NCBI GenBank assembly: GCA_040754495.1
Contig: JBFMCO010000022.1
Location: 18,233-82,232, forward strand
Length of the DNA stretch: 64,000 nucleotides
Source: Candidatus Micrarchaeota archaeon
GTDB taxonomy: Archaea > Micrarchaeota > Micrarchaeia > Anstonellales > Bilamarchaeaceae
Direction: 5' to 3'
Shown: positions 1 to 64,000 of the stretch, one piece after another
Layout of the letters: the number at the start of each line of letters is the position of its first letter
Position numbering within the stretch: position 1 is the first letter of the stretch
The notes under the pieces: model-generated
The model's database searches: none
Seen by the model: the letters and a program-made list of their open reading frames with translations, nothing else
What the model was told of the DNA's origin: nothing
Program-made: the position numbers and the translations under genes

Positions 1-315
1 AAAGCGTGTATACGGGGAATTTTCAATACGGATGGAAGCATATACAGAAGATACTCCAAAAAATATTCGAATCACTCCGCCTGCTACAGGAACTACGCAG
101 TGATTCAATTCAAGATGGAGAGCAGGAGTATCATTCGCTGGATAAAAACCAGTTTAGAGACGCATGGGATCCGGGTAAATAGAATAATAAAAACCTCGAA
201 TTGCAGGGTAATAAGGATAACCAACCAGGATGGGGTCCGCCGATTTTACAAAGATATAGGGTTTACACACCCCTACCATGAGAGGAGATACCGCAAGATA
301 ACCGGAGTTGGCTGA
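1..315 (+). CDS. LAGLIDADG homing endonuclease, C-terminal fragment (5' end outside window)
   Basis: Frame 1 is open from base 1 and reads KACIRGIFNTDGSIYRRYSKKY... IRGIFNTDGSI is a LAGLIDADG-type second motif. Stop at 313-315. ORF-track entry 100..315 is the tail of this frame. Confidence 0.55.
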   Translation, partial: KACIRGIFNTDGSIYRRYSKKYSNHSACYRNYAVIQFKMESRSIIRWIKTSLETHGIRVNRIIKTSNCRVIRITNQDGVRRFYKDIGFTHPYHERRYRKITGVG

Positions 316-347
316 AGAGCGGACGGCTGTGATTAGACTTTAAAAGG

Positions 348-356
348 GGATGGGCC
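348..356 (+). promoter_or_regulatory. candidate archaeal TATA box upstream of tRNA-Lys
   Basis: CTTTAAAAG centred about 23 nt upstream of tRNA position 1 (375). Spacing is roughly as expected for archaeal promoters. Confidence 0.35.
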
Positions 357-374
357 AAAGATTTATCCGTTTAT

Positions 375-540
375 GGGCCCATAGCTCAGCTTGGTAGGGG
401 GGCCGCTCTTATTATAAGAGAGGCCTCGCCGTAAGCGACGGACTCTTATCTTTTGGAAAGGCACTTACAGCCCGTTTTGGGCCGCCTTTTCCCAAAAGGC
501 GGAAATCCGTGTGTCGAGGGTTCAAATCCCTCTGGGCCCG
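375..540 (+). tRNA. tRNA-Lys(CUU) with two introns (about 398-433 in the D-arm, 449-504 at canonical 37/38)
   Basis: Acceptor GGGCCCA/TGGGCCC. D-arm GCTC-AGCTTGGTA-G[intron]AGC. Anticodon stem ACGGA/TCCGT with loop CUCUUA[intron]A. T-arm GAGGG-TTCAAAT-CCCTC, discriminator G, no encoded CCA. Splice boundaries are ambiguous by 1-2 nt. Confidence 0.75.
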
Positions 541-541
541 T

Positions 542-564
542 CCCCTTTTTTAGTAAAAAAGGGG
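542..564. terminator. perfect 10-bp inverted repeat with T/A runs directly after tRNA-Lys
   Basis: CCCCTTTTTT-AGT-AAAAAAGGGG. T-run on + strand, A-run mirrored. Plausible transcription stop for the tRNA. Confidence 0.45.
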
Positions 565-654
565 CCAAAAAACTAATTGTTTGTCAACCCCCCGTGGTTA
601 CCATTTATCCAAAAAATCCAGCGGATTAAAAACGCGATTAGCGATAAAATATTC

Positions 655-1545
655 ATGTCACAGCCCCTGCAGAAGCCCGCGCAAGAGCACCAGCGCCTCC
701 AGACCACTCCCCGCATCCGCAGGCCTCCTTTCGTGATGTGCAGGGACATCGAGCAGGTGAGGGAGGTGCTGAGGATTTACGGCGCGATGGAGATGCACCT
801 GATGATGTCCGGAATCCTGGAGAACAGGAAGGAGATCGGGAGCCTCATGTATGCTTATGACGAGACTTCGAGGCAGGCGCTCGCGCGCGCCCCGCCGATG
901 GTGGTGAGGGTCCCGCAGGGCCTTCTGGACCAGCTTGCGATAGCCGGGGGCGCGAGCGGTGCCTACGTCCCGGGGACCAATATCGTCCTCGTGTCATCGT
1001 CGCCGGCCCGTTTCCCGGACGGGACGCCGCAGAGGGTGGAGGACATAATAACCCACGAGACTCTCCACTATCTCGACTATCTCCTTCATGCCAATCGCAT
1101 GGCCTTCAGGAGCCGGGGGCGGCTTGTGAATCCGGAGCCGCCGAGATTCTTCGACGAGGGAGCGACCAACTATGCTGCCCTCCAGGTCGTCAGCGGGATG
1201 CATCTGCCCGGAAACCGGGAAGCACCTGCCAACTACGCATATCCGACGGCAGTGATGGTGGCAATCGAGATGCTCGCAGGCATCGAAAGGCTGGCTCCGG
1301 CCATGCAGAGCGGCAACTGGGAGCATGTGCAGCAGGCAATCGACCAGAAGCTCGGCCAGGGCAGCTTCGAGCGGATACTGGATTGCGGCAACGGCGCGGA
1401 AGCCATCGGGCTCATACTGGAACTGGATAACGGCCAGCCCCCCTTTATAGACAGGCAGCTTCTCGAGCGGCATCCGGTCATGAGGAGGGCGAGGCGCGGA
1501 ATCGAGGCCATGAGGCCGCCGTCCATGGCGGGCCAGGAGATATGA
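655..1545 (+). CDS. hypothetical HExxH (zincin-like) protein, first gene of the giant-gene operon
   Basis: ORF 577..1545; the first ATG is at 655 (TTG at 577 is an alternative start). Motif IITHETLHYLDYLLH contains HETLH. Same strand as the two following genes and 71 nt upstream of the next. Confidence 0.6.
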   Translation: MSQPLQKPAQEHQRLQTTPRIRRPPFVMCRDIEQVREVLRIYGAMEMHLMMSGILENRKEIGSLMYAYDETSRQALARAPPMVVRVPQGLLDQLAIAGGASGAYVPGTNIVLVSSSPARFPDGTPQRVEDIITHETLHYLDYLLHANRMAFRSRGRLVNPEPPRFFDEGATNYAALQVVSGMHLPGNREAPANYAYPTAVMVAIEMLAGIERLAPAMQSGNWEHVQQAIDQKLGQGSFERILDCGNGAEAIGLILELDNGQPPFIDRQLLERHPVMRRARRGIEAMRPPSMAGQEI

Positions 1546-1616
1546 ATCGACCGGCGGTTCGCTAGCCATAAAAAGCGTCTCCTGCATATCCATTCGCCGC
1601 TCCGGGTGCGAACTAC

Positions 1617-1946
1617 ATGGCGAAGGAAAAAATCGACTGGTCACAGCCCCCCAACCCGTCACTGCCGTTTATCAGCCCGGAGAACATAGGCGAGGTCGAG
1701 AAGGAGGCGCTGGCGATGGCCAACAAGGCTATTTCTCTCCTTGAGCAGGCGATAGCAGCCTGGGACAACGCTAAGGACAAGCCGCCTGAGCTGAAAGGGA
1801 CGATTCAGAGGTACAGGCGGTTCCACGAGGCGCTGAGCGACTGGGAGAAAAGGATGCTGCAGTCCCTGGGGAAGGCGGATTTCAATGCCCGGGTGAGGAT
1901 GCTCGAGGAGTTCGTGAGGATAAGCAGGGCATACGAGGGTAACTGA
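1617..1946 (+). CDS. small helical hypothetical protein (109 aa), translationally coupled to the giant ORF
   Basis: ORF track. Its TGA stop (1944-1946) shares one base with the ATG (1946-1948) of the giant ORF (TGATG). Confidence 0.55.
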   Translation: MAKEKIDWSQPPNPSLPFISPENIGEVEKEALAMANKAISLLEQAIAAWDNAKDKPPELKGTIQRYRRFHEALSDWEKRMLQSLGKADFNARVRMLEEFVRISRAYEGN

Positions 1947-4900
1947 TGGGCCAGAAACCTGCGGAGAGGCAGCCCGAGGTGCGGGACGAAGGAGTCAGGG
2001 TCGCCCAGCCGCAGGTCCCGATGGTTCCGAGGGAACAGCCGCGCGGCGGCGCGAATGAAGCAGCCGCAAATGCCGCGACCGGCCTCGGCGTTATGGGCAA
2101 GTTCGCCGCGGTTCTCGATTTCATAATAGCAGACCCCAGCAGGGCCGAGGGGAGGCTCGCTGAATTCAGCCGGCGCCTGGAGCCGTACCGGGCGGATTAT
2201 CCCGAGGAGACGCGCATCGCCCTCGGCCTTTTCGGCGCCGCGTCACGAATGTACAGGGAAGCGCAGGACGCGCGGGCCCATGGAGACACGCAGCGCGCGC
2301 AGGAGCTGGAGGATTCCGCGAGGGCCCATTTCAGGGAGGGCATGGCGAAGGCCGGCTCCGTTCCCGGCATGGCGCAGGACATACACAGCCTGGCGGGTGC
2401 GGGAGCGTCGCCGGAATGGATTGAATCGCGCAAGGCGGCTTTCAACGACGTGGGGCTCGGGACGTGGAACAGGGCTATCGCCATCGACCAGGCGGTGGAG
2501 TGGCGGGTGAAGAACGACGCGATAATAGATGCCGGAGGCCCGGCTGCGCGGGAAGCAGAGGCCAGGATGCGCGATGAGGCAGTGAGGCTGGCCGAGGGCT
2601 CGAGGCAGGGCCAGGCCTTCAGCGAGCAGGATTATCAGGACACGATGAGGCGCTTTTCGGAGGCTTCCGCGCCTGTCACCGCCCTCGCAGCGCACATCCA
2701 CGGGGCGGCCGCGCTGTTCCACCAGGCCGCGATGAGGCAGGGCGTAAGCGAGCAGTACACGAAGGCGATGGAGGACCTGAAGAAGGAATTCGACAAGCTG
2801 CTCAAGAAGCTCGAGGAAGGGACCGCGACGAAGGAGGACGTGGAGAAGGCGAAGGAGCTGGCCGATGCAGTGAAGGCCGCTGAAACCGACCTAGAAGGGC
2901 TCTCGGGCGATGATGCAGTTACAGTCAGCGGAATCCATGCCCGCGGGCTCAGCGCCCTCAGGCAGGGGAAGGGAGAGATGGCGAGGGTGCAGCGCCAGCT
3001 CGCAAGGGAATACGCTAAAACGAAGGACCCCGGGATGAGGAAGAAGCTCGAGAGATGGAGCGCTGACCTCGCCAAGGGAAAGGCGCCGGAGGCCGAGTTG
3101 GAGAGGTGGCTGGAAGCGCAGAGGCCGGCGGAGTTCCGTGCGCTGACGACCGAAAACATAAAACGCGAAACCGCAGAAAGGGCGGGCCTGCTGCGGGAGA
3201 AGGGGTACGAGCGCAGCCATCCGCGCGAAACGAAAAGGATAGCTGAGCTGGACCGGGAAGCGGCCAAGGCGCTCGAAGAAGCGAAGGCATTGAGAAAAAG
3301 AGGCGACCTGGACGGCGCGGGGAAGCTCGAGGCGAAAGCGTTCAGGCTGCTTCGGGAGGCGAGGGCGAAAGTCCTCTGGCTCGAGCGGCTCGACAGGTTC
3401 CAGGCAAGGCTGGCCGGCATTAAGGAGCCTCCGGAAATGAAGAAGGCCGCGGAGGAGGTTTCGAAAGCGCTGGGCGGTGCATTCAATTTCATAGGGACGC
3501 AGGACGGGTGGCGGGCGAGGCTGGCATTCATCGCAGCGGACGTGTTCATCCGCTATGGCAAGGTTCTCCAGAGCAAGCCCGCGGCGCCGCTCCTCAAGGG
3601 CATCCTCAGCATCGTGGGCATCCTCTCGGACCCGAGGAAGAAGGTGGACGAGAAGAGGGCGCAGGAGGAGGTCGGAAGGCTGGAGCCGAAGGCGCTCTCT
3701 GCAGAGCTTGGCGGCCTCAAGGGCAAGGTCGATGACAAGGCGCATTCCAAGCTGACGGACGCGGTGAAGGCGGCATCAGGCTTCATAGGCACGAACCAGC
3801 AGTGGAGGGCAGCGTATCTCCTCAGGGGCGTGAAATTCTTCCTTGACAACCGGGAGAAGATTGGCACGCGGGGGAAGCTCTTCGAGGGCATCATGGGATT
3901 CCTCGGCAGGCTCGCCGACCCGAAGGGGGAGATAGGGGAAGAGGAGGCGAAGAGGGAGTTCGCGCGCATCACCGGGATACCTGCGGAAGCGCCGGCGCAG
4001 GCAGGCGGAAGACGGGAGGCGGCACTTACGGTAGCCGGCCTCAAGCAGGCCGGGGAAGGGTTCGAGAAGCGCCTCCGCGCCATACCAGGCCACGAGGAGC
4101 AGGTGCGCTCCATAACCGAAACAGTGAAGCTCGCCGGGGAGGAGTTCAGGGCTGGCAATGTGAAGAAGGCGCAGGAGCTCCTCGCGCTCGCGGAGAAGAA
4201 GGCCGCCGCCCTGGAAGGCGTAGTGGAGAGGGAAAAGAGGATAGACGCCTCAGGCGCGCCCGAGGAGGCGAGGGAGAAGCTGAAGAAGGCCGGCCTCGCG
4301 GCATTCAACGACTTGGGAAAGCAGAGCGGGGGAAGATTCGACACGGTAGTGAAGGCCACGGACCTGTTCCTGGGGGGGATGGAGCGGAAACTCTGGCTCC
4401 AGCCCGGCGGGGAGACGGCGGCCCTGAAGCTGCTCGATTTCATCGGCAGGCTGGGCGAAGGCGCGCTGCAGGGGCTGGAATTCGACTCCCAGGCCGCCGA
4501 ATCCGAGCTGTCTGATATATCGGCGCAGGCCGGGGAACTGTGGAAGGCGATGCTCGGCGCGTCCATCACCGAATGGCTCAGGCTGATAGAGGGATGGCGC
4601 ACGATGGGCGGGCTCGGCACGGCGAACGCGAAATTCCTGGACGACCTGGCAGAAAGCTACAGGGCGCTGCAGAAGCGGCTCGAGGAGGGCGCGAAGGCTG
4701 AGGACATCGAGCAGGAGGCATCGGCCCTCGAGGCGAGGGCGGAGCACGCGAAAAAAATCGGGGAGGAGCTCGAGGAAAGGGAGCGGGCGGTTGCGGTCTT
4801 CAGGGGGGACGTCGAGGACTTCAAGGCTGATACCGCTGCGTTCCGGGCATCCGAGCGGTTCAAAAAATACGCGGCCGATGCCGAGCCGTACGTGAAAAAG

Positions 4901-7900
4901 GCCGAGGAGTGGGAGGAGAAAGCGGCGACGTTCATGGCGGAAGCCGAGAAGCTGGAGGGCGACGCCAAGGCCGAGATGATAAAGAGGGCCGCTGATGCAG
5001 TGAAGCGCTCTGAGGAGCTGCTCGGCCACGCAGGGAAGATAATCGGGCTGCGGGAGGCCGGAGCGTCCGATGAGGTCGTTTCCGCGTACAGGAAGGCGGC
5101 GAATTCGTACATCGCAGTCTTCGAGCCGGCGCCGCCGGGGCTTGCAGGCGAGGCGCAGATATTTCCGGACGACGTTCTCGCCTACGCGGCAATCGTGTTC
5201 TCTGCAGCCGACAGCTACCTGTTCTTCAGGAAGCACGGGAGGGCCGAGGCGGAGAAGCGCGCCGAGAGGCTGGTTCTGGGCACGACCTTCGCCTCCCGCA
5301 TCGCGGATGCAGAAGCCGAGCTCAGGGGGCTGGACGGCGAGATGGAGTATGCCGAGGCTATTGACAGCGACACTGCGGCAAGGAAGCAGAAGCTCATGGA
5401 TTCCGCGACCGAACTCCGTGGCGACAAGAGGAAAGTCCCCAAGCCCCGCGAAGGCAGCGCGGAGTGGTACGGGCAGATGGCCCTCGATGCCTTGGAGCGG
5501 GGGGACTTCGCGGTTGCCGACCTGGCGGTGTATCGCGGCATGTTCGAGAAAGTGGCGCCTGGGGGCGGCAGGAACTACGTCCCGGAAGACATTGAGCGGG
5601 ACATAAGCGCGGTGCTCAGGGGAGAGAAGGTGCCGGCCGCCGGGGAACTGGACAGATACCTGACGCTCATAGATTCTGCTTCGCTGACCGCGCAAGCTGA
5701 CCTGCTGAAAAGGGACAACCCGGTTTCCGGCTCCGCGGAGGAGAGGGAGAGGAAGCAGAGGGTGCACAAGCTCGCTGAAGAAATAAAGAGGAGGGCGGAC
5801 GCGCACGATTTCGCGGGAGCGGAAAGGCTCCTTGAGATGGCGACGGTCTATACCGGCCTCGCAAGGGACAAGAAGTGGAAGGCGTTTGCCGGCGCGGACA
5901 GGATGGAGGCGGCCCTCGATGCCGAGCTTGCGGGCGGCGACCATTCCGGAGAGTTCCAGGCAGCGGTCGTGTACCAGAAGGCGAGCGAGGAGACGGCCTC
6001 GTTCCGCGCCTCGCTCGCGGATTGGGGAGCAGGGCTTGCAGAAAACAAAAAGCTCGTGGAGAGGGGCCTCCTGCGCGTGGAGCAGCTTGTCTCCGAAGGA
6101 AAGACCGAGGAGGCGGGCGCGCTCTTTGGTCAGCTCATGCTCTATGCCGGCGCGGTGAGGACCTTTGCCGCCCCGAAGAAAAGGGATGTGATACCCGGAT
6201 TCGACCCGGCATATGACAGCTCGAAGCTCGGAGGAATGGGCCTCGCGCTCGACGCGCTGATAAAGGGAGAGGCGGAGGTCGGCGGGAAGAAGCCGGAGGA
6301 GGTGTTCTCGCAGAGCTTCTTGGAGACGCAGAGGGAGTATCTCAACAAGAGGGCGGACGCGTATCTCAGGCTTTCAGAGAAAATGCCTGTCGGCGCGGAA
6401 ACGGTCGGGCAGGGGCTTGCCGAGGTACGGAGAAGGGCTGCGGAAGGGGACTTCGAGGGGGCACTGCGCCTGCTTGAGATGGCCGGCAACTACTACGGCG
6501 AGGCAGCCCCCGGCAAGCAGGCCGGGTGGAGATACAGGGATGCGACAAGGAAAGGGCCGGGCTACGAGAGGGGCAGGCAGGACATGCTGAACGCCATAAG
6601 CATGGAGATTGCGGCCAAGGACCCGGCGGACCATGACGAAGCTCTGGAGACGTTCAACAGCGGCAGTCAGAGAATATCTGTTGCAAAGGCCGCCATCGAG
6701 CGCTACGAAATCGTGGAGCGTAATATCTACAACGCCCTTCCGACAGCGGTGATAGACGAATGGGACCACCACGGCACGATTGCGCTGCGGGGGGAACCTA
6801 CACCCGAAAACGAGGAAGGGCCGGTGCTGGGCCGCGTAAGCATGGAAAAGATACGCAGGTACGAGAGCGAGCACCCCGATGATACGGCTCTCGGGGGAGG
6901 TCTGAGTCTCAAGACACTCCTTACGAAAATGAAAAAAGCGGCCGAAGAAGGGGACGACGAGGCATTCAGGAAATACGAGAAGGCGTTCTTCTCAAGGCTA
7001 TACCTGGTCGCTGGACGCATCTTGAGGCGGGAGCAGCTCGAGGAGAACAGGCAGGAGGTAAAAAAGTACATAGAGGTCCTCGAAGGCTTCACGGCGGCCA
7101 TTACAATCGACCAGCTTGTGCCTTACGGATGGCTGGAAGGGGACGATGAAAGGCTGAAGAAGGTCACGGCTCTTGAAAAACAGCTTAAAAATAACGAGAT
7201 AAGCAAGGCGGAGTTCGAGAGCAAGCTGAACGTGATTCTTTCCGAGCGCCTGCAGATGATAGAGCAGAACAAGTTCACGGACAAGGTCCCGGGGCCCATG
7301 AGGGAAACGGTCCGGCAGCTGGCGCCGAGGGCGAAGGCGTTGCTAGAGAGAGCCCGGGGCCTTTATGGCAAGCTCGAAAAGATGGACAACAACAGCAGTG
7401 AATTCCCGCTCGAGGAATACAAGCAGGTCGTAAAGGACTTGAGCGCGCTGACGGAGGAGTACCAGACACAGAGGAAGATTTCGGTCGCCTATTCACATAT
7501 CGACCAGCAGCTCCAGATGAATAAGAGCTACCATGAGGCCATCGCCGGAGAGGGCGCGTTAGCCTCGGATTACCCAGACGCTTATGGGAGGGCGGTCAAG
7601 TTCCTCGGCTTCTCGAACGGACATTTCAAAAAAGCCCAGGAGCTTCTCCTTAAAGGAGAGTTCAAACAGGCAGGCGCGGAGTTCGAGCGCGGTATAAACC
7701 GCCGCGAGTGGGCGCTGATGGAGGCCGACCCGAACGTGCTCTTCGGCCAGGCGAATACCTACCTTGGAAACCTCCCGATAAGCATGCTGACAGGAGTGCC
7801 CATCATCCCGGAATCCACGACAGCGATGGACGAGGTCAGCATGATCAAGCACAGGCCGGGCTGGGGCGTGCTGAAATTAGCCGCAAGGGGGAGGGGGGAG

Positions 7901-10900
7901 GACCCGTACAAGTATACGTACGGGTGGGCCAAGCAGCAGATGGAGAACGACCAGGACGTCAACCTTGGCAATCCGGCGAGGCCGGACTATGTGAAAGACC
8001 CCCAGCAGAGCTGGGCTTACTATAATTACAGCCCCATCACCGAGTACGGCGCCGACTTCATGGGCTACGAGGAGCTTGGAGGGCGGCTATGGAACTCGGT
8101 CCTTGAGGGAGATGGCAGGAAAGTCCAAAGATACCAGAAGCAGATGCTGGTGATGGAAGCCTCGGTTTTCTATATCCCGGTAGATACCTTCATAGACGGG
8201 ATAAACTCCAAGATTACATACAAGGACTGGCAAAAGAGGATACACTTCCAAGCCATGTATAACGGCGACCTCGCGTATGATGAGCTGTTTGGCGACTGGG
8301 GGCTCATGGACGCGAGGACCGGGGCCAAAATCGCAGAAGGCGTCGGGATGTTTGCGCTCTCCATCGCCACGATGGGCCTCGGGAGCGTTGGTTTCGTCGT
8401 GGGCGGGGGGAAGATGCTATGGGATGCCATAGACGGGATACAGAAGGACCTCGCCAAGTACGGCGAGGTAACCACCATGTCCTGGGTCAACCTCGGCCTC
8501 ACGGTCGTGGGACTCGGAGCGAGCGCAGCAGCAGGCAGGCTGGTGAAGGCGTCCCAGACGGCGATTGAAGCCGCAAAGCTTGGCGATGCTGCTAAATTCA
8601 CCACGCAGGTGGCGCGCGCCGGGAGGTTCGCGACCGCGGCGAGGGTCGTCGCCTACACCGATATAACCGTCAACGTAATCGGCATGGTGCCGCAGTTCTA
8701 TTACGGAATCAAGCTCATGGCGGAAGGGAAATACGCCGAAGGCACGCAACAGCTCGCTTTCGGCGCATTCTCGGCCTTCATGGCGTACCATGGCGGTGTG
8801 CAGCAGCTACGCGGCATGAGGGGCCTGAAGACGGAAATCGCGAAGATGGGGGCGCTGAGAGAGGCGCATGCCAAGGCCCCAGAGGTCTTTGCAAGCCTCT
8901 CTACTCCGGAGGGGATGTTCTCGTTCCTGCAGCGCGTCCGGGCGAGGGACCCGGTCTCGCTCGTCATCTATGACAACCTGCCGAAGCCCCAGCGCATACT
9001 TTTCGACGGGATGCTCGCTGACCGGAACGTCGTTTCCGCGCTCAAGAAAAACGATATCGGCTTGGCTAGGGGCGCCTTCGACAGCGGGCTCGAAACATTT
9101 AAGCAGCTATCCGACCTTGGCGGAACAAGGGCGCTCACGGACGCGGCGCATCTTGGCACGCAGGCCGGCCTCGAGCCGTTCATGAGAGACCTCCTGATAC
9201 CTGAAAGCGCGACCGGCCCGCAGCGCACGCGGAGGGACGCGGCGTATGCGAGGCTGGGGGAGATGAAGAAGCGGCCCGAGACCGCAGAGGCCGCGGCCAC
9301 CATAGAGACGCTGCTCAAGGACAAGGACGTGCAGAAAGGGAACGAAACAGGGGTTCTGAAGATAGGGTGGGCTGCCGACGAGATACGGAGCCAGCAGATG
9401 CAGACGATTAACAGATATACCGATTCAGTCGTGAGCGGCGAGCAGGCCCGCCTCGGATTATATTCGAGCGAAGGCGAAGCCGCGCGCGCGAACGCGAAAA
9501 GGATAGGGGATTCCTACCTTGCATATGCCAGGGCGAGGAGCGAGGGGAAGCCGTTCGACTGGGATTATCACGCAAAACGGATGGGCATGGGGCCGGAGGA
9601 TGCCAAAAAGCTGTTTGCGAAGCTGGATGCCGTGCCGGACGCGAGGACGGTAGCGGGAGTGATATCCAGGGAGGGCGTCCGCCAGGCAGTCCGGAATAGG
9701 GTGGCCCTTGACGGGCGCGCGATACTCGGGGACACGCCGCTTACCGAGCTCGCCGGCGAAGGGGCGCTGTTCTCAAGGTGGGGCGAACTCACCCCTGAAG
9801 ACCTTTTCGGCATGGCGCTAAACAGGAGGGAGAGGGCTGCAGAGGAACTCGAAGGGGCGGGCAGGGAAACGGATGGGAGGCTGGCCGCGGCAAAGAGGGA
9901 ACGGGCGACCGCCCTCTCGCGCGAGGCCGATGCCCTAGATGCAGAGGTAAAAAGGCGGCAGGCGCCCGAGGAGGTATTGACGCCCGATTCACTCCGCAGC
10001 GGCGCAAAGGAGAAGTTCGGGCGGGCCCAGCGCCTGCGCAGCGAGGGAAGGGACGAGGAGGCATTCGCGCTTGAGAGCGAAGCGAGGCGGAGCATAGCGC
10101 TCGCGGCAGACCTGGAGAAGTTCGGCGAATACGGCATCGTCCGTGCGACCCCGGACGGGCAGTTCATACACAGGGATTTCCCTGACAGGAGATTCACAAG
10201 GGCGGAGCTGGATGACGCTGCCATACTCGTGAGGGCCATCAGGAAGAGGGGCGTCCCGACCGACAAGCGCCTTCTGGCCATATACGACGCGCTGCCGAAA
10301 GAGGTCAAGAAGGATTACCGGGGCGGCGAGGACGCCCTGATGAAGTCCGTGCTCGATGTAATCTATTCACGGAGGGGGCAGGCGGCCGAGGCGGCGGCTC
10401 CGGTGCTCCGCTCCGAGGAGCTGCCGGTCCCCTCAGACCCGGCCCTTGCCGCAGTGGCCGGCATGACGGTGCCCGGGACGAACCTCAGGTGGGGAGTGAT
10501 ACCTCCGGACCAGGTGCTTCAGTGGCAGGCGAAGGTCTATGAGGCTTACAAGGCCGCGTACGGGAAAATCGGCCTCATCTACGACAGCCCGGAGGCGATG
10601 TTCGCGAAGAACCCAGAAGTCCTGGTCGCGACGGACGGCGAGGGGAGGATTGTCGCATTCACGATTCTGAAAAAGACCGCTTTCGGGACGAAGCTGTCCC
10701 TTGTCGGGGCGGTGCCTGACATCCCCGAGGGAAGGGCTGCCGCAAGGGCAATGATACAGGGCTTTCCAGCTCTCGAGGGTGCCTATATCACGGCACCGGG
10801 TGCTCCTGCGCATCTTGCAATCAAGGCCGGAGTGCCGGTCGTCCCTTACGATTCGGCAAGAATCATCCAGGGCGAGGTTCCGGCCGAGGCCGGAAGCCCG

Positions 10901-13900
10901 GGCGCGTACCAGAACGGGGAGGGGAAGTGGGTCCGCCAGGAGGCGCAGCGCGGGGACGGTCCTGAAGGCATGGCTGCCATTAGCAGGATGCCAGGGTTCG
11001 CGGACTCGGAGCTCGTGAAGCACGCCATAGCGCAGGACGGGGTGAAGCCCGGCGCGAAGCCCGAGGAGCTCACCTGGAACGACTTGGTTGAGCAGGCGGT
11101 GAAGATGGGCGAGCTTCCGGACAGGCCGGAAGTCAGGCAGAACGCGTTCGCGGTGCCTATGGTGATAAACGGGAAGCCCGAAATCGTGGTCAAGGTCATG
11201 TTCGGCAAGCCGCCGGCAGACGCGCTCGAGGTGCGCTCGGTCCTGCAATCAAGGGGAATTGGCGGGCAGGTAGCCGCGGATGCAATAAACCTTTACAAGA
11301 TTTTCAATGGCGAGCAGGTGCCGCTCGAAGTCGCATCAAGATACATGGACGTCACGCTGCATGACCAGTACACGCGCATAAAGCAGGAGAAGATTGCCTC
11401 TGGGATGCCAGAGACGAAAGCCGATGCCGAGGCCCTCGTGGAGGTAGCCAAAAGCATGGCGCCCCGCGCCGGAGAGGGCGGGTTGGAAGCGGGCGGCCCG
11501 ATATCTCAGGAGGGGGTGGAGCTCCTCAGGATGGCCGAGGGGAAGCTCGACCTCGTGGAGGGGCTGACCGGGGCGGATGTCGCGAAGGCGACACTGGACT
11601 GGAGCCAGCCCAGGCTGGAGATGCTCAGGATTCTTACTGTTGAGGGAAGCCCGTACCGGGAGCGGTTCCTCGCAGCGGACCCGGCCGAGCGCGCGGTCAT
11701 CGCGGACGCGATTGCAAGGGGCGCGACACCGGAGCGCGCGTTCCTCAAGGCGGCCGAGGGCATGGTGCCTGCGGATGGCCGAAAACTGCTTGAGGTGGGA
11801 GAGCGGCTGAAGGGGCTTCCCGAAGCAGAGAGGAATCTCAGGTTAAGAGACCTTGAATCGCTGAATCCGGCCCTCGGAAGGATGCTTAAGAGGCTGGCGG
11901 ACCCTGCGACTCCGGAAACTGTGAAACAGGAGATTGCGGCCGAATGGGATTCGGCTGTTGCGGGCGCAGAGAGGCATAAGCGGGTCAATGAGGCGAGAGC
12001 GGCGCGGGACGCTGCGCAGCTTGCTGAGCAGGAGCTCGCCCTGCTGAAAGGGACGCCGGACGAGCAGGCCGCAGGACGCGTGCCGGCATGGATAGAGTCG
12101 GCCGCGAAGGCAAGGGGAAAGGACCCCGCGGCGCTCCATGAGGCGCTCGTGAAGGCATACGGAGAAGGCGGAACCGAAGGCAGGCTCAGGGTGCTTAACG
12201 AGCTGGGCGCGCTCGGCGGGATGCCTGAGGGGGTGCGCTCCACCTTCGTGCAGAACAGCCCGGAGTTCTTCGAGCTCATAGTGCGGGGCGGCCTTGAAGG
12301 CCGCGTGGCGGCGATGCCTGGATTCGAGGGCGGGATCATAGTCAATGCGGAGAAGCTCGAGGGGCTTCGCGGGGCGTACAAAATCGACGTGGAGATGCCG
12401 GACGGGTCAAAGCGCTCGCTGTTCGTGAAGGCCGAAGACCTGGTGCCGGCGCAGCTTGGAAGCGAGCTTGCCGGGGGGCATGGGCTTCTTCCGCCCGTGA
12501 TACACGCGGCCGACGGACAGGGCATGCCCTTCACCTATGATACGGGGATAAGATACACGGACCCCGTCTCAGGGCAGGAGACGGCGCACATGCAGGAGTT
12601 CGGCATAATGGAGGACGTCCATGATTATGCGACAGCCAGGCACAGCGACGTCATCATGCTTCCGGACGGCAGGAGCGCGCAGGTTACCGTGGAGAGCGTG
12701 GCGGTCGTCTCCAGGGAGGTGTTCGCGGACCCGGCGAGGATGCAGGCGATACTAGCGGACGAGCATCATCCCGCGCACAAGGTTGTCAAGGCGTTCTGGG
12801 AGCTTGCAAAAACAGAGGAGGGAAGGCAAAGGATTTTCCAGGCATGGCGGGCCTATCACGAGCTCTCGAGGAGGGCCATGCTCCTCGACCGGTTCGACAG
12901 GAACACGGTGGCAGTGCTCGTCACCACCCCGGAGGGAGAAAGCGTCCTCACGTTCCAGCCCATCGACATGGACTATGTGGCGGGAAAGATAGGCTCGGAC
13001 GGCGACCTTCGGTTCTTCAATGACGACTTCGCGTCAGCGAGCGTGGATTTTGCTACGAAGATTGCGGGGGCTGCGGGGGTTCCCGCAGAGACCGTCCTGG
13101 GAGAGATGGCGAAGGCGTACGGCTCTGACAGTGTGTTCCCGCGCGAAGCCGCGGACGAGAGGGCGGCCGCAGCGGCCTCGGTGCGCGCCACGCTGAACAA
13201 ATACGACGGCAAGCCTTTCGGGGCCGGCTACGACGTCGAGGACTACGGCAAGACGATTGGAAAGGATTACGTCGAATACGGCGGCAGGGACAGGATAGTC
13301 GGCCGGAGGGACGGCCGCGCGATTCTGCACGCCGGCGACATCACCCCGCTCGGCGAGCGGATAGGCGGGGCCGAGGCTGAGGCCGATTTCAGCAGGTTCA
13401 ATCGGGAGAAGTTCGAGAGGATGGCAAAGCCGCTCGAAGAAGCGGCTCCGCCTCCGGCAGTGGAAGCGCAGCCGCCCGCCGGAGAGAAGACTCCGCCCGG
13501 AAAGCGCGGTGCCGGCAACGTAACGCCGCCGGCAAGGCCGGGTGCGATGCGGGGCGCGCCTGCAGGCGGGCCGAGAACCGTGCCGGGCAAACGGGGGGCC
13601 GGAGGCGGGGAGCCGGTTGCAGCGCCGGGCGGAAGGAGGAAGGTGGCAATCGGAGGCGGGGAGGTGGAGCTCGAGCCTGCGCCGGAAAGGGCTCCGGAGC
13701 TCGCCGCGATGAAGATAAGCGAGGACGAGCTTTCGCAGCTCGGCGTCTCATACCAGGGCCTTTATCAGGACGGCGCAGGGAGGAGGCTGAACGTATTCGA
13801 AACGGAGGCCGGGGGGGAGAGGAGGCTTGTCGCCATCCCGGCAGACCTCAGCGGGAAGGCGATGCTCGATGCAATCGGGGCCGAGGTGCGCGCCCTGGGA

Positions 13901-16900
13901 AGGCCGACGGAACTGCCGCCGGAGCTGCGCGGCATGCCGCCGGACGTTTCGTCCCAGGTCGGGATGGACGGGGCGCCAAAGGCAAGGCTGCTCTCGTCCG
14001 AGCCCCTGGGGCGCGGCTCGAGCGCGGACGTGTATCTTGCGGAAATGGTGATTGACGGAAGGCCGACCCGCGTCGCGGTGAAGATATACAAGAACCCGGA
14101 GGGAAACGGGACGTGGCAGGAGCGGGCAGAATATTTCGCGGACGAGGTGAGGAAAGCGAAGATCCTGGGCGATGCAGGCCTCGGCCCGAAGGTGTTCGGG
14201 ATTGCCGATGCGGGCGGGAACATGGCTTTCGCGATGGAGGTCATCGAAGGCAAGCCGATGTACATAGACGAGATGGCGCCCGGGCTCCGCGCGAAATACA
14301 TCAATGAGGACACGTTCGCGCAGGTCCGGAAAATGTATGACGAGCTGATAGCCCACGGATACGAAATCGGCGATTTCGATTTCATGATATTGACCGAAGG
14401 GCCGAATGCCGGCAGGGTTGTGTTCCTGGACGCCGGGGCGCTGCGGGAGGTGCCGCGCGGCGCCCAGGGCGAGCCACGGCCAAGGTACGGCGACGGCGCG
14501 AAGAGGGCGGAGGGCGGGAGGCTTCAGGCTGAGGCCATGACCGCCATGGAATATTTCACGAAGATGGACCGCGACGAGCTTGCCGCGGTAGCCGAGGTCT
14601 CGAAGGGCCTGCTCGGACAGGGCCATGTGGATTCGGACACCATGCGCCTGCTTGCGGTAAGATGGGGGAGCCGCGAGGGAAGGGCCAGGGCGATAGGAGA
14701 GTATATCACCAGTATCGCAGGGGCCGATGAGCAGAAGGCAAAGGCCACGTTCGACGCGCTGAAACGCATCGAGGCGGAAACCGGCATACGGCTGCTGCCG
14801 GATGGCGCGAGGTTCGAGGACCTTGCAGCCAGGGCGGGGGAGGGCGAGATATCGGAGGCGGAAATCATCGCGCCGATGTCAGGGGACGATTACCATGCCG
14901 CGCTCGCAGGGATGCGCACGCAGGCAGCACGCGAAAGCGTAGCGCTCCACTTCAGCGGAAGGGGCGAAATCCCGGACGCGGCCACCTTCGAAAATGCTGC
15001 CATACTGGCCGATGAGGCGGCAGGCGCGAAGGTGCCGGAGCAGGGCCAGGCCGAGCTGTCCGTATATTATGATGGGAACGGCAGGATAATCGGCATAGCG
15101 GATAACGAGCGGCTCTTCTACGGCGACCCCAAGGCGATAAATGACAAGACGCCGGAGGCGAAGGTCAGGGTGGACCTGGAGAGCGGCAGGATAGTCTCCA
15201 TGGACGAGCGCGGCATGAAGAACCCGCTCCTTGCGGACCTGGTAGGGCTGAGGATACTTCCGGGCAAGGGAGCGGAGGGCGCAGGGCCCGGCGGAAGGGG
15301 CCCGCCACCGTTGCCCCCGATGAAAGTGCTTGACGAAGGCAGCATAGTTTCGGCTTATGCAAGCGGGACAGGGCAGGCGCAGAGGACGAGGGCCGCCCGG
15401 TCGTTCGTGATGCTCGATGGCGAGGGGCAGGGGAGGGTGATATCGGAGCTGCGCTCCCAGGGCCGCCATGAAGAGGCCAGGCATCTTACCGAGCTGCAGG
15501 CGATAGGTGGGGAAGCCGGCGCAGGCATCGAAAGGGTTTACGGAATCCCGAGGGACGAGATTATCACGATATACGCGCGGGAGCCGACAGCCCAGGGCGC
15601 GAGGAAGGCGCTCGCGGAGAGGCTCGGCATCGTCATCCTGCCTTTCGAATGGGAGCATTATCCTGCGGACAGGAGGCAGTGGGTGTCCGTCCCGTACCGG
15701 GATTTCAGGTCTTTCGAGGACGACCACTTCCTCTTCGGGCTCATTACCTCAGGGAACATGATTGACACGGTCTCGCAGATGTATCCGGGAGGGAGGATAG
15801 CCTCCATAGAATACCATAACGGGGCGATAGGCGCTTACGAGGTCGCCATCAGGACGCAAAACGGGGAGACGCGCACCGTTTTCGTGAAGAGGCAGGATTT
15901 GCGCCCGGATGCGGCCGGCTCGGACTACTCGGTCCGCTCAGGCGTCCCGGCTCCTGAGGTCATCACCAGCGCCGGAGGCAGGGAGCTTACTTACGTCGGC
16001 CCGGACGGGGAGGTCTCGCGCTACGGCATTATAACCAACATGAGGGATTTCGGGGGGATGATGAGGTTCGGGGGAGTCGAGGCGCAGGTCAGGGCTACGG
16101 ACGAGACCGCGCTGTGGGACCTCGACAGGAGCCCCCTTGCCGGCTCGCTCATGTCTCAGGACCCGCAGGTGAGGGCGAAATTCTGGGAGGAGCTCGGCTA
16201 CATGCTGGCAGGCTCTTACGCGACCGGGATATGGGACAGGCATGCGGGAAACGCGCGCGCGATGGTCCTCGAGGTGCAGAACGCGGACGCGCACACGAAC
16301 CCCGCGGACCAATCATCACCGACAGTGGGCGAGGCGCTGTCGCAGAAGGGCTACTGGGTGTGGCAGCAGGACGGAAAGACGTACATGTTCATGATAGGCG
16401 GCATAGACACCGACACCGCGGCCAACTACCTTGCCGGCGAGGCGCACGGCAGCTTCGACATGACCGGCATGAACATAAGGTACGGCTATGTCGACCTCCA
16501 CAGCCTCTTTAACAGGCTAGCGACGATAAGAGGCACGAGCGTGGATGCGCTCGTCATGGAAGCCTTCGGCGATGTCAGCGGCGGTCAGGTGCCCGGCCCG
16601 GTCGCGATGGGCATGAAGAGGTGGTGGCGCGACTTCGGGAGCGACCCGCACTATGCCGATGAGATGGCCGGCCGGTTCTCCAGCCACGAAGGCGAGAGCA
16701 TAGGCTTCGGATACCCCAGGACCGAGCAGGAGCTGGACGTGATAAGGCAGGGGGGCGTGCTCCATCAGGAGAATCCGCAGAACGGCGACCCTTACACCAT
16801 CATCGCCTTCGCTGACGGCAGGTCTCGGATGAGGCCGGAATACGAGATAGTGCACCGTGAGGACATCGAAGCCCTCGACCCGCGCATAGCCGCGATGTTC

Positions 16901-19900
16901 CCTCCAGGGAGGGACATGTACGCCGTGGAGATAACCGGCGAGGTGCGGAAGGCCGTTCCGGACATAGACAAGAGGACGAACCGCATCCGGACCTCGGACG
17001 GCAGGATGGTCGCGATAATAGACTCGGCCGACCCGCTCGCGAAAACGCTGCTCGACGGGGGAATTCCTATGGTGAAGGCGAGGCGCGACATGCCCCGGCA
17101 GGGAGAAGTTGCCGTGGATGATGCGACCGGCATAATACGGGCCGCTCCAGGGTTCGGAAAGCTGACCGGAATCCAGGCCTACCAGGCCGGCCCGGTTCCG
17201 GTTTTCCGGGCGATGATGGGGGCAGGGGAGGGGTTCATGCTCGGGCAGTTCGCGCACATCGGCCATTATATATTGGCCAAGGAAACGAGCGTGAGGGAAG
17301 CCGCGCAGGTTCCTGCCGGAGTGGTGGCCGGGGAGATAGAAGCGCCGGGAATAGAGCGCATGCCCGCCCCGGCGCAGGTGGAAGGGGTAAGGGGCGGGAT
17401 GAGGGACCTGGTAGGGGCAGTCAGGTCCGGAGACGAGGGCAGGATAAGGGCCGCGGAAGCCGAGTACGATAAGAGGCTCGGAGTGCTGGCCAGGCTAAGG
17501 CCAGATACGGAACTGAGGGTCGTGGAAAACGAGACGCTGTTCGCGGACCTGGCTCCAGGGGGGCAGGCACAAGCGAAGGTGCTCGCGGCAGACTATCTCA
17601 GGAACAGGTCCGCAGGAAAGAAGCTTGACGGCGACCTGCTCGTCATCGACTACCTCGTATCGCATGGAATGAACGCGGTGGATGCGGCTGCGGCAGTCGT
17701 GAATCTGGGGGGCGCCGGGAAGGCGCCTGCCCCTGTGACGCTTCCGCCGTACGTTGCCGAGCACTTCGGGACCAGGCAGCCTGACCCGGTCACGGCTGAA
17801 AACGCGCTGATTCTTGCCGGGGACAGGAATACGCTCGGAAGATTGGGCATACCGGACGGCCTTGGCAGGGTCCTGAAAAGCGAGGGCATGGCTGTCGTGT
17901 CCGAAGGAAAGAGGATGACCGAGGTGAGAGGCTATTACGATCTGGAGAGCGGCAGGATAATATACCTCGGCAGGACGGACGCGCCAAGGGAGGTCACGGC
18001 GGGAGGAGTGGAGTTCGTCCTCCGTTTCGACCATGAGAGCGGGAGGGTATCCATTCCGGAAAGCGAGGACGTGCCGCTTCCGGATTCGATTGCCAGGCTG
18101 AACGGAATGCGCATTGCGCCCCCGCCCCAGGCAGTGCCGTTTGGCGTTTTCGGCATTTTCATGCCACTGTTCAAGTATTTCAGGAAGCCCCCGGCAGCCG
18201 CCCCGCAACCTGAGGCCGTGCCCATCAAGGTCCCGAGGTCCAGGAACGACATCCAGGGAAGGGCCGAGGGCATAAGGGGGCTGCCCCCGGACCAGCAGGC
18301 GCAGGAGCTTGCGGGGCTGCACGATGCCGTGGCCGCCGAGCATGGCGACGTTTATGCGAGGAATTACCGCGACATGATGGAGGAGCTGGTGAAGCATCCG
18401 GAGCATTCGGGCAGGATTCTCGACGAGTGGGAGGCGGTGAGGGCCGAGGAGAAGCATTACGAGGCGCTCGAGAGGGCGAGGAGGTATGCCTTCTCGGCCG
18501 CAGAGGGGTTCGGGATTGTCAGGGGGCAGGACAGGAAGCTCATATCAGGCGGAGAGTACGCGGCGGACATGGCACGCTCGAGGGGCGAGAAGCCCAAGGC
18601 ATTCCGGAAACGGCTCCTCGAAGCGTATGATGCCGGGTTCAGGAGAGGAGGCGTGCTCGATGCGAGGCTCGGCGTGGCAAATTCGCTGGGTGTGCTCGAC
18701 AATATAGTGGTAGAGTCGCGGCCGGGCGTCTTGGACGAAAAGAGGACGATGCAGGCGAGGAAGGAATTCATCAGGAAGAACCCGGAGTTCTTCGACCTAA
18801 TCATGAGGGGCGGACTCGAGGAGGTCATCTCCGCGAACCTCGGGGCCGGCGACGTGAGAATCGCAGGAGTCTCGCACGCGGGCGGCATGGCGCGGGGCGC
18901 GTACGGCGTGGAGGTCCTCCTTCCGGACGGCAGGAGGAAGCGCGTGTTCGTGAAGCTGGAGGACCTCGGGCCTGCCGCGTTCGGGGCTGATTTGGCCAGA
19001 GTCGAGGGCATGATTGCGCCGAAAGTCTTCACTGCGGATTCGCAGGGAAGGCCGCTCTCGTATGACGTGAGCTACAAGGACCCCATCGGAAAGAGGATGG
19101 TGAGCGGCCAGAGGCGCTTTGGCATCATGCTGGATGTCCGCGACACGGTAGGGCAGAAGGCCAGGGTGAGGACCGCGGACGGGAGGTTCAGGGAGATAAC
19201 GGTCACGAGCGTGGCGCTCGTTGGCGACGACATCTTCAATGCCAGGTCGCTTGACGGGATACCCCAGCCCTCCAGGGCCGCCGCGGAGGACTTCTGGACC
19301 GCAATGGGAAGCGAGGGCGGGCGCGAGGAGATGTTCAGGACGTGGTACGCGTACCAGGAGATGTCAAGGCGGGCCACCCTCAGCGACAGGCACACCGGGA
19401 ATTCGATGTACGTCATCGGCGTGACGTCGGATGGCGAGACCGTGAGGACGTTCCAGCCCATAGACCCGGACGATATCGGAGCCAAGGTCGAGGCCAGGCC
19501 GGAGGGCATGAACTTCAGCGAGTTCAACGATTTTTCCGCGCTCTACACGTCGAATTTCGTGAACGGCCTGTACCTCGCGTCGGATAACGCCGCGAGCCTC
19601 GGCCTGCTCAAATCCCCGATCAACCGCGCGCAAGCGAGCAGGGCAGCATCGAGCGACGCCGCGATGTCAGGGTGGAGGCTTCCGGAAGACCCCGGGTGGG
19701 TGAGGTCCGCGGCTGAGTTCATAATCATGGATTACGATGGCAAGCCGTTCGGCCTCGGAACGGACATGACGATAGGCGGGCACGGCTCGTACATAAAATA
19801 CCATGCCGGCAGGAGGAGGGCGGCAGGCTACGACGGCCGCGTCCGGATGTACTCGGACGAGATGCTGGCGGTTTATCGGGGAGCGCAGGACCCTGCCAAC

Positions 19901-22471
19901 GCGGCGGATGTCGCGCGCAGGGTGGATGAGCGGATGGGCTGGGAGAACGCCGGCCACATGAGGGCGCTTGAGCGGAGGTATCCGGACCTCGGCACCCTGC
20001 CTCCGCACATGCAGGAGTACAGGGAGCCCCTCGAGCGTGCGCGCAGGCGCATAGCGGGCGGCGAGAAGCCCGATGACGTTTACCTTGACGAGTCGAAGAG
20101 GATGCTGAGGGCTAATCCCCGGGAGAGGGCGAAGGCCGAGGACATAATCACGAGGCACGGGAGGGGCGTGGCAGACGCCGAGGTGTCCGCGGTCCTGGAG
20201 TTCCAGAAGAGAAACGGCATCGCGTCTTTCGAAGATGCGGCGTATGCATTCGTGAGACAGCAGGCCGCGCCGAAACCTCCAGCGGAACCGCTGCAGCCAT
20301 CCGAAGCCATTTACCGGAAGCATGAAGCGAATATTTTCGGCCCTGCCCGGGGGCAGCTTGGCAGCGAGCTCCTTGCCAGCCTGAGGGGCGCTGAGGAGAG
20401 GATAGCCGGCATGGTGCCTGAGGGGCCGGAGAGGGAGCGCGCGCTCAAAAGATGGGGCGAGTTTGCAGACCGGGCGCTCTCGCGCATCGCCGATCTCCCG
20501 GCACCCGAGCGCGCGGACGCGCTGGCGCGCTTCATGATAGCGGGCGACTATCTCCTCACAAGGGCGGCTGAGAACCCGGCGCGCACGAAGGCATGGCTCG
20601 ATTTCATCGCCGACAACCCGAACGCCGTCGAATACGCCATGCTCGCCAAACGAGGTCTCGACATAAGGGCGCAGGACATAGTCGTGGCCGAAATCCGCCC
20701 CAGCATCCATGACATGTCTGACAGGAAAGCGCTGAAGAAGGCCCTCGGGAAGAGGGTATCGTTCATGGAGGACGTGATACGCGAGATACCGGAAAGGTGG
20801 TTCATGGAGGCGGGGGTGAGGCGCGATTATATGATGGACCTTGCAGGTTCCGACCCGCTCAGGGCGGCGGCCGAGCTCGACCGCGTCACGATGCCGCACG
20901 GAATCAGTGTTGTGAGGAAGGCAACGGGCGTGTACCTCGCAGAGGTCTCGCACACGTTCTCGCTGCATGGCCAGCCGGACATCCGGGGCCTCGTAATAAC
21001 CGGCGCTTACGGGACGGGCGACATGTTCGACGGCATGACCGCGTATTTCAATCCCCTCAGCGGCAGGATTTTCATGCGCGGGACTGCCCATTTCGCGGAG
21101 GCCGGCATACCGGAATCCGCGCTTCCGGGCATGAAGATGACGTACGTGCATGAGATGCAGCACCTGCTCGACAACGCCGGCGGGTATGTCGCGGCACTCT
21201 CGGCCAGGTCTGCAGGGCGCGGAATGGCCTTCATGCCGGAATACCGCGCCAGGCTCGAGACCACGGCGGTCGCGAGAGAGGTCCTGGAGATGGTTCCCCG
21301 GCTGGGGGGCCGCGGGACCGAGGATGCCATCAACGCAGCCATCAGGAAGGACCCGGAGGAATACAAGCAGGCTTACAGGAAGGCGCTGGACGCCATGCGC
21401 ACAGGCGAGGACGGAAGGCCCGACCCGGACTGGGCGGGCAGGCCGCCCGAGGTTCTGCAGAACCGGCTGAGGAAGCTTATAGACGACGAATACCGGAGCC
21501 TTATGCCGCTGAGCTATACCGAGCTCTACGGGCCGACAACCGCAGGGATCGTCCGCGGGGAGATCACGGTCAGGAAGCCGGCCGCCCCCGAGGCCGTTCC
21601 CTTCAAGCCCGCCGTAGCCGCGGACTCGGCTCCGGGACGCGGGGAGCCGGACCTGCTGCGCTCTGCCAAGTATGAAAATGGAATCCTGACGATAGAGGCG
21701 GATTACCTGGGAGGCGAGCTTGCACATGCGGTGAAGCCGCAATTCGCCGAATCCGCGGTGAATGGCGAGTTCATCCCTTCCGGCGACAGGACAAAGCCGA
21801 GCGGCCTGTGGCTCTCGTGGGGCTCCGGCTGGGATTACTTCACAGGGAGCAACCCCGGCCTGATGTTCAAAGGCACCGTGAAGTTCAGGGCCGAGATGAG
21901 GTCCGGATTGAAGCTCTTCCTGCTTGACGGGCGCGAATCTTTCGATAGCATGATGGCCGAATTCCGGCGGGAAGTTAAGGTCGCCGAGACAACGGGGAGC
22001 GGGTATCCGGATGGCACCTGGCCTGATAACAACTGGGTGTACTACGAGAAGAGCCCATGGCAGTGGCTTAGGGAAAGGGGCTATGACGGCGTGGCCGTGA
22101 CGGAGGAGGGATATCTGGATACCAATTTCCAGTTCGGCTGGGACGCGGCCTCCATAGTCATTTTCGAGCCTGCGGGCAATGTGCGCCTGCCTGGAGGCGA
22201 AGCCAGGCTGGAGGAGTACAGGAAGGGTGCCCAGGGCAGCGCGGACGCCATGCTGCCCCTTATTGAAGAGGCAGGCCTGCCGTTATTCGGCCCGAATAAG
22301 GCGTATGACCTCATAGAGGCGTACGCCGGCGGCAGGGCTGAGCGCAGCCCGGGAAAGCGCATCGATGCCGAGGATGAGGCTTTCCTTAAAAAGCTCCTGG
22401 ACGAGAAACCGGGCCTTGAAGAGGCTGCGAAAAGGATTATCGAATACGTTAGAAAGAGGGAAGGGGGATAG
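1946..22471 (+). CDS. giant multidomain protein, 6,841 aa (repetitive helical region, hydrophobic cluster, 3 atypical kinase-like modules, 1 ePK/RIO-like module, HExxH site, unassigned C-terminal domain)
   Basis: Single uninterrupted ORF in the track. Competing ORFs inside it are antisense or off-frame, low-complexity Arg/Pro/Ser/Ala-rich shadows. Several catalytic-type motifs are conserved (see sub-features). Confidence 0.85.
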   Translation: MGQKPAERQPEVRDEGVRVAQPQVPMVPREQPRGGANEAAANAATGLGVMGKFAAVLDFIIADPSRAEGRLAEFSRRLEPYRADYPEETRIALGLFGAASRMYREAQDARAHGDTQRAQELEDSARAHFREGMAKAGSVPGMAQDIHSLAGAGASPEWIESRKAAFNDVGLGTWNRAIAIDQAVEWRVKNDAIIDAGGPAAREAEARMRDEAVRLAEGSRQGQAFSEQDYQDTMRRFSEASAPVTALAAHIHGAAALFHQAAMRQGVSEQYTKAMEDLKKEFDKLLKKLEEGTATKEDVEKAKELADAVKAAETDLEGLSGDDAVTVSGIHARGLSALRQGKGEMARVQRQLAREYAKTKDPGMRKKLERWSADLAKGKAPEAELERWLEAQRPAEFRALTTENIKRETAERAGLLREKGYERSHPRETKRIAELDREAAKALEEAKALRKRGDLDGAGKLEAKAFRLLREARAKVLWLERLDRFQARLAGIKEPPEMKKAAEEVSKALGGAFNFIGTQDGWRARLAFIAADVFIRYGKVLQSKPAAPLLKGILSIVGILSDPRKKVDEKRAQEEVGRLEPKALSAELGGLKGKVDDKAHSKLTDAVKAASGFIGTNQQWRAAYLLRGVKFFLDNREKIGTRGKLFEGIMGFLGRLADPKGEIGEEEAKREFARITGIPAEAPAQAGGRREAALTVAGLKQAGEGFEKRLRAIPGHEEQVRSITETVKLAGEEFRAGNVKKAQELLALAEKKAAALEGVVEREKRIDASGAPEEAREKLKKAGLAAFNDLGKQSGGRFDTVVKATDLFLGGMERKLWLQPGGETAALKLLDFIGRLGEGALQGLEFDSQAAESELSDISAQAGELWKAMLGASITEWLRLIEGWRTMGGLGTANAKFLDDLAESYRALQKRLEEGAKAEDIEQEASALEARAEHAKKIGEELEERERAVAVFRGDVEDFKADTAAFRASERFKKYAADAEPYVKKAEEWEEKAATFMAEAEKLEGDAKAEMIKRAADAVKRSEELLGHAGKIIGLREAGASDEVVSAYRKAANSYIAVFEPAPPGLAGEAQIFPDDVLAYAAIVFSAADSYLFFRKHGRAEAEKRAERLVLGTTFASRIADAEAELRGLDGEMEYAEAIDSDTAARKQKLMDSATELRGDKRKVPKPREGSAEWYGQMALDALERGDFAVADLAVYRGMFEKVAPGGGRNYVPEDIERDISAVLRGEKVPAAGELDRYLTLIDSASLTAQADLLKRDNPVSGSAEERERKQRVHKLAEEIKRRADAHDFAGAERLLEMATVYTGLARDKKWKAFAGADRMEAALDAELAGGDHSGEFQAAVVYQKASEETASFRASLADWGAGLAENKKLVERGLLRVEQLVSEGKTEEAGALFGQLMLYAGAVRTFAAPKKRDVIPGFDPAYDSSKLGGMGLALDALIKGEAEVGGKKPEEVFSQSFLETQREYLNKRADAYLRLSEKMPVGAETVGQGLAEVRRRAAEGDFEGALRLLEMAGNYYGEAAPGKQAGWRYRDATRKGPGYERGRQDMLNAISMEIAAKDPADHDEALETFNSGSQRISVAKAAIERYEIVERNIYNALPTAVIDEWDHHGTIALRGEPTPENEEGPVLGRVSMEKIRRYESEHPDDTALGGGLSLKTLLTKMKKAAEEGDDEAFRKYEKAFFSRLYLVAGRILRREQLEENRQEVKKYIEVLEGFTAAITIDQLVPYGWLEGDDERLKKVTALEKQLKNNEISKAEFESKLNVILSERLQMIEQNKFTDKVPGPMRETVRQLAPRAKALLERARGLYGKLEKMDNNSSEFPLEEYKQVVKDLSALTEEYQTQRKISVAYSHIDQQLQMNKSYHEAIAGEGALASDYPDAYGRAVKFLGFSNGHFKKAQELLLKGEFKQAGAEFERGINRREWALMEADPNVLFGQANTYLGNLPISMLTGVPIIPESTTAMDEVSMIKHRPGWGVLKLAARGRGEDPYKYTYGWAKQQMENDQDVNLGNPARPDYVKDPQQSWAYYNYSPITEYGADFMGYEELGGRLWNSVLEGDGRKVQRYQKQMLVMEASVFYIPVDTFIDGINSKITYKDWQKRIHFQAMYNGDLAYDELFGDWGLMDARTGAKIAEGVGMFALSIATMGLGSVGFVVGGGKMLWDAIDGIQKDLAKYGEVTTMSWVNLGLTVVGLGASAAAGRLVKASQTAIEAAKLGDAAKFTTQVARAGRFATAARVVAYTDITVNVIGMVPQFYYGIKLMAEGKYAEGTQQLAFGAFSAFMAYHGGVQQLRGMRGLKTEIAKMGALREAHAKAPEVFASLSTPEGMFSFLQRVRARDPVSLVIYDNLPKPQRILFDGMLADRNVVSALKKNDIGLARGAFDSGLETFKQLSDLGGTRALTDAAHLGTQAGLEPFMRDLLIPESATGPQRTRRDAAYARLGEMKKRPETAEAAATIETLLKDKDVQKGNETGVLKIGWAADEIRSQQMQTINRYTDSVVSGEQARLGLYSSEGEAARANAKRIGDSYLAYARARSEGKPFDWDYHAKRMGMGPEDAKKLFAKLDAVPDARTVAGVISREGVRQAVRNRVALDGRAILGDTPLTELAGEGALFSRWGELTPEDLFGMALNRRERAAEELEGAGRETDGRLAAAKRERATALSREADALDAEVKRRQAPEEVLTPDSLRSGAKEKFGRAQRLRSEGRDEEAFALESEARRSIALAADLEKFGEYGIVRATPDGQFIHRDFPDRRFTRAELDDAAILVRAIRKRGVPTDKRLLAIYDALPKEVKKDYRGGEDALMKSVLDVIYSRRGQAAEAAAPVLRSEELPVPSDPALAAVAGMTVPGTNLRWGVIPPDQVLQWQAKVYEAYKAAYGKIGLIYDSPEAMFAKNPEVLVATDGEGRIVAFTILKKTAFGTKLSLVGAVPDIPEGRAAARAMIQGFPALEGAYITAPGAPAHLAIKAGVPVVPYDSARIIQGEVPAEAGSPGAYQNGEGKWVRQEAQRGDGPEGMAAISRMPGFADSELVKHAIAQDGVKPGAKPEELTWNDLVEQAVKMGELPDRPEVRQNAFAVPMVINGKPEIVVKVMFGKPPADALEVRSVLQSRGIGGQVAADAINLYKIFNGEQVPLEVASRYMDVTLHDQYTRIKQEKIASGMPETKADAEALVEVAKSMAPRAGEGGLEAGGPISQEGVELLRMAEGKLDLVEGLTGADVAKATLDWSQPRLEMLRILTVEGSPYRERFLAADPAERAVIADAIARGATPERAFLKAAEGMVPADGRKLLEVGERLKGLPEAERNLRLRDLESLNPALGRMLKRLADPATPETVKQEIAAEWDSAVAGAERHKRVNEARAARDAAQLAEQELALLKGTPDEQAAGRVPAWIESAAKARGKDPAALHEALVKAYGEGGTEGRLRVLNELGALGGMPEGVRSTFVQNSPEFFELIVRGGLEGRVAAMPGFEGGIIVNAEKLEGLRGAYKIDVEMPDGSKRSLFVKAEDLVPAQLGSELAGGHGLLPPVIHAADGQGMPFTYDTGIRYTDPVSGQETAHMQEFGIMEDVHDYATARHSDVIMLPDGRSAQVTVESVAVVSREVFADPARMQAILADEHHPAHKVVKAFWELAKTEEGRQRIFQAWRAYHELSRRAMLLDRFDRNTVAVLVTTPEGESVLTFQPIDMDYVAGKIGSDGDLRFFNDDFASASVDFATKIAGAAGVPAETVLGEMAKAYGSDSVFPREAADERAAAAASVRATLNKYDGKPFGAGYDVEDYGKTIGKDYVEYGGRDRIVGRRDGRAILHAGDITPLGERIGGAEAEADFSRFNREKFERMAKPLEEAAPPPAVEAQPPAGEKTPPGKRGAGNVTPPARPGAMRGAPAGGPRTVPGKRGAGGGEPVAAPGGRRKVAIGGGEVELEPAPERAPELAAMKISEDELSQLGVSYQGLYQDGAGRRLNVFETEAGGERRLVAIPADLSGKAMLDAIGAEVRALGRPTELPPELRGMPPDVSSQVGMDGAPKARLLSSEPLGRGSSADVYLAEMVIDGRPTRVAVKIYKNPEGNGTWQERAEYFADEVRKAKILGDAGLGPKVFGIADAGGNMAFAMEVIEGKPMYIDEMAPGLRAKYINEDTFAQVRKMYDELIAHGYEIGDFDFMILTEGPNAGRVVFLDAGALREVPRGAQGEPRPRYGDGAKRAEGGRLQAEAMTAMEYFTKMDRDELAAVAEVSKGLLGQGHVDSDTMRLLAVRWGSREGRARAIGEYITSIAGADEQKAKATFDALKRIEAETGIRLLPDGARFEDLAARAGEGEISEAEIIAPMSGDDYHAALAGMRTQAARESVALHFSGRGEIPDAATFENAAILADEAAGAKVPEQGQAELSVYYDGNGRIIGIADNERLFYGDPKAINDKTPEAKVRVDLESGRIVSMDERGMKNPLLADLVGLRILPGKGAEGAGPGGRGPPPLPPMKVLDEGSIVSAYASGTGQAQRTRAARSFVMLDGEGQGRVISELRSQGRHEEARHLTELQAIGGEAGAGIERVYGIPRDEIITIYAREPTAQGARKALAERLGIVILPFEWEHYPADRRQWVSVPYRDFRSFEDDHFLFGLITSGNMIDTVSQMYPGGRIASIEYHNGAIGAYEVAIRTQNGETRTVFVKRQDLRPDAAGSDYSVRSGVPAPEVITSAGGRELTYVGPDGEVSRYGIITNMRDFGGMMRFGGVEAQVRATDETALWDLDRSPLAGSLMSQDPQVRAKFWEELGYMLAGSYATGIWDRHAGNARAMVLEVQNADAHTNPADQSSPTVGEALSQKGYWVWQQDGKTYMFMIGGIDTDTAANYLAGEAHGSFDMTGMNIRYGYVDLHSLFNRLATIRGTSVDALVMEAFGDVSGGQVPGPVAMGMKRWWRDFGSDPHYADEMAGRFSSHEGESIGFGYPRTEQELDVIRQGGVLHQENPQNGDPYTIIAFADGRSRMRPEYEIVHREDIEALDPRIAAMFPPGRDMYAVEITGEVRKAVPDIDKRTNRIRTSDGRMVAIIDSADPLAKTLLDGGIPMVKARRDMPRQGEVAVDDATGIIRAAPGFGKLTGIQAYQAGPVPVFRAMMGAGEGFMLGQFAHIGHYILAKETSVREAAQVPAGVVAGEIEAPGIERMPAPAQVEGVRGGMRDLVGAVRSGDEGRIRAAEAEYDKRLGVLARLRPDTELRVVENETLFADLAPGGQAQAKVLAADYLRNRSAGKKLDGDLLVIDYLVSHGMNAVDAAAAVVNLGGAGKAPAPVTLPPYVAEHFGTRQPDPVTAENALILAGDRNTLGRLGIPDGLGRVLKSEGMAVVSEGKRMTEVRGYYDLESGRIIYLGRTDAPREVTAGGVEFVLRFDHESGRVSIPESEDVPLPDSIARLNGMRIAPPPQAVPFGVFGIFMPLFKYFRKPPAAAPQPEAVPIKVPRSRNDIQGRAEGIRGLPPDQQAQELAGLHDAVAAEHGDVYARNYRDMMEELVKHPEHSGRILDEWEAVRAEEKHYEALERARRYAFSAAEGFGIVRGQDRKLISGGEYAADMARSRGEKPKAFRKRLLEAYDAGFRRGGVLDARLGVANSLGVLDNIVVESRPGVLDEKRTMQARKEFIRKNPEFFDLIMRGGLEEVISANLGAGDVRIAGVSHAGGMARGAYGVEVLLPDGRRKRVFVKLEDLGPAAFGADLARVEGMIAPKVFTADSQGRPLSYDVSYKDPIGKRMVSGQRRFGIMLDVRDTVGQKARVRTADGRFREITVTSVALVGDDIFNARSLDGIPQPSRAAAEDFWTAMGSEGGREEMFRTWYAYQEMSRRATLSDRHTGNSMYVIGVTSDGETVRTFQPIDPDDIGAKVEARPEGMNFSEFNDFSALYTSNFVNGLYLASDNAASLGLLKSPINRAQASRAASSDAAMSGWRLPEDPGWVRSAAEFIIMDYDGKPFGLGTDMTIGGHGSYIKYHAGRRRAAGYDGRVRMYSDEMLAVYRGAQDPANAADVARRVDERMGWENAGHMRALERRYPDLGTLPPHMQEYREPLERARRRIAGGEKPDDVYLDESKRMLRANPRERAKAEDIITRHGRGVADAEVSAVLEFQKRNGIASFEDAAYAFVRQQAAPKPPAEPLQPSEAIYRKHEANIFGPARGQLGSELLASLRGAEERIAGMVPEGPERERALKRWGEFADRALSRIADLPAPERADALARFMIAGDYLLTRAAENPARTKAWLDFIADNPNAVEYAMLAKRGLDIRAQDIVVAEIRPSIHDMSDRKALKKALGKRVSFMEDVIREIPERWFMEAGVRRDYMMDLAGSDPLRAAAELDRVTMPHGISVVRKATGVYLAEVSHTFSLHGQPDIRGLVITGAYGTGDMFDGMTAYFNPLSGRIFMRGTAHFAEAGIPESALPGMKMTYVHEMQHLLDNAGGYVAALSARSAGRGMAFMPEYRARLETTAVAREVLEMVPRLGGRGTEDAINAAIRKDPEEYKQAYRKALDAMRTGEDGRPDPDWAGRPPEVLQNRLRKLIDDEYRSLMPLSYTELYGPTTAGIVRGEITVRKPAAPEAVPFKPAVAADSAPGRGEPDLLRSAKYENGILTIEADYLGGELAHAVKPQFAESAVNGEFIPSGDRTKPSGLWLSWGSGWDYFTGSNPGLMFKGTVKFRAEMRSGLKLFLLDGRESFDSMMAEFRREVKVAETTGSGYPDGTWPDNNWVYYEKSPWQWLRERGYDGVAVTEEGYLDTNFQFGWDAASIVIFEPAGNVRLPGGEARLEEYRKGAQGSADAMLPLIEEAGLPLFGPNKAYDLIEAYAGGRAERSPGKRIDAEDEAFLKKLLDEKPGLEEAAKRIIEYVRKREGG
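8330..8800 (+). other. hydrophobic/Gly-rich cluster (probable membrane-spanning segments) inside giant ORF
   Basis: Translations such as GVGMFALSIATMGLGSVGFVVGGG, WVNLGLTVVGLGASAAAG and LAFGAFSAFMAYHGG. This is the only strongly hydrophobic stretch I saw in the 6,841 aa. Confidence 0.45.
12245..13370 (+). other. atypical kinase-like module A of giant ORF (catalytic-loop His replaced)
   Basis: FVQNSPEFFELIVRGG... SLFVKAEDLVPAQLG (Lys codon 12428-12430) ... LLDRFDRNTV (12887-12904) ... FQPIDMDYV (12962-12973) ... KYDGKPFGAGYD. Collinear with modules B and C. Confidence 0.55.
13970..14470 (+). other. ePK/RIO/Bud32-like small kinase-like module of giant ORF
   Basis: Gly-rich loop LGRGSSADVY (from 14006), VAVKIYK (Lys codon 14081-14083), AHGYEIGDFDFMIL (Asp 14372-14374), VVFLDAGAL (Asp 14429-14431). 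No Asn follows the putative catalytic Asp. Confidence 0.5.
15790..16720 (+). other. atypical kinase-like module B of giant ORF
   Basis: GAYEVAIRTQNGETRTVFVKRQDLRPDAAG (Lys 15887-15889), GIWDRHAGNARAM (16235-16252), MIGGIDTDTA (16400-16414). Confidence 0.55.
18767..19880 (+). other. atypical kinase-like module C of giant ORF
   Basis: FIRKNPEFFDLIMRGG... GAYGVEVLLPDGRRKRVFVKLEDLGPAAFG (Lys 18953-18955), LSDRHTGNSMYV (19385-19402), FQPIDPDDIG (19457-19471), DYDGKPFGLGTD. Confidence 0.55.
21149..21163 (+). other. HExxH motif (HEMQH) in the C-terminal region of giant ORF
   Basis: MKMTYVHEMQHLLDNAG. cat gag atg cag cac lies in the giant-ORF frame. Confidence 0.5.
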
Positions 22472-22489
22472 CTGCCGCTGGAAGGGGAC

Positions 22490-23026
22490 TCAGGGCACGG
22501 CCTGCCCGTTTATCACGAAGCTGAATTTCTGCCTCTCCTTCTCAAGCGCCTTCACGGTTTCCAGAGAGTCCTTCAGCATGCGCAGGAAAGGCTCCCAGGA
22601 GCCGCTGCCGGAATGGATGCTGCGGATGGCCTCGGAAACGACGACCTTCCTTTTCTTGTCCACGAAAGTGCAGTAGATGCTGCTTCCCCGGCGCCTGACA
22701 TCGATGCCGTATTCCGCGAAATCCTCCTCCGGCGGAAGTGTGGCGCCGAGCGCGAGCGCGGATGCGACGGATTCTATCCCCTTCCTCGGCTCGGACGAAT
22801 AGGACTGGACGCCGACGCCGTCCTTGAGATAAAGGCTGTCCGGAATCCTGAGGAGCGGCTCCAGCTCCCGGGGCATCCCGCCGGCGATTTCCGCGAGGGT
22901 GTCCATGAGGCGCTCTTTAGTTGCGCGGTCCCGCAGGAGCGGATCTGCCAGCATCTTCTGGAACCTTTTTTCGCCTATGTCCGTTACGGTTGCTCCGGCC
23001 GTTTTCTTTTTTCTCTTTCCTGCCAT
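22490..23026 (-). CDS. small hypothetical protein, paralog family member 1 (array convergent on giant gene)
   Basis: ORF 22490..23032 (GTG); ATG at 23026 preceded by GGTG. The core IPDSLYL...YGIDVRRRGSSIYCTFVDKKRKVVV...GSWEPFL aligns with the 24133..24663 product. Its stop lies 18 nt from the giant ORF stop. Confidence 0.65.
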   Translation of the reverse strand: MAGKRKKKTAGATVTDIGEKRFQKMLADPLLRDRATKERLMDTLAEIAGGMPRELEPLLRIPDSLYLKDGVGVQSYSSEPRKGIESVASALALGATLPPEEDFAEYGIDVRRRGSSIYCTFVDKKRKVVVSEAIRSIHSGSGSWEPFLRMLKDSLETVKALEKERQKFSFVINGQAVP

Positions 23027-23028
23027 CG

Positions 23029-23577
23029 TCACACCAGGTACATGTCGCCGCAGTCGCTGACCGCTACTCTCCCCGGCTTCGCCTTCGCGGCTGCCTCGGC
23101 GGCCCTTATCGCGCCAGCGACTTCCGCCCAGTCCTTTTTTTGCGGCTTGTCCATATAGCGCATGAGCGGCTCCCTCACCATTATCCTCCGGCCCATGTCC
23201 GCGAGCACGAGATAGACTGTGCTTGTCGTCTCATAGACGGCGATGCCGTATCCCATGTCGGGCTTCCGGTCCATATGGCCGGATGAAAGGAAACGCGCCA
23301 GGACAGCGTTTATCCCGAACCCGGCGTCATCCGAAAGCGTGATTGCATTACCGGCCTCGCGCCGGTAAAGGCGCGCGGGGAGCGCAAGCGCCGCCTTGAC
23401 ATCCTCGCTCCAGTTCTGCGCGTATCCTGCAAGGCCCGAAGCGGCGTCCTCCCGCGACACGGAGGCAGGTGGCGCAGCTTCTGCAAGATGGCCTTCAGTG
23501 GCGCCGGCCTTCGCGATGAACGGCTTTTCCGGCGGAGGCAGGGGCACTGGACCGCGGGCATCCCTTTTCTTTGGCAT
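23029..23577 (-). CDS. small hypothetical protein, paralog family member 2
   Basis: ORF track. LPARLYRRE...GYGIAVYETTSTVYLVLADMGRRIMV is collinear with members 1 and 4. The stop is 2 nt before the next start. Confidence 0.6.
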   Translation of the reverse strand: MPKKRDARGPVPLPPPEKPFIAKAGATEGHLAEAAPPASVSREDAASGLAGYAQNWSEDVKAALALPARLYRREAGNAITLSDDAGFGINAVLARFLSSGHMDRKPDMGYGIAVYETTSTVYLVLADMGRRIMVREPLMRYMDKPQKKDWAEVAGAIRAAEAAAKAKPGRVAVSDCGDMYLV

Positions 23578-23609
23578 GAGTAAAACTTGCGATGAACCGT
23601 TTAAAATGG

Positions 23610-24107
23610 CTAGGTCGCCTCGATGAGCCGCCAGTAGGTGTTGTTGTCGAGGATGTTCCTCGCCTTCGCGAGGTCGGCCGGGGGAATCTGCGCCCCCGTA
23701 TCCAGCGCCTTCTTCACCGAGCGCAGGAATGCGAGGTCGGCCCGGGCGGCGGTTATGCAGCCCTGGACGATGCGTTCTATCTTGCCCTTGGCTTCCTCCC
23801 GCGACGCCTCCCCGCTTTCCAAGGATACCTCGATTTTTGACGGGTCTGCCAGGCTCCTGAAAACCACGCCGGAGCCGCCAAGCTCGTCTTTCTTCCCTCC
23901 GGCCATGCCCCGGACGAAGCTCTCGACGCCCCTCCGGAGGACGCCTGCCCCGTTCTCCAGGTCCCGCTCGAGGTATTCGATTTTGCCATCAATCCCGCGG
24001 GCAAGGCCGGCCATCTCCAGGCCCTCGCCTTTTTCCGGGGCGGCGCCTCTTGACGGGAATTTTCCTGAATCGCGCTTTTTCGGGAAGGGAATCACCTTTC
24101 TCTCCAT
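23610..24107 (-). CDS. small hypothetical protein inside the paralog array (no clear similarity to the others)
   Basis: ORF track. Basic N-terminus FPKKRDSGKFPSRG resembles the N-tails of its neighbours. Short spacers of 25 and 32 nt to flanking genes. Confidence 0.5.
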   Translation of the reverse strand: MERKVIPFPKKRDSGKFPSRGAAPEKGEGLEMAGLARGIDGKIEYLERDLENGAGVLRRGVESFVRGMAGGKKDELGGSGVVFRSLADPSKIEVSLESGEASREEAKGKIERIVQGCITAARADLAFLRSVKKALDTGAQIPPADLAKARNILDNNTYWRLIEAT

Positions 24108-24132
24108 GGGGGGTTATTGGCGAATCGGGATT

Positions 24133-24663
24133 TTAAATTGAGCTAACCGAGCCTTCTTTCACAATCACGAACTCGAAGCGCCTGCCGCTGCGCCTGTAGG
24201 ACTCGGCGAGCCTGAGCGCCTGGGAGAGGCTGTCCAGGAATCCGGTCCAGGAACCGGTGCTGACGTACATGTTCTTTATGTCGTCGAACACGACTACGCC
24301 CCGCTTCCGGTCCACCAGCGTGCAGAAGGTGTTGTCGCCCCGCGAGCTGATGTGTATGCCATAATCCGGAAGGCCGGGCGGGAACCCTGAGCCCAGCATG
24401 AGCGCCCCTGCGGCTTTCGCCGCGCCTTTCTCGGCATCAGATGAGAAGGACGATTCGCCGGTGCGGTAAAGCCTGGCAGGGATTCCAAGAAGGTGGGCCT
24501 GCTCGTCGCTCATCGGGACGATTCTCCGCAGCTGTCCGATGCACTCTTCCCGCGTTACTGAATTGGCGTCGGTCATATTGCGCCTCCTCCTCCACTCCGC
24601 AAGGTCCGTCATCCCCGACTCGCGCTCCGGCGCGCCGGAGGAGCGGCCCTTCCCGCCAAGCAT
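24133..24663 (-). CDS. small hypothetical protein, paralog family member 4
   Basis: IPARLYRTGE...DYGIHISSRGDNTFCTLVDRKRGVVV...GSWTGFLDSL...FEFVI is clearly homologous to the 22490..23026 product. Confidence 0.65.
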   Translation of the reverse strand: MLGGKGRSSGAPERESGMTDLAEWRRRRNMTDANSVTREECIGQLRRIVPMSDEQAHLLGIPARLYRTGESSFSSDAEKGAAKAAGALMLGSGFPPGLPDYGIHISSRGDNTFCTLVDRKRGVVVFDDIKNMYVSTGSWTGFLDSLSQALRLAESYRRSGRRFEFVIVKEGSVSSI

Positions 24664-24703
24664 GCCATCTAACTCTTGCGAAGATATTTTAATGGGGCAC
24701 GGA

Positions 24704-25228
24704 CTAGCGGCCCGTCCTGATTCTGTCCGCGAAGCGCTCCATGGAGCAGGATGGGTTCCCGGGGTCGCGGACCGCCATCTCCAGCTCCTTGAGCCGCAAT
24801 CCGTCGGGATGGGCGCGGTCTATGAAGCGCGCGATAATTTTTCCGCCCTCTTCATGGAGCGAGAGATACCAGTATTTCACCCACTGCGAGATGTCGCCGA
24901 GAGTCTCGCCTTCCATGCGCGGCCTCTGCCTCGACGACTTGGTGTCGCAGAGCTCGAGGCCGCCCTCGAAGCGGGAGAGCCGGACCTTCGGCGGGAACGC
25001 GAGCGCCACGTAGATGTCGAAGCCCGGCTCTGCGCCGAGCGTCCTGCAAAGCTCGGCGATGGCTTGCCGGGCCTCCACGGTCTTCCGCATGGGTATCGGC
25101 CAGCCGGGGCTCGCCTTCCCGGCACGGTCGCCTTCCGGTTTCATGGCATCCAGCTCCCGCCTGGGGGGCCGGCCTGGCTTTTCCGGCGTGTCCGTTTCGC
25201 GGGGCGGGCCGGTGATCCTTTTGACCAT
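24704..25228 (-). CDS. small hypothetical protein, first gene of the convergent array (distant or unrelated to the paralogs)
   Basis: ORF track, ATG at 25228. Pro/Arg/Glu-rich N-tail like its neighbours. 40-nt spacer to the next gene. Confidence 0.5.
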   Translation of the reverse strand: MVKRITGPPRETDTPEKPGRPPRRELDAMKPEGDRAGKASPGWPIPMRKTVEARQAIAELCRTLGAEPGFDIYVALAFPPKVRLSRFEGGLELCDTKSSRQRPRMEGETLGDISQWVKYWYLSLHEEGGKIIARFIDRAHPDGLRLKELEMAVRDPGNPSCSMERFADRIRTGR

Positions 25229-25283
25229 AGGATATTACTTATGGTTATCAACATTTTTAAACAGAATTAATGACATATTGTGC
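25229..25283. promoter_or_regulatory. AT-rich divergent intergenic region (candidate bidirectional promoter)
   Basis: 55 bp between divergent starts 25228 (-) and 25284 (+). Contains ATTTTTAAAC and TTAATGA, in contrast to the GC-rich surroundings. Confidence 0.35.
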
Positions 25284-26207
25284 ATGATGCTCGCAGGACC
25301 CAGGGCCAGGCTTGCGCAGAGGGCTGCAAGGTTCTCTTCGTACGCGGTGCTTGCCGGCAGCCTGATGGGCGGATGCCATGACAAAGGCGGTGCCGCCCCT
25401 GCCGAAGACGGGGGCGCCGAACTTCCGTTCTACCGGCTTCCGAGGGAGAGGGACGCGTCAGCGCCGGATTCCGCAGGGGCAATGCCGCCGGCGGCTGCTC
25501 CGCCTGGCACGCAGAGCGCCATACGAGGCCCCCCGCCGCAACGCTCAAGCCTCGGCTGCCAGGACGGGATGGCGAATGCGGGCAGGTACTGCATAGACGC
25601 TTACGAAGTCCACCTCGTGGACGGAACGGGCTCGCCCCGTCCCTATTACACGCGCCCGCCGGAGGACATGCGGGGGCTTAGGGCGGCGACTGCTCCGGGC
25701 GTGTTCCCGCAGGGCTACCTGAACCAGCTCCAGGCGCGCACGGCGTGCCGGAATGCGGGCAAGAGGCTCTGCACGCTCGAGGAGTGGCAGGGCGCGTGCA
25801 GGGGAAGCGGAGGCATGAGGTATCCATATGGCATGTCGTTCGAGGAAGGGAGATGCAATACGCTGAAGTCGCCGCACATACTCGACAAAATCTTCCCGGA
25901 CATACCGCACCTCCGGCGCATGGGCAGGGAGTTCAACGACCCGAGGCTCCTGCAGGAGCCGGGCTACCTGGCGAGGGGCGGCGAATACAGCGGCTGCGCC
26001 ACGGAGAGCGGGATTCACGACATGGCCGGAAACCTCTCGGAATGGGTGGATGATTCCGTGGAGCGGGACGGCATGCTGTATGGGACTTTCGCGGGCGGAC
26101 CTTTCAGCGGGCCGGTGAAAGGCGGGTGCGGGCACTGGACGAGCGTGCATGCGGCGAAATACTCGGATTACTCGATAGGGACAAGGTGCTGCGCGGACGG
26201 GCGGTAG
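25284..26207 (+). CDS. FGE-sulfatase/SUMF1-type (C-lectin fold) domain protein with lipoprotein-like N-terminus
   Basis: In-frame ATG at 25284 (MMLAGPRARL...LAGSLMGGC). Motifs CRNAGKRLCTLEEWQGAC and GIHDMAGNLSEWVDD are typical of the FGE-sulfatase domain. The upstream part of ORF 25014..26207 overlaps the - strand gene. Confidence 0.65.
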   Translation: MMLAGPRARLAQRAARFSSYAVLAGSLMGGCHDKGGAAPAEDGGAELPFYRLPRERDASAPDSAGAMPPAAAPPGTQSAIRGPPPQRSSLGCQDGMANAGRYCIDAYEVHLVDGTGSPRPYYTRPPEDMRGLRAATAPGVFPQGYLNQLQARTACRNAGKRLCTLEEWQGACRGSGGMRYPYGMSFEEGRCNTLKSPHILDKIFPDIPHLRRMGREFNDPRLLQEPGYLARGGEYSGCATESGIHDMAGNLSEWVDDSVERDGMLYGTFAGGPFSGPVKGGCGHWTSVHAAKYSDYSIGTRCCADGR

Positions 26208-26222
26208 CGGTTTCCTGCCTTA

Positions 26223-26837
26223 TTATTTCGGGACGAACGAGACGCGCCTCCCTTCGACCGCATAAGCGCCTTTCGAGAAAGAGTCCACGACTTTCGCATA
26301 CGCCTTGTGCTCGTGCGCGAGTATTTTCGCGGCGACCTCCTCCGCGCTAATGCAATCCGCGATATCCACGGCCTCCTGGTAGATTATGGGGCCGGCGTCC
26401 AGGCTCTCGTCCACGAAATGGATGGTGAGCCCTGACACCTTCGCGCCGTAGTCGAAAGCCTGCTTCTGCGCGTCCGAGCCCGGGAAGGACGGGAGGAGGG
26501 CCGGGTGGATGTTGATTATCCTGTTCCGGTACGCATCGAGAAGCGCCTTTCCCTTGAGGAGCAGCATGTAGCCGGCCAGCACGACGAGCTCCGCCCCGTA
26601 TCGTTCAAGCAGCTCGAGGATGCGCATATCGAGCTCGCCGCGGCTCCCGAACGACTTCCGCTCCACCAGCTCGACAGGGATGCCGTTCTCCTTTGCGATT
26701 GAGACGGCCGGCGCATCAGGGTTGTTGGTGATGAGCACCTTCACTTCTGCGTCGCAGCGGCCGGCACGGATTTCCCCGAGAATCGCGCTGAAGTTGCTTC
26801 CCCTCCCGGAGGCCAGGACCGCCACCTTGACTGCCAT
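26223..26837 (-). CDS. purN: phosphoribosylglycinamide formyltransferase
   Basis: MAVKVAVLASGRGSNF...VLAGYM...IINIHPALLPSFPG...GLTIHFVDESLDAGPII. Full-length PurN-like pattern. Confidence 0.85.
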   Translation of the reverse strand: MAVKVAVLASGRGSNFSAILGEIRAGRCDAEVKVLITNNPDAPAVSIAKENGIPVELVERKSFGSRGELDMRILELLERYGAELVVLAGYMLLLKGKALLDAYRNRIINIHPALLPSFPGSDAQKQAFDYGAKVSGLTIHFVDESLDAGPIIYQEAVDIADCISAEEVAAKILAHEHKAYAKVVDSFSKGAYAVEGRRVSFVPK

Positions 26838-26887
26838 GCATATATGCGGGGAGAAAATGTTTTAATTATCTTGTGCGAAAGGAGCGC

Positions 26888-27175
26888 ATGGGGGAAAATT
26901 ATTCCGGCAGGTTCGCGATACCGGATGTGCCGGGGACGGAGCCTATTGAGAGCATCGTGGCCAGGCTTCGGCGCGACATCGCCTCCGATTGCTCGGGCCT
27001 CCTGCGGAGGGCGAAAACCGCCAGGGTGTCCCAGGCCGGCTCTTACCGGGCCCGCGTCTGGGAGAGCAGGATTTGCAGGATAATCGAGGCGAACGCGACG
27101 ACTTTCAGCATACTGGAGCTGAGGCGGCTCAAGCGCGAATGCACCGTGCTTTCGCAGGAGCTGCGGGGATTCTGA
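26888..27175 (+). CDS. small hypothetical protein (weak call)
   Basis: ORF 26873..27175; ATG at 26888 follows AAAGGAG. It fills an otherwise empty 370-nt gap between two - strand genes. No recognisable motif. Confidence 0.3.
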   Translation: MGENYSGRFAIPDVPGTEPIESIVARLRRDIASDCSGLLRRAKTARVSQAGSYRARVWESRICRIIEANATTFSILELRRLKRECTVLSQELRGF

Positions 27176-27208
27176 GCCTTGCCCTTTGCGCAAGCCGCGT
27201 GGCCAGGC

Positions 27209-28393
27209 CTACTCTTCGGTTATCCTCAGATTAGGATTGCACATCGCCCGCTCGATGAATTGCATGTGCTCCATGCTTATCGGGGCGATGCCCGCCGCTT
27301 CCCGTATTTTCTGCCCGTCGAGCATCTCCTCGTGGCTGCGGCCGCCAAGGCTCGTGAAGATTGCGCCCGCGAGGATGTCGGCCCACTTTCGCAGGAAATC
27401 CTCCCCCACCGCGAATGCCCCGGCGCCGAGCTGGCGCATGGAGCTGTCGAAAGACGGCAGTACCACCGTAACGTCAACTCCGTGCAGCATCATAGAGCGG
27501 AACGCTTCCGCCGGGTCGGAATAAAGCGCCTGGAGCATGTATGCCGCAATCTCCATCACGTCGCGCGGGAGCGGAACGTTGCCGTTGGCCTCGCGCTCGA
27601 GCATATGGGCCACCTCGTGCGCGAATGCCGAGCCTATCTGCGCGTTCAGTGAGCGCATCAGGAACTCGCGGGGGCTGCCGCTTTCCGCGGCGATCGACGC
27701 GAGCCTGGATATCATCAGCCGCAGGCACGACACATCCAGCGCGAAAAGGACGCTTGCCTCCTCCGTCAGCCCTTCCGCGGCGAACGCCCTTGCGAGGGCC
27801 TCTCCGGCCGCCCCGGCCCCGGTCCTTGCAAGGGATATCCTCATGCCTTCCGGGCGGCAGTCCAGCTCTTCCGGGCCGGCCAGCCAGAAATCAAGCAGCT
27901 GCGCGAGCCTGGCGGCGTTCTGCGTGGCGTTGAGCTCGAACCACAGGAGGCCCTCCATGCCCATGTTGAACCTGGCCCGGCCCACCCTCATCCCGTCCGA
28001 CTCGTCAAGGAACACGTGAACGGGCCGGCCGAAGGCCTCGAAACTGTGCAGCATGAGGCCCACGCTCTCCGGCCGGCCGAAGCGGGAGTGGAGCCCCCGG
28101 GAGAGGAACACCTCCCTTATCCCGGAGAGCACCTGGTGCCTCACGATTTCAGGGCTGTCGCCGCCGAGGGGGCGGAGGGCCTCCGAGATATCGCAGCGAA
28201 GGTTGTGATCCGTCATGCGCAGCTCCCGGATGAAGCGGCGCGAGGACGGGCCCGGGTTTCCGAACGCCTTTGCCAGCTTCAGGCCCTCCAGCACCGGCTC
28301 GTCAACTAGTCCTTTGAGCCGTCCGAACTTGAATGTCTTGCGCCGGAGCATGGGCGCGCAATATGACTTTATCTGCTCCTTGCCTACTGCCAC
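27209..28393 (-). CDS. hypothetical protein with HExxH motif
   Basis: ORF track, 394 aa. IGSAFAHEVAHMLEREANG contains HEVAH. No other family features recognised. Confidence 0.55.
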   Translation of the reverse strand: MAVGKEQIKSYCAPMLRRKTFKFGRLKGLVDEPVLEGLKLAKAFGNPGPSSRRFIRELRMTDHNLRCDISEALRPLGGDSPEIVRHQVLSGIREVFLSRGLHSRFGRPESVGLMLHSFEAFGRPVHVFLDESDGMRVGRARFNMGMEGLLWFELNATQNAARLAQLLDFWLAGPEELDCRPEGMRISLARTGAGAAGEALARAFAAEGLTEEASVLFALDVSCLRLMISRLASIAAESGSPREFLMRSLNAQIGSAFAHEVAHMLEREANGNVPLPRDVMEIAAYMLQALYSDPAEAFRSMMLHGVDVTVVLPSFDSSMRQLGAGAFAVGEDFLRKWADILAGAIFTSLGGRSHEEMLDGQKIREAAGIAPISMEHMQFIERAMCNPNLRITEE

Positions 28394-28504
28394 GTCATGA
28401 TTATCCTAGGGAACGTTTTAAAAAGTGGTCTAACGTTAAATATGATGGGCAATGCTTCAAAATGATTTAATTCCTTGCCAATCCAGTACATCACGGCGGT
28501 AGTC

Positions 28505-29209
28505 ATGCTGAGCATCGTGATACCAACATACAACGAGGAGGAGCACATCGGGGGGCTCCTCGAATCACTTAAGCCTCAGCTCGCGGAAGGCGACGAGATA
28601 ATAGTAGTGGACAGCCGCAGCCATGACCGCACAGCGGAGATAGCGCGGAGGCATGGCGCGAGGGTGATAGAGGAGCCCAAGAGAGGGAACGGCCTTGCGA
28701 GGACGGCCGGCGCGAGAGCCGCCCGGAACGGCATAGTGGTATTCGTTGACGCAGACTGCGTCCCCTCGGGCGGCTTCCTGGCGCGGATAAGGAGGCATTT
28801 TGCCTCGCAGGAGACCGTTGCCGTGGGCGGCCTCGACTTATATCACTCCGAATCCGGCCTGAACAGGCTCGTATATGACACGTTTTCCAGGAGCGTGTTC
28901 TTTTCCGCCATGCTGACGCACGCGCTGACAGGCAGGTATTGGCTCGCCTCGAACAACTCCGCCTACAGGAAGGACGTGTTCCTTTCCGCAGGCGGCTACC
29001 GCTCCGTGATATGCGAGGACACGGACCTCACGCGGAGGCTCCCTCCATCTAAGCACGTGGTGTATGACGCTCATCTCGTGCTCTCGCTCTCGGACCGCAG
29101 GTTCAAAAAAGACGGATTCCTGAGCACCATCTCGCTCTGGGGCAGGAGCAACATAGCCGCATGGACCGGCAGGGGCGCCGACAGCTCCGCCTACAAGACG
29201 TCCTATTAG
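28505..29209 (+). CDS. family 2 glycosyltransferase
   Basis: ATG at 28505. LSIVIPTYNEEEHI...IIVVDSRSHDRT...VVFVDADC (DxD) is a GT-A/GT2 pattern. Confidence 0.75.
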   Translation: MLSIVIPTYNEEEHIGGLLESLKPQLAEGDEIIVVDSRSHDRTAEIARRHGARVIEEPKRGNGLARTAGARAARNGIVVFVDADCVPSGGFLARIRRHFASQETVAVGGLDLYHSESGLNRLVYDTFSRSVFFSAMLTHALTGRYWLASNNSAYRKDVFLSAGGYRSVICEDTDLTRRLPPSKHVVYDAHLVLSLSDRRFKKDGFLSTISLWGRSNIAAWTGRGADSSAYKTSY

Positions 29210-30660
29210 GCGCGCTTCCATCTGACGCCGCCGGCCGCGGCCTTGTCCTCGAGCATGATGCCTGCTTCCTTCAGCCTCGCCCGGATGGCATCCGACTTCC
29301 CGTAGTCCTTTTTGGCTCTCGCCTCGTCGCGCATGCGGATTAGCGCCTCGAGCGCCGCCTCCGCGCTTCCGGCCGCCGGCGCCCCGAATTCAAGCAGGAG
29401 CGCGGAGAGCGCCGCGGCCAAATCATCGAGGCCAGCCTTCTTCTCCTCGAGGCCGAGCACCCACAGCATGCCTGAAAGCGAATCCGAGACCTTCCGGAGC
29501 TGCTCGTGGTCTACGCGGCCGCTCATGTGGGCATTCGCGATGCGGAGCAGGTTGAAGAGGGAGGCGATCGCCTCGGGCGTCCGGAGGTCGTCTTCCATGC
29601 AGGCGTGGAAGTCCGCAATCAGCGCGTCGCTCTTTTTCCTGAATTCCTCGTCCCTGTGCCCGTCGCCCTTCGTGGTGTCTATCTCGCGGATGAGGCCCAG
29701 CGAGTTGAATATCCTCTCCACGCTCTCCTCCATCGAGTCGAGAACGTCCTCGTCGTAGTCAAGCGGGCTGCGGTAGTGGGCCTGGAGGTAGAAGAGGCGG
29801 AGGGCGTTCGGGCTGCTCCGCGATAGGGCCTGCGCAAGCGTCACGAAGTTCCCGAGGGACTTGCTCATCTTCTCCCCTTCCACGGTCAGGAAGCCGAAGT
29901 GCATCCAGTGCCTGCAGAACTGCTCCCCGCTCGCAGCCTCGCTTTGCGCGATTTCGTTCTCATGGTGCGGGAATATCAGGTCCCGCCCCCCGCCGTGGAC
30001 GTCGAGCGTGCCGCCCGCGTACTTTCCCGCCATCGCAGAGCATTCTATGTGCCAGCCGGGCCTCCCCCTGCCCCAGGGGCTGTCGAACTCGATGATTTCG
30101 CCGCTCGTCTTTTTCCACAGCGCGAAATCGGCCGGGTCCTTCTTCGTTTCCTCGACCTCGAAGCGCGAGCCGGCCCGTATCTCCTCCAGGTTCTGCCCCG
30201 AGAGCGAGCCGTAACGGGGGAATGAGGAGATGTCGAAATAGACGCCGCTTTTCGTCTCGTACGCCTTCCCGCGCGCAATCAGCTTCTGCACGAGCGCGAT
30301 GATGTCCGGGATGTGCCCTGTGACCTTCGGATAGACGTCGGCCGGGAGGATGGAGAGCTTGCCAAAAAGCTCGAGCGCCTCGTCGTGGTTGGCTTTCGTC
30401 AGCGCGGCCGGGTCTGCCCCGGTCTCCTTGCAGCGCCTGATTATCTTGTCGTCAACGTCGGTTATGTTCTGGATATGGTAGATGATATGCCCACTGCGGA
30501 GGAGGTAGCGCTTCAGCACGTCGAATGAGACGTACGCCCGGGCGTGGCCTATGTGCGCGCTGTCGTAGGGGGTGAGGCCGCAGACGTACATCACGACCTT
30601 CCTGCCGCGCGGCGGGGAGAAGTCTTCCGCCCGCTTTGTGAGCGAATTGAAAAGGCGCAT
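29206..30660 (-). CDS. cysS: cysteine--tRNA ligase
   Basis: From MRLFNSLTK... MYVCGLTPYDSAHIGHAR (HIGH), KMSKSLGNF (KMSKS), WHIECS. The ORF-track N-terminal extension to 30936 overlaps the divergent gene and is not credible. Confidence 0.85.
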   Translation of the reverse strand: MRLFNSLTKRAEDFSPPRGRKVVMYVCGLTPYDSAHIGHARAYVSFDVLKRYLLRSGHIIYHIQNITDVDDKIIRRCKETGADPAALTKANHDEALELFGKLSILPADVYPKVTGHIPDIIALVQKLIARGKAYETKSGVYFDISSFPRYGSLSGQNLEEIRAGSRFEVEETKKDPADFALWKKTSGEIIEFDSPWGRGRPGWHIECSAMAGKYAGGTLDVHGGGRDLIFPHHENEIAQSEAASGEQFCRHWMHFGFLTVEGEKMSKSLGNFVTLAQALSRSSPNALRLFYLQAHYRSPLDYDEDVLDSMEESVERIFNSLGLIREIDTTKGDGHRDEEFRKKSDALIADFHACMEDDLRTPEAIASLFNLLRIANAHMSGRVDHEQLRKVSDSLSGMLWVLGLEEKKAGLDDLAAALSALLLEFGAPAAGSAEAALEALIRMRDEARAKKDYGKSDAIRARLKEAGIMLEDKAAAGGVRWKRA

Positions 30661-30762
30661 CGGAGATTTGTGCGCTCGAAAAATATTTATAAAGATACCA
30701 TACGAGTATAAGCCCAAACCGCTCCGGAATCCGGAGGGGAGTCTAGCAGGGAGGTATTGATT

Positions 30763-31134
30763 ATGGCAGAAGAGAAAAAAGAGGTCAAAGCGCCTGCGAT
30801 GGCGTCGACCACCGTCTCTGGGCTGAGCAATGAGAGCAAGTTGTGGGCGGCGTTGTGCTACGTCTTCCCCATCCTCATGTTCATCCTGGTCTACGTGATG
30901 GAGGACAAGAAGAAGGACAAGTTCATCTTCTTCCATGCATGGCAGAGCCTCCTGGCAGGCCTTGCGGGCTGGGCAATCTCCATGGTGATTGCGGTCGTCA
31001 CGTTCGGCATCGGCTCGCTGTGCTTCCCGGTTTACTGGCTGGTGCTGCTCTACTTCGCGTACAAGGCATACCAGGGCGAGAAGTTCCTGCTGCCGACGAT
31101 TGGCCCGATGGCCGAGCAGTACGCCAGCAAGTGA
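30763..31134 (+). CDS. small membrane protein, DUF4870-like
   Basis: ATG at 30763 after GGGAGGT. LWAALCYVFPILMFILVYV...FFHAWQSLLAG. Three hydrophobic segments. Confidence 0.55.
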   Translation: MAEEKKEVKAPAMASTTVSGLSNESKLWAALCYVFPILMFILVYVMEDKKKDKFIFFHAWQSLLAGLAGWAISMVIAVVTFGIGSLCFPVYWLVLLYFAYKAYQGEKFLLPTIGPMAEQYASK

Positions 31135-31235
31135 GTTTTTTTCATTTTTCTTTCTTATTTTCCCTCTTTATCCGGGAATTCGGACACCAATAGCGGATTT
31201 TTAAAACTTATCCCCGATTTATCCGCGGTGATAAT

Positions 31236-31685
31236 TTGGGTATTGATATTGGCAAATCGCTGAAAGTGGCGACAATTCCGATCGTGATTCTTATCGCCAT
31301 CGGGGTGTTTTCGAGCATCGTCGGGGCCATCCCGGTCCTGAACATACTCTTGTGCCTCGTGGGCATACCCCTCGCGCTTGTGAGCTGGGTGGTTACCGCC
31401 TGGTCCGGGTACAAGGCGGTCAAGGAAGCGCAGATGGACCTCGTAGGCGGCGCGGTCACCGGCGGCCTCACGGCCCTCATAGCGGGCATAGTGAACGGCA
31501 TCGTCAGCTTCGTGCTCAGCCTCCTCGGCATGGGCGTCGGGGTTGCTACCGGCGGTGACGTTGGCGGCGCTGCGGTTGGCGCGGGCTTCGGCCTGGTCTT
31601 CATCGTGATAGGCATCGTGGTCGGCACGATATTCGGCCTGGTGCTCGGTGCGATAGGCGCTTTCGTAGCAGGGATGAAGAAGTAG
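31236..31685 (+). CDS. Gly-rich multi-pass membrane protein, hypothetical
   Basis: ORF track (TTG start). Almost entirely hydrophobic/Gly-rich (GVATGGDVGGAAVGAGFGLVFIVIGIVVG). The antisense 172-aa ORF is a shadow. Confidence 0.5.
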   Translation: MGIDIGKSLKVATIPIVILIAIGVFSSIVGAIPVLNILLCLVGIPLALVSWVVTAWSGYKAVKEAQMDLVGGAVTGGLTALIAGIVNGIVSFVLSLLGMGVGVATGGDVGGAAVGAGFGLVFIVIGIVVGTIFGLVLGAIGAFVAGMKK

Positions 31686-31777
31686 GTTTCTTTTTCCCTT
31701 ATTTTTCCCTTTTCTCTATTCTTCAAGACCCTAGACCGGAAACTGGAAACCGCAAGTCATACCTGAGGCCCGGGAGT

Positions 31778-34700
31778 TCACAGGAAATCGGACAGCCCCA
31801 TCTGCTTGACCTTGTCGTCCTCGAATATGCTCTTTATCTCCCGCTCGACAAGCACCAGCCTCTGCTTCAGGTAGGAGGGAAGGTCGTAGCGGTCGCATAT
31901 GTCGCGGGATATCTCCAGGTATTTCTCGATTCCGCCCTTGTTGATTGTGAGGAGGAGGTTGCCCCCGCAGCGCGCGCACTTGCCCGCCAAGGGCACCCTG
32001 CGGAAGATGGTGTTGCACGAGACGCAGCGGAAGGTCTGCCTTGAGAAGGAGCGCAGGTTGCCGTAGAGGTCCGGGATGAAATGGCTCAGTATCAGGCGCT
32101 CGGCTGCATCGCGCCTATCAACCGGGCGGAGGCGGCCCTGGAGCCTGAACTGTATGTCTATCTTGTCCGGTATGGACTGCAGCTCCACGTAAGCCGTCCG
32201 TATGTTCCCGACATCAAGCGTGCCGCCCGGATGCGTGATGGGAAGCTCGTACTGCTCGTCGGTCCCCAGGACGTCCTTCACGGTCTTGAGCTTCACCTCG
32301 CCCGGCGGCGCGAAGCGCTCCGCGGCCTCGTAGAACTCGAGGGGGTAGCGCGAGACGATTTCGATGCAGTGCGCCTCGTCGTCCACCTCCTTGGGGTTTA
32401 TCTCTATGGAGAGCACGAGGGGCGCGTCCATGGTGCCCCCGCGCTTCTCGTCGAGGAACCTGCGGGAGAAGTTGATGAGGGCGTCCATCAGGAGCATCAC
32501 GCAGTCCTCGTCGCCGTCGCACCGAATCGTAAAGACCTGGTTGTTCAGAAGAACATTCTTTTCTTCCAGGGATTGGCCTTCCACATCGAGGCAGTATGCC
32601 GGAACTCCGTCTGTGAATTTCTCAATCGACCTGACCTTATCGAAAATATAGTCGCTTTGAGGCACGACCGTGAACAGCTTATTCTGGTATTTGATAAATC
32701 GCGCATCGCTCGACAGACCGTTTCTTCTCAGTTCGGACATTCGTTCTGCCTTATGCTTCACAGAGGGCGCGCAGATATTTGCAAAGGCATATAGGTCGGT
32801 GCCATAAAGACTAATGAATCTCTGCGAAAGCAAACGCGGGGTTTTTCCGAGCTCTTTATACCTTTCAAGGACCTTTTTGCCAGGCAAACGCGGTTTGGTT
32901 TTGCCATACCTGCAGAAGATTCCAAATCGCAAAAGCAGCGTGCCGAAATCCTCCAAAAGATTTTGTGAAACGGAGTAGAAGTGCATTCTCGGGGGGGTGG
33001 CGATTACACTTCCATCTCCGTCAAAATAAGCAGAAATAAAGGATTTGACAAGACGGTCAGGCAGTGAAAAGACGAGATTTGGAACCCGTTTCGTGTAGGC
33101 ATTTGAGCCGGTCTTCAAGACTTTATCAAACAGAAGGTGGATTATCCGGCTGCACATTGTTATCTGAGTGCCGTTCTCGCCAAGATAAGGGTTCGTCATA
33201 AAAACGCTTTTGATGGCGGCAATAAGCCGGTTCTGCATTATTTTATTGCAAACCCTGAAGCTGACCTGATAACACGAAGGGCTTCTCCGTGCATACCCCT
33301 CTGAGACGAAGTAGCCGAGAATGAGCATCAGGTCCTCATCTATTGGAATTCTTACCGGCAGCCCCAGGTTATCTCTCTTCATGGCAATTTTTGCATCCAT
33401 GGGCAAATCCTCAAAATTGCACACCCCCTCTTCCACAAGGATTTCGAAATGGGAGAGTGGAACGCGTCCATACCACCTGCTCGGAGTCCGTCTCTCGATT
33501 TTGTTGAGCGGCAGGATTCTGAGCAGCAAATCGCGATGATTATAGAATATTTTCTTGAAAAAATCCTTCGAGCGAAGTATTATCGCTTCTTTTTCTTCCT
33601 TTTTTAGTGGAGATAGGGCCTTTGCAAGATTGAGCACGCGGGAGTCGTCTATCGTGTGCGGATTGAATTTTATGCAAACTGGCAGATCGGAGCCTTCAGT
33701 CATATCTTTTGCCTGAACTGCGCTAAGCGCCCCTTTGTTGAGGCAAAGAATATTATGGTCGGGAGTCACGGTAATCTCCCGGTGGGTGGTTGTCGTAAGC
33801 TTAATCCATTTATCGGGAGCCTTTGCTCTGATGAAGCATTTGATTTTTTTACGGATTGTTTTGTGGGATTGGAGGTCTATTCCGAATGAGTAAAGAGTTC
33901 CGGGAACTTCCACTTTTTCTGTATAAGCATCAAGCCGCTTGACCCTGTCGGGGTATTTGGCAAACATTTCTTCGGTAACATCGCCCAGTGCCCTTTTGAT
34001 ATATTTTTTCTCGTGCTCATCAAATATGATAATCTCGGTTGCCGGATGGAAGCAGTTCCTTCTCTTCGCCGTGTGGAAATACGGGTGGCCGTAGCCGACG
34101 TTGGCCTTGTTGAAGCCCACGATGCGGCACAGGACGCCGGCGCTCGTGTGCGGCGAGAGCCCGACTGCCAGGTGGCCTATCAGGTCGTCCTTCGACTTCA
34201 CGTTGTAGAAGGGCTTCATGCCGTAGAGGTTGATTAGCATGTCGTCGATGAAATCCGCCACACGCATGAAGTACGCGGCGCCGTTCTCGGAGAGGACGAT
34301 GTCCTGGTGCCGCAGCGCCAGCGTCTGGGAGCCGCTCTCGAGGGGCTTGCCAAGATAATCCACGGCATAACCGAGCGCCCTGGCCCTATCGAGGCTTATG
34401 CCCACCTCGTCCGGCGTGAAATGCGTGAGCGGGATGTCTGTCGCGTCGAAGCGGGAGGTGCCGTCCCTGAAAACGTAGACGTCGTGCTTTGCGCGGAGGA
34501 AGCCCTTCTCCAGCCGCTCCGGGATGCGGATGGTGTTCGAGAGGCCCTTCACCCCCTTCACGTCTTCCGGGGAGCTCCCCACCCGGTCCTTCACGCGCTC
34601 GAAGAGCTCCATTATGTCTACGGGCCTGCGGTCGTAGGAGAGCGTCTTCATCTCGCAGTGGATTTCGTACTCGCAGATGCGGCCGCACTTCTGGCATATC

Positions 34701-36658
34701 CGCTCCTCGGCGGCCCTGCCGCCGCAGACGTCGCAGCGCCGGTAATAGCCGAGGCGGCGGCATTTTTCGCATCGCAGCCTGGCGAGCTCCAGGTTGATCG
34801 TCTTCTCGCCCTCGGCACCCCTGAGGGCACGGTGGACCTTGCTCAGGCTCCGGTTCTTGAACGAGCCGGTCGGGAAGAGGACGTGCGGCGAGCCGTCCAT
34901 CTTCCTTTCCTTTGCCTTCTCCGGCCTGCCCATGCGCGCTCCTATATAAGTAGGAGCCTTGGCCTTGATGCGTATCTGGGAGGCCGCGTTCACGATTTCG
35001 AGCGCGCCCTTTGCGGCATCGTATGCCGCTTCGAAGCGGGAGAGGTCTATGCGGCCATCCGAAAGCGCCCCCAGCGAAGAGAGGAGCGCGTACGCGTCGT
35101 CGCCGTCAAGGATGACATTCCCGTCGTGCACCCTGTGCTCCGCGAGGAGCTCCTCCAGGGCCCTTTTCGCAGGCGATGGCGGAAGGACGAGCGAGCGGAG
35201 CCTGCCATCGTGCATCTCCAGCTTCCCGCCCTTGAGCCAGTCCGCCAGGGATTTGAGCTGGTCCGGCGACAGGTCGTGCCAGTGGAATGTGTAGCGCGGA
35301 TGTAGAGGCACGCCATGCGTCCGCGAGAATGCAAAAAGCCCCGGCGCGTCCATGGCGGCAGGAGGCTGGACTCCCTTGGATTCGAGCTCGCGCTCCCACC
35401 ACTCTTCGCAGTAGCCGGATGGCATGAGGGGGTGGTTGGACTTGTGGAAATCGCCGTACGTGCAGAGCAGGTCGCCCAGGAAAAGGATTTCTTCCACCTC
35501 GTCCTTGATGCCGTACGACTCCTCCAGCGTCCGCACCTTCATCACGCGCCCGCTTTTGAGCTTCACGACCGGCGGCTCGAGCCCCTCGTGCGCCGCGACC
35601 ACGCAGCCCTTCCCGGGGCGCTCTATCTTCATGTGAGTCCCGTAGGCCAGGAAGTTGTCGAGCAGTATCATCGTGGCAGGATGGACGTCCTTGCCCATGA
35701 GGCAGGTGGTCTTGCTCCTGCCGTAGCGCAACCGGAACCCGCCCTTGGCCGAAGGGTGGCTGAAGACCGGCCTCCCCGCTACAAGCCCTTCCATGTAGGT
35801 CCAGTCCGGCTTCACCTCGACCTTGTCCGCCTTTTTCTTTATCTTGATGATTTTCTCGAGCCAGTCCCAGCCCAGCTTGAGCTTCTTGGCGTATTTGAGG
35901 AGCTTGGCGGCCTTCGCTGCCACGCCCTCGCACATGACGAGGGGCACGCCGCCGCGCACGCGGTCCGTCTCCACTCCCGGCACCCCGCGGTAGGTCGAGA
36001 CCTCGATTTCCTCGGTCGGGTCGCCGTCTATGCAGACCGGGCAGTTGGATGCTATCACGCGCACGTCGTCCTCCGGCGGCATGTACTGGAGGTGGGTTAC
36101 GCGCGTCTCGTATGTCGTTACCTCCTCGTAGTATCTTGCAATCTGGGAGTCCGTGGCGCGGTAGTCCCCCACGCTGCATACGCGGCGCGCGATGTCGGCA
36201 AGCACCAGGCTGAGGGCGGCCGCAGTGCCTCCTGCGCTCCGGATGGGGCCCGCATAATAGACCGCCACGTAGTCGCTCCCGTCCGGGTTGCGCTTTATCC
36301 TCACTTTCGCTATGCCCTCGGTCGGGGCGACCAGGACGCCCTCGGTGAGTATGCCGAGGCCCGTCCTCACCGCCTGTTCGATGAGAAGCTCCTTGGACGC
36401 CTTCATCAGCTCGCCGCCGGCGATTTTGCGTGCGATTTCGAACGCGATGTCCTCGCGGCCCATGCCACCTTTTTCCATGTCCCGGATGAGATCTGCCACT
36501 CCGGGGGGGCCGACGATACCCTCCACGCGGGCGGCGATGTCCTTGGCTATCTTGACTTCTATGTCGTCGCTCGGGTCATAGCCGAGCCTCCTTGCCTCTG
36601 AGGCGACGGCGTATGCCTTCTGCAGCCCCTCGCGGAGCGTCTCCACATACTCTCCCAT
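31778..36658 (-). CDS. polC: DNA polymerase II (PolD) large subunit DP2, interrupted by one intein
   Basis: 1,626 aa. Zn-finger run CEKCRRLGYYRRCDVCGG...CQKCG. Catalytic region GHPYFHTAKRRN|C...|CDGDEDCVMLLMDALINFSRRFLDEKRGGTMDAPLVL, which is contiguous in intein-free DP2. Confidence 0.9.
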   Translation of the reverse strand: MGEYVETLREGLQKAYAVASEARRLGYDPSDDIEVKIAKDIAARVEGIVGPPGVADLIRDMEKGGMGREDIAFEIARKIAGGELMKASKELLIEQAVRTGLGILTEGVLVAPTEGIAKVRIKRNPDGSDYVAVYYAGPIRSAGGTAAALSLVLADIARRVCSVGDYRATDSQIARYYEEVTTYETRVTHLQYMPPEDDVRVIASNCPVCIDGDPTEEIEVSTYRGVPGVETDRVRGGVPLVMCEGVAAKAAKLLKYAKKLKLGWDWLEKIIKIKKKADKVEVKPDWTYMEGLVAGRPVFSHPSAKGGFRLRYGRSKTTCLMGKDVHPATMILLDNFLAYGTHMKIERPGKGCVVAAHEGLEPPVVKLKSGRVMKVRTLEESYGIKDEVEEILFLGDLLCTYGDFHKSNHPLMPSGYCEEWWERELESKGVQPPAAMDAPGLFAFSRTHGVPLHPRYTFHWHDLSPDQLKSLADWLKGGKLEMHDGRLRSLVLPPSPAKRALEELLAEHRVHDGNVILDGDDAYALLSSLGALSDGRIDLSRFEAAYDAAKGALEIVNAASQIRIKAKAPTYIGARMGRPEKAKERKMDGSPHVLFPTGSFKNRSLSKVHRALRGAEGEKTINLELARLRCEKCRRLGYYRRCDVCGGRAAEERICQKCGRICEYEIHCEMKTLSYDRRPVDIMELFERVKDRVGSSPEDVKGVKGLSNTIRIPERLEKGFLRAKHDVYVFRDGTSRFDATDIPLTHFTPDEVGISLDRARALGYAVDYLGKPLESGSQTLALRHQDIVLSENGAAYFMRVADFIDDMLINLYGMKPFYNVKSKDDLIGHLAVGLSPHTSAGVLCRIVGFNKANVGYGHPYFHTAKRRNCFHPATEIIIFDEHEKKYIKRALGDVTEEMFAKYPDRVKRLDAYTEKVEVPGTLYSFGIDLQSHKTIRKKIKCFIRAKAPDKWIKLTTTTHREITVTPDHNILCLNKGALSAVQAKDMTEGSDLPVCIKFNPHTIDDSRVLNLAKALSPLKKEEKEAIILRSKDFFKKIFYNHRDLLLRILPLNKIERRTPSRWYGRVPLSHFEILVEEGVCNFEDLPMDAKIAMKRDNLGLPVRIPIDEDLMLILGYFVSEGYARRSPSCYQVSFRVCNKIMQNRLIAAIKSVFMTNPYLGENGTQITMCSRIIHLLFDKVLKTGSNAYTKRVPNLVFSLPDRLVKSFISAYFDGDGSVIATPPRMHFYSVSQNLLEDFGTLLLRFGIFCRYGKTKPRLPGKKVLERYKELGKTPRLLSQRFISLYGTDLYAFANICAPSVKHKAERMSELRRNGLSSDARFIKYQNKLFTVVPQSDYIFDKVRSIEKFTDGVPAYCLDVEGQSLEEKNVLLNNQVFTIRCDGDEDCVMLLMDALINFSRRFLDEKRGGTMDAPLVLSIEINPKEVDDEAHCIEIVSRYPLEFYEAAERFAPPGEVKLKTVKDVLGTDEQYELPITHPGGTLDVGNIRTAYVELQSIPDKIDIQFRLQGRLRPVDRRDAAERLILSHFIPDLYGNLRSFSRQTFRCVSCNTIFRRVPLAGKCARCGGNLLLTINKGGIEKYLEISRDICDRYDLPSYLKQRLVLVEREIKSIFEDDKVKQMGLSDFL
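32522..34054 (-). mobile_element. intein (511 aa) with LAGLIDADG homing-endonuclease domain in PolD DP2
   Basis: Starts CFHPATEIIIFD after KRRN. Block B ITVTPDHNIL. LAGLIDADG motifs LILGYFVSEGYA and FISAYFDGDGSV. Block F-like AYCLDVEG. Ends ...NVLLNNQVFTIR directly before CDGDED. Confidence 0.8.
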
Positions 36659-36745
36659 CAGTCCGCCCTGGAAAATTCGAATACCAATTTAAACATGAGC
36701 AAATTAAATAACTCTGCTCTTCCGGCAGAGGCCGGAGGCTCTTTC

Positions 36746-36960
36746 GCCGAGGTAGCTCAGTCGGCTAGAGTGCTCGACTCATAGGTAAAGTCCGATGAGT
36801 GATGAGGTCTGAGACCGATGATATTAGCGCACTCAACTGAGACATCGAGAGGTCGGGGATTCGAAACGGTCTCCTGCAGCCCGCATCCGGCATCCAGAAC
36901 CCGAAACGGCTGGTTGCTGGCGACTGGTTGCTGGAAACCGCGAACCTTCCCCCCTCGGCA
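36746..36960 (+). tRNA. tRNA(CAU), elongator Met or Ile2 type, with two introns (36784-36843 at 37/38; about 36867-36947 in the T-loop)
   Basis: Acceptor GCCGAGG/CCTCGGC + A. D-arm GCTC-AGTCGGCTA-GAGT. Anticodon stem CTCGA/TCGAG, loop CUCAUA[intron]A. T-arm GGGGA-TTCGAAA[intron]TCCCC. Followed by a T-run. Confidence 0.7.
36793..36840 (+). ncRNA. candidate box C/D guide RNA embedded in tRNA(CAU) intron 1
   Basis: GTGATGA (36799-36805, box C consensus), CTGA (36809-36812), CGATGAT (36816-36822), CTGA (36837-36840) in C-D'-C'-D order. A 12-14 nt spacer lies before box D. Confidence 0.45.
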
Positions 36961-37105
36961 TTTTTCCACTGGTTTACAGTTTCCGGTCCCGGGTTTTCAC
37001 TTGGGAAAAATGCCGGCCCTTGGAGCCGCAGCTCCAAGCGGACGGCAAGCAAAACATATATACGCTTTTTCTCCGATTGACATCCCGCGACCAAAAGGTG
37101 AGACT

Positions 37106-37345
37106 ATGGAACTTCGGAAATGCGAAAGCTGCGGCATGGCTATGGTAAGGCTCTCTGACTTCGGCGGCATGAAGAACGACAACAGGTACTGCAAGCACTG
37201 CGCTTACGACAACGGCGACCTGCGCCCCAGGCACGAGGTGCGCGAGGGGATGATACTCTACTACATGAAGACCAAGGGGAAGGACCGCAGGAGCGCGGAG
37301 GAGTACGTTGACGAAGTGATGGCCGGCCAGCCCGCCTGGCAGTAG
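37106..37345 (+). CDS. small zinc-ribbon protein (79 aa)
   Basis: ATG at 37106 after AAAGGTGAG. MELRKCESCGMAM...RYCKHCAY has two CxxC pairs. The upstream part of ORF 36818..37345 overlaps the tRNA and is rejected. Confidence 0.55.
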   Translation: MELRKCESCGMAMVRLSDFGGMKNDNRYCKHCAYDNGDLRPRHEVREGMILYYMKTKGKDRRSAEEYVDEVMAGQPAWQ

Positions 37346-37434
37346 TGGCAGAGAGAAAAGTTTTCTGTCGCAAGGATTCCGGCGTGAAAACAACCATTTA
37401 TAATTTGTTGATGCGTTTAGCGTAAGGGATTCCC

Positions 37435-37608
37435 ATGACAGACGAAATCAAATTCCCGGCTCCTGAGGGCGGATTGGCCGTGCCGGCCGAGGTGCTTTCG
37501 GAAGCCCAGAAAATAAAGAAAGGCATCTGCCCTTCGTGCGACGGCAGCCTCGTCTTCCAGGAAGGCTGCAAGGTCTGCTATTCCTGCGGCTGGGGCGGCT
37601 GCGAGTAA
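37435..37608 (+). CDS. 57-aa Cys-rich zinc-ribbon protein (not in ORF track, below its size cutoff)
   Basis: Read directly: MTDEIKFPAPEGGLAVPAEVLSEAQKIKKGICPSCDGSLVFQEGCKVCYSCGWGGCE*. The pattern CPxC...EGCxxCxxCGWxxC resembles the C-terminal Zn finger of some ribonucleotide reductases. Confidence 0.5.
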   Translation: MTDEIKFPAPEGGLAVPAEVLSEAQKIKKGICPSCDGSLVFQEGCKVCYSCGWGGCE

Positions 37609-37672
37609 TTCTTGAAAAATCCCTTCGGGATTTTTATTGTTTTCCCTGCTATCCAGTTCCGATGGTGATTGC

Positions 37673-37966
37673 ATGGGGCTCAAGGAACTGAAGCCGGACA
37701 TAGTGAAGGCGTATTTCGATTTCAGCAAGCTCGTCGACAAGACTGACAAGCTCAGCCAGAAGGAGAAGGAGCTGATAGCGGTCGGCGTCTCGCATGCACT
37801 GCTTTGCAGCTTCTGCATAGAGGACCATGTGCAGAAGGCCAGGGTAGCTGGCGCGACTGAAGAGGAGATTGCCGAGGCGATACTGGTAGCCGCGAAGGTA
37901 AGGGCAGGCTCCGCGCTTACATACGCCCAGAAATATGCCTTCAGGAACGAGCCGCCCAAAGGCTAA
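37673..37966 (+). CDS. carboxymuconolactone decarboxylase/AhpD-like family protein
   Basis: From MGLKELKPDI... LSQKEKELIAVGVSHALLCSFCIEDHV has the CxxC..H pattern typical of the CMD/AhpD family. Confidence 0.6.
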   Translation: MGLKELKPDIVKAYFDFSKLVDKTDKLSQKEKELIAVGVSHALLCSFCIEDHVQKARVAGATEEEIAEAILVAAKVRAGSALTYAQKYAFRNEPPKG

Positions 37967-37971
37967 TTAAT
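37964..37971 (+). promoter_or_regulatory. candidate TATA box upstream of tRNA-Ala
   Basis: TAATTAAT ends 26 nt before tRNA position 1 (37997). Confidence 0.35.
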
Positions 37972-37996
37972 CCCTTTTACCAAGTATTTTTTCATT

Positions 37997-38165
37997 GGGC
38001 TCGTAGCTCAGCATCTTGAGGGAAAAGCGCCTAACAATGGGTTTTGGCCCAGCTTTTCCCAAAAGCTGGAAGCAGAGCACTCGCCTTGCAGTTTCCTCGA
38101 AACCGGAAACGGGAAACAGGAGACCGGAACGCGAGGGGCCGGGGGTGCGAGTCCCCCCGAGTCCA
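37997..38165 (+). tRNA. tRNA-Ala(UGC) with two introns (about 38012-38065 in the D-loop; 38091-38129 at 37/38)
   Basis: Acceptor GGGCTCG/CGAGTCC with G3:U70. D-arm GCTC-AG[intron]CTGGAAGCA-GAGC. Anticodon stem CTCGC/GCGAG, loop CUUGCA[intron]C. T-arm GGGGG-TGCGAGT-CCCCC. Discriminator A, then a T-run. Confidence 0.7.
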
Positions 38166-38235
38166 TTTTCTCATTTTGAACCATATGGAAACACTTAAAA
38201 AGCGTAATATACACAATACCCCTAGAGTGGTACTT

Positions 38236-38937
38236 ATGAAGCTTGTTCACGAGCAGGACCGCAAGAAGGACGAGGACAAGGGCATCCCGAAGGGGAAGGC
38301 GCCGCTTCTCGAGGAGATAGGCGGCACCGGGGGATTTTCCAGGAAGGGCTTTGTTCTGGCGGCAGCCGCTGCAGCCATTATCGCGGGCAAGTCCGGCTGC
38401 ACTTACGAAATCGGCGGCGTGCCCGTCCCTGAAGAGGAGGACGGGGGCAACGATGCCGGAGGGGCGGATGCCGATGTAGACGGAGGCGAGGTCACCGACG
38501 GCGGGCATGACGAGGACGCGGGCATGGACGGCGGTCCGGACGCGGATGTCGACGGCGGAGAGACGGATGGCGGCGTCACGGACGGCGGAGAGACCGACGG
38601 TGGCGTAGAAGACGGCGGGACCGATGGCGGCGCTGATGCCGGCGGCCCGCTCTGCGCGGGAGTATACAACGAAGTTGTCGTCAACGGACCTTTCGACAGG
38701 AACGTTGATACGGAAGTCGGCGGGTACTACTTCAGATACCTGTCCTACACGACGACCACGGTCACGATGGACATCCGCTGCGGCTCGGACAGCTCGTTGG
38801 TCGAGGCCGCCCATGTGTTCACTGTCGGCGTGGAGGGCACGATAAACGTCCCTGCCGACAGCAAGAGGATACGCGTCACCGTGAACAGCAAGAACACGTT
38901 CACCGCGAACTGCGATGTAACGGTGGAGAACCTGTAG
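38236..38937 (+). CDS. secreted/Cys-anchored protein, family member 1 (D/G/T-rich linker + conserved C-terminal domain)
   Basis: ATG at 38236. FVLAAAAAAIIAGKSGC, then an acidic DGG-rich linker. C-terminal GPLCAGVYNEVVVNGPFDRNVDTEVGGYYFRYLSYTTTTVTMDIRCG...VPADSKRIRVTVNSKNTFTANCDVTVENL. Confidence 0.7.
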   Translation: MKLVHEQDRKKDEDKGIPKGKAPLLEEIGGTGGFSRKGFVLAAAAAAIIAGKSGCTYEIGGVPVPEEEDGGNDAGGADADVDGGEVTDGGHDEDAGMDGGPDADVDGGETDGGVTDGGETDGGVEDGGTDGGADAGGPLCAGVYNEVVVNGPFDRNVDTEVGGYYFRYLSYTTTTVTMDIRCGSDSSLVEAAHVFTVGVEGTINVPADSKRIRVTVNSKNTFTANCDVTVENL

Positions 38938-38946
38938 GGTGATTTA

Positions 38947-39540
38947 TTGAGATTGCAGCCCCGGAATGAGGAACACAAGGAAGAAAAGAAGGAAGGATTC
39001 GCGAGAGAGCCCCTTCTCGAGAGGGCAGGGAAGAAGGCGGGAATAGCCCTCCTCGCAGCCGGACTTGCCGCAGGCTGCACGTATCAGAGCAGCAGCCTCC
39101 CCAGTGGTGATGGCGGAACTGACGCCCACCAGGATGCCGGCATGGACGGCGGCGCCGATGCAGGACCGGACCTCGATGCGGGACCGGATTCCGGTCTTCC
39201 GGATGCGGGAACGGATGCAGGTTTCGATGCCGGCACGGACGGCGGAGGGCCGCTGTGCGTAGGCGTCTTCAACGAGGCAGTGGTCAATGGGGCCTTCGAC
39301 AAGAACGTGCCGAGGGCCGTGGGCGGATACAGCTTCAATTACACGGCTTACACCACGAGCACAATCACCATGGACATCCGCTGCGGCTCGGACAGCTCGG
39401 GCGTAGCGCTCGGCCAGGTCTTCACTGTCGGAGTCGAGGCCGTAATAGACGTCCCTGCCGACAGCAAGAGGATACGCGTCACCGTGAACAGCAAGAACAC
39501 GTTCACCGCGAACTGCGATGTGACCGTGGAAAACCTCTAG
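38947..39540 (+). CDS. secreted/Cys-anchored protein, family member 2
   Basis: TTG start (uncertain). IALLAAGLAAGC, acidic linker. The same C-terminal domain ends in the identical VPADSKRIRVTVNSKNTFTANCDVTVENL. Confidence 0.65.
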   Translation: MRLQPRNEEHKEEKKEGFAREPLLERAGKKAGIALLAAGLAAGCTYQSSSLPSGDGGTDAHQDAGMDGGADAGPDLDAGPDSGLPDAGTDAGFDAGTDGGGPLCVGVFNEAVVNGAFDKNVPRAVGGYSFNYTAYTTSTITMDIRCGSDSSGVALGQVFTVGVEAVIDVPADSKRIRVTVNSKNTFTANCDVTVENL

Positions 39541-39650
39541 CCTACCCTTATCCCTTTATTCTTATCGCTCCATGCTTCTTATGCGGTCATGATGAGAAGA
39601 GGTATTCCTGAATGATGATGGGACGTCAGAGCTGAACCGCACAGATTTCC

Positions 39651-40175
39651 ATGGAGAAGAAGGCAGAGGGGATTGTAGAGATCGTTTCGGCAGCAGCCAT
39701 CGCCGGAGCTGTCCTTTATTTCTCGAGCGACATATCGGCCCTCGGCTCCTATGGGTATGCCGGGGCATTCCTCATAGCGATGCTCAGTTCGGCCACGATA
39801 ATATTCCCTGCGCCAGGCTGGGCTGCGGTGGTGGCCCTCAGCGGCACCCTGGACCCCCTTCTTCTTGGCATAGTGGTGGGGGCGGGCTCCGCCATCGGCG
39901 AGATTACGGGCTACCTTGCCGGCGACGGCGTGCGGGACATCATGAACAGCCGGCTGAAGGAGGCCAGGAAGTTCGAGGATTTCGTGAAAAAATACGGAAT
40001 CATGGCGATAGCCGTGCTAGCGTTCATACCCAACCCCCTATTCGACATAGCCGGGATTATAGCAGGCGGGCTGAGGATACCGTGGTGGAAGTACCTACTC
40101 TCATGCGCTGCAGGCCGGATAATCAGGTATGTGCTCCTTGCTTACATCGGGGCGTTCACGATAGGCCTGCTCTAG
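39651..40175 (+). CDS. DedA/YqaA-type (VTT domain) membrane protein
   Basis: YAGAFLIAMLSSATIIFPAPGWAAVV...GAGSAIGEITGYLAG...FIPNPLFDIAGIIAG matches the VTT/YqaA pattern. Confidence 0.6.
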   Translation: MEKKAEGIVEIVSAAAIAGAVLYFSSDISALGSYGYAGAFLIAMLSSATIIFPAPGWAAVVALSGTLDPLLLGIVVGAGSAIGEITGYLAGDGVRDIMNSRLKEARKFEDFVKKYGIMAIAVLAFIPNPLFDIAGIIAGGLRIPWWKYLLSCAAGRIIRYVLLAYIGAFTIGLL

Positions 40176-40295
40176 CCTGATGGGAACGTATATAAAGAGG
40201 GAAAAACATAATTATCTGCTTAAAAAAGGGACAAAGTTCGCAAGAAATCTGTTTCTGCGGCCCTTTTTGATACAAAATTACAGGGAGGTGGGGAG

Positions 40296-40751
40296 ATGAA
40301 GATGGGGGCAATAGACCTGGATATCCTGCGGGAGCTGCGCGAGAACTCAGACAGGCCGGTGCGGGAGCTTGCCAAGAAGATGGGATTGCACCCGAACACC
40401 CTGCTGCAGCACATAAGGAAGATGGAGAGCAGCGGCATCATCGTGAAGTATACGGCAGAGATAGACTACACCAAGCTCGGCTACGACCTGCAGGCTCTTG
40501 TGATGATAAAGGTCGGCAAGGAGGTCCGGAGCGACTGGAAGGTTCTCGATGAGCTGCGCGCGTTCAAGGACGTCTCGGCGCTCTATGCGATAACCGGGGG
40601 CTACGACCTTTGCGCCATCGTGAAGACGAAGAACAGGGAAACGCTCGCAAACCTGCTCTCCGAGATAAACAAGAGGCCGTACGTGGTCGAGACGAACACG
40701 ACGCTCATGCTCCACGCTTTCAAGCACGCGTACGAGTTCAACCCGCTCTGA
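40296..40751 (+). CDS. Lrp/AsnC family transcriptional regulator
   Basis: DLDILRELRENSDRPVRELAKKMGLHPNTLLQHIRKMESSGIIVKYTAEIDYTKLGY: HTH plus RAM-domain pattern. 151 aa. Confidence 0.8.
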   Translation: MKMGAIDLDILRELRENSDRPVRELAKKMGLHPNTLLQHIRKMESSGIIVKYTAEIDYTKLGYDLQALVMIKVGKEVRSDWKVLDELRAFKDVSALYAITGGYDLCAIVKTKNRETLANLLSEINKRPYVVETNTTLMLHAFKHAYEFNPL

Positions 40752-40754
40752 GGC

Positions 40755-41690
40755 TCAGTCCTTGTGGAATACCATGCCATACATGTCATGGTATTCGTCT
40801 ATCCTCTTCCGCATCAGCGTGGCAGGCACATAGTGGAATCCGGTGAGCTGGAAGATGGAGCTGATTTCAGGAATCTGGAGGACGGTGACGGCGATGCGTA
40901 TAAGCCTGGCCAGCTTCTGGACTTCATTGTCATCCGGATGGAGGTCCGTCCTGACGACAAGGGGCGACTCCTCGATGGAAATGAGCCTGCCTCCAGGGGG
41001 GAGCGTGTTGAAAAGCATGCTGGCGACGTTGCATTTCTCATCCGAGCCCCTGATCCAGTGCATGACGTAAGACAGGATGGCGGTCCTTACTTCCCCGCCG
41101 TCCTCCACCTCGCGGAGGTCCTTTGCGTCCCTGCACTCGAAGCGGACACGCAAGAGCTCCAGCTCCCGCACCATCAGCTGCATTTTCCGCCCGTCGTCGG
41201 AGTCAACGATGTGGAGCGATGCGGGGTGGATGCCCGGGGATACGAAAGGCATGGACTCGATGAGCCTCTGCATCGCATTCCTCACGTTGGCCCGTGCCAG
41301 GCCGAGCATCACTTCCGACATGTCCAGCAGTATGAACTTGAGGGGGAGCTTCGGCACCTGGAGCAGGCTGTCCTGTGTGGAGAGGACTTCTGCGGACATG
41401 CTCACCATGAGGTTAGCGGAAAGGACGCCGGTGCCGCATCCCAGTTCCGCAATCGGGCCGGCCGAATGCCCTTCGGCGACATAGTTCCTGAGAATCTCGA
41501 GCGCAATCGGGTGGTGGCTTTCGCGCATCCATTCATCGTAGCGCGGCGCGAACCTTTCCGTAGCCCGGAGCACGGTTGCCAGGGTCGGCGGTTTCATGAG
41601 ACGGGCGTCCGGCGAGCGGCTTATGATAAGCGGCATCGGCCTTCCTGAAGCCATAGAATTGCCGCCTGCGTCCCCTCCCATTATACCCAC
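40755..41690 (-). CDS. class I SAM-dependent methyltransferase (start uncertain)
   Basis: Motif I IAELGCGTGVLSANL. The later LPPGGRLISIE is typical of post-II/III motifs. Several in-frame Met codons near the N-terminus. Confidence 0.6.
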   Translation of the reverse strand: MGIMGGDAGGNSMASGRPMPLIISRSPDARLMKPPTLATVLRATERFAPRYDEWMRESHHPIALEILRNYVAEGHSAGPIAELGCGTGVLSANLMVSMSAEVLSTQDSLLQVPKLPLKFILLDMSEVMLGLARANVRNAMQRLIESMPFVSPGIHPASLHIVDSDDGRKMQLMVRELELLRVRFECRDAKDLREVEDGGEVRTAILSYVMHWIRGSDEKCNVASMLFNTLPPGGRLISIEESPLVVRTDLHPDDNEVQKLARLIRIAVTVLQIPEISSIFQLTGFHYVPATLMRKRIDEYHDMYGMVFHKD

Positions 41691-41730
41691 AGGGATATAT
41701 GTTCTACCATTTATTTAAAAAGGCTTCCGC

Positions 41731-42678
41731 TCAGGAGGGTTTCTTGAAGCAGAGGCAGCGCATCTCGCCCCAGTAATCCGGAGGCAGGCCCGGGCCGCGG
41801 AGCACCTCGGCCAGGCGGACCACTTCCACCCGCGTCTCGGCCGCGGCCTGCATGTCGGTCTCGGCCACCCGGGCTATCCACTTGTCCCTCACCCAGCCGG
41901 AAACATCCTCGCTCATGTCGAGCGGGCGGCTTATGAATGCCAGGAGCTTGGCGCCTTCGGAGCCGACGACGCCGTAGGGAAGGGGCAGCCATGGGTAGAC
42001 GTCCATAATTATGAACCGCCCGCCGTCCCTCAGGAGGTCGAACGCATTCGTCATCACGGCCCCCCTGCTCGCCAGCGTCTGGAAAGAGCCCCACCAGAGG
42101 ACTATGTCGAACATGGCCGGCTTCACCACCGGGCTTTCCCGGACGAGGCCCTCCATGGAGAGGTCGATTGACGCCATCGTGACGGCCTTCCCGTCCGGCC
42201 TGATGAACTCCGCCAGGTTCGACCTCGCTATTAGGTTCAGCTCGGGCGACACCTCGTTGGCGAATACGCGCAGGCCCGAGTTAGCGGTGTGGAGGAGATA
42301 GCGCGACACCATCCCGGTGCCGCAGGTGGCATCAAGGATGAGTTTCGCGTGGTTGATGTCAGGCACGAGGGACCGGAGCTTCATCCAGTTGACCGCGATA
42401 GCGGTATACTGGCCCGTCAAATCCATGAAGACGTCGAGGGAGCTCCCGCCGCCCTCGTGCGGGCGGGCCAGATACCCGCCCGTGGTAACCCGGACGGCCC
42501 CGAAGCCTCTTTCGCGCAGGACTTCATCTTCGTGCTGGCTTCCGTTTCCGAAAAGCGCGGGTGATTCTTCCACAAGCGGGGCAGCGCCGCCGCCTGCGCG
42601 GCGCAGGCCGGAGATGGGGACGCTCCGCTCGCCCTGGACTACGAACACGCGCTGGGGCTTCCTGAAACGTTCCGGCAT
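41731..42678 (-). CDS. class I SAM-dependent methyltransferase
   Basis: ATG at 42678 (ORF track GTG at 42687). Motif I ILDATCGTGMVSRYL, then LRDGGRFIIMDV. Confidence 0.6.
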   Translation of the reverse strand: MPERFRKPQRVFVVQGERSVPISGLRRAGGGAAPLVEESPALFGNGSQHEDEVLRERGFGAVRVTTGGYLARPHEGGGSSLDVFMDLTGQYTAIAVNWMKLRSLVPDINHAKLILDATCGTGMVSRYLLHTANSGLRVFANEVSPELNLIARSNLAEFIRPDGKAVTMASIDLSMEGLVRESPVVKPAMFDIVLWWGSFQTLASRGAVMTNAFDLLRDGGRFIIMDVYPWLPLPYGVVGSEGAKLLAFISRPLDMSEDVSGWVRDKWIARVAETDMQAAAETRVEVVRLAEVLRGPGLPPDYWGEMRCLCFKKPS

Positions 42679-42816
42679 ATCACCCACTCGGGACTTTATT
42701 AGACTGGAAAGGTATTTAAGTTATTATATATGTCGCGTCTTGGATAATAACGCGTTGCACCCGGAAAACAGAACTCGGGCCCGGGGCACTGAACCGGAAA
42801 CCGGCTGCCGGGGGCT

Positions 42817-42853
42817 GGATGCAGGAAAAAAATAGCGGGGGGTAGATTTGAAC
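42817..42853. repeat. 37-bp direct repeat, copy A (partial copy of initiator-tRNA 3' end plus its downstream flank)
   Basis: GGATGCAGGAAAAAAATAGCGGGGGGTAGATTTGAAC is identical to 42960-42996. No complete tRNA can be folded around copy A. Confidence 0.8.
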
Positions 42854-42959
42854 CCCCAGCCTTTTTATAATCGGAATCCTGGCCCCGGAGAAAAAGGCTA
42901 GGGTTAACCCAAAAACCAGTTTCTCGGAACCCTGAACCCGAAACGGGAAACCGGAAACA

Positions 42960-42996
42960 GGATGCAGGAAAAAAATAGCGGGGGGTAGATTTGAAC
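42960..42996. repeat. 37-bp direct repeat, copy B (overlaps the intact initiator tRNA 3' end)
   Basis: Identical to 42817-42853. Covers tRNA positions from the T-loop to the discriminator (42976-42996) plus 16 nt downstream of the tRNA. Confidence 0.8.
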
Positions 42997-43080
42997 TACC
43001 GGTCCCTGGGTTATGAGCCCAGTGGGAACTCCAAGCTTCCCATAGGGCAAATTCTAGATGTTAGAATTTGTTACCCCGCT
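42976..43080 (-). tRNA. initiator-type tRNA-Met(CAU) with one intron (about 43042-43071) between position 9 and the D-stem
   Basis: Minus strand: AGCGGGG-TA-[ACAAATTCTAACATCTAGAATTTGCCCTAT]-GGGA-AGCTTGGAGT-TCCC-A-CTGGG-CTCATAA-CCCAG-GGACC-GGTAG-TTCAAAT-CTACC-CCCCGCT-A. A1:U72 and three G:C pairs next to the anticodon loop are archaeal initiator hallmarks. Confidence 0.75.
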
Positions 43081-43221
43081 TTGCTTGGAGCACTTTAACC
43101 CAGATTGTCCTAACAGAAGTCAGAACGAGAATAATTAGCGGGCTAATGCTTTATAATGGTGATTGAAATTCAGGCGCTAGATGAAGTAAAAGAGAAAGAA
43201 GGAGAAAAGGGAGGAAGAAAC

Positions 43222-43791
43222 TCACTTCCTCTTTTTCGCCGGCGCGACGGGCCGCGGCGGAGGCTCCTCCTCTTCCACCGGCTCCTCTTCGGACATCCCG
43301 GCCTCTTCCTCCGCAGGCTCTTCCTCCTGCGGCTCCTCTTCCTCAGGCTCGGGCCTCCTCGCTGCGGGCCTCGGGGACGGGGCTGCCATCCTCTGCGGCG
43401 GCGGGGCCTTCTCGGTCTCCATCTTCTTCACGATTTTGTGGACCATCTCGCGCTCCATCTGCTCGCTCTTGCGCGAGTCGTCCTCGAGCTTGCCCTTGTG
43501 GTAGTAGAAGCCGGCCATGAACATGAGGCCCGAGATTACCAGCGGGACCAGCAGGGAACCGAGGTAGAGCGACGGCAGTATGACTGTCGCGAACTCGTTC
43601 TTCAGCTTCGCGAACTCGGATGGAGGAGTGACGCCGCACTGCTGCAGCTTGGTGAAATCGTTCGTGGTGACGAAATCGACTACTGCTCCGATTATTCCGC
43701 TTGCATACGATATTATCACATAGGCCGCGCCCACGATGACCAGGAGGCCCAGCACTACAAACAGATAGCTTACAACCTTGAATTTACTCAT
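43222..43791 (-). CDS. membrane protein with acidic/Pro-rich C-terminal tail, hypothetical
   Basis: ORF track. Hydrophobic segments (VSYLFVVLGLLVIVGAAYVI, LLVPLVISGLMFMAGFYY), then EEEEPQEEEPAEEE and a basic end. Confidence 0.55.
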   Translation of the reverse strand: MSKFKVVSYLFVVLGLLVIVGAAYVIISYASGIIGAVVDFVTTNDFTKLQQCGVTPPSEFAKLKNEFATVILPSLYLGSLLVPLVISGLMFMAGFYYHKGKLEDDSRKSEQMEREMVHKIVKKMETEKAPPPQRMAAPSPRPAARRPEPEEEEPQEEEPAEEEAGMSEEEPVEEEEPPPRPVAPAKKRK

Positions 43792-43812
43792 ATTTACACC
43801 CCCTCGATTATA

Positions 43813-44586
43813 TTAGGATAAAGTAAAATAAATCCTCCTGTTGTCCTTCCCCTTGTTGTCGAGACGGAGTATGGCTATCCTGCCTACCTCCGCAAGGCTC
43901 CGCACGTGAGTCCCGCCGTCCGCCTGGACGTCTATGCCGGGAATCTCGACGATGCGAAGCTCGCTTATGGATGGCGGCAAAGCGCCTGCAAGCTTCACGA
44001 CGCCAGGTATCTTCATCGCTTCCGCGCGCGGAAGAGTATAGACCTTGAGCGCTGCGCCGCTTGAGAGCGCGTCGTTCGCCTTCCGGACGATTTCCTCGAA
44101 TTGCGGGCGGTCGAACGAAGCGAGGCTGAAGTCGAAGCGCGCCTTGTCCTCCTCGAGCTGATTTCCCGTAATCAGCACGCCGAGCTCCTTGTACATGGCA
44201 GCTCCGAGCACGTGCGCTGCCGTGTGCATGCGCATGAGCTTGTAGCGCCGCTCCCAGTCTATCACGCAGCGGACATGGTCGCCGGCCCCGAGTTTCCAGT
44301 TCCCGGTTTCGTCTTTGGGTTCAGCGTCCAGAAGGTGGACGATTTGGCCGTCTTTCTTGAATACGTCCACGACACTGAACACGGAACCGGGAGCGGGCGG
44401 CCCTGCGCCGGAGACCGGCTGCCCGCTGCCGGAAACCAGCGCGATGCTGCCCCGGTCGGCAGGCTGGCCGCCGCCCCTCGGATAGAACACGGTCCTGTCG
44501 AGGACGACCTCCTTGCCGCTCACCGACAGGACCTGCGCGGCGCACTCGCGCATGTAGCTGTCATCGAGATAAAGGGCCTGGCTCAT
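43813..44586 (-). CDS. alaX: alanyl-tRNA editing protein AlaX-like
   Basis: LYLDDSYMRECAAQV...VVLDRTVFYPRGGGQPADRG, MRMHTAAHVL (HxxxH), ADGGTHV. Length matches AlaX-M type. Confidence 0.75.
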   Translation of the reverse strand: MSQALYLDDSYMRECAAQVLSVSGKEVVLDRTVFYPRGGGQPADRGSIALVSGSGQPVSGAGPPAPGSVFSVVDVFKKDGQIVHLLDAEPKDETGNWKLGAGDHVRCVIDWERRYKLMRMHTAAHVLGAAMYKELGVLITGNQLEEDKARFDFSLASFDRPQFEEIVRKANDALSSGAALKVYTLPRAEAMKIPGVVKLAGALPPSISELRIVEIPGIDVQADGGTHVRSLAEVGRIAILRLDNKGKDNRRIYFTLS

Positions 44587-44640
44587 AAAGCTTTTAAATG
44601 CAGGAAAACATTAATAGGTTGGGATTAGGAGCTGATTGTC

Positions 44641-45150
44641 ATGGCAGGAAGGGACACGAGGCCGAAAGAGGAGATTCTGGAGACGCACGCCCAGACGGGC
44701 GAGGCGCAGAGGCAGCAGCAGGAGGCTGCGCAGAGGCAGGTCGGGGGGATAGACCTCTCGAGGCTGGTCGCCGCAAAGCAGCAGGTCCGCGGAGCTGTGA
44801 CCGAGCAGTCTGCGCACGCGTACCAGGTTGCCTCCACGACAAGAAGGGTGTTCATGGAGGAGGTCGAGCGCAGCAGGGACATCACCCTGAGGGGCAACGT
44901 CCGCGATTCCGAGATGATGAGGATAGCCGCCAACCCGGAAGCCTTCGAGAACTGCAAGGTCCAATACGGATACAACCAGAGGCAGAGGATATACAGCGTC
45001 GCAACCGAGTTCGACGGCAGGCCGAGAATCCTCACGGTGCGCGTCGGGGAGAACTTCATGGAGATGTCGCTCGCAGACAGGCAGGGCACCGTCCTCGAGA
45101 CCATGAGGCAGGAAGACGGAAGGGGCATAACATACAGCAGGGCAGGCTGA
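44641..45150 (+). CDS. hypothetical protein (169 aa)
   Basis: ORF track. ATG start, stop 2 nt before the rpiA start. Q/E/R-rich N-terminus. No motif recognised. Confidence 0.45.
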   Translation: MAGRDTRPKEEILETHAQTGEAQRQQQEAAQRQVGGIDLSRLVAAKQQVRGAVTEQSAHAYQVASTTRRVFMEEVERSRDITLRGNVRDSEMMRIAANPEAFENCKVQYGYNQRQRIYSVATEFDGRPRILTVRVGENFMEMSLADRQGTVLETMRQEDGRGITYSRAG

Positions 45151-45152
45151 TT

Positions 45153-45806
45153 ATGAGCCAGGCGAAAATTAACGCCGCAAGAGCAGCGCTCGGATACGTG
45201 AAGGACGGCATGTGCATAGGCCTTGGCAGCGGCACGACAGTCCGGGAGTTCATAAGGCTGCTCGGGGAAAAGGTCCGCGGCGGCCTGAAGGTGAGCTGCG
45301 TGACGACATCGTTCGATTCGCGCATGCTGGCAATCGAGTGCGGCATATTCGTGACCGAGACGGACGCCATCGACGAGATAGACCTCACGGTGGACGGGGC
45401 CGACAAGGTCACGAAGACCGCCCTCCTCAAGGGAGGCGGGGGGGCGCTGACAAGGGAGAAGATAATCGGCTACAACGCGAAAAGATTCATAATCATTGCA
45501 GACGAGGGCAAGGTCCAGGAGGGGACGCTGGAAGGCGAGGTAAATCTCGAGGTGCTCCCTTTCGCGGCCCCGCTTGTCATGCGAGCGCTCAAGAGATACA
45601 ACCCCAGGATACGGATGGCGAAAGCCAAGCTGGGGCCGGTGATAAGCGACAACGGGAGCTTCATAATAGACTGCGAGATGAAGCTCGACGACCCGAGGAA
45701 GACGGAGCAGTGGCTAAAGAGCATCCCGGGCATAGTCGAGAACGGAATCTTCACGAGATTCGACGTCATAATAGTCGGCAGCGAGAAGGGCCACAGGGTC
45801 CTCTGA
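45153..45806 (+). CDS. rpiA: ribose-5-phosphate isomerase A
   Basis: MSQAKINAARAALGYVKDGMCIGLGSGTTV...DLTVDGADKV...LLKGGGGALTREKI. This is the C-terminal part of ORF 44598..45806, whose upstream part is a frame artefact. Confidence 0.85.
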   Translation: MSQAKINAARAALGYVKDGMCIGLGSGTTVREFIRLLGEKVRGGLKVSCVTTSFDSRMLAIECGIFVTETDAIDEIDLTVDGADKVTKTALLKGGGGALTREKIIGYNAKRFIIIADEGKVQEGTLEGEVNLEVLPFAAPLVMRALKRYNPRIRMAKAKLGPVISDNGSFIIDCEMKLDDPRKTEQWLKSIPGIVENGIFTRFDVIIVGSEKGHRVL

Positions 45807-45844
45807 TTAACGGCTTATAAAAATCCAGAAGAATGGCTTTCCGC

Positions 45845-45943
45845 TGTTGGCACGGGGGAACCGTCCGCAGACGGTGGGTCCTGTGCCCAAAGGGCGTCCT
45901 GGGGTCAAGAATCAGACTAGCCCGGCATGGCGCCTAAGGTTTT
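45845..45943 (+). ncRNA. candidate small structured RNA of unknown class (weak)
   Basis: TTATAAAAA (45815-45823) lies about 25 nt upstream. Nested helices GGCACGGG...CCTGTGCC enclosing CCGTC-CGCA-GACGG, then GGCG...CGCC enclosing CTGGG...CCCGG. Ends at a TTTT run. No ORF. Confidence 0.25.
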
Positions 45944-46045
45944 CTACAGAGCCGATTTTACGCTATTCGTTTTGGGATTTCGGAATTTATGACAAAGAAA
46001 TATACTTTTAAACACATCTGCACAGAAGAGAGGTAGGTGTTTTTC

Positions 46046-46747
46046 ATGACTATTGAGAGGATGAAATCCCAGAGGGGGGCTAACGAGGCGAGGAATGCGA
46101 GGGTCGCGAAGGTTGCGGCAACGGTTCTGCTCATAGAGGGGCTTGCGTCCATATGCGCTGCCCAGGGCTGCAGCGACCCGTTCACGTCTTCGGGAATAAA
46201 GACCGAAACCGATTCCGGCACAGGCGGGCATGGAGGCACTTCCGGCTCCGGGGGCAGCAGCGGCATGGCCGGCTCGGGCGGGCTCGCGGGAACAGGAGGC
46301 GAGGCCCAGGGCGGCAGCGGCGGCGTTGGCGGAACCGGCGGAGCCGCAGGCATGGGGGGAAGCGGCGGCTTTGCCGGAGCGGGAGGCCAGGGGGGCGTAG
46401 CAGGGCAGGGAGGAGCGGGCGGCATGGCTGGCGCAGGAGGCGCCGGCGGAGCGGGCCCTCTGTGTGCCGGGGTTTATAACGAGTTCGTGGACCACGGGAC
46501 GTTCCCGAAGAACACGCCAACCGAAGCCGGAGGCTACTACCTCAACTACCTGTCCTACACTGCCACCACGATAACCATGAATATCCTGTGCGCCTCGGAC
46601 AATTCAGCCGTCGCGAGCGGCGAGGTTTTCACGGAGAACGTCGAGAAGACCGTCAACGTCCCGGCCGATGGCAAGAAAATCAGGGTGACGCTGCATAACA
46701 TGAACACTTTCCAGGCCGTTTGCAGCGTGACCGTAGAGCCCCTCTGA
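46046..46747 (+). CDS. secreted/Cys-anchored protein, family member 3 (Gly-rich linker)
   Basis: ATG at 46046 after GAGAGGTAGGTG. LLIEGLASICAAQGC, a long GGxGG linker, and C-terminal GPLCAGVYNEFVDHGTFPKNTPTEAGGYYLNYLSYTATTITMNILC...VPADGKKIRVTLHNMNTFQAVCSVTVEPL. Confidence 0.7.
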   Translation: MTIERMKSQRGANEARNARVAKVAATVLLIEGLASICAAQGCSDPFTSSGIKTETDSGTGGHGGTSGSGGSSGMAGSGGLAGTGGEAQGGSGGVGGTGGAAGMGGSGGFAGAGGQGGVAGQGGAGGMAGAGGAGGAGPLCAGVYNEFVDHGTFPKNTPTEAGGYYLNYLSYTATTITMNILCASDNSAVASGEVFTENVEKTVNVPADGKKIRVTLHNMNTFQAVCSVTVEPL

Positions 46748-46866
46748 AAGCCGCTCCGGCGGCTTTCCTTTTTCAGCTTTTTTTCATCCGTTGTTTTGGC
46801 TAATGTTTAAAAATGCTAGCCATTAAATCACAAACAGACAAAAATCTTAACAAAAGGTGGGAGAGG

Positions 46867-47850
46867 ATGGGCAGACTACACAGCAAGCAGGAAGCGGACG
46901 CAGCGCCGCACGGGGGAAGGACTGTTTCTGAGAAAAGAAGGGCTCTTTCGAAATGGCTGATAGGGGCCTCGGTGGCCGCTTCCGCCGCTCTTGCAGCCGC
47001 ATCGTGCAGCGAGAGGAACGAGAATCTGTACATCCCGATTCCGCCGAGCGGAAACACGACGGATGGCGGAACCACGAACGATGGCGGGCCGGAAACAGAC
47101 GGGGGGCAGACGAGCGACGGCGGCACTACCGACGGCGGATGCGTTTCGCCTGCGCCGGTCTGCAACTCGCAGTACGTCTACGGCCTGCTCAATGTAGGCG
47201 AGATGCTGCTGATAGGGGATTACCGGGTGAGGCTGGCCGACACGAACGAAGCCGGCGGGGAGCAGAGGGCAGTTGTCGAGGTCCTCGACTCCTGCAACAG
47301 CGTGATAACCAGCCAGCCGGTCAACGAGAACGACACGGTCGTCTTCCAGGTCATGGGGACAGATATCGAAATCGAGGTCGCGGTTACGCATGTAACCGTT
47401 TCGGCGCCGAAATCCGCACGCATCACTGCCGAGATGACCTGCACTGACGGCGGGGTCACGGATGGAGGAGTGACGGACGGAGGCAATACCGACGGCGGCC
47501 CGGCTGACGCAGGCCCTGACGTTGATGGCGGCGCGGCCGATGGCGGAAGCGACGGCGGCCCATCCTGCACCGGCGTGTACAACGAGTCTGTCGATAACGG
47601 AGAGTTCGACAGGAACGTGGACGTCGAGGTCGGCGGCTACCATTTCAGGTACCTTTCCTACACGACCACCAGCGTCACCATTGACATCAGGTGCGGCGCG
47701 AGCAGCGCGGACGTGGCCCTCGGCGAGACGTGCGGGACCGGCGTCGAGAGGGTGATAGACGTCCCCGCAGACGGCAAGAGGATACGCGTCACCCTTGAGA
47801 ACAAGAACACGTTCCGCGCCATAATGGACGTAACGGTCGAGGACCTCTGA
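46867..47850 (+). CDS. secreted/Cys-anchored protein, family member 4 (extra middle domain)
   Basis: ATG at 46867 after GGTGGGAGAGG (alternative ATG 46813). ASVAASAALAAASC. Middle domain GDYRVRLADTNEAGGEQRAVVEVLDSCN...FQVMGTDIEIEV. The shared C-terminal domain ends VTVEDL. Confidence 0.7.
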   Translation: MGRLHSKQEADAAPHGGRTVSEKRRALSKWLIGASVAASAALAAASCSERNENLYIPIPPSGNTTDGGTTNDGGPETDGGQTSDGGTTDGGCVSPAPVCNSQYVYGLLNVGEMLLIGDYRVRLADTNEAGGEQRAVVEVLDSCNSVITSQPVNENDTVVFQVMGTDIEIEVAVTHVTVSAPKSARITAEMTCTDGGVTDGGVTDGGNTDGGPADAGPDVDGGAADGGSDGGPSCTGVYNESVDNGEFDRNVDVEVGGYHFRYLSYTTTSVTIDIRCGASSADVALGETCGTGVERVIDVPADGKRIRVTLENKNTFRAIMDVTVEDL

Positions 47851-47855
47851 GGGGG

Positions 47856-49133
47856 ATGCACATGGACAATCTCAAATTGCGCAGGGGAAGCGTCGATGAG
47901 AAAGAGGGGAGGGAGGACGCGAAGCCGAAGGAGAAATGGGGCAAGTGGCTTCTTGGAAGCGGAGCGGTCACATCCGTGGCTGCGGCTGCAATCATCGCAA
48001 TCTCGTGCGGCGACTCAAACACGGACCATTACATACCGATCCCGCCTAACGGCAATGTCGACGGCGGGACTACGGAGGACGGAGGCCCGGTCACGGACGG
48101 CGGGGACGAGGACGGCGGGGTTACCGATGGAGGGGATGGGGGGACCTGCACGCCGCCAACGCCATCTTGCGCCACCCAGACGGTCAACGTTCTCATGAAC
48201 GTAGGCGAGCAGCTTGTCGTCGGCGATTACAGGATAAGGCTGGCAGACACGAACGAAGCCGACGGGGAGCAGAGGGCCGTTATCGAGGTCCTGGATTCCT
48301 GCAACCAGCTCATCCGCTCCGAGCCTATTAACGAGGACGGCAGCAAGGTCTTCCAGGTGATGGGCACCGATATAGAGATAGAAGTCAGCGTCACGAACGT
48401 AACGATAACCGGCGCGAAGTCTGCCAGGGTAAGCGCGGAGATGAGATGCACAACCGGCACCGACGGAGGCCCGGTCACGGATGGCGGCCCGGAGACGGAT
48501 GGAGGGCCGACCGAGACTGACGGAGGGCCTGCCGATGCAGGCCCGGACGTCGATGGCGGAGAGACCGATGGCGGGCCTGTTACGGACGGCGGGACCGAAG
48601 AGGACGGTGGCGCCACGGATGGAGGCCCCACTGACGGCGGGCCGGACGTGGACGGCGGGCCTGTCGAGGAGGACGGCGGAGTTAGCGACGGCGGCCCCAC
48701 GGATGCCGGCCCTGACGTCGATGGCGGCGCGGCCGAAGACGGCGGCGTAACCGATGCCGGGCCCGATGTGGACGGCGGGGCTGACGCCGACGCTGGCGTG
48801 ACCGACGGAGGCGCGGATGCCGACGGCGGCACTGTAATCGTCTGCAGCGGCCTGTACAACGAGCACGTTGACAACGGCGAGTTCCCGAGGAACGAGGACG
48901 TGGAGCTGGGCGGATACTACTTCAGGTATGTCTCCTACACGCCAAACACGGCCACGGTCGAAATATACTGCTCGGCCGACAGCTCTCTTGTCAGCGGCGG
49001 GATGACGCTCACGCAGGGGCACGAGGAGACCCTCGAGCTTCCTACAGACGGGAAGCGCATCCGGTTCTTCCTCGAGAACAAGAATACGTTCAGGGCCATA
49101 ATCGACGTAAACGTCGAGGACCTCCCACCCTGA
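47856..49133 (+). CDS. secreted/Cys-anchored protein, family member 5 (extra middle domain, longest D/G/T/P array)
   Basis: SVAAAAIIAISC. Middle domain GDYRIRLADTNEADGEQRAVIEVLDSCN...FQVMGTDIEIEV. About 125 aa of xDGGP-type repeats. C-terminal domain ...ELGGYYFRYVSYTPNTATVEIYC...GKRIRFFLENKNTFRAIIDVNVEDL. Confidence 0.7.
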   Translation: MHMDNLKLRRGSVDEKEGREDAKPKEKWGKWLLGSGAVTSVAAAAIIAISCGDSNTDHYIPIPPNGNVDGGTTEDGGPVTDGGDEDGGVTDGGDGGTCTPPTPSCATQTVNVLMNVGEQLVVGDYRIRLADTNEADGEQRAVIEVLDSCNQLIRSEPINEDGSKVFQVMGTDIEIEVSVTNVTITGAKSARVSAEMRCTTGTDGGPVTDGGPETDGGPTETDGGPADAGPDVDGGETDGGPVTDGGTEEDGGATDGGPTDGGPDVDGGPVEEDGGVSDGGPTDAGPDVDGGAAEDGGVTDAGPDVDGGADADAGVTDGGADADGGTVIVCSGLYNEHVDNGEFPRNEDVELGGYYFRYVSYTPNTATVEIYCSADSSLVSGGMTLTQGHEETLELPTDGKRIRFFLENKNTFRAIIDVNVEDLPP

Positions 49134-49177
49134 TTCTTTTCCTTCAATTTTATAAACTGCCGCAGCGATAGCAGCGC

Positions 49178-49702
49178 ATGCGCATCCCTGAGAGGATAAG
49201 GAGCGAGCTCAAGAAGCCGCTCGGTGCGCTGCACAGGGACTTTCGGGAAATCAGGCGGCTCAGCCGGACCCACAGGGTAATTTCCGTCGGGGACGTCTGC
49301 ACCCTCGGCCTGCTGGCCATGGGCATAAAGCCGCATCTGGCTGTCTTCGACCATCTTTTCATGAGGCACCGCCTCGACCCCGGCATGGTGAGGATTCTGG
49401 AGCTCCATTTCAGGAAGCCAAGGAGATACCGGAACCCGCCCGGAACAATCTCCCGGAAGATACTTGATGATGCGGCAGGGCTCTTGTCGCATGGCGGGGC
49501 CGTGCTCATAGACGGGGAGGAGGACCTCACGGCGCTGGCGTTCATACTTGCCGCTCAGGAAGGGGACGTAGTCATATACGGACAGCCGGGGCAGGGGATG
49601 GTGGTCGTCAAGCCTGATGAGAAGATAAAGAAGAAGGTCAGGGGGTGGCTTTCAGCCGCCGCCGCCCTTGGTCATGAAGTAGAAGGCCATGTAGGCGAAT
49701 AG
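49178..49702 (+). CDS. DUF359 family protein (GTP-dependent dephospho-CoA kinase type)
   Basis: VISVGDVCTLGLL...AVFDHLFMR...YRNPPGTIS...VLIDGEEDLTALAFILAAQEGDVVIYGQPGQGMVVV. TTTTATAAA lies 26 nt upstream of the ATG, suggesting a leaderless transcript. Confidence 0.65.
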   Translation: MRIPERIRSELKKPLGALHRDFREIRRLSRTHRVISVGDVCTLGLLAMGIKPHLAVFDHLFMRHRLDPGMVRILELHFRKPRRYRNPPGTISRKILDDAAGLLSHGGAVLIDGEEDLTALAFILAAQEGDVVIYGQPGQGMVVVKPDEKIKKKVRGWLSAAAALGHEVEGHVGE

Positions 49703-49846
49703 CGTAAGCACGACGGCGATTATTATCTGTGTCTGCTGGTCGAGCATCACCGCCGGCTCAAGAAGGGAGGTGCCTAGGAACGTCACTCCTGCCCCTATGC
49801 CCAGGGAGATGACCAGGAGGATGATGTTCTTAAGCGTGCTTCCCAT
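49652..49846 (-). CDS. small two-helix membrane protein (64 aa)
   Basis: ORF track: ILLVISLGIGAGVTFLG and IIIAVVLTLFAYMAFYF. Overlaps the 3' end of the convergent gene. Confidence 0.4.
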   Translation of the reverse strand: MGSTLKNIILLVISLGIGAGVTFLGTSLLEPAVMLDQQTQIIIAVVLTLFAYMAFYFMTKGGGG

Positions 49847-49858
49847 CGTCGCACCGCA

Positions 49859-50110
49859 TTACTGGGACTGAACTGACGGGCCTTTCGTGACTACTATCAC
49901 GTCCTCGACTGATTTGACGTTCTTGTAGAGTATGCTCTTTTCGCGGAGCGCCTTCTTCGCGTCGTCCTTGCCCGCAGGGAGCGGCTCGATGAGAATCCTA
50001 GATACCTCGCCGCCCTCCAGGTCGACTATGAAGTCCTGGGCGTTGCCGATGAACTTCCCGGAGTCCGTGAAGATGTCCATGCCGTAGAGTCTGGATAGCT
50101 TCGTGCTCAT
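49859..50110 (-). CDS. PRC-barrel domain protein
   Basis: LYGMDIFTDSGKFIGNAQDFIVDLEGGEVSRILIE is a PRC-barrel pattern. 83 aa. Confidence 0.6.
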   Translation of the reverse strand: MSTKLSRLYGMDIFTDSGKFIGNAQDFIVDLEGGEVSRILIEPLPAGKDDAKKALREKSILYKNVKSVEDVIVVTKGPSVQSQ

Positions 50111-50176
50111 TCTAGATCACCTTGCGTTCCTAATCGCTGAACAAATTAAAAAACCTTCCCTCATACCAATACGACG

Positions 50177-50794
50177 ATGGAACGGGAAATGCTCGCATAT
50201 GCAGGGTACGTCGTTTTCTTCGCCCTTCTTGTCGGCTCAGTGTTCGCAGTGCCTTGGCTCGCTTTCACAAGCGACATGGACGCGGCTTATAAGGCATTCT
50301 CATTTACCTGCCACCAGAAGCTTTCGCGCTCGCTCTGCCTCTTTGGCGGCGGAAGCGGTTACTGGATAGCCGACTGCACCCCGCAGGAAGGCGCTTTCAT
50401 CCCGGGCGCGAGCGACAGGACGGCCGTGAAGGTCGTTGCGGACTCGGTCACCGGATACAAGATGCCGGTCTGCTCGCGCGATGTTGGGCTCTATGCCGTG
50501 ATGCTCCTTGGCGGCCTCGTTTACCCCTTCGTCCGGAGGCTTGATGACGGGGCCATGTACCCGGCGGTTTTCCTTGTGCTCGCAATCGTGCCGCTGGGAA
50601 TCGACGGCAGCCTGCAGCTCGTGTCTGAGCTCGGGCTCCTGCCTTTCATATACGAGAGCACCAACATTATACGGCTCGCTACCGGCGCGATAGCCGGATT
50701 CGCAGCCGCATTCTACGCGATACCGGTGCTGGCCAATCTCGTAAGCCCTGCCGAGGCGGGGCCGGCGGCTCCGGCGAAGCGGAAAAATCAGTAG
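50177..50794 (+). CDS. DUF2085-type membrane protein
   Basis: FSFTCHQKLSRSLCLFG...MPVCSRDVGLYAVMLLGG. Multi-pass. Confidence 0.6.
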   Translation: MEREMLAYAGYVVFFALLVGSVFAVPWLAFTSDMDAAYKAFSFTCHQKLSRSLCLFGGGSGYWIADCTPQEGAFIPGASDRTAVKVVADSVTGYKMPVCSRDVGLYAVMLLGGLVYPFVRRLDDGAMYPAVFLVLAIVPLGIDGSLQLVSELGLLPFIYESTNIIRLATGAIAGFAAAFYAIPVLANLVSPAEAGPAAPAKRKNQ

Positions 50795-52029
50795 TCGGCA
50801 AGGCTCTTCTGGCTCCTGTCCACCGCCTTCCTCGCCGCCTGCAAATCGTCGAGGACCAGCTGGCCGAAGACGCCGTCGTAGCCGGGCACCCACTTCACCT
50901 TTCCGGTGTTCACCCGCACGAGGGCGTCGGCTATGTCCTTCCCGGTCGCGAGCCGGAGCTGCTCCTCCGGCGCCTCATAGACTGCGAACTCGTTGCCGAA
51001 ATAGCGGATGAGCTTGGAATATTCCTCCGCGACCAGGGCTGAGGTCTCCGGCTTCTTCATCGCCTTCGAAATGACCGTGGTCAGGGGGACGATGTACTGG
51101 AACGGCACGGCATCAGCCGGCCTGAAGCCGGCCTTGCGGTCTGCAAGGTCGCTCACCCGATGGAGCACGCCTATCGTGAGCTTCTTCCTGCACACCGGGC
51201 AGATGTTCCCCTTCGCCTTGGATTCCGCTGGCGAGAGGAGCACCTTGCAGTCCCTGTGGCCGTCGAAATGGTACTTGCCCTCCTCGGGATAGAACTCGTA
51301 CGTCTTGAGGAGCCCCTTCCTGCTCTTGATTGCGTCAGTGACGGATTTGTATGTGGGTTCGCCGAGCTCGAAGACGTTGGCCTCGCGGCCGAGCTTCTCC
51401 GGGCTGTGCGCGTCGCTGTTCGAGAGGAGCGTGAAGCGGTCGAGCCCGCTCACGGTCCAGTTCATGGCAGGGTCGCTTGAGAGGCCGGTCTCGAGCGCGT
51501 AAATCCTGCGCGCCTTCTCCTCGAACGCCTCCTCGACCGAATCCACCCCGCCCCGCGAGCCGAATACCGAGAACCAGGGCGTCCAGGCATGGGCGGGGAT
51601 TATCATGATGTCTTCCGAGATGGAGAACAGCTCGTCGGCAAGGGCCGCGCTCGACATCATGAGCGTCGGCCGCCCGTCCTCTTTCAGGTTGCCATGATGC
51701 GAGAGCCGCTCGTTTACCTGCGCGACGATATCAAGGGAAGGTGCAAGGAGCACATGGTGCATGCGGCGGTTCTTCCCGCGGTAGTCGTAGGTCACGCTCA
51801 CTTCCGTGGAGAGTATGAAGCGGATGCCGCCAAAAGAGAACAGCCCGCTCCCGTCCTCCTGCAAATCGCGCCTGAGCTCGGAGAAATACCCCGGGTGGGT
51901 GAAATCCCCTGTGCCCATCAGGCTTATGCCCTTCACCTTCGCGCCTTCGGTGAGGCCGGATATGTCGCAGCGCGGGCTGGTGGCGCGTGCGTATTTGCTG
52001 TGCACGTGGAAGTCAGCGATTATCCGCAT
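50788..52029 (-). CDS. PHP-domain nuclease, endonuclease Q (EndoQ/TIGR00375)-like
   Basis: MRIIADFHVHSKYARATS...GISLMGTGDFTHP at the N-terminus, a later Zn-ribbon CPVCRKKLTIGVLHRV, and about 413 aa, as in archaeal EndoQ. Confidence 0.6.
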   Translation of the reverse strand: MRIIADFHVHSKYARATSPRCDISGLTEGAKVKGISLMGTGDFTHPGYFSELRRDLQEDGSGLFSFGGIRFILSTEVSVTYDYRGKNRRMHHVLLAPSLDIVAQVNERLSHHGNLKEDGRPTLMMSSAALADELFSISEDIMIIPAHAWTPWFSVFGSRGGVDSVEEAFEEKARRIYALETGLSSDPAMNWTVSGLDRFTLLSNSDAHSPEKLGREANVFELGEPTYKSVTDAIKSRKGLLKTYEFYPEEGKYHFDGHRDCKVLLSPAESKAKGNICPVCRKKLTIGVLHRVSDLADRKAGFRPADAVPFQYIVPLTTVISKAMKKPETSALVAEEYSKLIRYFGNEFAVYEAPEEQLRLATGKDIADALVRVNTGKVKWVPGYDGVFGQLVLDDLQAARKAVDRSQKSLADY

Positions 52030-52080
52030 CGGCTGGAAAAGGCGGCCAAACTATTTAAAGAGCCCCTGCGATATGCGCTC

Positions 52081-52845
52081 ATGGGAGGAAAGAGGAAGGC
52101 GGAGCCCGTGCCATCGCGCAGCCCGTCAACGGCAATGCGTCCCTTCGAAAACGCTTTCGAAAGGGCATTCGGGATGAAGACCGGAGACATCGGAAAGAGC
52201 TGGGAGGGGGCCAAGTCACTCTTCAACCATGGAAAGGCCGAACCCGCCATGAAGGAGCTCCTCGAGCGCGCGGACGAGCGGCTCGGATACGCCCTCATCG
52301 GAGCCGGATGCCTGCTCCTTTTCGTCCTCACCTTCGCCGCCTCGGCCGAATACGTGCATGTGGTCAATTTCGAGTCCAGGACGGTAGGCGACATAGTCGG
52401 GGAGCAGCTTCCGACGCTGGACCCGCCCATACTCATTCCCATAGCGGCTTATTCGTTCATCCTCCACGCCGTCCTGACCTTTGCCCTCAATCTGGCGCAG
52501 GAGTTCGCGGCGTTCCACATCGCGAGGCTGACCGGGGGGACCGGGACTTTCAGGCAGCAGCTTTATCTTTCCTCGGTGGTGTGGCTGGCCGTGTCGATGT
52601 CCTGGTCCGTGACGCTCCTCGGGCCGCTATACTGCCTTGCGTTCGTGGCGATAGCGTCCCTCATCCTCGTCACCTTCCTCTACCTCATGGTCTACATGAA
52701 CGGGAGGGCGTATGCGATAGCGCACAACATCTCCCTCCTTCACGGAGCGACGATAGCATTCGTGCTCGTAGTCCCGAAGATAGCCATCTGGATGCTCGCC
52801 TCCTCGGCGCTCGCCACCCTGATGGGCCTCCCGATAGGTGCCTGA
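52081..52845 (+). CDS. multi-pass membrane protein, hypothetical
   Basis: In-frame ATG at 52081. The ORF-track upstream part is antisense to the EndoQ-like gene. At least five hydrophobic segments. Confidence 0.5.
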   Translation: MGGKRKAEPVPSRSPSTAMRPFENAFERAFGMKTGDIGKSWEGAKSLFNHGKAEPAMKELLERADERLGYALIGAGCLLLFVLTFAASAEYVHVVNFESRTVGDIVGEQLPTLDPPILIPIAAYSFILHAVLTFALNLAQEFAAFHIARLTGGTGTFRQQLYLSSVVWLAVSMSWSVTLLGPLYCLAFVAIASLILVTFLYLMVYMNGRAYAIAHNISLLHGATIAFVLVVPKIAIWMLASSALATLMGLPIGA

Positions 52846-52846
52846 C

Positions 52847-53803
52847 ATGCCGTTCGACCCGAAAAAATTCATAGCCCAGGCGGAGAAGGAAATCGCGAAG
52901 ACCCTTGGCAGGGAAACCGCCGTCACCGCAGTCTCTGGCGGAGTGGATTCGTTCGTTGCCGCGACGCTCGCGGCAAGGGCATCCCCCGGCCAGGTCCACA
53001 TCGTCTATGTGGACAACGGCCTGATGCGGAAGAATGAAACCGAGAAGGTCAGGTCCGCGGCCCGCGCGCTCGGCGTCGAGCTGCACGTCCTTGACGGCAG
53101 GGCGAGGTTCCTCGGGGCGCTTGCAGGAGTAGCCGAGCCCGAGGCCAAGCGGAAAATCATAGGAGAGGTCTTCGTGAGGATGTTCGAGGAGGAGGCGAAA
53201 AAGCTCAACGCCGCCTTCCTCATCCAGGGCACCATCGCACCCGACTGGATAGAAAGCGGAGGCATGGGCCGCGACACGATAAAGAGCCACCACAACGTGG
53301 GCGGGCTGCCCGAGAAAATGCACCTCAAGCTGTGCGAGCCTCTGCGCGAGCTGTACAAGCACGAGGTCCGGATGGTCGGGAAGGAGCTCGGGCTCCCGGA
53401 GAGCATATACCAGAGGCAGCCGTTCCCGGGCCCGGGCCTCGGCGTCCGCATAGTGGGGGAGGTCACCGCGGAGAAGGTGCTGATTGTGCAGGATGCGTGC
53501 GACATCGCCGAGACCGAGATAGACGCCGCGGTCGCGGCCGGGAAGATGGAGAGGCCGTGGCAGTATTTCGCTGCTCTCCTGCCCTCGAAGACCGTAGGCG
53601 TGCGCGGGGACGAAAGGGCGTACCAGTATACGGTCGTCGTCCGCGCGGTCCGCTCTCTTGACGGCATGACCGCGAATTTTTCCCACATCCCGCCCGAGGT
53701 TCTCGAGAGGATTTCCACGCGGATAACGAACGAAATCAGGACGGTGGGGCGCGTGGTCTACGACATCACGAACAAGCCGCCCGGGACGATAGAGATGGAG
53801 TGA
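52847..53803 (+). CDS. guaA: GMP synthase (glutamine-hydrolysing) subunit B, ATP-pyrophosphatase
   Basis: AVTAVSGGVDSFVAA (PP-loop), KSHHNVGGLPE, QRQPFPGPGLGVRI, ends TIEME. The ATG at 52847 directly follows the upstream stop. Confidence 0.85.
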   Translation: MPFDPKKFIAQAEKEIAKTLGRETAVTAVSGGVDSFVAATLAARASPGQVHIVYVDNGLMRKNETEKVRSAARALGVELHVLDGRARFLGALAGVAEPEAKRKIIGEVFVRMFEEEAKKLNAAFLIQGTIAPDWIESGGMGRDTIKSHHNVGGLPEKMHLKLCEPLRELYKHEVRMVGKELGLPESIYQRQPFPGPGLGVRIVGEVTAEKVLIVQDACDIAETEIDAAVAAGKMERPWQYFAALLPSKTVGVRGDERAYQYTVVVRAVRSLDGMTANFSHIPPEVLERISTRITNEIRTVGRVVYDITNKPPGTIEME

Positions 53804-53812
53804 CGGAGTGGC

Positions 53813-54793
53813 CTAGACGAGGGACGGCTCGATGGATACCGGCCACTTCGTCCCCTGCGGCCCGGCGACCAGCCCGCTTTTTATCAGCTTGGCCCTGCCG
53901 CATGCCTGGTGCAATGCCGAATGGATGTCGTCCTTGAAGAACCAGGACTCGAAAAAATTGTTGCCCTGCGGATAGAACGAGGCAAGCTCTGCAAGGGTCC
54001 CGAGCACCCCGTTCGAGATGTCATGCAGGCAAAAGCCATGGTAATCCTCGAAATATGCGAAATAGGAAGGATTCGCCCTCGAATAGTGCCGCAGCATGGC
54101 AGCATACATCAGGGAAAGGAGCGCAAGCGACTCCTCGGGGTTTGCGGAAAGCTCGTTCGCAAATGCGAACGCCCTCCGAAGCCTTATTCCGAGCACCTCG
54201 AAAAAAACGACGTTCCCCCCGCATGCATGATAATTGGCTTCAGGATGCGGGATTATGATGCCGGACAGCTCCATGTCTCTCATCGCCTCATCAAGGTCCG
54301 GGCAGGAAGCGCGCTCGGACGAGTCGAACTTCGCCTGGATGGCATCGCGCTCGCCGCGTCCATCGGCCTCGTAATACCGCCGCATGAAATCGGCACGGCG
54401 CGCGATGACGCCCGTCCCGTCCTCCACGTAGCCGGAGTACATGGCCGAGACCGCCCGGCCGCCGAGGGCGGATATACGGAGCTCGCGCGCATCGATGAAA
54501 TTTTGGGGGAACATGCTCCTGGCAAAACGCAGGGCGAGGAAGCGCATGACGTGGTTGGCCGGCTCCCGCGGCGAAACCTGGTACGGGGAGACGTATTTTC
54601 CATCGGCGTGGTACAGCTGGAAACTCATACCCCGGGCGCCGTCCATATCCTGCAGCCGCTCGACCATGCCGGAATATCTCCCGGAAAGCATGCGGCTGAC
54701 GCTGGCCTCGTCGGTCCGGCAAAACGGCTCGCGCTCTCCCCGGACAGGCTGCGCGCAGCGTATCCGCGGGCGGGCCCGGCTGGTCCCATCCAT
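53813..54793 (-). CDS. hypothetical protein (326 aa)
   Basis: ORF track, ATG start. No motif recognised. The antisense 304-aa ORF is judged a shadow. Confidence 0.45.
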   Translation of the reverse strand: MDGTSRARPRIRCAQPVRGEREPFCRTDEASVSRMLSGRYSGMVERLQDMDGARGMSFQLYHADGKYVSPYQVSPREPANHVMRFLALRFARSMFPQNFIDARELRISALGGRAVSAMYSGYVEDGTGVIARRADFMRRYYEADGRGERDAIQAKFDSSERASCPDLDEAMRDMELSGIIIPHPEANYHACGGNVVFFEVLGIRLRRAFAFANELSANPEESLALLSLMYAAMLRHYSRANPSYFAYFEDYHGFCLHDISNGVLGTLAELASFYPQGNNFFESWFFKDDIHSALHQACGRAKLIKSGLVAGPQGTKWPVSIEPSLV

Positions 54794-54819
54794 GTTATAC
54801 TAAGTAGTTTGACGTGTTT

Positions 54820-55407
54820 TTAAATGGGCTGCCATGCGCGTTCGGCGGCGGACAGCCGGTGCCGGCCGCCCGGCACGATGCTCCTCCTGAAGGCCATGCG
54901 CAGGGACTGCTCGCCATCGTCGTTGTGGGCCAGCCTCAGGCCGGCCGCTTCCAGCGTTGGGCGTATGCACCCGGCAAATGCCTTCATTGCATCCCTGTCG
55001 CGGAAGTTCTCGACGCTCCGTATCGCAGCCCCGCCCCGCGTGAGCACCATGCAGCCGCCCCCGGATTTCCCCAGCCACAGCTCGGCCGCGGTTATTTGCC
55101 CGTAGGTAAGCCTCTTCGGGCCCATGCCGAGCGTCGGCTGGATGAGCAGCCCCTCCTCGAACACCCTGAGCGGCACCTTGAAGAGGAGGCCGTTCGACTT
55201 CAGGTACATGCCGAAGAATCCCATGAACGCGAGCCCGCTCAGGGCGAATACGAATGCCGTAGGGGCCGCGCCGGAAAGGGGCTCGTGAGGGGAGGCGAGG
55301 ATGTATATGGGGATGACCAGCAGCGGCATGAAGGAGAGTGCAAGCACCACGAGCCCGGCTGAGCTGTGGTCTTGCGAATAGTCCCTTGCGTCAGCGACCA
55401 TCTTCAT
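54820..55407 (-). CDS. membrane protein, hypothetical
   Basis: ATG at 55407 (TTG 55413 in track). Two N-terminal hydrophobic helices, then a soluble domain. Confidence 0.45.
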   Translation of the reverse strand: MKMVADARDYSQDHSSAGLVVLALSFMPLLVIPIYILASPHEPLSGAAPTAFVFALSGLAFMGFFGMYLKSNGLLFKVPLRVFEEGLLIQPTLGMGPKRLTYGQITAAELWLGKSGGGCMVLTRGGAAIRSVENFRDRDAMKAFAGCIRPTLEAAGLRLAHNDDGEQSLRMAFRRSIVPGGRHRLSAAERAWQPI

Positions 55408-55424
55408 GGGCAAACCATCCGGGG

Positions 55425-55703
55425 TCAGATGCTCTCGAGCAGCCTGAGGAACCTGGAATGCAGCGGCGTCGAGCCATCCAGCCGCAGCTCCGAAACGTTC
55501 CTGGCGACACGCATGTCTAGGTCGGCCCGCGCCATCGCTTGCGCGCCGCCCGTCCTCGCGCCCTCTGCCGGGGTGCGCACGTGCCTCGCGGCCCTCCCGA
55601 GGGAGTCGAGCGCGCCATGGAGCTCCCGCTCCTCCCTCCTTATTGAAGGCAGCTGCCGCTCGGCCTGCTTCGGGGCAACTCTTTCGCGGAACGTCTCCAC
55701 CAT
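55425..55703 (-). CDS. small hypothetical protein (92 aa)
   Basis: ORF track, ATG start with GTTAAAAAG just upstream. Charged helical composition. Confidence 0.35.
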   Translation of the reverse strand: MVETFRERVAPKQAERQLPSIRREERELHGALDSLGRAARHVRTPAEGARTGGAQAMARADLDMRVARNVSELRLDGSTPLHSRFLRLLESI

Positions 55704-55822
55704 GTTCCCACTTTTTAACGTTTATTGCGATAAATTAGTGCATGAAAGAGTTTTAATGCCTATCGAGCGCCTATTGGGGTGCGTATCATAGGTTTAATTG
55801 TCTTCACGCATATGAATAGTGC

Positions 55823-56245
55823 GTGAGAAAAAGTCTTGTCCGGAGCGATGAGGAATTCGGCCAGGGTATGCGGCTCCTCGAGCGCGACCTGGGCAACGTC
55901 TTCAGGAATGCCCAGAACGCCCCTCCCGAGCAGCGGGCGTGGGCGCGGGACGTGCTGGAGGAGGCGGCGAGAATCGCAAGGAGCGGCGGCGACAGGCGGA
56001 GCCTTGAGCGCATGCTCCGCTCTCCGCCAAGCGGCGTATCGGCACAGCTCGTTTCCGCCCTCGCGACTGCGGCGAATTCTGCGCTCTCGCTTCCGGATAC
56101 GCAGCAGCAGAGGGCGGCCGTTGGCAGCGAGCTTGAAAATGCCGCGTCCCAGCTTTACAGCGGCCACCTTCCGGGGCAGGGGCCTCCGGCCGGCATGCTC
56201 GAGCATTACCGGCGCGTGATGAAAAGCACGCCGCGGAAGCAGTGA
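55823..56245 (+). CDS. hypothetical protein (140 aa; start uncertain)
   Basis: ORF track (GTG start; ATG at 55868). Precedes the TPR gene on the same strand. Confidence 0.35.
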   Translation: MRKSLVRSDEEFGQGMRLLERDLGNVFRNAQNAPPEQRAWARDVLEEAARIARSGGDRRSLERMLRSPPSGVSAQLVSALATAANSALSLPDTQQQRAAVGSELENAASQLYSGHLPGQGPPAGMLEHYRRVMKSTPRKQ

Positions 56246-56275
56246 TTAAGTTACTTTCGGCGCCTTGTTCTCTCC

Positions 56276-56782
56276 ATGGAAGGGATAGAGGAGGCGAAGG
56301 GGCTCGTCGTCCAGCAGCGCTACCGGGAGGCGGCCGACGCCCTCGACCGCATGCTCGCAACCGATAGCGGCCGGGACGACCTGTGGTACCTGCGGGGCAT
56401 CGTCTCGCTGAAGATGAAGAACTACGACGCGGCCCTGGAGTGCTTCGAGCGCGCCCTCCTGCTCGGCCGCCGCTCGCGCTATTATCAGATAAAGGGTATG
56501 GCCCATTTCGAGCTCTTCGAGATGGACCAGGCCGTGGAGGCCTTCGGCGAGGCCCTCGCCATAGAGCCCAAGGACGCCACCACCAATTTCTTCCTGGCCA
56601 TCTGCTACATGTTCATGGACGACCCGCGCTCGGATGCGCACATACGCCGCGCGCGAGAGCTTGATGGCCGCAAGACAAGGCAGCTCCTGCTGAACTTCTA
56701 CACGCTCTTCATGAAGGACGACCCACGCATCAACGATGCGCAGAAGAAGAGGATTGAAGAGCGCATGAATGGGCTGAAGTGA
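56276..56782 (+). CDS. TPR-repeat protein
   Basis: Repeats such as WYLRGIVSLKMKNYDAALECFERALLL and YQIKGMAHFELFEMDQAVEAFGEALAIEP. Confidence 0.65.
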   Translation: MEGIEEAKGLVVQQRYREAADALDRMLATDSGRDDLWYLRGIVSLKMKNYDAALECFERALLLGRRSRYYQIKGMAHFELFEMDQAVEAFGEALAIEPKDATTNFFLAICYMFMDDPRSDAHIRRARELDGRKTRQLLLNFYTLFMKDDPRINDAQKKRIEERMNGLK

Positions 56783-56850
56783 AACGTGATTAGGCTTTTC
56801 CCTAATGAAATCCCCGCTTTTTAAGTGAAGAAAACGCAGTATAATCGGTC

Positions 56851-58029
56851 ATGAAGAACAGCATATTGTTGCTCGGACTAATGATTTGGGGAGTTCTTTC
56901 CTTTGCGTATGGGGGTGCGGCTTATTCGACGAACGCCTACTATGCCGTGATGTTCGATGACCGGGGCCTCGCTAGCACCGCGCTGCGGCTCGATTACGTG
57001 AACAACGGGCAGGGTGCGATTGACCACATCAGCCTGGACATACCCGGGAACGACGTGCGCATCGTCAGCGCTTATGTGAAAGAGGAGTGCCTGCCGGAAA
57101 ACAGCTCGCCCCGGGATTACGGCTATTACTACTACGATGACTGTCCTTACCCGGGTTACAGTTTCGTGCCGGCGAAACTGACGGCATTGGGCGGCGGCAG
57201 CTACAGCATCGCATTGAACAAGACAGTCCAGAAGGGCGGCGGCACCAGCATTCTGGTTTTCTACCGCGCTTTCGGATATGTGGACGATACCCTGACCGGG
57301 AAGAGGTTCGATTTCGAGACACCCGGGTACGATTTCGATGTGGAGAGCACGCGGGTGGCCATCGACGTGGATGAGGACCTGCACCTCAAAGAAGGCGGCA
57401 GCGAGGGCAATTATAACCAGATGCGGAGTGCCGTGCTTGCGGGGGGCGCGGCACCGGGCTCAAGCAACCTGCAGTCAGCTCTCTCCAGCTCGTACAGCTA
57501 TGTCAGCTATGCACACGGATATGTGAGGCAGAAGAGCGCCCTGCTTGCAGGCGAGTCGTTCACGATGAGCGGCAATTACGGGAAGGAATGGCTACAGCTT
57601 TATCTGCCCGAGATGGCTGCCATGTTGCTGGTCCTGGCAGGGGTCGGTTGGTTCGTGCGGAAGAAGGCAAACGAGGCGGAGCGTCAGGTGCAAAAGGGCA
57701 ACGGCGAGAGGAAGGGCGACCTGGCCGATGTCGCCGTGTTTTCATTCATCTCCGCGGTGGGATTTGCGCTGCTCATATCGCTCGCGGTGCTCGTGATTTT
57801 GTGGAGCAGGACGAAGGCGGAGGACCCCGGCGTGCTGGCGCTTGCCGGATTCCTTGCATGGCTGTCGGTCACGGCATACCTCTACATCCAGAAGAGCAAG
57901 GAAGGGAACGGCCTTGCAGCGGCGATGATGTTCGTCGGCTTCAGCGTTATAATCACTCCCTTCATGCTCCTGATGGCGCTGTGGATATGGTCGCTGGTGG
58001 CGTATCATCCGCCCTATTACTACTATTGA
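56851..58029 (+). CDS. secreted/membrane-anchored hypothetical protein (392 aa)
   Basis: N-terminal signal-like MKNSILLLGLMIWGVLSFAYG. Four C-terminal hydrophobic helices. Confidence 0.5.
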   Translation: MKNSILLLGLMIWGVLSFAYGGAAYSTNAYYAVMFDDRGLASTALRLDYVNNGQGAIDHISLDIPGNDVRIVSAYVKEECLPENSSPRDYGYYYYDDCPYPGYSFVPAKLTALGGGSYSIALNKTVQKGGGTSILVFYRAFGYVDDTLTGKRFDFETPGYDFDVESTRVAIDVDEDLHLKEGGSEGNYNQMRSAVLAGGAAPGSSNLQSALSSSYSYVSYAHGYVRQKSALLAGESFTMSGNYGKEWLQLYLPEMAAMLLVLAGVGWFVRKKANEAERQVQKGNGERKGDLADVAVFSFISAVGFALLISLAVLVILWSRTKAEDPGVLALAGFLAWLSVTAYLYIQKSKEGNGLAAAMMFVGFSVIITPFMLLMALWIWSLVAYHPPYYYY

Positions 58030-58052
58030 GGATGGGTGCGGGTGCCATCTTT

Positions 58053-58625
58053 TTATCCTTTTTTCCCGCTCATGCGCTGGAACACGAGCACCGCAACGAG
58101 CGCCAGCGTGAGCAGCAGGAAGAACATCGCCAGGACGCCTACGAAGCTCTGCGAACCTGATTGAAGGGAGCCGAGTGCCGAGGACAGGCATGCGCCCTCT
58201 CCGCAGCCTGTTGGGATTGTGGCATTCTGGGACGGGGGGGCAGTCACCGCCGGCGAACCGGTAAGCGCGCTGATTATTATGGGCATTGCGGCATAAAGGA
58301 AGAGTAGCCCGACGCTGATGATTGCGGAGCCGCTGGCAAGGAGCATGACGACGCTCATGCGCCTTCCTTCCACTATCCCCCTCCCGGTGCGGGTGAGGCG
58401 GTAGTATTTCCATTTTTTTTCGGCATACTCCGGAACCAGCTCGATAAGACCCGCCTTCTGGAGCTGCCCCACGTGCTCCAGGACCGTCGGCGCGGAGATG
58501 CCGAGTTCGGCGGCAAGCTCGCTCTGGGTCTTCTGCCTCTCGCGCAGCGCCTTGAGCATTTTCGTGCGGGTCTCGGCCCCCATGGCGCGGAGCATCTGGC
58601 GGCTCACGACAACGTCCTCGTCCAC
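58053..58625 (-). CDS. ArsR-type winged-helix regulator fused to C-terminal transmembrane segments
   Basis: TRTKMLKALRERQKTQSELAAELGISAPTVLEHVGQLQKAGLIELV, followed by two hydrophobic helices. Confidence 0.6.
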   Translation of the reverse strand: MDEDVVVSRQMLRAMGAETRTKMLKALRERQKTQSELAAELGISAPTVLEHVGQLQKAGLIELVPEYAEKKWKYYRLTRTGRGIVEGRRMSVVMLLASGSAIISVGLLFLYAAMPIIISALTGSPAVTAPPSQNATIPTGCGEGACLSSALGSLQSGSQSFVGVLAMFFLLLTLALVAVLVFQRMSGKKG

Positions 58626-58714
58626 GGAAAGGGTACGCAGGGCGCATTTAATTGTTTTACGAAATGATTAGGCGACGCCGGCAAGCGCAGGGAGCGCATA
58701 CGCTCCATGGGGAG

Positions 58715-59044
58715 CTAGCCGAAAAGCAGCACGCCCGCCACGATGGACGCGTTCACGAGGGTGAAGAGCGCGTATATCGCTATGATATGCCTCTCATTAT
58801 GCACTATGCCATAGAGCATCCAGAAGACCGCCCCGACCGTGTATGCAAACCACGACAGGGCGGAAACGCCGGAGGCGTCCTTCTCCAGCCAAATCTTGGC
58901 CGCCTGGGGAACTGTCATCAGCACGGTGAAAAGGGCCACCGCGAAGACAAGATTGTCGAACGCGGCTTTCCACTTCTCCGTCACGGGCCTCCGCACGGCC
59001 CTGGCCGCTGGGGCCGATGACGACAACTTTCCGGGTTTTACCAT
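58715..59044 (-). CDS. SemiSWEET/PQ-loop family transporter
   Basis: Three helices with TVPQAAKIWLEKDASGVS (PQ motif). 109 aa. Confidence 0.6.
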   Translation of the reverse strand: MVKPGKLSSSAPAARAVRRPVTEKWKAAFDNLVFAVALFTVLMTVPQAAKIWLEKDASGVSALSWFAYTVGAVFWMLYGIVHNERHIIAIYALFTLVNASIVAGVLLFG

Positions 59045-59096
59045 GCAATGCAGATGCCCGGGCGGGTTAATATTTCTTCGCTAAGTTGCCTATTGC

Positions 59097-59558
59097 ATGA
59101 GGACGCCCGTCCTTGCGCTTATCGCGCTCCTTGCCGTCGGTTGCATCGAGCCGCAGGTCAGCCAGGAGCTGCCTCCTGACCTGTATATAGCCTATTCGTA
59201 CGGAGCGTGCCACGCCGAGTGGGGCCGCACGGTGATAGAGATAGACGCCGAGGGCCGCGGCACCTACGAGAGCGGCATAGGGAACGGGGATGCCGGAGAT
59301 GGGCCGGGCGTCGTGAGCGAAACGAGGCTGTTCAGGCTGGACCGGACCGAGCTTCTCTCGCTCCTCAACGGGATAGAGAGGTCCGGATTCTTCTACCTCG
59401 AGGACAGGTACGCGAACCCGCTCATCGTGGACGGCGACTGCAACTATATCTCCGTGACGCGAAACGGAACGGAGAAGATGGTTTCCATCTCGAACACGAA
59501 GCCGCCGGAAGCGTATTCGAAGGCGGCCGCGCTGATATCCGAAGCCGCTTCGGGCTAA
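59097..59558 (+). CDS. lipoprotein-like hypothetical protein
   Basis: MRTPVLALIALLAVGC signal/lipobox-like N-terminus. 153 aa. Confidence 0.5.
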   Translation: MRTPVLALIALLAVGCIEPQVSQELPPDLYIAYSYGACHAEWGRTVIEIDAEGRGTYESGIGNGDAGDGPGVVSETRLFRLDRTELLSLLNGIERSGFFYLEDRYANPLIVDGDCNYISVTRNGTEKMVSISNTKPPEAYSKAAALISEAASG

Positions 59559-59962
59559 TGGCCTGCGGCGTAGCCGGGCCATAATCCATCGCAGTCCTCC
59601 GAGCTCTCCCCGGTCTTGCTCGAAGTCAGCACCGCGCACTGGTCGCCCTCTTCCACGCGGTAGATATCCAGGGCGAAGCCCTCGCCGCCGGCCGATGCCG
59701 TGCCTGATGAGCGGCACGCCTGCCTGCCCCGCCAGCTCTCGATGCCCTGGACCGTGAAATTCAGCTTCGTGCCGAAGACATCCATGTATCCCTTGTCCCC
59801 GGCATGGCAGCGGGCCGCGTCGAATGAGACGTTTTCCAGCTCCACGCGCACGCTGCTCCCGATGCTCCGGTAGGTCAGATAGCTGAAAAAGCCGGCCGCG
59901 GCAAGGCACGAGAGCAGGAGGAAGGAGAATACTATGAGCGCCTCCCTCGGCCCTATGCTCAT
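59555..59962 (-). CDS. N-terminally anchored hypothetical protein
   Basis: The ATG at 59962 overlaps the upstream stop (ATGA). MSIGPREALIVFSFLLLSCLAAAGFF. Confidence 0.45.
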   Translation of the reverse strand: MSIGPREALIVFSFLLLSCLAAAGFFSYLTYRSIGSSVRVELENVSFDAARCHAGDKGYMDVFGTKLNFTVQGIESWRGRQACRSSGTASAGGEGFALDIYRVEEGDQCAVLTSSKTGESSEDCDGLWPGYAAGH

Positions 59963-60858
59963 GACGCTTCCTCCAGCTTCTTGCGCATCTGGTTCAGCCA
60001 CACGCGCTCCTTGACAGCCCTGGGAACTACGGACTGCGCCAGCTTGTCCAGGTTGCCGAGGCGCTCCCGCGACGTCCAGACCTTCTTTTTCTTGAGCGAG
60101 CGCAGGTAATCCGGGTTGGCGAGCAGTATCTGCCGCACCATCCGCTCGTAATGCTGGCGCTTCCGCGTGACCTCCTGGAATTTCCGGAGGGCTGTCGTTT
60201 CTGCGACCGTCCCCTTGCCGCGCATGCGCATAAGCTGCCCCTGCGCCTGCATCTCTGCGTACCTGAGATTGTTTATCAGCGTCATGAACTTGGCAATCGG
60301 TATCTGGATGAGCGAATCGGAAAGAAGGAGGAGCCAGCCTTCCTTGAGGAGCATCTTGTCTGCCTTCTCTATAGCCGCCATCGCATCCTGCTTGTCCATC
60401 TCGCCGCTAACATAGCCCCGCAGCTGGGGGTACGTGGCCGCGAGGGCCTTGGAATCTACCGTGCCCACCCAGCCCTTGAGGAAGCCCTTCGCGTCCTTGA
60501 GCTGGGCGCGCCATGAGCGGAGCGTCGCAAGCTTCGCCGCGGCCTCCTTGGCCGGCACGCTCTTGAAATCCAGGAGCCACGCCTTCTTCTGGAGGACCTT
60601 GCCGATGTACTCGTCATCCATGAACGCCTGGAGCAGTTCGGGGTAGTATTTGTGGAGGGCGCGGAATTCCTCCAGGCAATAAAGCAGCTCGTCGTATATC
60701 TCCGAGGTCTTCTTCGCTATCTCCAGCCTTGTTTCGGCCATCTCCTTCTTGATGTCGCGGTCGTAGATGCGCCGGTACTGCTCGTCAAGCCTCTTTAGCT
60801 TCTCCTTCTTCTCGCGCAGATATGCGGCGGCTTCCTCGAGGTATTCGACGAGAAGCAT
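59959..60858 (-). CDS. helical hypothetical protein (299 aa)
   Basis: The ATG at 60858 shares a base with the upstream stop (TGATG). K/E/L-rich helical composition. Confidence 0.45.
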   Translation of the reverse strand: MLLVEYLEEAAAYLREKKEKLKRLDEQYRRIYDRDIKKEMAETRLEIAKKTSEIYDELLYCLEEFRALHKYYPELLQAFMDDEYIGKVLQKKAWLLDFKSVPAKEAAAKLATLRSWRAQLKDAKGFLKGWVGTVDSKALAATYPQLRGYVSGEMDKQDAMAAIEKADKMLLKEGWLLLLSDSLIQIPIAKFMTLINNLRYAEMQAQGQLMRMRGKGTVAETTALRKFQEVTRKRQHYERMVRQILLANPDYLRSLKKKKVWTSRERLGNLDKLAQSVVPRAVKERVWLNQMRKKLEEAS

Positions 60859-61694
60859 CAGCGGCCACCCCTCTGCCTCCCATACTCGTGCATCATCGTG
60901 AGGGCATCGATGTCCAGCTTCGGCGTCTCGCATATCACCGTGCCGGAGTAGCCGTTCTCGGCAAGGACCTTCATGAAGGGACGGAACGGCGGCGTGTTGT
61001 TCGAGCCCAGGGGCAGGTGGTTGCGCTCGCCCTTCTCGTTGTAGTTTATCTCCGAGAAATGGCAGTGGAAGCGCTTCACGTAGTCCCCGAGCTCGCGCTC
61101 GAGCTTCCTGAATATGGCCCGGTACTCTTCCTCGCCTTTTATGGGGAAGTCGCCGCGGGCGTGCAGGTGCGCGAAATCGAGCGCAGGCTCTACCATGTCA
61201 ATCTCCTGGGAGAGCCGGATGTTCTCGTCCAGGCCGCCGAATGCGCTTTTTTTGCCGACGGTCTCTGCCCCGAGGCGGATTCTGATGTTGTGGGTTTTGA
61301 GTTCCGAGACGATTTCGAGGAGGGCGGATTTTGCCGCGCCGAAGGCCTCGGCAGGCGTGAGCTTCTGGTAGAAGCCTGGATGGAAGACCGTGATGCCGCC
61401 CCCTGCGAGCGCTGTGATGCGGGCGGACGCGATTATGTGGCGGCGGGTGTTCGCCATCTTCACCTTGTCGTCCGTGCACAGATTCACGTAATAGGGCGCA
61501 TGCGAAGAGAGGGAGATGTCAAGCTCGCCTGCGGCCTTGCGGACCTCGCCGGCGGAGGCCTCGCCCATGCGGACGCCCTGGACGAACTCCATCTCCATCG
61601 CGGTGAGGCCGAGCTCCCGGCAGCATCTCACGCCCTCCAGGGTGCTTTTTGCCTCGCACTGGATGGGGATGCCCGCGGGGCCGAATCTTATCAT
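60858..61694 (-). CDS. xylose isomerase-like TIM-barrel protein, endonuclease IV (Nfo) family-like
   Basis: MIRFGPAGIP...LGLTAMEMEFVQGV...LSSHAPYYVNLC...VFHPGFY...LDFAHLHARG. Confidence 0.55.
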   Translation of the reverse strand: MIRFGPAGIPIQCEAKSTLEGVRCCRELGLTAMEMEFVQGVRMGEASAGEVRKAAGELDISLSSHAPYYVNLCTDDKVKMANTRRHIIASARITALAGGGITVFHPGFYQKLTPAEAFGAAKSALLEIVSELKTHNIRIRLGAETVGKKSAFGGLDENIRLSQEIDMVEPALDFAHLHARGDFPIKGEEEYRAIFRKLERELGDYVKRFHCHFSEINYNEKGERNHLPLGSNNTPPFRPFMKVLAENGYSGTVICETPKLDIDALTMMHEYGRQRGGR

Positions 61695-61749
61695 GAAAAT
61701 TAGTAAGGAGGTAAAAAAATAAAACTGCTCCTGCCCGGATGGGGCGGGA

Positions 61750-63243
61750 TTAGTGGCTGTAGTTCAGCCTGAGCAGGACGAGCGGCGCAGCCTCGAAGGG
61801 ATTGAACTGCATGTCGGCAAGGCCCGCCGCCTGTATGGAGAGCCTGTCGAGCAGCTCGAGGTCTATCGCGCCGCCAAGGAGCGCGCTGCCTGCGTGCATC
61901 CCGGAGCCCGAGGCGTTCATCGCGCCGCCCGCAAGGACAGACGGTATGAACGGCCCGGCCCTGAAGAGCGGCACGCCTACGAGGCCCCTGAAGTGGAGCT
62001 CGTCGTCCGACAGCCTTACCGCGCCCACAGTCCCGGGCGTGTCTGCGCCGACCAGCGCATGCATCCAGAGCATGTTCACCTCTGCCCAGGGATTGTAGCC
62101 GTCCACCCAGCCCCACGGAATCTCGCCGCGGAGGCGGACGCCAAGGGGATTGAACGGGTTGTTGCTGCCGAAGACGCCGAGGGAGAAGTACCTGCCGTAG
62201 CGGTAGCCGCCTTCCCCGCCAAGCTCGTAGCCGTGCGACAGCTCGTTTAGCGTCTGGCCGTCAAGGTGCGAAAGTATCGACGTCGAAATGCCGCGGTAGC
62301 CGCCGAAGACGAGGGCGTAAACCGAATGCTCGCCGAAGCGCAGCTCGCCGCCGGCACCGATTGCGCCGGTATAGCTCCGCAGGCCGCTTGTGGCCTGGCT
62401 GGTCTGGAGCGTGAGCGCGTAAGACGAGAAGCGCCCGTTTACGAGGATGGAGAGATGGTCGCCTACCGGGACGTACCCGGTCGCGCCGGCAAGGTACGCG
62501 TCGCCCGAATTGCCCATAGAGCCGAAGCGGGAGAGCTGGAGGCGCTCGCCGTTGAAATCGAACACTGGCCTCCTGACGCGCACAGGCTGCACCGGCGGTT
62601 GCTCGGGCCGGACGACCGGGGCAACAGGCTGCACCGGCTGTACCGGCCGGACGGGCGCCGGAGGCGCTTCAACCCTCACGAGCTCCAAGAAACCGTTCGG
62701 AGCCGTGACCGAGAACGTGTGGCGGCCTGCAGGGACGCTGAGCGTAATCTCTATGGGCGTGCCTATCGCGAGCGTGGTCTGGTCTATCTCGCGGTGCGTG
62801 AATCCGGAGATGCGCGTGGTGCCTGGAGCCGTGGACGGCGTCTGCTCGCCACCGGCAGGGCCGAGCGAATATTCAATCGGCCTGGACACCTCGGTGGTGC
62901 CCTCCGGGAAGCGGTCCCTGCGCACGGCTGGGTAGAACCGGACGGTGAATCTGGCGGGACCTTCGATCGTGAGCGTTGGGACATTGACGTCGCCTGCTTT
63001 GAGATAGACGTCGCGCGTCGCGCTCCCGTCGGTTATGCTCGTCCTCTCGCCGCTGACCGAATGCACCGGCTGCGCGGCCTGCGTCGTGGCATGCACCTCG
63101 GGCTCCTGTGCCCGGGCGACGTTGTCAAGAAGCGGCGCCCCCAAAAGAATGGCGCCTGCGAGGGCGTATTTGGATGCCGCCCGTCCTATTGAGCCCCTCT
63201 GGCGGCTCAAAGACTCCGCACTTTCTCTGTTGGAAAATTTCAT
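61750..63243 (-). CDS. secreted hypothetical protein with P/V/Q-rich spacer and beta-rich C-terminal half
   Basis: Signal-like YALAGAILLGAPLLDNVARAQE. PVRPVQPVQPVAPVVRPEQPPVQPVRVRRPV (about 62568-62661). The Gly/aromatic-rich alternating C-terminal half ends LVLLRLNYSH. Confidence 0.55.
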   Translation of the reverse strand: MKFSNRESAESLSRQRGSIGRAASKYALAGAILLGAPLLDNVARAQEPEVHATTQAAQPVHSVSGERTSITDGSATRDVYLKAGDVNVPTLTIEGPARFTVRFYPAVRRDRFPEGTTEVSRPIEYSLGPAGGEQTPSTAPGTTRISGFTHREIDQTTLAIGTPIEITLSVPAGRHTFSVTAPNGFLELVRVEAPPAPVRPVQPVQPVAPVVRPEQPPVQPVRVRRPVFDFNGERLQLSRFGSMGNSGDAYLAGATGYVPVGDHLSILVNGRFSSYALTLQTSQATSGLRSYTGAIGAGGELRFGEHSVYALVFGGYRGISTSILSHLDGQTLNELSHGYELGGEGGYRYGRYFSLGVFGSNNPFNPLGVRLRGEIPWGWVDGYNPWAEVNMLWMHALVGADTPGTVGAVRLSDDELHFRGLVGVPLFRAGPFIPSVLAGGAMNASGSGMHAGSALLGGAIDLELLDRLSIQAAGLADMQFNPFEAAPLVLLRLNYSH

Positions 63244-63343
63244 GGACTTACATTAACTAAAACACTTTAAAAACGTGTCGCTTGATGAGGTTGTCTGTTG
63301 CTGGGTAGGCCCATTTAAAATACTTTCGAACATAAAGTATAAC

Positions 63344-64000
63344 ATGCAAAAATCCGAGGACGGCAGCGACGGCTCCGGACGTCGCAAGAAGGACGCCCTC
63401 AGCGGCAAGTCGAGGATGGCCATCCCGCTCCGCAGCATGATGGCGAGCGAGGAGCCGGCGGTCGAGGGACTCGCCGCACAGCCCGACGCGATGCTGCAGG
63501 GCGCGCGCATCGACAAGACGCCGCAGGACTTCTACCTCGTCGAGGGCATACTCGGCGAAGGCGGCATGGGCAGGGTATACCGGGGCAGGATGATAAAGAC
63601 CACCAAGCCGAAGAAGGGGAAAGAGGGAGAGGAGAAAGGGGCCAAGACCGTGATCAACAGGGAAGTCGCCATCAAGGTCATAAACTTCGATTCCGCGTTC
63701 GCGAACGCGGACCCTGCAAACATCGAGCAGACAAAGAAGATGATGTACGACCGCTTCCTGAGCGAGGTCGAGCTGGTCGCAAAGCTCAAGCACCCGAACA
63801 TCGTGGATATTCTTGATTTCGGGGAGCTGGACGACGGGAAGCCTTTCTGCGTGATGGAGCTCCTGAAGGGGCAGGACCTCGACCAGGTGATTGAGGCCGC
63901 AGGCATGCTTCCCTGGGATTTCACGAAGACGGTGGCGGTGCAGGTCTGCAAGGCCCTCGAGGCGGCGCATGGCTACGAGGAGGACGGCGAGAAGAAGCCC
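63344..64000 (+). CDS. Hanks-type Ser/Thr protein kinase, N-terminal part (3' end outside window)
   Basis: Read directly; it is not in the ORF track because the frame stays open to the window edge. LGEGGMGRVYRG (Gly loop), EVAIKVI (Lys), KLKHPNIVDILDFG, CVMELLKGQDL. Confidence 0.7.
   Translation, partial: MQKSEDGSDGSGRRKKDALSGKSRMAIPLRSMMASEEPAVEGLAAQPDAMLQGARIDKTPQDFYLVEGILGEGGMGRVYRGRMIKTTKPKKGKEGEEKGAKTVINREVAIKVINFDSAFANADPANIEQTKKMMYDRFLSEVELVAKLKHPNIVDILDFGELDDGKPFCVMELLKGQDLDQVIEAAGMLPWDFTKTVAVQVCKALEAAHGYEEDGEKKP

Follow-up and report, generated by a model that had tools for sequence, protein, structure and literature searches.

The question raised by this locus is whether a short, kinase-like stretch inside a giant archaeal protein is a real domain and, if so, whether it can still catalyse phosphotransfer when the asparagine expected in its catalytic loop is missing. 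The window, that is, the whole stretch of 64,000 nucleotides that was analysed, is archaeal chromosome, with genes for CysRS, RpiA and the large PolD subunit DP2, the last of which carries an intein. The giant protein is encoded by one uninterrupted ORF (Table 1). A preliminary description of the DNA placed the module at nt 13970-14470 of the plus strand, equivalent to aa 4009-4175 of the giant ORF, and the peptide quoted there matches the translation exactly. It is fairly likely that aa ~4010-4170 form a genuine, probably active, minimal protein-kinase-like (PKL) ATP-phosphotransferase, the founding member of a family absent from both Pfam and NCBIfam.

The giant protein and the extent of the conserved unit

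Pfam and NCBIfam return no family at threshold for the whole giant protein, and nothing at threshold for the module alone. The sole clear hydrophobic segment in a hydropathy scan of the giant protein is at aa 2133-2151. A conserved leader ORF precedes the gene (Table 1); with the ORF immediately before that of the relative P0002 in L004 it shares 38% identity (E=4e-17), and a homologue directly precedes a second giant ORF in L002. The window shares with L001, L002 and L004 both a leader ORF of ~110 residues overlapping the start of the giant gene and convergent genes of ~180 residues just downstream of it, which suggests that the window comes from a Micrarchaeota-like (DPANN) source. Against PHROGs, the giant protein gives only a weak tape-measure-like match, located in the coiled-coil N-terminus. 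PADLOC returns only a weak PD-T4-6 N-lobe match and lends no support to assignment to a defence system. Pfam matches none of the antisense ORFs over the module (13748-14626 and 13765-14385, minus strand), and a search of the module region against Rfam gives no RNA.

The kinase core lies where it had been placed, and the conserved unit around it is larger, from aa ~3990 to ~4294. BLAST homology to P0001, P0002, P0003, P0007 and others covers q3990-4293, beginning at LPPELRGMP. In 18 members, a tail HMM detects a tail of ~115 residues directly after the core. The tail has no match in Pfam and no convincing relative in the PDB; matches to RecA in the PDB (E=4e-5) are spurious, because they trace to concatenated RecA fusion constructs, in which no stretch passes on its own. 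The P/G/R-rich linker said to precede the module is present at aa 3830-3900, ~90 residues away from it. No internal paralogue of the module was found within the giant protein.

Table 1. Positions in the window of the giant ORF, its leader ORF and the parts of the conserved kinase-like unit.
Feature	Position (nt)	Strand	Evidence
Leader ORF, 109 aa, conserved; its stop overlaps the giant gene start codon	1617..1946	+	homology
Giant ORF, 6841 aa, with the module inside	1946..22471	+	ORF analysis
P/G/A/R-rich linker upstream of the unit, aa 3830-3900	13433..13645	+	P 21%, G 21%, A 18%, R 10%
Conserved unit in full, aa 3990-4294, made up of N-terminal LPxELxGMP motif, kinase core, linker and tail	13913..14827	+	BLAST, alignment A2, tail HMM
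Minimal protein-kinase-like core, aa ~4010-4170	13973..14455	+	
Gly-rich loop LGRGSSADVY (G4022, G4024, A4027, V4029)	14006..14035	+	aligned to PknA, StkP and P0058 Gly loops
K4046, β3 lysine (VAVK)	14081..14083	+	aligned to VAVK of PknA and StkP
E4067, αC glutamate	14144..14146	+	model helix 58-77; aligned to PknA αC Glu
Gatekeeper/hinge AMEVIEGKPM (M4097, E4098, G4102)	14231..14260	+	aligned to PknA
Shortened catalytic loop G-D4143-F-D4145: putative catalytic Asp and Asp at the Asn-equivalent position	14369..14380	+	alignments, model
D4162-A-G, DFG equivalent	14429..14437	+	aligned to PknA DFG
Tail domain, aa 4177-4294, ending ALKRIEAETGIRLLP	14474..14827	+	follows core in 18 members, alignment A4

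Fold and sequence affinity of the core

A word-index search with the module alone found no relative, and the same search with the profile of the curated alignment A1 (48 sequences) found one 87-aa fragment only. Scanned exhaustively with phmmer, a set of 1.84 billion representative proteins yields 62 relatives at E<=1e-3, 21 of them at E<=1e-10. In an alignment of 64 module domains, the motifs picked out beforehand all fall on conserved columns. These are the Gly-rich loop (aa 4021-4030) with the lysine of RVAVKIYK (aa 4042-4049), the hinge (aa 4096-4105, aligned to PknA 'vMELVnGe'), the catalytic-loop motif AHGYEIGDFDFMIL (aa 4136-4149), in which D4143 occupies the catalytic Asp column, and the DFG-position motif VVFLDAGAL (aa 4158-4166). 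The glycine G4102 is kept in 64/64 domains, D4143 in 63, K4046 and G4024 in 61 each, P4081 (the conserved Pro after αC) in 60, E4067 in 59 and V4029 in 51. The M4097 column holds Met in 54/64 and the E4098 column Glu or Asp in 59/64. The position of D4162 is Asp in 59 domains and Glu in four, and a Micrarchaeota sub-group (P0021, P0023, P0025, P0027) has Glu in place of Asp at D-x-G. Within A1, K4046, G4102, D4143 and the D4162 Asp are invariant, and G4024 and E4067 stand at >=90%. Since the residues named at the outset are conserved family columns, the module is, judged by its conservation, a real, selected domain far beyond chance. The window module retains 16 of the 17 family columns of ~80% identity or more; the sole change, Gln to Asp, also occurs in a relative at 54% identity and does not look like decay.

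A search of PDB sequences with the single sequence gives marginal matches only (best E=0.045), nearly all of them protein kinases aligned over the Gly-loop and VAVK stretch. With the family profile, the search of all PDB sequences reaches PknA at 2.7e-9 (profile positions 15-172) and StkP at 2.9e-6, and also returns MARK, PAK4, TkArkI, Bud32 and HopBF1; the best 60 of the 226 matches at E<=1 are all kinases. One of the 62 phmmer matches, P0058, is itself a canonical Hanks kinase (HCDLKPGNIL...DFGLS; library-wide E 4e-4). It was left out of the family profile, and hhalign aligns the profile to it with 95% probability (E=2.4e-8), setting D4143 on the Asp of HCD. AlphaFold2 gives pLDDT 89.8 and pTM 0.82 with the family alignment (pLDDT 39.5 on the single sequence), and the elements of the model follow the kinase order: β1-3, αC, β4-5, hinge, αD/E and β6-9. 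The bilobal fold is thus present, with a β-sheet N-lobe, αC and catalytic core, and the β3 Lys, αC Glu, catalytic Asp and metal-binding Asp each align to their PknA counterpart. The lack of any kinase-fold hit would have spoken against the initial assignment; the profile searches return kinases, and the alignments and the model identify the module as a genuine PKL domain.

The core has a complete N-lobe (Gly-rich loop, VAVK lysine, αC Glu and Pro after αC), a hinge, αD/E, the catalytic Asp and D-x-G. Family conservation and model order both stop ~10 residues after D-x-G, with pLDDT <60 from ~aa 4180, so that the core is without an activation segment or the substrate-binding helices of ePK type. 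Compared with the Hanks-type Ser/Thr kinases PknA, PknB and StkP, which have His-Arg before the catalytic Asp, the family has a bare G-D motif with neither residue. It also lacks the Lys168 equivalent, the P+1 loop, the APE motif that ends the activation segment, the αF Asp and αF-I, including the GHI helices. Kannan et al. (PMC1821047) name ten key PKL residues. Of these, G52, K72, E91, D166 and D184 are retained in the family, and probably also P104, as P4081; G55 is replaced by Ala, H158 and H164 are absent, and N171 is replaced at D+2, two residues after the catalytic Asp.

The query has no match to Pfam Pkinase PF00069 or PF07714, and only 3 and 6 of the 48 members match these profiles, weakly (best E 0.014 and 0.0034) and below the Pfam gathering threshold. 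RIO1 (PF01163) is matched by 1/48 members, at E=0.07. The Gly loop is similar to that of RIO kinases, but the STGKEA loop, HxDLSxxN and IDxxQ of RIO are not found, the catalytic loop differs, and the N-terminal helix and flexible loop of RIO are absent from the family. RIO and Bud32 keep H-x-D-x-x-x-x-N. No match to a Bud32 profile or association with Kae1/KEOPS genes was found, nor were the fold, zinc module and GXA(G)XXG motif of alpha-kinases. Of the earlier label 'ePK/RIO/Bud32-like', the kinase fold thus stands; by sequence, the family is nearer to Hanks-type kinases than to RIO/Bud32.

These affinities bear on what the module may do. RIO and Bud32, the closest structural analogues of similar size, are considered to work mainly as ATPases, and the module might likewise be a conformational switch, in which ATP hydrolysis, possibly via autophosphorylation, drives or gates a conformational or assembly step of the giant protein. 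Such a role is unlikely, given the stronger sequence affinity to Hanks protein kinases, the near absence of RIO1 matches and the co-occurrence of FHA domains in the member P0018. RIO and Bud32 are moreover ribosome or KEOPS factors, whereas the module is part of a giant multi-module protein with no ribosome or KEOPS context. A small-molecule kinase of lipid, sugar or antibiotic type, or another nucleotide-dependent transferase on the PKL scaffold, for example one performing SelO-like AMPylation, is a still weaker candidate: the best sequence and profile matches are protein kinases, the Brenner motif HxDxxxxN of the APH family is absent, and there is no metabolic gene context. The minimal bacterial effector kinases HopBF1 and OspG are of similar size and among the structural neighbours, with a marginal sequence relation to the family; they are stand-alone secreted proteins of Gram-negative pathogens, in contrast with modules embedded in giant proteins.

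The giant protein contains three further segments that had been described as kinase-like, modules A, B and C (aa ~3430-3730, ~4596-4870 and ~5605-5880). They are mutually related and, together with their relatives (alignment A3), share an invariant K, D-R-x-x-x-N and I-D-x-D. No relative was found in the PDB with single sequences or profiles, and hhalign gives 1.8% probability against the kinase family. Their kinase-likeness, drawn from the K, DRxxxN and IDxD motifs, is a motif-level guess.

The catalytic loop and the asparagine position

The residue five positions after D4143 is indeed Ile (I4148) rather than Asn, as first noted, and a check of the homologues shows that D+5 is Val, Ile or Leu in all members and never Asn; an N171 in a 3-10 helix at this position, as in canonical kinases, does not occur. 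The loop is three residues shorter than in canonical kinases. At D+2 (position 4145) stands Gln in 56/64 domains, Glu in three, Asp in two and Asn in one, so that 62/64 are polar; the Asp is confined to the window protein (D4145) and its closest relative, P0001, and the true Asn in the Gln column is that of P0043.

Several lines of evidence identify D+2 as the counterpart of the missing Asn. HMMER places the family motif D-f-Q-y-l-v on D-V-[kpg]-N-I-L-I of PknA, with a three-residue deletion and the Gln over the Asn. The loops form a graded series, from D-L-K-P-G-N (P0058) through D-V-G-A-N (P0043) and D-S-P-Q (eight members) to D-x-Q in the majority and D-x-E/D. The spacing from the catalytic Asp to D-x-G is 15 in the family compared with 18 in PknA, and in 20 members the D-x-G Asp lies 13 positions after the D+2 column, equal to the N-to-D spacing of PknA (NILITPTGQVKITD). 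In the model, β6 spans aa 4139-4141 and β7 begins at 4145, the place that N171 takes in PKA. By alignment and model, D+2 is thus the Asn-equivalent position, and D4145 would be able to ligate Mg2+. An Asp in place of Gln or Asn at 4145, rare as it is in the family, could lower activity.

From the residue at D+5, the module had been proposed as a possible pseudokinase or nucleotide-binding scaffold, i.e. one in which loss of the Asn abolished catalysis and left nucleotide binding or a docking surface only. The lack of Asn at D+5 in any member, the absence of the HRD His and Arg and the change from the family Gln to Asp in the window protein agree with this proposal. The β3 Lys, αC Glu, catalytic Asp and D-x-G Asp are nevertheless invariant or nearly so across 64 domains from two domains of life, and purifying selection on a full catalytic set is not usual for pseudokinases. 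The hallmark of a pseudokinase, uncompensated loss of the β3 Lys, catalytic Asp or DFG Asp, is not seen, as all three are in the query, and the loss of Asn appears to be compensated by the polar residue at D+2, aligned with the PknA Asn. With the loop shortened by three, the Asn equivalent at D+2 and all of K, E, D and D retained, the proposal fails, and an inactive module is very improbable. Activity with such a D-x-Q loop also has a precedent in ChaK, which is an active kinase (PMC1261164).

Scheeff & Bourne called the 3-10 helix that bears N171 'highly resistant to alteration', and in their set it is missing only in ChaK and PIPKIIβ; in ChaK, Q1767 (D+2) puts its amide where that of N171 would be (PMC1261164). 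The alpha-kinase ChaK/TRPM7 and the present family thus have in common D-x-Q and a linear catalytic loop without the 3-10 helix, the family showing this arrangement despite Hanks/RIO-like sequence affinities. Alpha-kinases differ in their N-lobe, possess a zinc module and are not detectably similar to ePKs in sequence, and the likeness to ChaK is probably convergent because the rest of the family domain is clearly ePK/RIO-like.

For the preferred reading, a probably active phosphotransferase, the following mechanism can be envisaged. The phosphates of ATP would be positioned by the K4046-E4067 pair, and Mg2+ would be bound by D4162 together with D4145; D4143 would serve as the catalytic base for transfer of the γ-phosphate. 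The phosphate acceptor would most likely be a protein Ser/Thr, or the giant protein itself, as suggested by the Hanks-like sequence, the FHA domains in one member and the effector kinases of similar size among the structural neighbours.

Distribution and significance of the family

The relatives mostly sit within proteins of 1000-7700 aa, and the family recurs in giant proteins of ultra-small archaea and bacteria. Ca. Micrarchaeia/Micrarchaeota are the source of P0003, P0021, P0025 and L002, an unclassified archaeal MAG of L001, Ca. Omnitrophota of P0006 (7727 aa) and Ca. Gottesmanbacteria (CPR) of P0018. Overall, the giant protein is most closely related to P0003 (6069 aa; MFN7991193.1, from a Ca. 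Micrarchaeia archaeon), which is built of the same modules arranged in another order. Because of this reordering, and because the kinase unit forms the extreme C-terminus in several relatives (P0001/L001, P0003/L002, P0024, P0028 and P0032), the unit behaves as a shuffled cassette. It would be one of several such enzyme cassettes in the giant proteins of Micrarchaeota, CPR and Omnitrophota, which are ultra-small and host-dependent. Eight giant proteins, that of the window and seven relatives, were scanned: six lack any Pfam domain, P0007 has one HD domain, and P0018 has two FHA domains, which were seen together with the module in this member only. Among the JGI metagenome contigs, one relative only was found. 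A viral origin of the module is argued against by the absence of any relative found on IMG/VR viral contigs and by the BFVD viral library, from which the search returns generic kinases only.

The lineages involved, and the analogy with HopBF1 and OspG, hint at a possible role as a host-directed effector. A fuller scenario, put forward tentatively, is that of an unrecognised PKL family of Hanks/RIO-like ancestry, in which the 3-10 helix of the loop was deleted and a ChaK-type D-x-Q arose by convergence. The core and tail would have been transferred as a cassette across domains among the giant proteins, otherwise resistant to annotation, of Micrarchaeota/DPANN, CPR and Omnitrophota (ultra-small episymbionts and predators), where its role may be that of a host-directed effector kinase.

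The fold and superfamily are already known; the family is missing from Pfam and NCBIfam, and neither the publications consulted on giant genes of Omnitrophota and archaea nor a 2026 PKL-discovery preprint mentions the module. The architecture of the catalytic loop, as read from the alignments, is unusual for a Hanks/RIO-like domain. The stretch from the catalytic Asp to N171 counts as a family-defining signature that is almost immutable (PMC1261164, PMC1821047). For kinase evolution, the family is thus a case in which a domain of clear Hanks-like sequence appears to have removed this stretch and put Gln, Asp or Glu instead, and since intermediates such as D-x-x-x-N and D-S-P-Q persist, a rare remodelling of the active site can be traced stepwise. 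To Pfam, the giant proteins of DPANN, CPR and Omnitrophota are for the most part 'dark matter', in which the module is an experimentally testable enzymatic unit; the FHA domains in one member point to a function in phospho-signalling or as an effector. For annotation, a family profile would give a label to a module that recurs in dozens of giant 'hypothetical proteins'.

Architecture of the giant protein

The N-terminal ∼2100 residues of the 6841-aa giant protein are rich in Ala, Glu, Arg and Lys, coiled-coil-like and internally repetitive, with a weak match to tape-measure proteins in PHROG. Next comes a Gly/Ala-rich hydrophobic stretch (aa 2100–2300) containing one clear TM-like segment (aa 2133–2151). 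A strong purine skew of the coding strand runs along the entire gene.

The three units that the preliminary description had called kinase-like, modules A, B and C, are related to one another and have relatives in seven other giant proteins. All have in common an invariant lysine (FVK), D-R-x-x-x-N and I-D-x-D, a motif set that we take to be reminiscent of the catalytic motifs of PI3/4-kinases or HipA; PDB and profile searches with the modules returned no detectable relative. Near the ends of several units, reading of the translation by eye picks out a repeated short motif, G-[IVLM]-x-[IL]-[LA]-P (ETGIRLLP, VGLRILP, RLGIVILP and LNGMRIAP), which could be a module-boundary mark, a docking strand or a processing site. 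Closer to the C-terminus, the region (aa 6165–6557) around an HExxH-type motif, HEMQH, has 48% identity to aa 5257–5644 of P0003 (MFN7991193.1, a 6069-aa Ca. Micrarchaeia protein) and no match in Pfam; it may be a metalloprotease module.

Features of the giant gene and its surroundings
Feature	Window (nt)	Strand	Giant protein (aa)	Other loci (nt)
tRNA-Gly(CCC), ARAGORN	461–540	+		
Leader ORF, ∼105–120 aa	1617–1946	+		L004 162–482; L002 ∼14009–14370
Coiled-coil-like region	1946–∼8200	+	1–2100	
Module A	12233–13135	+	∼3430–3730	
Module B	15731–16555	+	4596–4870	
Module C	18758–19585	+	5605–5880	
G-[IVLM]-x-[IL]-[LA]-P, by eye			4279–4285, 4433–4439, 4548–4555, 5384–5391	
HEMQH motif	21149–21163	+	6402–6406	
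∼180-aa paralogs	22490–23032, 23029–23577, 24133–24663	−		
PolD large subunit DP2 with intein	31778–36658	−		
Partial tRNA match, Rfam	42984–43041	−		

Relatives of the kinase module

Among the relatives of the kinase module, a giant protein of a CPR bacterium, Ca. Gottesmanbacteria (P0018, KKU88134.1; regions aa 422–568 and ∼1124–1328), combines it with two FHA domains, which bind phospho-Thr. Two others, P0021 (MEW6035941.1) and P0025 (MEW6035948.1), are giant paralogs of 6147 and 6652 aa, seven locus tags apart on one 47-kb contig of Ca. Micrarchaeota. Together with P0023 and P0027 they form a sub-group with Glu in place of the D-x-G Asp (‘FIENW’) and a ∼20-aa insertion beyond the VAVK strand.

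Genes around the giant gene

Elsewhere in the window, the DP2 gene is split by an intein that holds a LAGLIDADG homing-endonuclease domain. ARAGORN calls an 80-nt tRNA-Gly(CCC) ∼1.4 kb 5′ of the giant gene, with no Rfam report there at gathering score; at a second locus, where ARAGORN makes no call, Rfam matches part of a tRNA (model positions 10–63, 30 bits). Each could be an archaeal tRNA that either contains an intron or is atypical.

Directly downstream of the giant gene, in convergent orientation, lie three paralogous genes, two of which were scanned against Pfam and fell into no family. Homologs occur just 3′ of the giant gene for P0003 in its Micrarchaeia locus (L002), and also in the locus of another relative, P0001 (L001).

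At the 5′ side, the start codon of the giant gene is overlapped by the stop of a short leader ORF, and a conserved leader ORF likewise precedes other giant genes. The window copy is 38% identical (E = 4e-17) to that before P0002 (L004), and in L002 a homolog lies immediately 5′ of a second giant ORF, of at least 2194 aa, which extends past the end of the locus. The leader ORF, which matches no Pfam family, may encode a dedicated partner or chaperone.

Follow-up and report, generated by a model that had tools for sequence, protein, structure and literature searches.

The five small genes on the reverse strand of the window (by which we mean the whole stretch of 64,000 nucleotides that was analysed) belong to a conserved, lineage-specific cassette of undescribed protein families, and their arrangement supports a functional tie to the giant gene (G) on which they converge. 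No earlier description of the cassette or of its families was found in the literature searched. Our leading, tentative reading sees the small proteins as soluble partners of a giant membrane-anchored protein, with an accessory or docking role; we infer that they bind to it. The features discussed below are listed in Table 1.

Table 1. Location of the cassette genes, protein regions and promoter-like boxes in the window
Feature	Position	Strand	Description
Leader gene	1617-1946	+	109 aa; stop codon overlaps the ATG of G (TGATG)
Giant gene G	1946-22471	+	6,841 aa; N-terminal ~2,100 aa rich in Ala/Glu/Arg/Lys; C-terminal ~4,600 aa with repeated modules
Gly-rich hydrophobic cluster of G	8330-8533	+	aa 2129-2196; Kyte-Doolittle scan
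Module m1 of G	11933-13498	+	aa 3330-3851; loop-motif variant DRFDRN; 34% identity over 438 aa to m3 (self-comparison)
Module m2 of G	15446-16945	+	aa 4501-5000; DRHAGN
Module m3 of G	18416-20005	+	aa 5491-6020; DRHTGN
S1	22490-23026	-	family A, subfamily A1; 178 aa from the ATG, as in the NCBI call (P0003); tail MAGKRKKKTAGATVTDIGEKRFQK
S2	23029-23577	-	family A, subfamily A2; 182 aa; tail of 'PPPxxxF' type, VPLPPPEKPFIAKAG
A/T-rich TATA-like box	23600-23607	-	centre 26 nt upstream of the S2 ATG; kept in L003
S3	23610-24107	-	separate family; 165 aa; tail MERKVIPFPKKRD
TATA-like box	24130-24139	-	centre 27 nt upstream of the S3 ATG; spacer 96% conserved in L002
S4	24133-24663	-	family A, subfamily A1; 176 aa; protein chosen for modelling
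TATA-like box	24684-24693	-	centre 25 nt upstream of the S4 ATG; kept in L002
S5	24704-25228	-	separate family or very divergent member of family A; 174 aa; first gene of the array
TATA-like box	25253-25261	-	centre 28.5 nt upstream of the S5 ATG

Five small genes under purifying selection

The preliminary description of this DNA had reported five reverse-strand ORFs of 165-182 aa ending near the giant ORF, had taken at least three of the products for paralogs and had recognised no known family; on all these points our results agree. The genes are separated by 2 nt (S1 and S2; this becomes a 4-nt overlap if S1 starts at the upstream GTG at 23032, giving 180 aa) and then by 32, 25 and 40 nt, and the stop codon of S1 lies 18 nt from the stop codon of the 6,841-aa ORF, tail-to-tail. 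S1-S5 are real genes under purifying selection: comparisons with L002 and L003 (∼80% nucleotide identity) give a pN/pS of 0.20-0.33 for the annotated frame and of at least 1 for the other frames, save for the antisense frame with the same third codon positions. Values for individual genes are 0.31 (S1) and 0.30 (S2) against L003, 0.20-0.33 for S3, and 0.12-0.29 for S5 when all comparisons are taken together. In one genome pair (96% identical), pN/pS of the array is 0.27 versus 0.25 for five adjacent housekeeping genes (Fisher p=0.89); arms-race evolution of the array is not seen.

Three of the proteins, S1, S2 and S4, are related to each other (we call them family A): S1 and S4 share 35% identity over 159 aa, S2 shares 23% over 99 aa with S1 and 31% over 96 aa with S4, and the three are collinear along their full length when aligned. 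Two motifs had been assigned to both S1 and S4, GSWxxFL and FxFVI; we find GSWxxF and FxFVI in both. S3 and S5 have no significant similarity to the other array proteins by pairwise and profile comparison. This rules out S3 as a hidden paralog of family A; S5 has a weak collinear profile match to the family (hhalign P=0.003, probability 11%). Both have relatives in similar settings: a homolog of S3 (27% identity over 136 aa, E=6e-13) is encoded in the L016 array, beside a G-like gene, and a homolog of S5 (32% over 139 aa) is the first gene of its array in L004 too. Searches of Pfam, PHROGs, NCBIfam and PADLOC gave no significant match to a known family for any of S1-S5, the only PHROG match being a sub-threshold one between S1 and phrog_26379 (unknown function; E=0.0011 over 49 residues).

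S2-S5 each have their own promoter-like box at the place where a leaderless mRNA would start; the probability of four such boxes at this spacing by chance is ∼4e-7. S1 is probably co-transcribed with S2.

A cassette with a leader gene, a giant gene and a convergent array

Twelve independent loci have enough sequence to be judged (the window lineage, L004, L006, L007, L009, L010, L011, L013, L014, L016, L017 and the P0010 contig), and in every one of them the array is directed towards the 3' end of a large or giant gene. At these loci the gene measures from at least 822 aa (where it is cut by a contig end) to 7,286 aa; for the cassette in general, we put its giant gene at 2,500 to more than 9,500 aa. 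Homology of the giant gene to G was shown in 10 of the loci. Where array and giant gene abut, their coding ends are between a 12-nt overlap and an 18-nt gap apart; at L006 and L009 the two are separated by a small gene that has the orientation of the giant gene. Convergent genes often lie close together in this compact genome (the GT2 and cysS genes, for example, overlap by 4 nt), so the spacing alone says little. The identity of A domains across loci is ∼25-45% and the flanking housekeeping genes differ. Several expectations of the preliminary description can be judged from these loci. It had asked if the small genes are widespread in places that lack a giant neighbor, or confined to this genome: they converge on a large or giant gene in 12 out of 12 loci, and family A comprises 238 clusters (by exhaustive profile search). 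It had considered the opposite strands atypical; this orientation, found in the window and in 11 out of 11 other loci, is the conserved hallmark of the cassette. Its term 'giant multi-enzyme gene' remains unproven for the G of the window, which shows resemblances only at the level of motifs and has no sequence match in Pfam (searched as two overlapping pieces or as 760-aa segments) or among PDB sequences.

The leader gene is 43% identical to a 113-aa gene of L004 and a 103-aa gene of L007, 40% identical to a 110-aa gene of L017/L018, and more weakly related to a 111-aa gene of L013, and all these relatives are located directly upstream of the giant gene. Neither the leader nor a 296-aa upstream ORF has a significant match in Pfam, NCBIfam or PADLOC.

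The C-terminal half of G is 26-58% identical to the convergent giants of L004, L006, L007, L009, L011, L016 and L017, in homologous stretches of 55-866 aa; one part of G that is conserved across loci is aa 6160-6840. Residues 2129-2196 of G probably form a membrane-inserting region, judging from their hydropathy; comparable hydrophobic clusters are found at aa 2266-2284 of the leader-associated giant of L004 and at aa 1837-1911 of that of L007. No signal peptide of G was obvious by eye. The repeated module of G has motifs that, by eye, suggest a kinase (GxxGAY, FVK, DR[HF]xxN and PIDxD), an identity that is not supported by a profile built from nine copies of the module, which found no match among PDB sequences. 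PPP-phosphatase motifs are found only in the giant of L014/L015 and in part in that of L011 (with a Pfam Metallophos match in L015 only), and an HExxH motif is common to several giants. Docking of an RVxF-type tail on a PPP phosphatase module was also considered and rejected: GDxHG, GDxxDRG and GNHE are absent from the G of the window.

The numbers of A copies and of G-type modules are 3:3 in the window, 2:2 in L004, at least 3:1 in L006, 3:0 in L014 and 1:0 in L013 (several of the giants are only partly visible). A rule of one small gene per giant module, which fits the window and L004, fails in L006, L013 and L014. Other array members are an ankyrin-repeat protein in L006 and, in L014, an RNA-ligase-like protein with an RNA 3'-phosphate cyclase gene beside it. 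These members fit cargo at least as well as partners of the giant protein.

The genomes of Micrarchaeota and other DPANN archaea are tiny (∼1 Mb), and these organisms rely on host cells. The cassette occupies more than 23 kb of such a genome and is conserved in diverged Micrarchaeota, with all of its protein families lacking annotation; its size and conservation point to a large, lineage-defining function. The combination of leader, giant gene and convergent array is a simple genomic signature by which the system can be spotted in new genomes.

Family A and its basic tails

Word-index searches for homologs returned close orthologs only, and a narrower family A alignment searched against genome and metagenome collections returned only five loci; the exhaustive profile search was needed to reveal the family. 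As judged from its sequences, family A consists of two old subfamilies, A1 (S1 and S4) and A2 (S2), which occur together in the window lineage, L004, L006, L007, L010 and L017. Since A1 and A2 are found jointly in most arrays, including those of distant genomes, they are not the recent 'local expansion' for which they had been taken.

The A domain (∼145 aa) is an alpha/beta domain. The AlphaFold2 model of S4 has a pLDDT of 91.3 and a pTM of 0.80; its residues 1-30 are less confident (block mean pLDDT 59-66), consistent with disorder. The fold is confidently predicted and, according to this model, has no counterpart among solved structures; profile searches of PDB sequences with the small proteins were likewise empty. 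The near-invariant residues of the family (P62, S74, D118, R121, V125 and W139) include no obvious catalytic set, and a binding module therefore fits. In fusions the A domain is always C-terminal: we observed B-A (P0112, P0127 and L016), TIM-barrel-A (P0039, L009 and L014) and A-A (P0005 and P0095) proteins, where the TIM barrel is sugar-isomerase-like and not endonuclease IV-like. A-like domains were looked for within the giant proteins and none was found.

The short basic, Pro/Gly-rich tails noticed in the preliminary description hold for all five proteins, the first 30 residues of which have a pI of 10.0-11.3, and for the family at large: over 106 members, the tail is 34 aa long at the median and has a pI of 10.2, with 20% K+R, 12% P and 8% G. 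The family core is near-neutral (median pI 5.9); S1-S5 as whole proteins have a pI of 9.0-9.4. The type of tail goes with the subfamily: (K/N)V(I/V)x(F/L)...RR in A1 (type 1) and PPPxxxF in A2. The type-1 motif is present in 29% of A tails versus 7% of composition-matched shuffles and 11% of control proteins (p=0.012), and its enrichment in non-A array proteins is borderline (five out of 15 versus seven out of 61, p=0.053). The TIM-barrel-A fusions have no basic tail. These tail-less fusions, the presence of the type-1 motif in about a third of the members and the failure of A copies to track the modules count against a role as partners of the giant protein. The leader, the giant protein, and A1 and A2 with their distinct tail peptides are targets for experiments.

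Possible roles of the small proteins

If the small proteins are partners of the giant protein, as we tentatively prefer, the cassette would be a Micrarchaeota-specific unit consisting of a leader gene (∼110 aa), the giant gene and a convergent array encoding one to seven small soluble proteins, which would reside in the cytoplasm and assemble with the giant membrane-anchored protein. The A domain of S1, S2 and S4 would be the docking module and, where it is fused behind other domains elsewhere, may bring these to the same complex; the disordered basic tail, with its subfamily motif, may be a second contact or a targeting peptide; S3 and S5, from separate families, would be additional partners. 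No hydrophobic segment is present in the small proteins, and G has an internal hydrophobic cluster and no obvious signal peptide, which is compatible with cytoplasmic partners.

The small proteins might instead be cargo or effectors, recruited by the giant membrane protein and passed on to the site of host contact or through it, with the tail as a recruitment or export signal. Mixed, effector-like arrays (with the ankyrin-repeat protein of L006, the RNA-ligase-like protein of L014 and TIM-barrel-A proteins at several loci) speak for such a role, as do the disordered tail of conserved composition that is common to unrelated array families, the Gly-rich hydrophobic cluster inside G, and the attachment of cultured Micrarchaeota to host archaea, on which they depend (PMC8784108, PMC5498576). 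We nevertheless consider it doubtful: neither export machinery nor a known signal was identified, most of the array genes belong to the same few small non-enzymatic families (A1, A2 and B), unlike a varied effector repertoire, the A1-A2 pair is kept across distant genomes, and evolution of the array is not accelerated relative to housekeeping genes. Still less likely, in our judgement, is a role as immunity or antidote proteins, which would act inside the producing cell to neutralise the enzyme modules of a giant protein that resembles polymorphic toxins. The cassette does resemble polymorphic toxin-immunity loci (CDI and Rhs, including archaeal ones) in having a huge protein of variable module content (with the PPP-phosphatase signature in L014/L015 and HExxH in several giants) and an adjoining array of small genes that varies between genomes, and the promoter-like boxes of S2-S5 would permit expression apart from the giant gene. 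It differs from them in that the small genes converge on the giant gene instead of following it in the same orientation, that searches of Pfam, NCBIfam and PADLOC gave no known domain of the toxin, trafficking or immunity type, and that the families are conserved and not fast-evolving, with a pN/pS equal to that of housekeeping genes. In addition, A1 and A2 are kept whatever the modules of the giant (L013 and L014, without the repeated module, keep A), and A-domain fusions with enzymes and with other array families occur. To our knowledge, known immunity proteins lack conserved basic tails that are disordered. Of the analogy drawn in the preliminary description to immunity, adaptor or chaperone arrays, the tie to the giant gene stands and the immunity part fails several tests (strand, domains, evolution rate and A-enzyme fusions).

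A role in binding nucleic acids or in regulation, with the tails binding DNA or RNA and the proteins controlling the giant gene (e.g. its very long transcript) or acting without binding the giant protein, seems improbable. The tails are strongly basic (pI about 10.2) and disordered across the family, and one array has an RNA-ligase-like gene adjoining an RNA 3'-phosphate cyclase gene; but no known nucleic-acid-binding domain or fold was matched, a regulator would not usually come as three or more paralogs at one locus together with other families, and the TIM barrel of the fusions resembles sugar isomerases, not endonuclease IV. Linkage without a shared function, in which small genes and giant gene would merely move as a block (for example, in a mobile island), is to us the least credible of all. 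Different housekeeping genes surround the cassette in different genomes, a tRNA-Gly gene adjoins it in the window, and a VapBC-like pair (a separate insertion) is found in the L017/L018 arrays. However, the association and its orientation survive divergence to ∼25% identity, purifying selection acts on all five genes, none of the loci showed an integrase or another mobility gene, and no relatives were found among viral contigs (IMG/VR), phages (INPHARED) or plasmids (PLSDB), a result that rules against an origin from mobile elements.

Among the closest known systems are also the chaperones and adaptors that are dedicated to large secreted effectors and have their genes next to those of the effectors, such as type III class I chaperones (SrcA/STM2138 and ShcF) and type VI Eag/Tap proteins. 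The similarity of the small proteins to the secretion-chaperone fold is not significant, type III class I chaperones are acidic (pI about 4-5) in contrast to S1-S5, and we know of no type III-like secretion apparatus in archaea. The toxin fold and the DNA-binding antitoxin domains of type II toxin-antitoxin modules are absent from S1-S5, and regulators of PP1-type phosphatases, which dock through RVxF, would need a partner with the PPP motifs that the G of the window lacks.

Taken together, the leader, the giant protein and the array could also be an unrecognised apparatus by which Micrarchaeota interact with their hosts, with a membrane-anchored scaffold that carries variable enzyme modules and tail-recruited small clients of new fold that are delivered to, or act at, the host contact; we regard this as a rather unlikely extension. 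Giant proteins with transmembrane segments and globular modules that are thought to act on a host have been described as SPEARE proteins in Nanohaloarchaeota (PMC6642349) and as 'Archaeovorins' in Omnitrophota (bioRxiv 10.1101/2023.11.21.568195). As far as the consulted portions of these two reports go, neither a conserved convergent array of small tailed proteins nor a leader gene is described for them. They have recognisable Pfam domains whereas G has none, and they have no sequence relationship to G; what they share with it is that they are giant genes of ultrasmall cells with a host-dependent or predatory life.

The small genes and their families

The five small minus-strand genes S1–S5 lie at the positions given in the preliminary description (see table), separated from one another by spacers of 2, 32, 25 and 40 nt, and the S1 stop is 18 nt from that of the giant gene G, an ORF of 6,841 aa (1946-22471). 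High-GC DNA yields many spurious ORFs, and several long ORFs are found on the strand opposite to S1–S5 in this region; we therefore tested coding directly with three relatives: L001 (96% identical, with the gene order of the window, adjoining purN and cysS), L002 (82%) and L003 (about 80%). Compared with the ~80% relatives, each of the five genes has a pN/pS of 0.20–0.33 in the annotated frame and of at least 1 in the other frames, except for the antisense frame whose third codon positions coincide with those of the annotated one; all five are real genes. The S1 product is 100% identical to an NCBI entry ('MAG: hypothetical protein AB1529_02195 [Candidatus Micrarchaeota archaeon]'). The S3 ortholog in L001 (about 8090-8590, + strand) contains a 10-nt gap, be it a genuine frameshift or a mistake in the assembly; the gene call there starts at an internal Met (134 aa), so that the basic tail would be lost; S3 of L002 has a complete N-terminus (88% identical over 65 aa).

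Coordinates of the small genes, the leader gene and the repeated modules (m1–m3) of giant protein G in the window
Feature	Position	Strand	Description
S1	22490-23026	-	178 aa counted from ATG
S2	23029-23577	-	182 aa
S3	23610-24107	-	165 aa
S4	24133-24663	-	176 aa
S5	24704-25228	-	174 aa
Leader	1617-1946	+	~110 aa; stop overlaps the ATG of the giant gene
m1	11933-13498	+	aa 3330-3851, ~500-aa module; 34% identity to m3
m2	15446-16945	+	aa 4501-5000
m3	18416-20005	+	aa 5491-6020

At least three of the five products had been described as paralogs with a shared collinear core, and S1, S2 and S4 indeed align end to end, including the motifs noted earlier (S1 versus S4: 35% identity over 159 aa; S2 versus S1: 23% over 99 aa; S2 versus S4: 31% over 96 aa). 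Neither BLASTP nor profile comparison detected a relationship of S3 or S5 to these three; against a deep profile of family A (S1, S2, S4 and their homologs), S5 aligns collinearly over 88 columns, but with weak statistics (hhalign P=0.003, probability 11%), and it is possible that S5 is a very divergent member. Word-index searches retrieved close orthologs only; searching exhaustively with HMMER and a profile of S1, S2 and S4 gave 238 cluster representatives at E<=1e-3 (177 at E<=1e-10), mostly of 145–230 aa. All taxonomically named members or contigs are Candidatus Micrarchaeota. Positions P62, S74, D118, R121, V125 and W139 (S4 numbering) are near-invariant. Family A is large yet without annotation; nothing significant was found for the small proteins in Pfam, PHROGs, NCBIfam or PADLOC.

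The AlphaFold2 model of S4 (106 sequences; pLDDT 91.3, pTM 0.80) predicts a short helical part followed by a two-layer alpha/beta domain. Residues 1-30 have block mean pLDDT values of 59–66, consistent with disorder. As far as the tools can see, this confidently predicted fold has no match among solved structures and would be new.

124 A domains cluster into three groups: A1 (S1, S4 and 74 others), A2 (S2 and 43 others) and a small group fused to TIM barrels. At least one A1 and at least one A2 gene are found per array in the window, L004, L006, L007, L010 and L017. Since both subfamilies recur in these six arrays, the paralogs are ancient and have been kept together; they do not stem from a recent 'local expansion', the origin proposed earlier.

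All five window proteins start with a basic tail, as had been noted (pI 10.0–11.3 over the first 30 residues). In family A the tail has a median length of 34 aa and a pI of 10.2 (20% K+R, 12% P, 8% G), versus a pI of 5.9 for the core. Two tail types recur in array proteins: type 1, (K/N)V(I/V)x(F/L) and then basic residues, in S1 (TVTDIGEKRFQK), S4 (MTDLAEWRRRR) and S3 (KVIPFPKKRD; unrelated to family A), and type 2, a proline run followed by F (e.g. VPLPPPEKPF in S2). Among inspected members, A1 often has type 1 and A2 type 2. A regular expression for type 1 matches 29% of family A tails; shuffles matched for composition give 7% and control proteins taken from these loci 11% (p=0.012). Among non-A array proteins it matches five out of 15, versus seven out of 61 controls (p=0.053). 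Enrichment of the motif is thus seen, yet it is nowhere near universal.

The cassette and its giant protein

Genomic contexts were taken from contigs selected for their length, in which genes were labelled by family profile and BLASTP. They represent 12 independent loci: the window lineage (including L003, which displays the convergent end of G), L004/L005, L006, L007/L008, L009, L010, L011, L013, L014/L015, L016, L017/L018 and the contig of protein P0010 (read from gene calls, without DNA). In all 12 the array converges on a large gene of the opposite strand and faces its 3' end; the tail-to-tail convergence noted for the window holds at every informative locus and is a stronger observation than first claimed. 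The partner genes range from at least 822 aa (ending at a contig edge) to 7,286 aa, several giant genes being incomplete. Where array and partner abut, their coding ends lie between a 12-nt overlap and an 18-nt gap; in the L006 and L009 loci they are separated by a small gene that is encoded on the same strand as the giant gene. Nine partner genes match G directly (26–58% identity over stretches of 55–866 aa), and the L013 partner (2,507 aa) shares 47% identity over 239 aa with its L004 homolog.

The leader gene is found directly upstream of giant genes in the window, L004, L007, L013 and L017/L018. The leaders of L004, L007 and L017/L018 are 40–43% identical to the window copy; that of L013 matches it weakly (20% over 86 aa, E=0.001) and shares 29% identity with the L007 copy. 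Tandem units of leader, giant gene and convergent array seem to be present in L004, L007 and L017/L018: there, the array is bordered on one side by the start of a leader–giant pair and on the other by the end of a different giant gene. Flanking genes are ordinary housekeeping genes, different at each locus. The cassette of L013, minimal but complete, spans about 10 kb; on one side it is flanked by a class II aminoacyl-tRNA synthetase (tRNA-synt_2b) gene, on the other by Yip1/adenylosuccinate lyase genes.

Homologs of S5 (32% over 139 aa, likewise the first gene of the array) and S3 (27% over 136 aa, E=6e-13) are found in the arrays of L004 and L016, respectively; the whole array, S3 and S5 included, belongs to the cassette. 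Another small family, B, is found in the arrays of L004, L007, L013 and L017, and two further small families are common to L007 and L017; an ankyrin-repeat protein is encoded in the L006 array and an RNA-ligase-like protein in that of L014. Fused A domains are C-terminal in every case, and the N-terminal partner is B (P0112, P0127, L016), a second A domain (P0005, P0095) or a TIM barrel that resembles sugar isomerases and has MJ1311 as its nearest solved relative (P0039, L009, L014). A VapBC-like toxin-antitoxin pair (PIN-domain and ribbon-helix-helix) is inserted mid-array on the opposite strand in L017 (3718-4376, -) and L018 (11135-11793, -).

G had been called a giant multi-enzyme gene. 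Giant it is, and a multi-enzyme nature is plausible for the family; G of the window itself has no match in Pfam, even scanned as 760-aa pieces, or among PDB sequences. Its three repeated modules carry motifs that look kinase-like by eye (GxxGAY, FVK, DR[HF]xxN and PIDxD), the loop His being replaced in m1 as well as in its counterparts from L004, L007, L009 and L011; a profile of nine module copies found nothing among PDB sequences. G also contains a Gly-rich hydrophobic cluster (aa 2129-2196) and an HExxH motif (HEMQH, aa 6402; 21149-21163, +) within a C-terminal stretch that it has in common with L004; the giants of L004, L007 and L017 likewise have this motif in their C-terminal parts. The module content of the giant proteins varies between genomes, as the full PPP-phosphatase signature (GDxHG, GDxxDRG, GNHE) is present in the L014/L015 giant (L014 13498-21059, -; L015 3772-11333, -; Pfam Metallophos match in the L015 copy), two of the three motifs in that of L011 (6050-16027, -), and neither the motifs nor a Metallophos match in G of the window. 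Many antisense ORFs are seen on the minus strand within G (longest 691 aa, 19667-21742), most likely as composition artefacts; its coding strand is purine-skewed (GC skew +0.09 to +0.20, AT skew +0.12 to +0.28).

Possible roles of the small proteins

The cassette is conserved, specific to Micrarchaeota, built from orphan families and undescribed in the freely accessible full-text literature on giant or large proteins of Micrarchaeota/DPANN. By analogy it comes closest to polymorphic toxin-immunity loci, to the chaperones and adaptors encoded next to large secreted effectors, and to the SPEARE and Archaeovorins giant proteins of other ultrasmall symbionts; it shows none of the tested membership features of known systems.

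Having no hydrophobic segments, the small proteins are predicted to be soluble. The conserved neighbourhood, the retention of A1 together with A2, the domain fusions and the absence of residues that look like a catalytic set fit best, if tentatively, with accessory or docking partners that would join the giant protein in a cytoplasmic assembly, the basic tails serving perhaps as extra contact or targeting peptides. Small-gene copy number shows no correspondence with the number of repeated modules, and no A-like domain was found inside the giant proteins. Export of the small proteins as cargo, which the ankyrin and enzyme members of the arrays and the tails common to array proteins would favour, is unlikely.

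A role as immunity proteins is rather improbable: the array is on the opposite strand, known domains are lacking, the small proteins are conserved regardless of the module content of the giant, A domains occur in fusions, and the evolutionary rate is normal (pN/pS 0.27 for the array versus 0.25 for a set of five neighbouring housekeeping genes, p=0.89, in a single pair of close genomes). We give little credence to nucleic-acid binding or regulation, and hardly any to mere linkage between the small genes and the giant gene. No family relatives were found on viral contigs, phages or plasmids.

Promoter-like elements and neighbouring genes

An archaeal TATA box centred about 26 nt before the start codon implies a leaderless mRNA. 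The start codons (ATG) of S2, S3, S4 and S5 are each preceded by an A/T-rich box of 8-10 nt whose centre lies 25–28.5 nt upstream (chance of four at such spacing about 4e-7, at 2.1 such runs per kb in the window), and these boxes are kept in the ~80% relatives, where the spacers are 83–96% identical versus about 82% overall. S1, which lacks its own spacer, is probably co-transcribed with S2. At S2, S3 and S4 a short element, (T/A)TCGC(A/C)A, follows the TATA-like box at a distance of 3-6 nt (23587-23593, 24118-24124 and 24676-24682, -); it is absent at S5 and largely kept in L002 and L003, and may represent a regulatory or promoter-proximal site or else a duplication remnant.

The DNA polymerase D large subunit (DP2) gene marks the window as archaeal DNA and, together with the identity of S1 to a Micrarchaeota protein, places its genome in DPANN, a group of very small archaea; two papers (PMC8784108, PMC5498576) describe cultured members of this group as host-dependent. 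An intein carrying a LAGLIDADG homing-endonuclease domain (Pfam) interrupts the DP2 gene (31778-36658, -).

A tRNA-Gly(CCC) gene (461-540, +) lies about 1.1 kb upstream of the leader, with a 296-aa orphan ORF without family match (655-1545, +) in between. No integrase was seen, so there is no evidence for the cassette as a tRNA-inserted island. On the other side, the gene divergent from S5 (25371-26207, +) encodes a probable lipoprotein with an FGE-sulfatase (formylglycine-generating-enzyme-like) domain; a longer ORF of 397 aa from 25014 overlaps S5, and 25014 is probably not the true start, the gene being called at 278 aa in L001.

What the first reader, a model, noticed from the sequence alone, without database searches (positions are those of the whole stretch)
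32522..34054. PolD DP2 intein lacks the canonical C-terminal His-Asn
The intein sits at the KRRN|CDGDED site and has Cys1, a TxxH block B (TPDH), two LAGLIDADG motifs and a block F-like AYCLDVEG. Its last residues before the +1 Cys are ...NVLLNNQVFTIR. There is no terminal Asn, Gln or Asp to cyclise and no penultimate His. Terminal-residue variation has precedent at this insertion site: a Pyrococcus abyssi PolII intein ends in Gln. A terminal Arg, however, is not compatible with the standard mechanism. PolD is essential, so one of three things must hold. The boundary may differ from what extein alignment implies. Splicing may use an unusual route. Or the sequence may contain an error.
Basis: partly seen in the sequence, partly recalled or inferred. 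Interest (0 to 1): 0.5.

Follow-up and report, generated by a model that had tools for sequence, protein, structure and literature searches.

The report
DNA polymerase intein ending in arginine
The self-splicing insert (intein) in this archaeon's DNA polymerase D gene does end in arginine instead of the asparagine or glutamine that known splicing chemistry needs, and the same arginine is kept in about three dozen related inteins, which points to an undescribed way of completing protein splicing.

Summary
A 511-aa LAGLIDADG intein (window 32522-34054, minus strand) splits the catalytic NCDGD motif of PolD DP2. It ends ...NNQVFTIR|C.

The boundary is fixed by 85%-identical intein-free alleles that read KRRN-CDGDED without a gap. 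The arginine is not a sequencing error. It ends 36 distinct related DP2 inteins, eight of them mini-inteins, mostly from DPANN and Thermoplasmatota MAGs. Their splicing domains are as little as 19% identical to each other. Five different Arg codons encode it.

The clade also lacks both histidines that assist Asn/Gln cyclisation. Block F has Lys/Arg and the penultimate residue is hydrophobic. It keeps Cys1, TxxH, Cys at F:4, an invariant Trp and Cys+1.

Three results argue that these inteins splice:
- The exteins are under strong purifying selection (dN/dS about 0.1).
- Cys+1 is always kept when the intein is present, although 28% of intein-free alleles have Ala there.
- The intein's base composition is foreign to its host gene.

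The final step therefore has to be non-canonical. I favour arginine N-epsilon cyclisation, but this is untested. No report of Arg-terminated inteins was found. I rate it a new variant of a known kind, of high interest, and easy to test.

The parts
31778..36658 (-). PolD large subunit (DP2) precursor gene, 1626 aa including the intein
   Evidence: ORF, translation, Pfam DP2 N/central/catalytic domains. Identical to P0161, NCBI MAG Candidatus Micrarchaeota.
34055..36658 (-). N-extein (868 aa), ending ...HPYFHTAKRRN
   Evidence: Contiguous with the C-extein in intein-free homologues.
32522..34054 (-). Intein, 511 aa: HINT splicing domain with a nested LAGLIDADG homing endonuclease. GC 46% (GC3 0.53), against 63% (GC3 0.86) in the exteins.
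   Evidence: AlphaFold model with pLDDT 89.3. Foldseek top hits are PI-PkoII, TliVMA and PI-PfuI.
34052..34054 (-). Cys1, the step-1 nucleophile (block A)
   Evidence: Invariant in 89 of 89 DP2-site inteins.
33806..33808 (-). Trp83, invariant in Arg-terminated inteins (34/34) and rare in the others (15%)
33755..33766 (-). Block B, T97-P-D-H100 (TxxH)
33290..33325 (-). First LAGLIDADG motif, LILGYFVSEGYA
33005..33040 (-). Second LAGLIDADG motif, FISAYFDGDGSV
32546..32599 (-). Block F, AYCLDVEGQSLEEKNVLL. Cys488 is at F:4 (32591-32593). A 4-6 residue insertion is specific to the clade. Lys499 (32558-32560) stands where the block F His normally is.
32522..32545 (-). Block G, NNQVFTIR. The penultimate residue is Ile and the terminal residue is Arg511 (codon CGG, 32522-32524).
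31778..32521 (-). C-extein (247 aa plus stop codon), starting with Cys+1 (32519-32521) of the catalytic CDGDED motif
   Evidence: The role of the motif is from PMC7708050.

Best explanation
This is a working, horizontally acquired intein with a nested LAGLIDADG homing endonuclease. It belongs to a deep clade of DP2-site inteins in which the terminal residue is an invariant arginine.

Steps 1 and 2 of splicing are inferred to run as in class 1 inteins. Cys1 makes the thioester and Cys+1 takes over the N-extein. Step 3, release of the intein from Cys+1, cannot use Asn/Gln/Asp cyclisation and must be non-canonical and dependent on arginine.

The route I favour (about 0.3 on its own) is attack of the Arg N-epsilon on its own backbone carbonyl. 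This would give a six-membered delta-lactam. That nitrogen sits at the same side-chain position as the N-epsilon-2 of the Gln used by neighbouring PolII inteins, which form a six-membered glutarimide. The Lys/Arg at the block F His position and the hydrophobic penultimate residue would help lower the guanidinium pKa.

Shown here: the anatomy, the conservation, and selection on both the exteins and the intein. Inferred: that splicing happens at all, and all of the chemistry.
For: The boundary is fixed by intein-free alleles that read KRRN-CDGDED.

Conservation of the arginine:
- Arg ends 34 distinct full-length inteins plus P0018 and P0132. Eight are mini-inteins of 175-206 aa.
- Splicing-domain identity within the clade is 19% at minimum and 36% at the median.
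- Five Arg codons are used: CGA, CGC, CGG, AGA, AGG. There is no codon reassignment.

Clade signature: Cys F:4 in 34/34, Lys/Arg at the block F His position, Trp83 in 34/34, and a penultimate residue that is never His. The literature assigns step-3 catalysis to exactly those two histidines (PMC8175363).

Evidence that the inteins splice:
- Extein dN/dS is 0.09-0.13, and intein pN/pS is about 0.33.
- The catalytic motif is intact in all hosts.
- The insertion lies inside the essential acidic motif NCDGD (PMC7708050).
- Cys+1 is present in 15/15 Arg-intein alleles, against Cys 62, Ala 25 and Ser 1 in intein-free relatives (Fisher p = 0.009).
- The intein is compositionally foreign, GC3 0.53 against 0.86, which suggests invasion of a live gene.
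- The fold is a canonical HINT domain plus endonuclease.
- A related Arg-type DP2 sits in a DP1-DP2 operon and also occurs on a 1.37-Mb contig.

Evidence for the lactam route in particular:
- The nearest non-Arg relatives end in Gln (P0042, L011/L012, P0023, P0025, P0036).
- Gln CAA/CAG to Arg CGA/CGG is one transition.
- Delta-lactam formation by carboxyl-activated Arg, and by ornithine, is established peptide chemistry (my own knowledge).
Against: - No splicing was observed. Every sequence is from an uncultured MAG or a metagenome.
- Guanidinium is a very poor nucleophile at neutral pH (pKa above 12), and I know of no natural precedent for this reaction.
- The invariant Cys at F:4 fits a different step-3 route equally well.
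- The +1 residue test is not corrected for phylogeny.
- Clade support is only moderate. It rests on NJ trees, and two non-Arg members (P0016 ending in Asn, P0042 ending in Gln) are nested inside the clade.
- No atomic coordinates were available, so I could not check what surrounds the Arg.
- The literature check covered open-access text only. InBase could not be consulted.
Confidence: 0.62

Rival explanations
1. The intein splices on its own, but step 3 is a cysteine-protease-like reaction. The invariant block F Cys (F:4, Cys488) attacks the Arg511-Cys+1 peptide bond. This forms a thiolactone within the intein and frees the amine of Cys+1. The terminal Arg only positions the scissile bond, for example through a salt bridge or by stacking on Trp83.
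For: Cys F:4 is invariant in 34/34 Arg-type inteins but present in only 29% of the Gln/Asn-type inteins at this site. F:4 lies next to both splice junctions, and in class 3 inteins Cys F:4 is a proven nucleophile (PMC4031507). Lys/Arg at the block F His position could act as the general base.
Against: Many Gln-terminated PolII inteins also carry Cys F:4, so the cysteine is not specific to the Arg state. A purely positional role explains the strict invariance of Arg across five codons less well. No intein is known to do this.
Confidence: 0.18
2. The intein splices on its own through a second N-to-S acyl shift at Cys+1. The intein's C-terminal carbonyl moves onto the Cys+1 thiol. The freed alpha-amine then attacks the N-extein thioester, and the remaining thioester is hydrolysed.
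For: Cys+1 is strictly kept when the intein is present. The chemistry mirrors step 1. The 2014 review notes that other mechanisms are possible for non-Asn inteins.
Against: It does not explain why Arg specifically is invariant. It requires Cys+1 to serve two incompatible roles, or the normal order of steps to be reversed.
Confidence: 0.07
3. The intein carries out steps 1 and 2 only. A host Arg-specific protease or other trans factor then cuts after Arg511 to release the intein.
For: Arg is a classic protease P1 residue. Most hosts are DPANN archaea and could share such a factor.
Against: The clade is spread over Micrarchaeota, Woese-, Pace- and Nanoarchaeota and Thermoplasmatota. Its foreign base composition suggests mobility between hosts, and mobility favours self-sufficiency. 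No candidate protease is linked to the locus.
Confidence: 0.06
4. The insert does not splice. The gene product is inactive or works with the insert in place, and replication relies on another polymerase or on a second DP2 copy.
For: Every host is uncultured and there are no protein data. Whole genomes could not be searched for a second copy.
Against: Extein dN/dS is about 0.1, and the catalytic motif is intact in 36 independent hosts. The insertion splits the catalytic acidic motif. Mini-inteins with no endonuclease retain all the splicing blocks. Cys+1 is retained. The 64-kb window holds no second DP2.
Confidence: 0.05
5. It is an artefact: a sequencing or assembly error, a misplaced boundary, or a reassigned codon (for example CGG read as Gln).
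For: None was found.
Against: Arg recurs in independent assemblies and is encoded by five codons. One mini-intein protein occurs with exactly the same sequence on 11 contigs. Intein-free alleles fix the boundary. CGG aligns with Arg in the exteins.
Confidence: 0.01

Closest known systems
PolII (DP2) inteins of Pyrococcus abyssi, P. horikoshii and Methanoculleus marisnigri, which end in Gln
   Same: Same insertion point, between N and C of the NCDGD motif. Same Cys1, TxxH and Cys+1. They also lack the terminal Asn, which shows this site tolerates a step-3 residue with a nucleophilic nitrogen at the epsilon position. They appear among the structural matches (2lcj and 5bkh).
   Different: They end in His-Gln and keep the block F His, the two residues credited with catalysing Gln cyclisation. 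The window intein ends in Ile-Arg and has Lys at the block F His position, Cys at F:4 and an insertion in block F. Pab and Pho are mini-inteins. This intein carries a LAGLIDADG endonuclease.
Class 1 inteins in general
   Same: HINT fold, block A Cys, block B TxxH, +1 Cys, and insertion into a conserved catalytic motif of a replication protein.
   Different: The defining step-3 residue (Asn, or rarely Gln, Asp or Glu; PMC4031507) is replaced by Arg, which cannot form an imide or an anhydride.
Class 3 inteins (WCT motif, Cys F:4 nucleophile)
   Same: Invariant Cys at F:4. In this window there is also Thr at G:5 and an invariant Trp elsewhere in the N-terminal splicing domain.
   Different: Cys1 is kept. 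The Trp is not at B:12, which is Ile here. Class 3 inteins still end in Asn.
PI-PkoII (2cw7), TliVMA and PI-PfuI, archaeal inteins with a LAGLIDADG endonuclease
   Same: Best structural matches over the whole 527-residue model (E = 1.8e-32 to 3e-18). Same two-domain architecture.
   Different: Different host genes. To my knowledge they have canonical C-termini, which I did not check here. Sequence identity is only 11-19%.
B-type bacterial intein-like (BIL) domains
   Same: [quoted passage not shown] They show that a HINT domain can cut its C-terminal junction without Asn.
   Different: BIL domains sit in variable bacterial proteins, mostly cleave rather than ligate, and are not inserted in conserved catalytic motifs (my own knowledge). 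Here precise ligation is needed to rebuild NCDGD.

Membership tests
Intein (class 1 protein-splicing element) | In-frame insertion in a conserved host motif, with the host sequence contiguous in intein-free homologues | tested here: met
   88 intein-free DP2 relatives read KRRN[C/A/S]DGDED. The site is the catalytic NCDGD motif.
Intein (class 1 protein-splicing element) | HINT fold | tested here: met
   Pfam Intein_splicing. AlphaFold pLDDT 89.3. HINT domains of the PabCDC21-1 and Pho RadA inteins superpose at 1.6-1.9 A.
Intein (class 1 protein-splicing element) | Cys/Ser at position 1 and TxxH in block B | tested here: met
   Cys1 and T97-P-D-H100. Cys1 and His are invariant in 89/89.
Intein (class 1 protein-splicing element) | Cys/Ser/Thr at +1 | tested here: met
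   Cys+1. Present in 15/15 Arg-type alleles, although Ala occurs in 25 of 88 intein-free alleles.
Intein (class 1 protein-splicing element) | C-terminal Asn (or Gln, Asp, Glu) that cyclises in step 3 | tested here: not met
   The terminal residue is Arg511 and is invariant in the clade. The allowed residues are those listed in PMC4031507.
Intein (class 1 protein-splicing element) | Penultimate His (G:6) and block F His that assist step 3 | tested here: not met
   The penultimate residue is Ile, and Lys499 stands at the block F His position. About 5% of functional inteins lack the G:6 His.
Intein (class 1 protein-splicing element) | Demonstrated excision and extein ligation | not testable with these tools
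   Needs expression of the precursor, or proteomics.
Class 3 intein | No nucleophile at position 1, and the WCT triplet (Trp B:12, Cys F:4, Thr G:5) | tested here: not met
   Cys1 is present. B:12 is Ile. Only Cys F:4 and, in this window, Thr G:5 match.
Intein-encoded LAGLIDADG homing endonuclease | Two LAGLIDADG motifs with their acidic residues, and the endonuclease fold nested in the HINT domain | tested here: met
   Pfam LAGLIDADG_3. Motifs ...SEGYA and ...DGDGSV are conserved in all large members. Fold matches PI-PkoII and PI-PfuI. The mini-inteins lack exactly this region.
Intein-encoded LAGLIDADG homing endonuclease | Site-specific cleavage of the intein-free allele | not testable with these tools
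   The sporadic distribution among close relatives and the foreign GC are only consistent with homing.
PolII/DP2-site intein allele (Pab, Pho, Memar type) | Same insertion point and a terminal His-Gln | tested here: not met
   The insertion point is identical, but the terminus is Ile-Arg. Gln-type inteins are a separate group at the same site, including in Micrarchaeota.
B-type BIL domain | HINT domain in variable bacterial proteins that cleaves without ligating | tested here: not met
   The host is a conserved archaeal polymerase motif, with Cys+1 and all the intein blocks present. The properties of BIL domains are and my own knowledge.

The most novel reading that the evidence does not exclude
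The terminal arginine is itself the step-3 nucleophile. Its N-epsilon attacks the Arg-Cys+1 peptide bond and forms a delta-lactam. This would define a new mechanistic class of inteins and a new natural chemistry for breaking a peptide bond. It would have arisen from Gln-terminated PolII inteins by a single CAR-to-CGR transition, together with replacement of both helper histidines.
Probability: 0.3. Interest if true: 0.9.

Novelty: new variant of a known kind. Interest (0 to 1): 0.74.

Why it matters
Every described protein-splicing mechanism (classes 1-3) finishes with cyclisation of a terminal Asn, or rarely Gln, Asp or Glu. Here a deep, conserved clade of inteins sits in a replicative polymerase, ends in Arg and has lost both histidines that assist that cyclisation. 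This implies that a further way of resolving the branched intermediate exists in nature.

It can be tested directly. The 175-aa mini-inteins of the clade can be synthesised and assayed in E. coli.

If confirmed, it would have three consequences:
- It would extend the known chemistry of self-processing proteins.
- It would offer a C-terminal cleavage module with different pH and sequence requirements for protein engineering.
- It would show that intein finders that require a terminal [H]N or Q miss or mis-bound real inteins. This matters most in DPANN archaea, where this clade is common.

It also records repeated switching between Asn, Gln and Arg at one insertion site.

Tried and rejected
- A genome-contig scan with the window intein alone found nothing. 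The window's own genome is not among the species representatives. A second scan with a three-sequence profile worked.
- An exact look-up of the window protein's contig failed, although the same protein was later returned as P0161.
- I checked the other reading frames at the junction for a hidden His-Asn, and looked for an invariant upstream Asn that could be the true intein end. Neither exists.
- Codon reassignment of CGG was rejected.
- Class 3 (WCT) membership was rejected because Cys1 is present and B:12 is Ile.
- A profile of the clade's C-terminal 45 residues found no Arg-terminated intein outside DP2 among the 280 proteins held at that point.
- A viral-contig scan gave only weak LAGLIDADG matches.
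- One literature query ('class 4 intein' and similar) returned only irrelevant papers. Searches for intein plus 'C-terminal arginine' or 'C-terminal Arg' found nothing relevant.
- The first bootstrap run failed because the distance formula is undefined at high divergence. I reran it with a cap.
- The structure tool returns no coordinates, so contacts around Arg511, Trp83, Lys499 and Cys488 could not be measured.
- The window contains no DP1 gene and no second DP2.
Full report
WHAT IS THERE

Window 31778..36658 (minus strand) is one ORF of 1626 aa. It carries the three Pfam domains of the archaeal PolD large subunit DP2, plus Intein_splicing and LAGLIDADG_3.

Translation shows ...HPYFHTAKRRN|CFHPATE...(511 aa)...EEKNVLLNNQVFTIR|CDGDEDCV....
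- Cys1 at 34052-34054.
- T97-P-D-H100 (block B) at 33755-33766.
- LILGYFVSEGYA at 33290-33325 and FISAYFDGDGSV at 33005-33040.
- Block F, AYCLDVEG...EKNVLL, at 32546-32599.
- Block G, NNQVFTIR, at 32522-32545, with Arg511 encoded by CGG.
- Cys+1 at 32519-32521.

The insert has 46% GC (GC3 0.53) inside a gene of 63% GC (GC3 0.86). The protein is identical to an NCBI MAG protein from 'Candidatus Micrarchaeota archaeon' (P0161).

BOUNDARY

The closest DP2 proteins are 78-85% identical. Most are 1115 aa with no insert, and they read KRRN-CDGDED, or KRRN-ADGDED, without a gap. QVFTIR is therefore intein sequence.

The only other formally possible boundary is a one-residue shift, because both junctions carry a Cys. 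That would give an insert running Phe...Cys followed by Asp, which fits no known mechanism at all.

The site lies between N962 and C963 of the catalytic acidic motif NCDGD of PolD. About half of PolD-encoding archaea carry an intein there (PMC7708050).

NOT AN ERROR: A CLADE

- The intein's nearest relatives also end in Arg: 58% identical (...NNQILTIR|C) and 33% identical (...GEQIINTR|C).
- A profile scan of one genome per species found ten further loci in Thermoplasmatales, Pacearchaeota, Nanoarchaeota and Woesearchaeota MAGs. All ended ...R|CDGDE.
- In an exhaustive HMMER search of 1.84 billion cluster representatives, the DP2-site inteins among the top 150 hits ended in N (23), Q (23) or R (13). 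Two more Arg-type members were found with a C-terminal profile.
- Among the 120 closest Micrarchaeota DP2 proteins, 15 carry Arg-type inteins and 17 carry Gln-type inteins.
- After removing duplicates there are 34 full-length Arg-terminated inteins. Eight of these are mini-inteins of 175-206 aa that lack exactly the endonuclease region.
- Within the clade, splicing-domain identity falls to 19%, with a median of 36%.
- The terminal Arg is encoded by CGA, CGC, CGG, AGA and AGG in different members. Selection therefore acts on the amino acid.
- CGG codons in this gene's exteins align with Arg in homologues as well as the other Arg codons do. Codon reassignment is excluded.
- One mini-intein DP2 (P0294) occurs with exactly the same sequence on 11 contigs.

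WHAT ELSE DISTINGUISHES THE CLADE

Alignment of 89 DP2-site inteins gives these clade features:
- Cys at block F position 4 is invariant (34/34, against 29% in the others).
- Lys or Arg stands where the block F His normally is.
- The following Asn is nearly invariant.
- There is a 4-6 residue insertion in block F.
- Trp83 is invariant (15% in the others).
- The penultimate residue is hydrophobic or small, and never His.

The literature assigns catalysis of step 3 to the penultimate His and the block F His (PMC8175363; PMC8229266). The whole canonical step-3 apparatus is therefore missing, not only the terminal residue.

Cys1, TxxH and Cys+1 are retained.

Neighbour-joining trees group the Arg-type inteins together. 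Two non-Arg members are nested among them: P0016 ends in Ser-Asn, and P0042 ends in His-Gln but has Lys at the block F His position. The neighbouring group is mainly Gln-terminated, from Promethearchaeota and others. Bootstrap support is moderate.

FOLD

AlphaFold2 with a 17-sequence alignment gives pLDDT 89.3 and pTM 0.89. The best PDB matches are archaeal inteins with LAGLIDADG endonucleases:
- PI-PkoII 2cw7, E = 1.8e-32.
- TliVMA.
- PI-PfuI.

The HINT part superposes on mini-inteins at 1.6-1.9 A. The architecture is that of an ordinary large intein.

DOES IT SPLICE?

This is inferred, not shown. Six lines of evidence support it:
(i) The exteins are under strong purifying selection. dN/dS is 0.09 against an intein-free allele and 0.13 against another Arg-type allele. 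The intein is also constrained (pN 0.26, pS 0.79, saturated).
(ii) The catalytic motif is intact in every host.
(iii) The insert interrupts the catalytic loop of a polymerase reported as essential.
(iv) In this lineage Cys+1 is not needed by the polymerase, since 25 of 88 intein-free alleles have Ala there. Yet all 15 Arg-type alleles keep Cys (Fisher p = 0.009, not phylogenetically corrected). This is expected if Cys+1 serves as the splicing nucleophile.
(v) The mini-inteins have lost their endonuclease but kept every splicing block and the Arg.
(vi) The foreign base composition and the patchy distribution among close relatives are consistent with invasion by homing, and an invasion can only persist if the host gene stays functional.

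A related Arg-type DP2 lies directly downstream of DP1 and also occurs on a 1.37-Mb contig. The window has no second DP2 copy.

MECHANISM

Steps 1 and 2 can proceed as in class 1 inteins. Step 3 cannot. Arg has no amide or carboxyl group with which to form an imide or an anhydride.

I favour attack of the Arg N-epsilon on its own carbonyl to give a six-membered lactam, at about 0.3. The reasons are:
- The nitrogen sits at the same side-chain position as the nucleophilic N-epsilon-2 of Gln, which the neighbouring inteins use to form a six-membered glutarimide.
- CAR to CGR is a single transition.
- Arg is strictly invariant.
- Replacing the block F His by a cationic Lys/Arg, next to a hydrophobic penultimate residue, is the kind of environment that lowers a guanidinium pKa.
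- Lactam formation by activated Arg, and by ornithine, is known peptide chemistry (my own knowledge).

The rivals are:
- Thiolysis of the Arg-Cys bond by the invariant Cys F:4.
- A second N-to-S acyl shift at Cys+1.
- A host protease that cuts after Arg.
- A non-splicing insert.

COMPARISON WITH WHAT IS KNOWN

The 2014 review by Mills, Johnson and Perler lists Asn, Asp, Gln and Glu as terminal residues, and names the Pab and Methanoculleus PolII inteins as Gln cases. Searches of the open-access library for inteins with a C-terminal arginine found nothing relevant. Subscription journals and InBase could not be searched, so the claim that this is unreported is provisional.

By fold, site and blocks A and B this is an intein. 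It fails the class 1 test at the defining step-3 residue and at both helper histidines. It also fails the class 3 test, because Cys1 is present and there is no Trp at B:12.

VERDICT

The feature is a conserved trait of a previously undescribed clade, as far as I could check. I rate it a new variant of a known kind, with interest 0.74.

Noticed in passing
window 1946-22471 (+): A single ORF of 6841 aa with no Pfam match in either half. It may be one of the giant proteins typical of DPANN archaea. Its composition and repeats were not examined.
   Followed up: partly
P0163-P0273 (intein-free DP2 relatives), the position equivalent to window 32519-32521: 25 of 88 intein-free Micrarchaeota DP2 alleles have Ala instead of Cys at the +1 position (KRRN-A-DGDED), and one has Ser. 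The polymerase therefore does not need this Cys. An Ala allele could not support splicing, so it may be a form of immunity to productive intein invasion.
   Followed up: partly
P0016 and P0042: Two members nested within the Arg clade do not end in Arg. P0016 ends ...LILSSN and P0042 ends ...GIFLHQ, and both keep Lys at the block F His position. They look like natural intermediates or revertants and would be useful controls in a splicing assay.
   Followed up: partly
P0188-P0278 (Micrarchaeota DP2 proteins): A second, unrelated intein type occupies the same site in the same phylum. It ends ...HH[TS]L[IV]CSG[IV]xxxQ, is about 447-470 aa or 175 aa long, and has no Cys at F:4. Two intein lineages therefore compete for one homing site.
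   Followed up: partly
window 32522-34054 against 31778-32521 and 34055-36658; L028: GC3 is 0.53 in the intein and 0.86 in the exteins. The same contrast (0.55 against 0.81) is seen in P0171, whose intein is only 59% identical. Either the two inteins invaded independently or something keeps the intein from drifting to the host's composition.
   Followed up: partly
window 29206-30936 (-), 31208-31726 (-); L028, L029, L030: The order DP2, a small ORF of 149-172 aa, then cysteinyl-tRNA synthetase in the window resembles L030, where a small ORF with a weak MamF_MmsF hit separates DP2 from the synthetase. L028 and L029 also have a 149-aa ORF and a MamF_MmsF ORF after DP2. DP1 lies just upstream of DP2 in L030 and L031 but is absent from the window.
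   Followed up: partly
window 461-540 (+); 25014-26207 (+): A tRNA-Gly(CCC) gene, and a 397-aa ORF with a weak FGE-sulfatase domain match.
   Followed up: no
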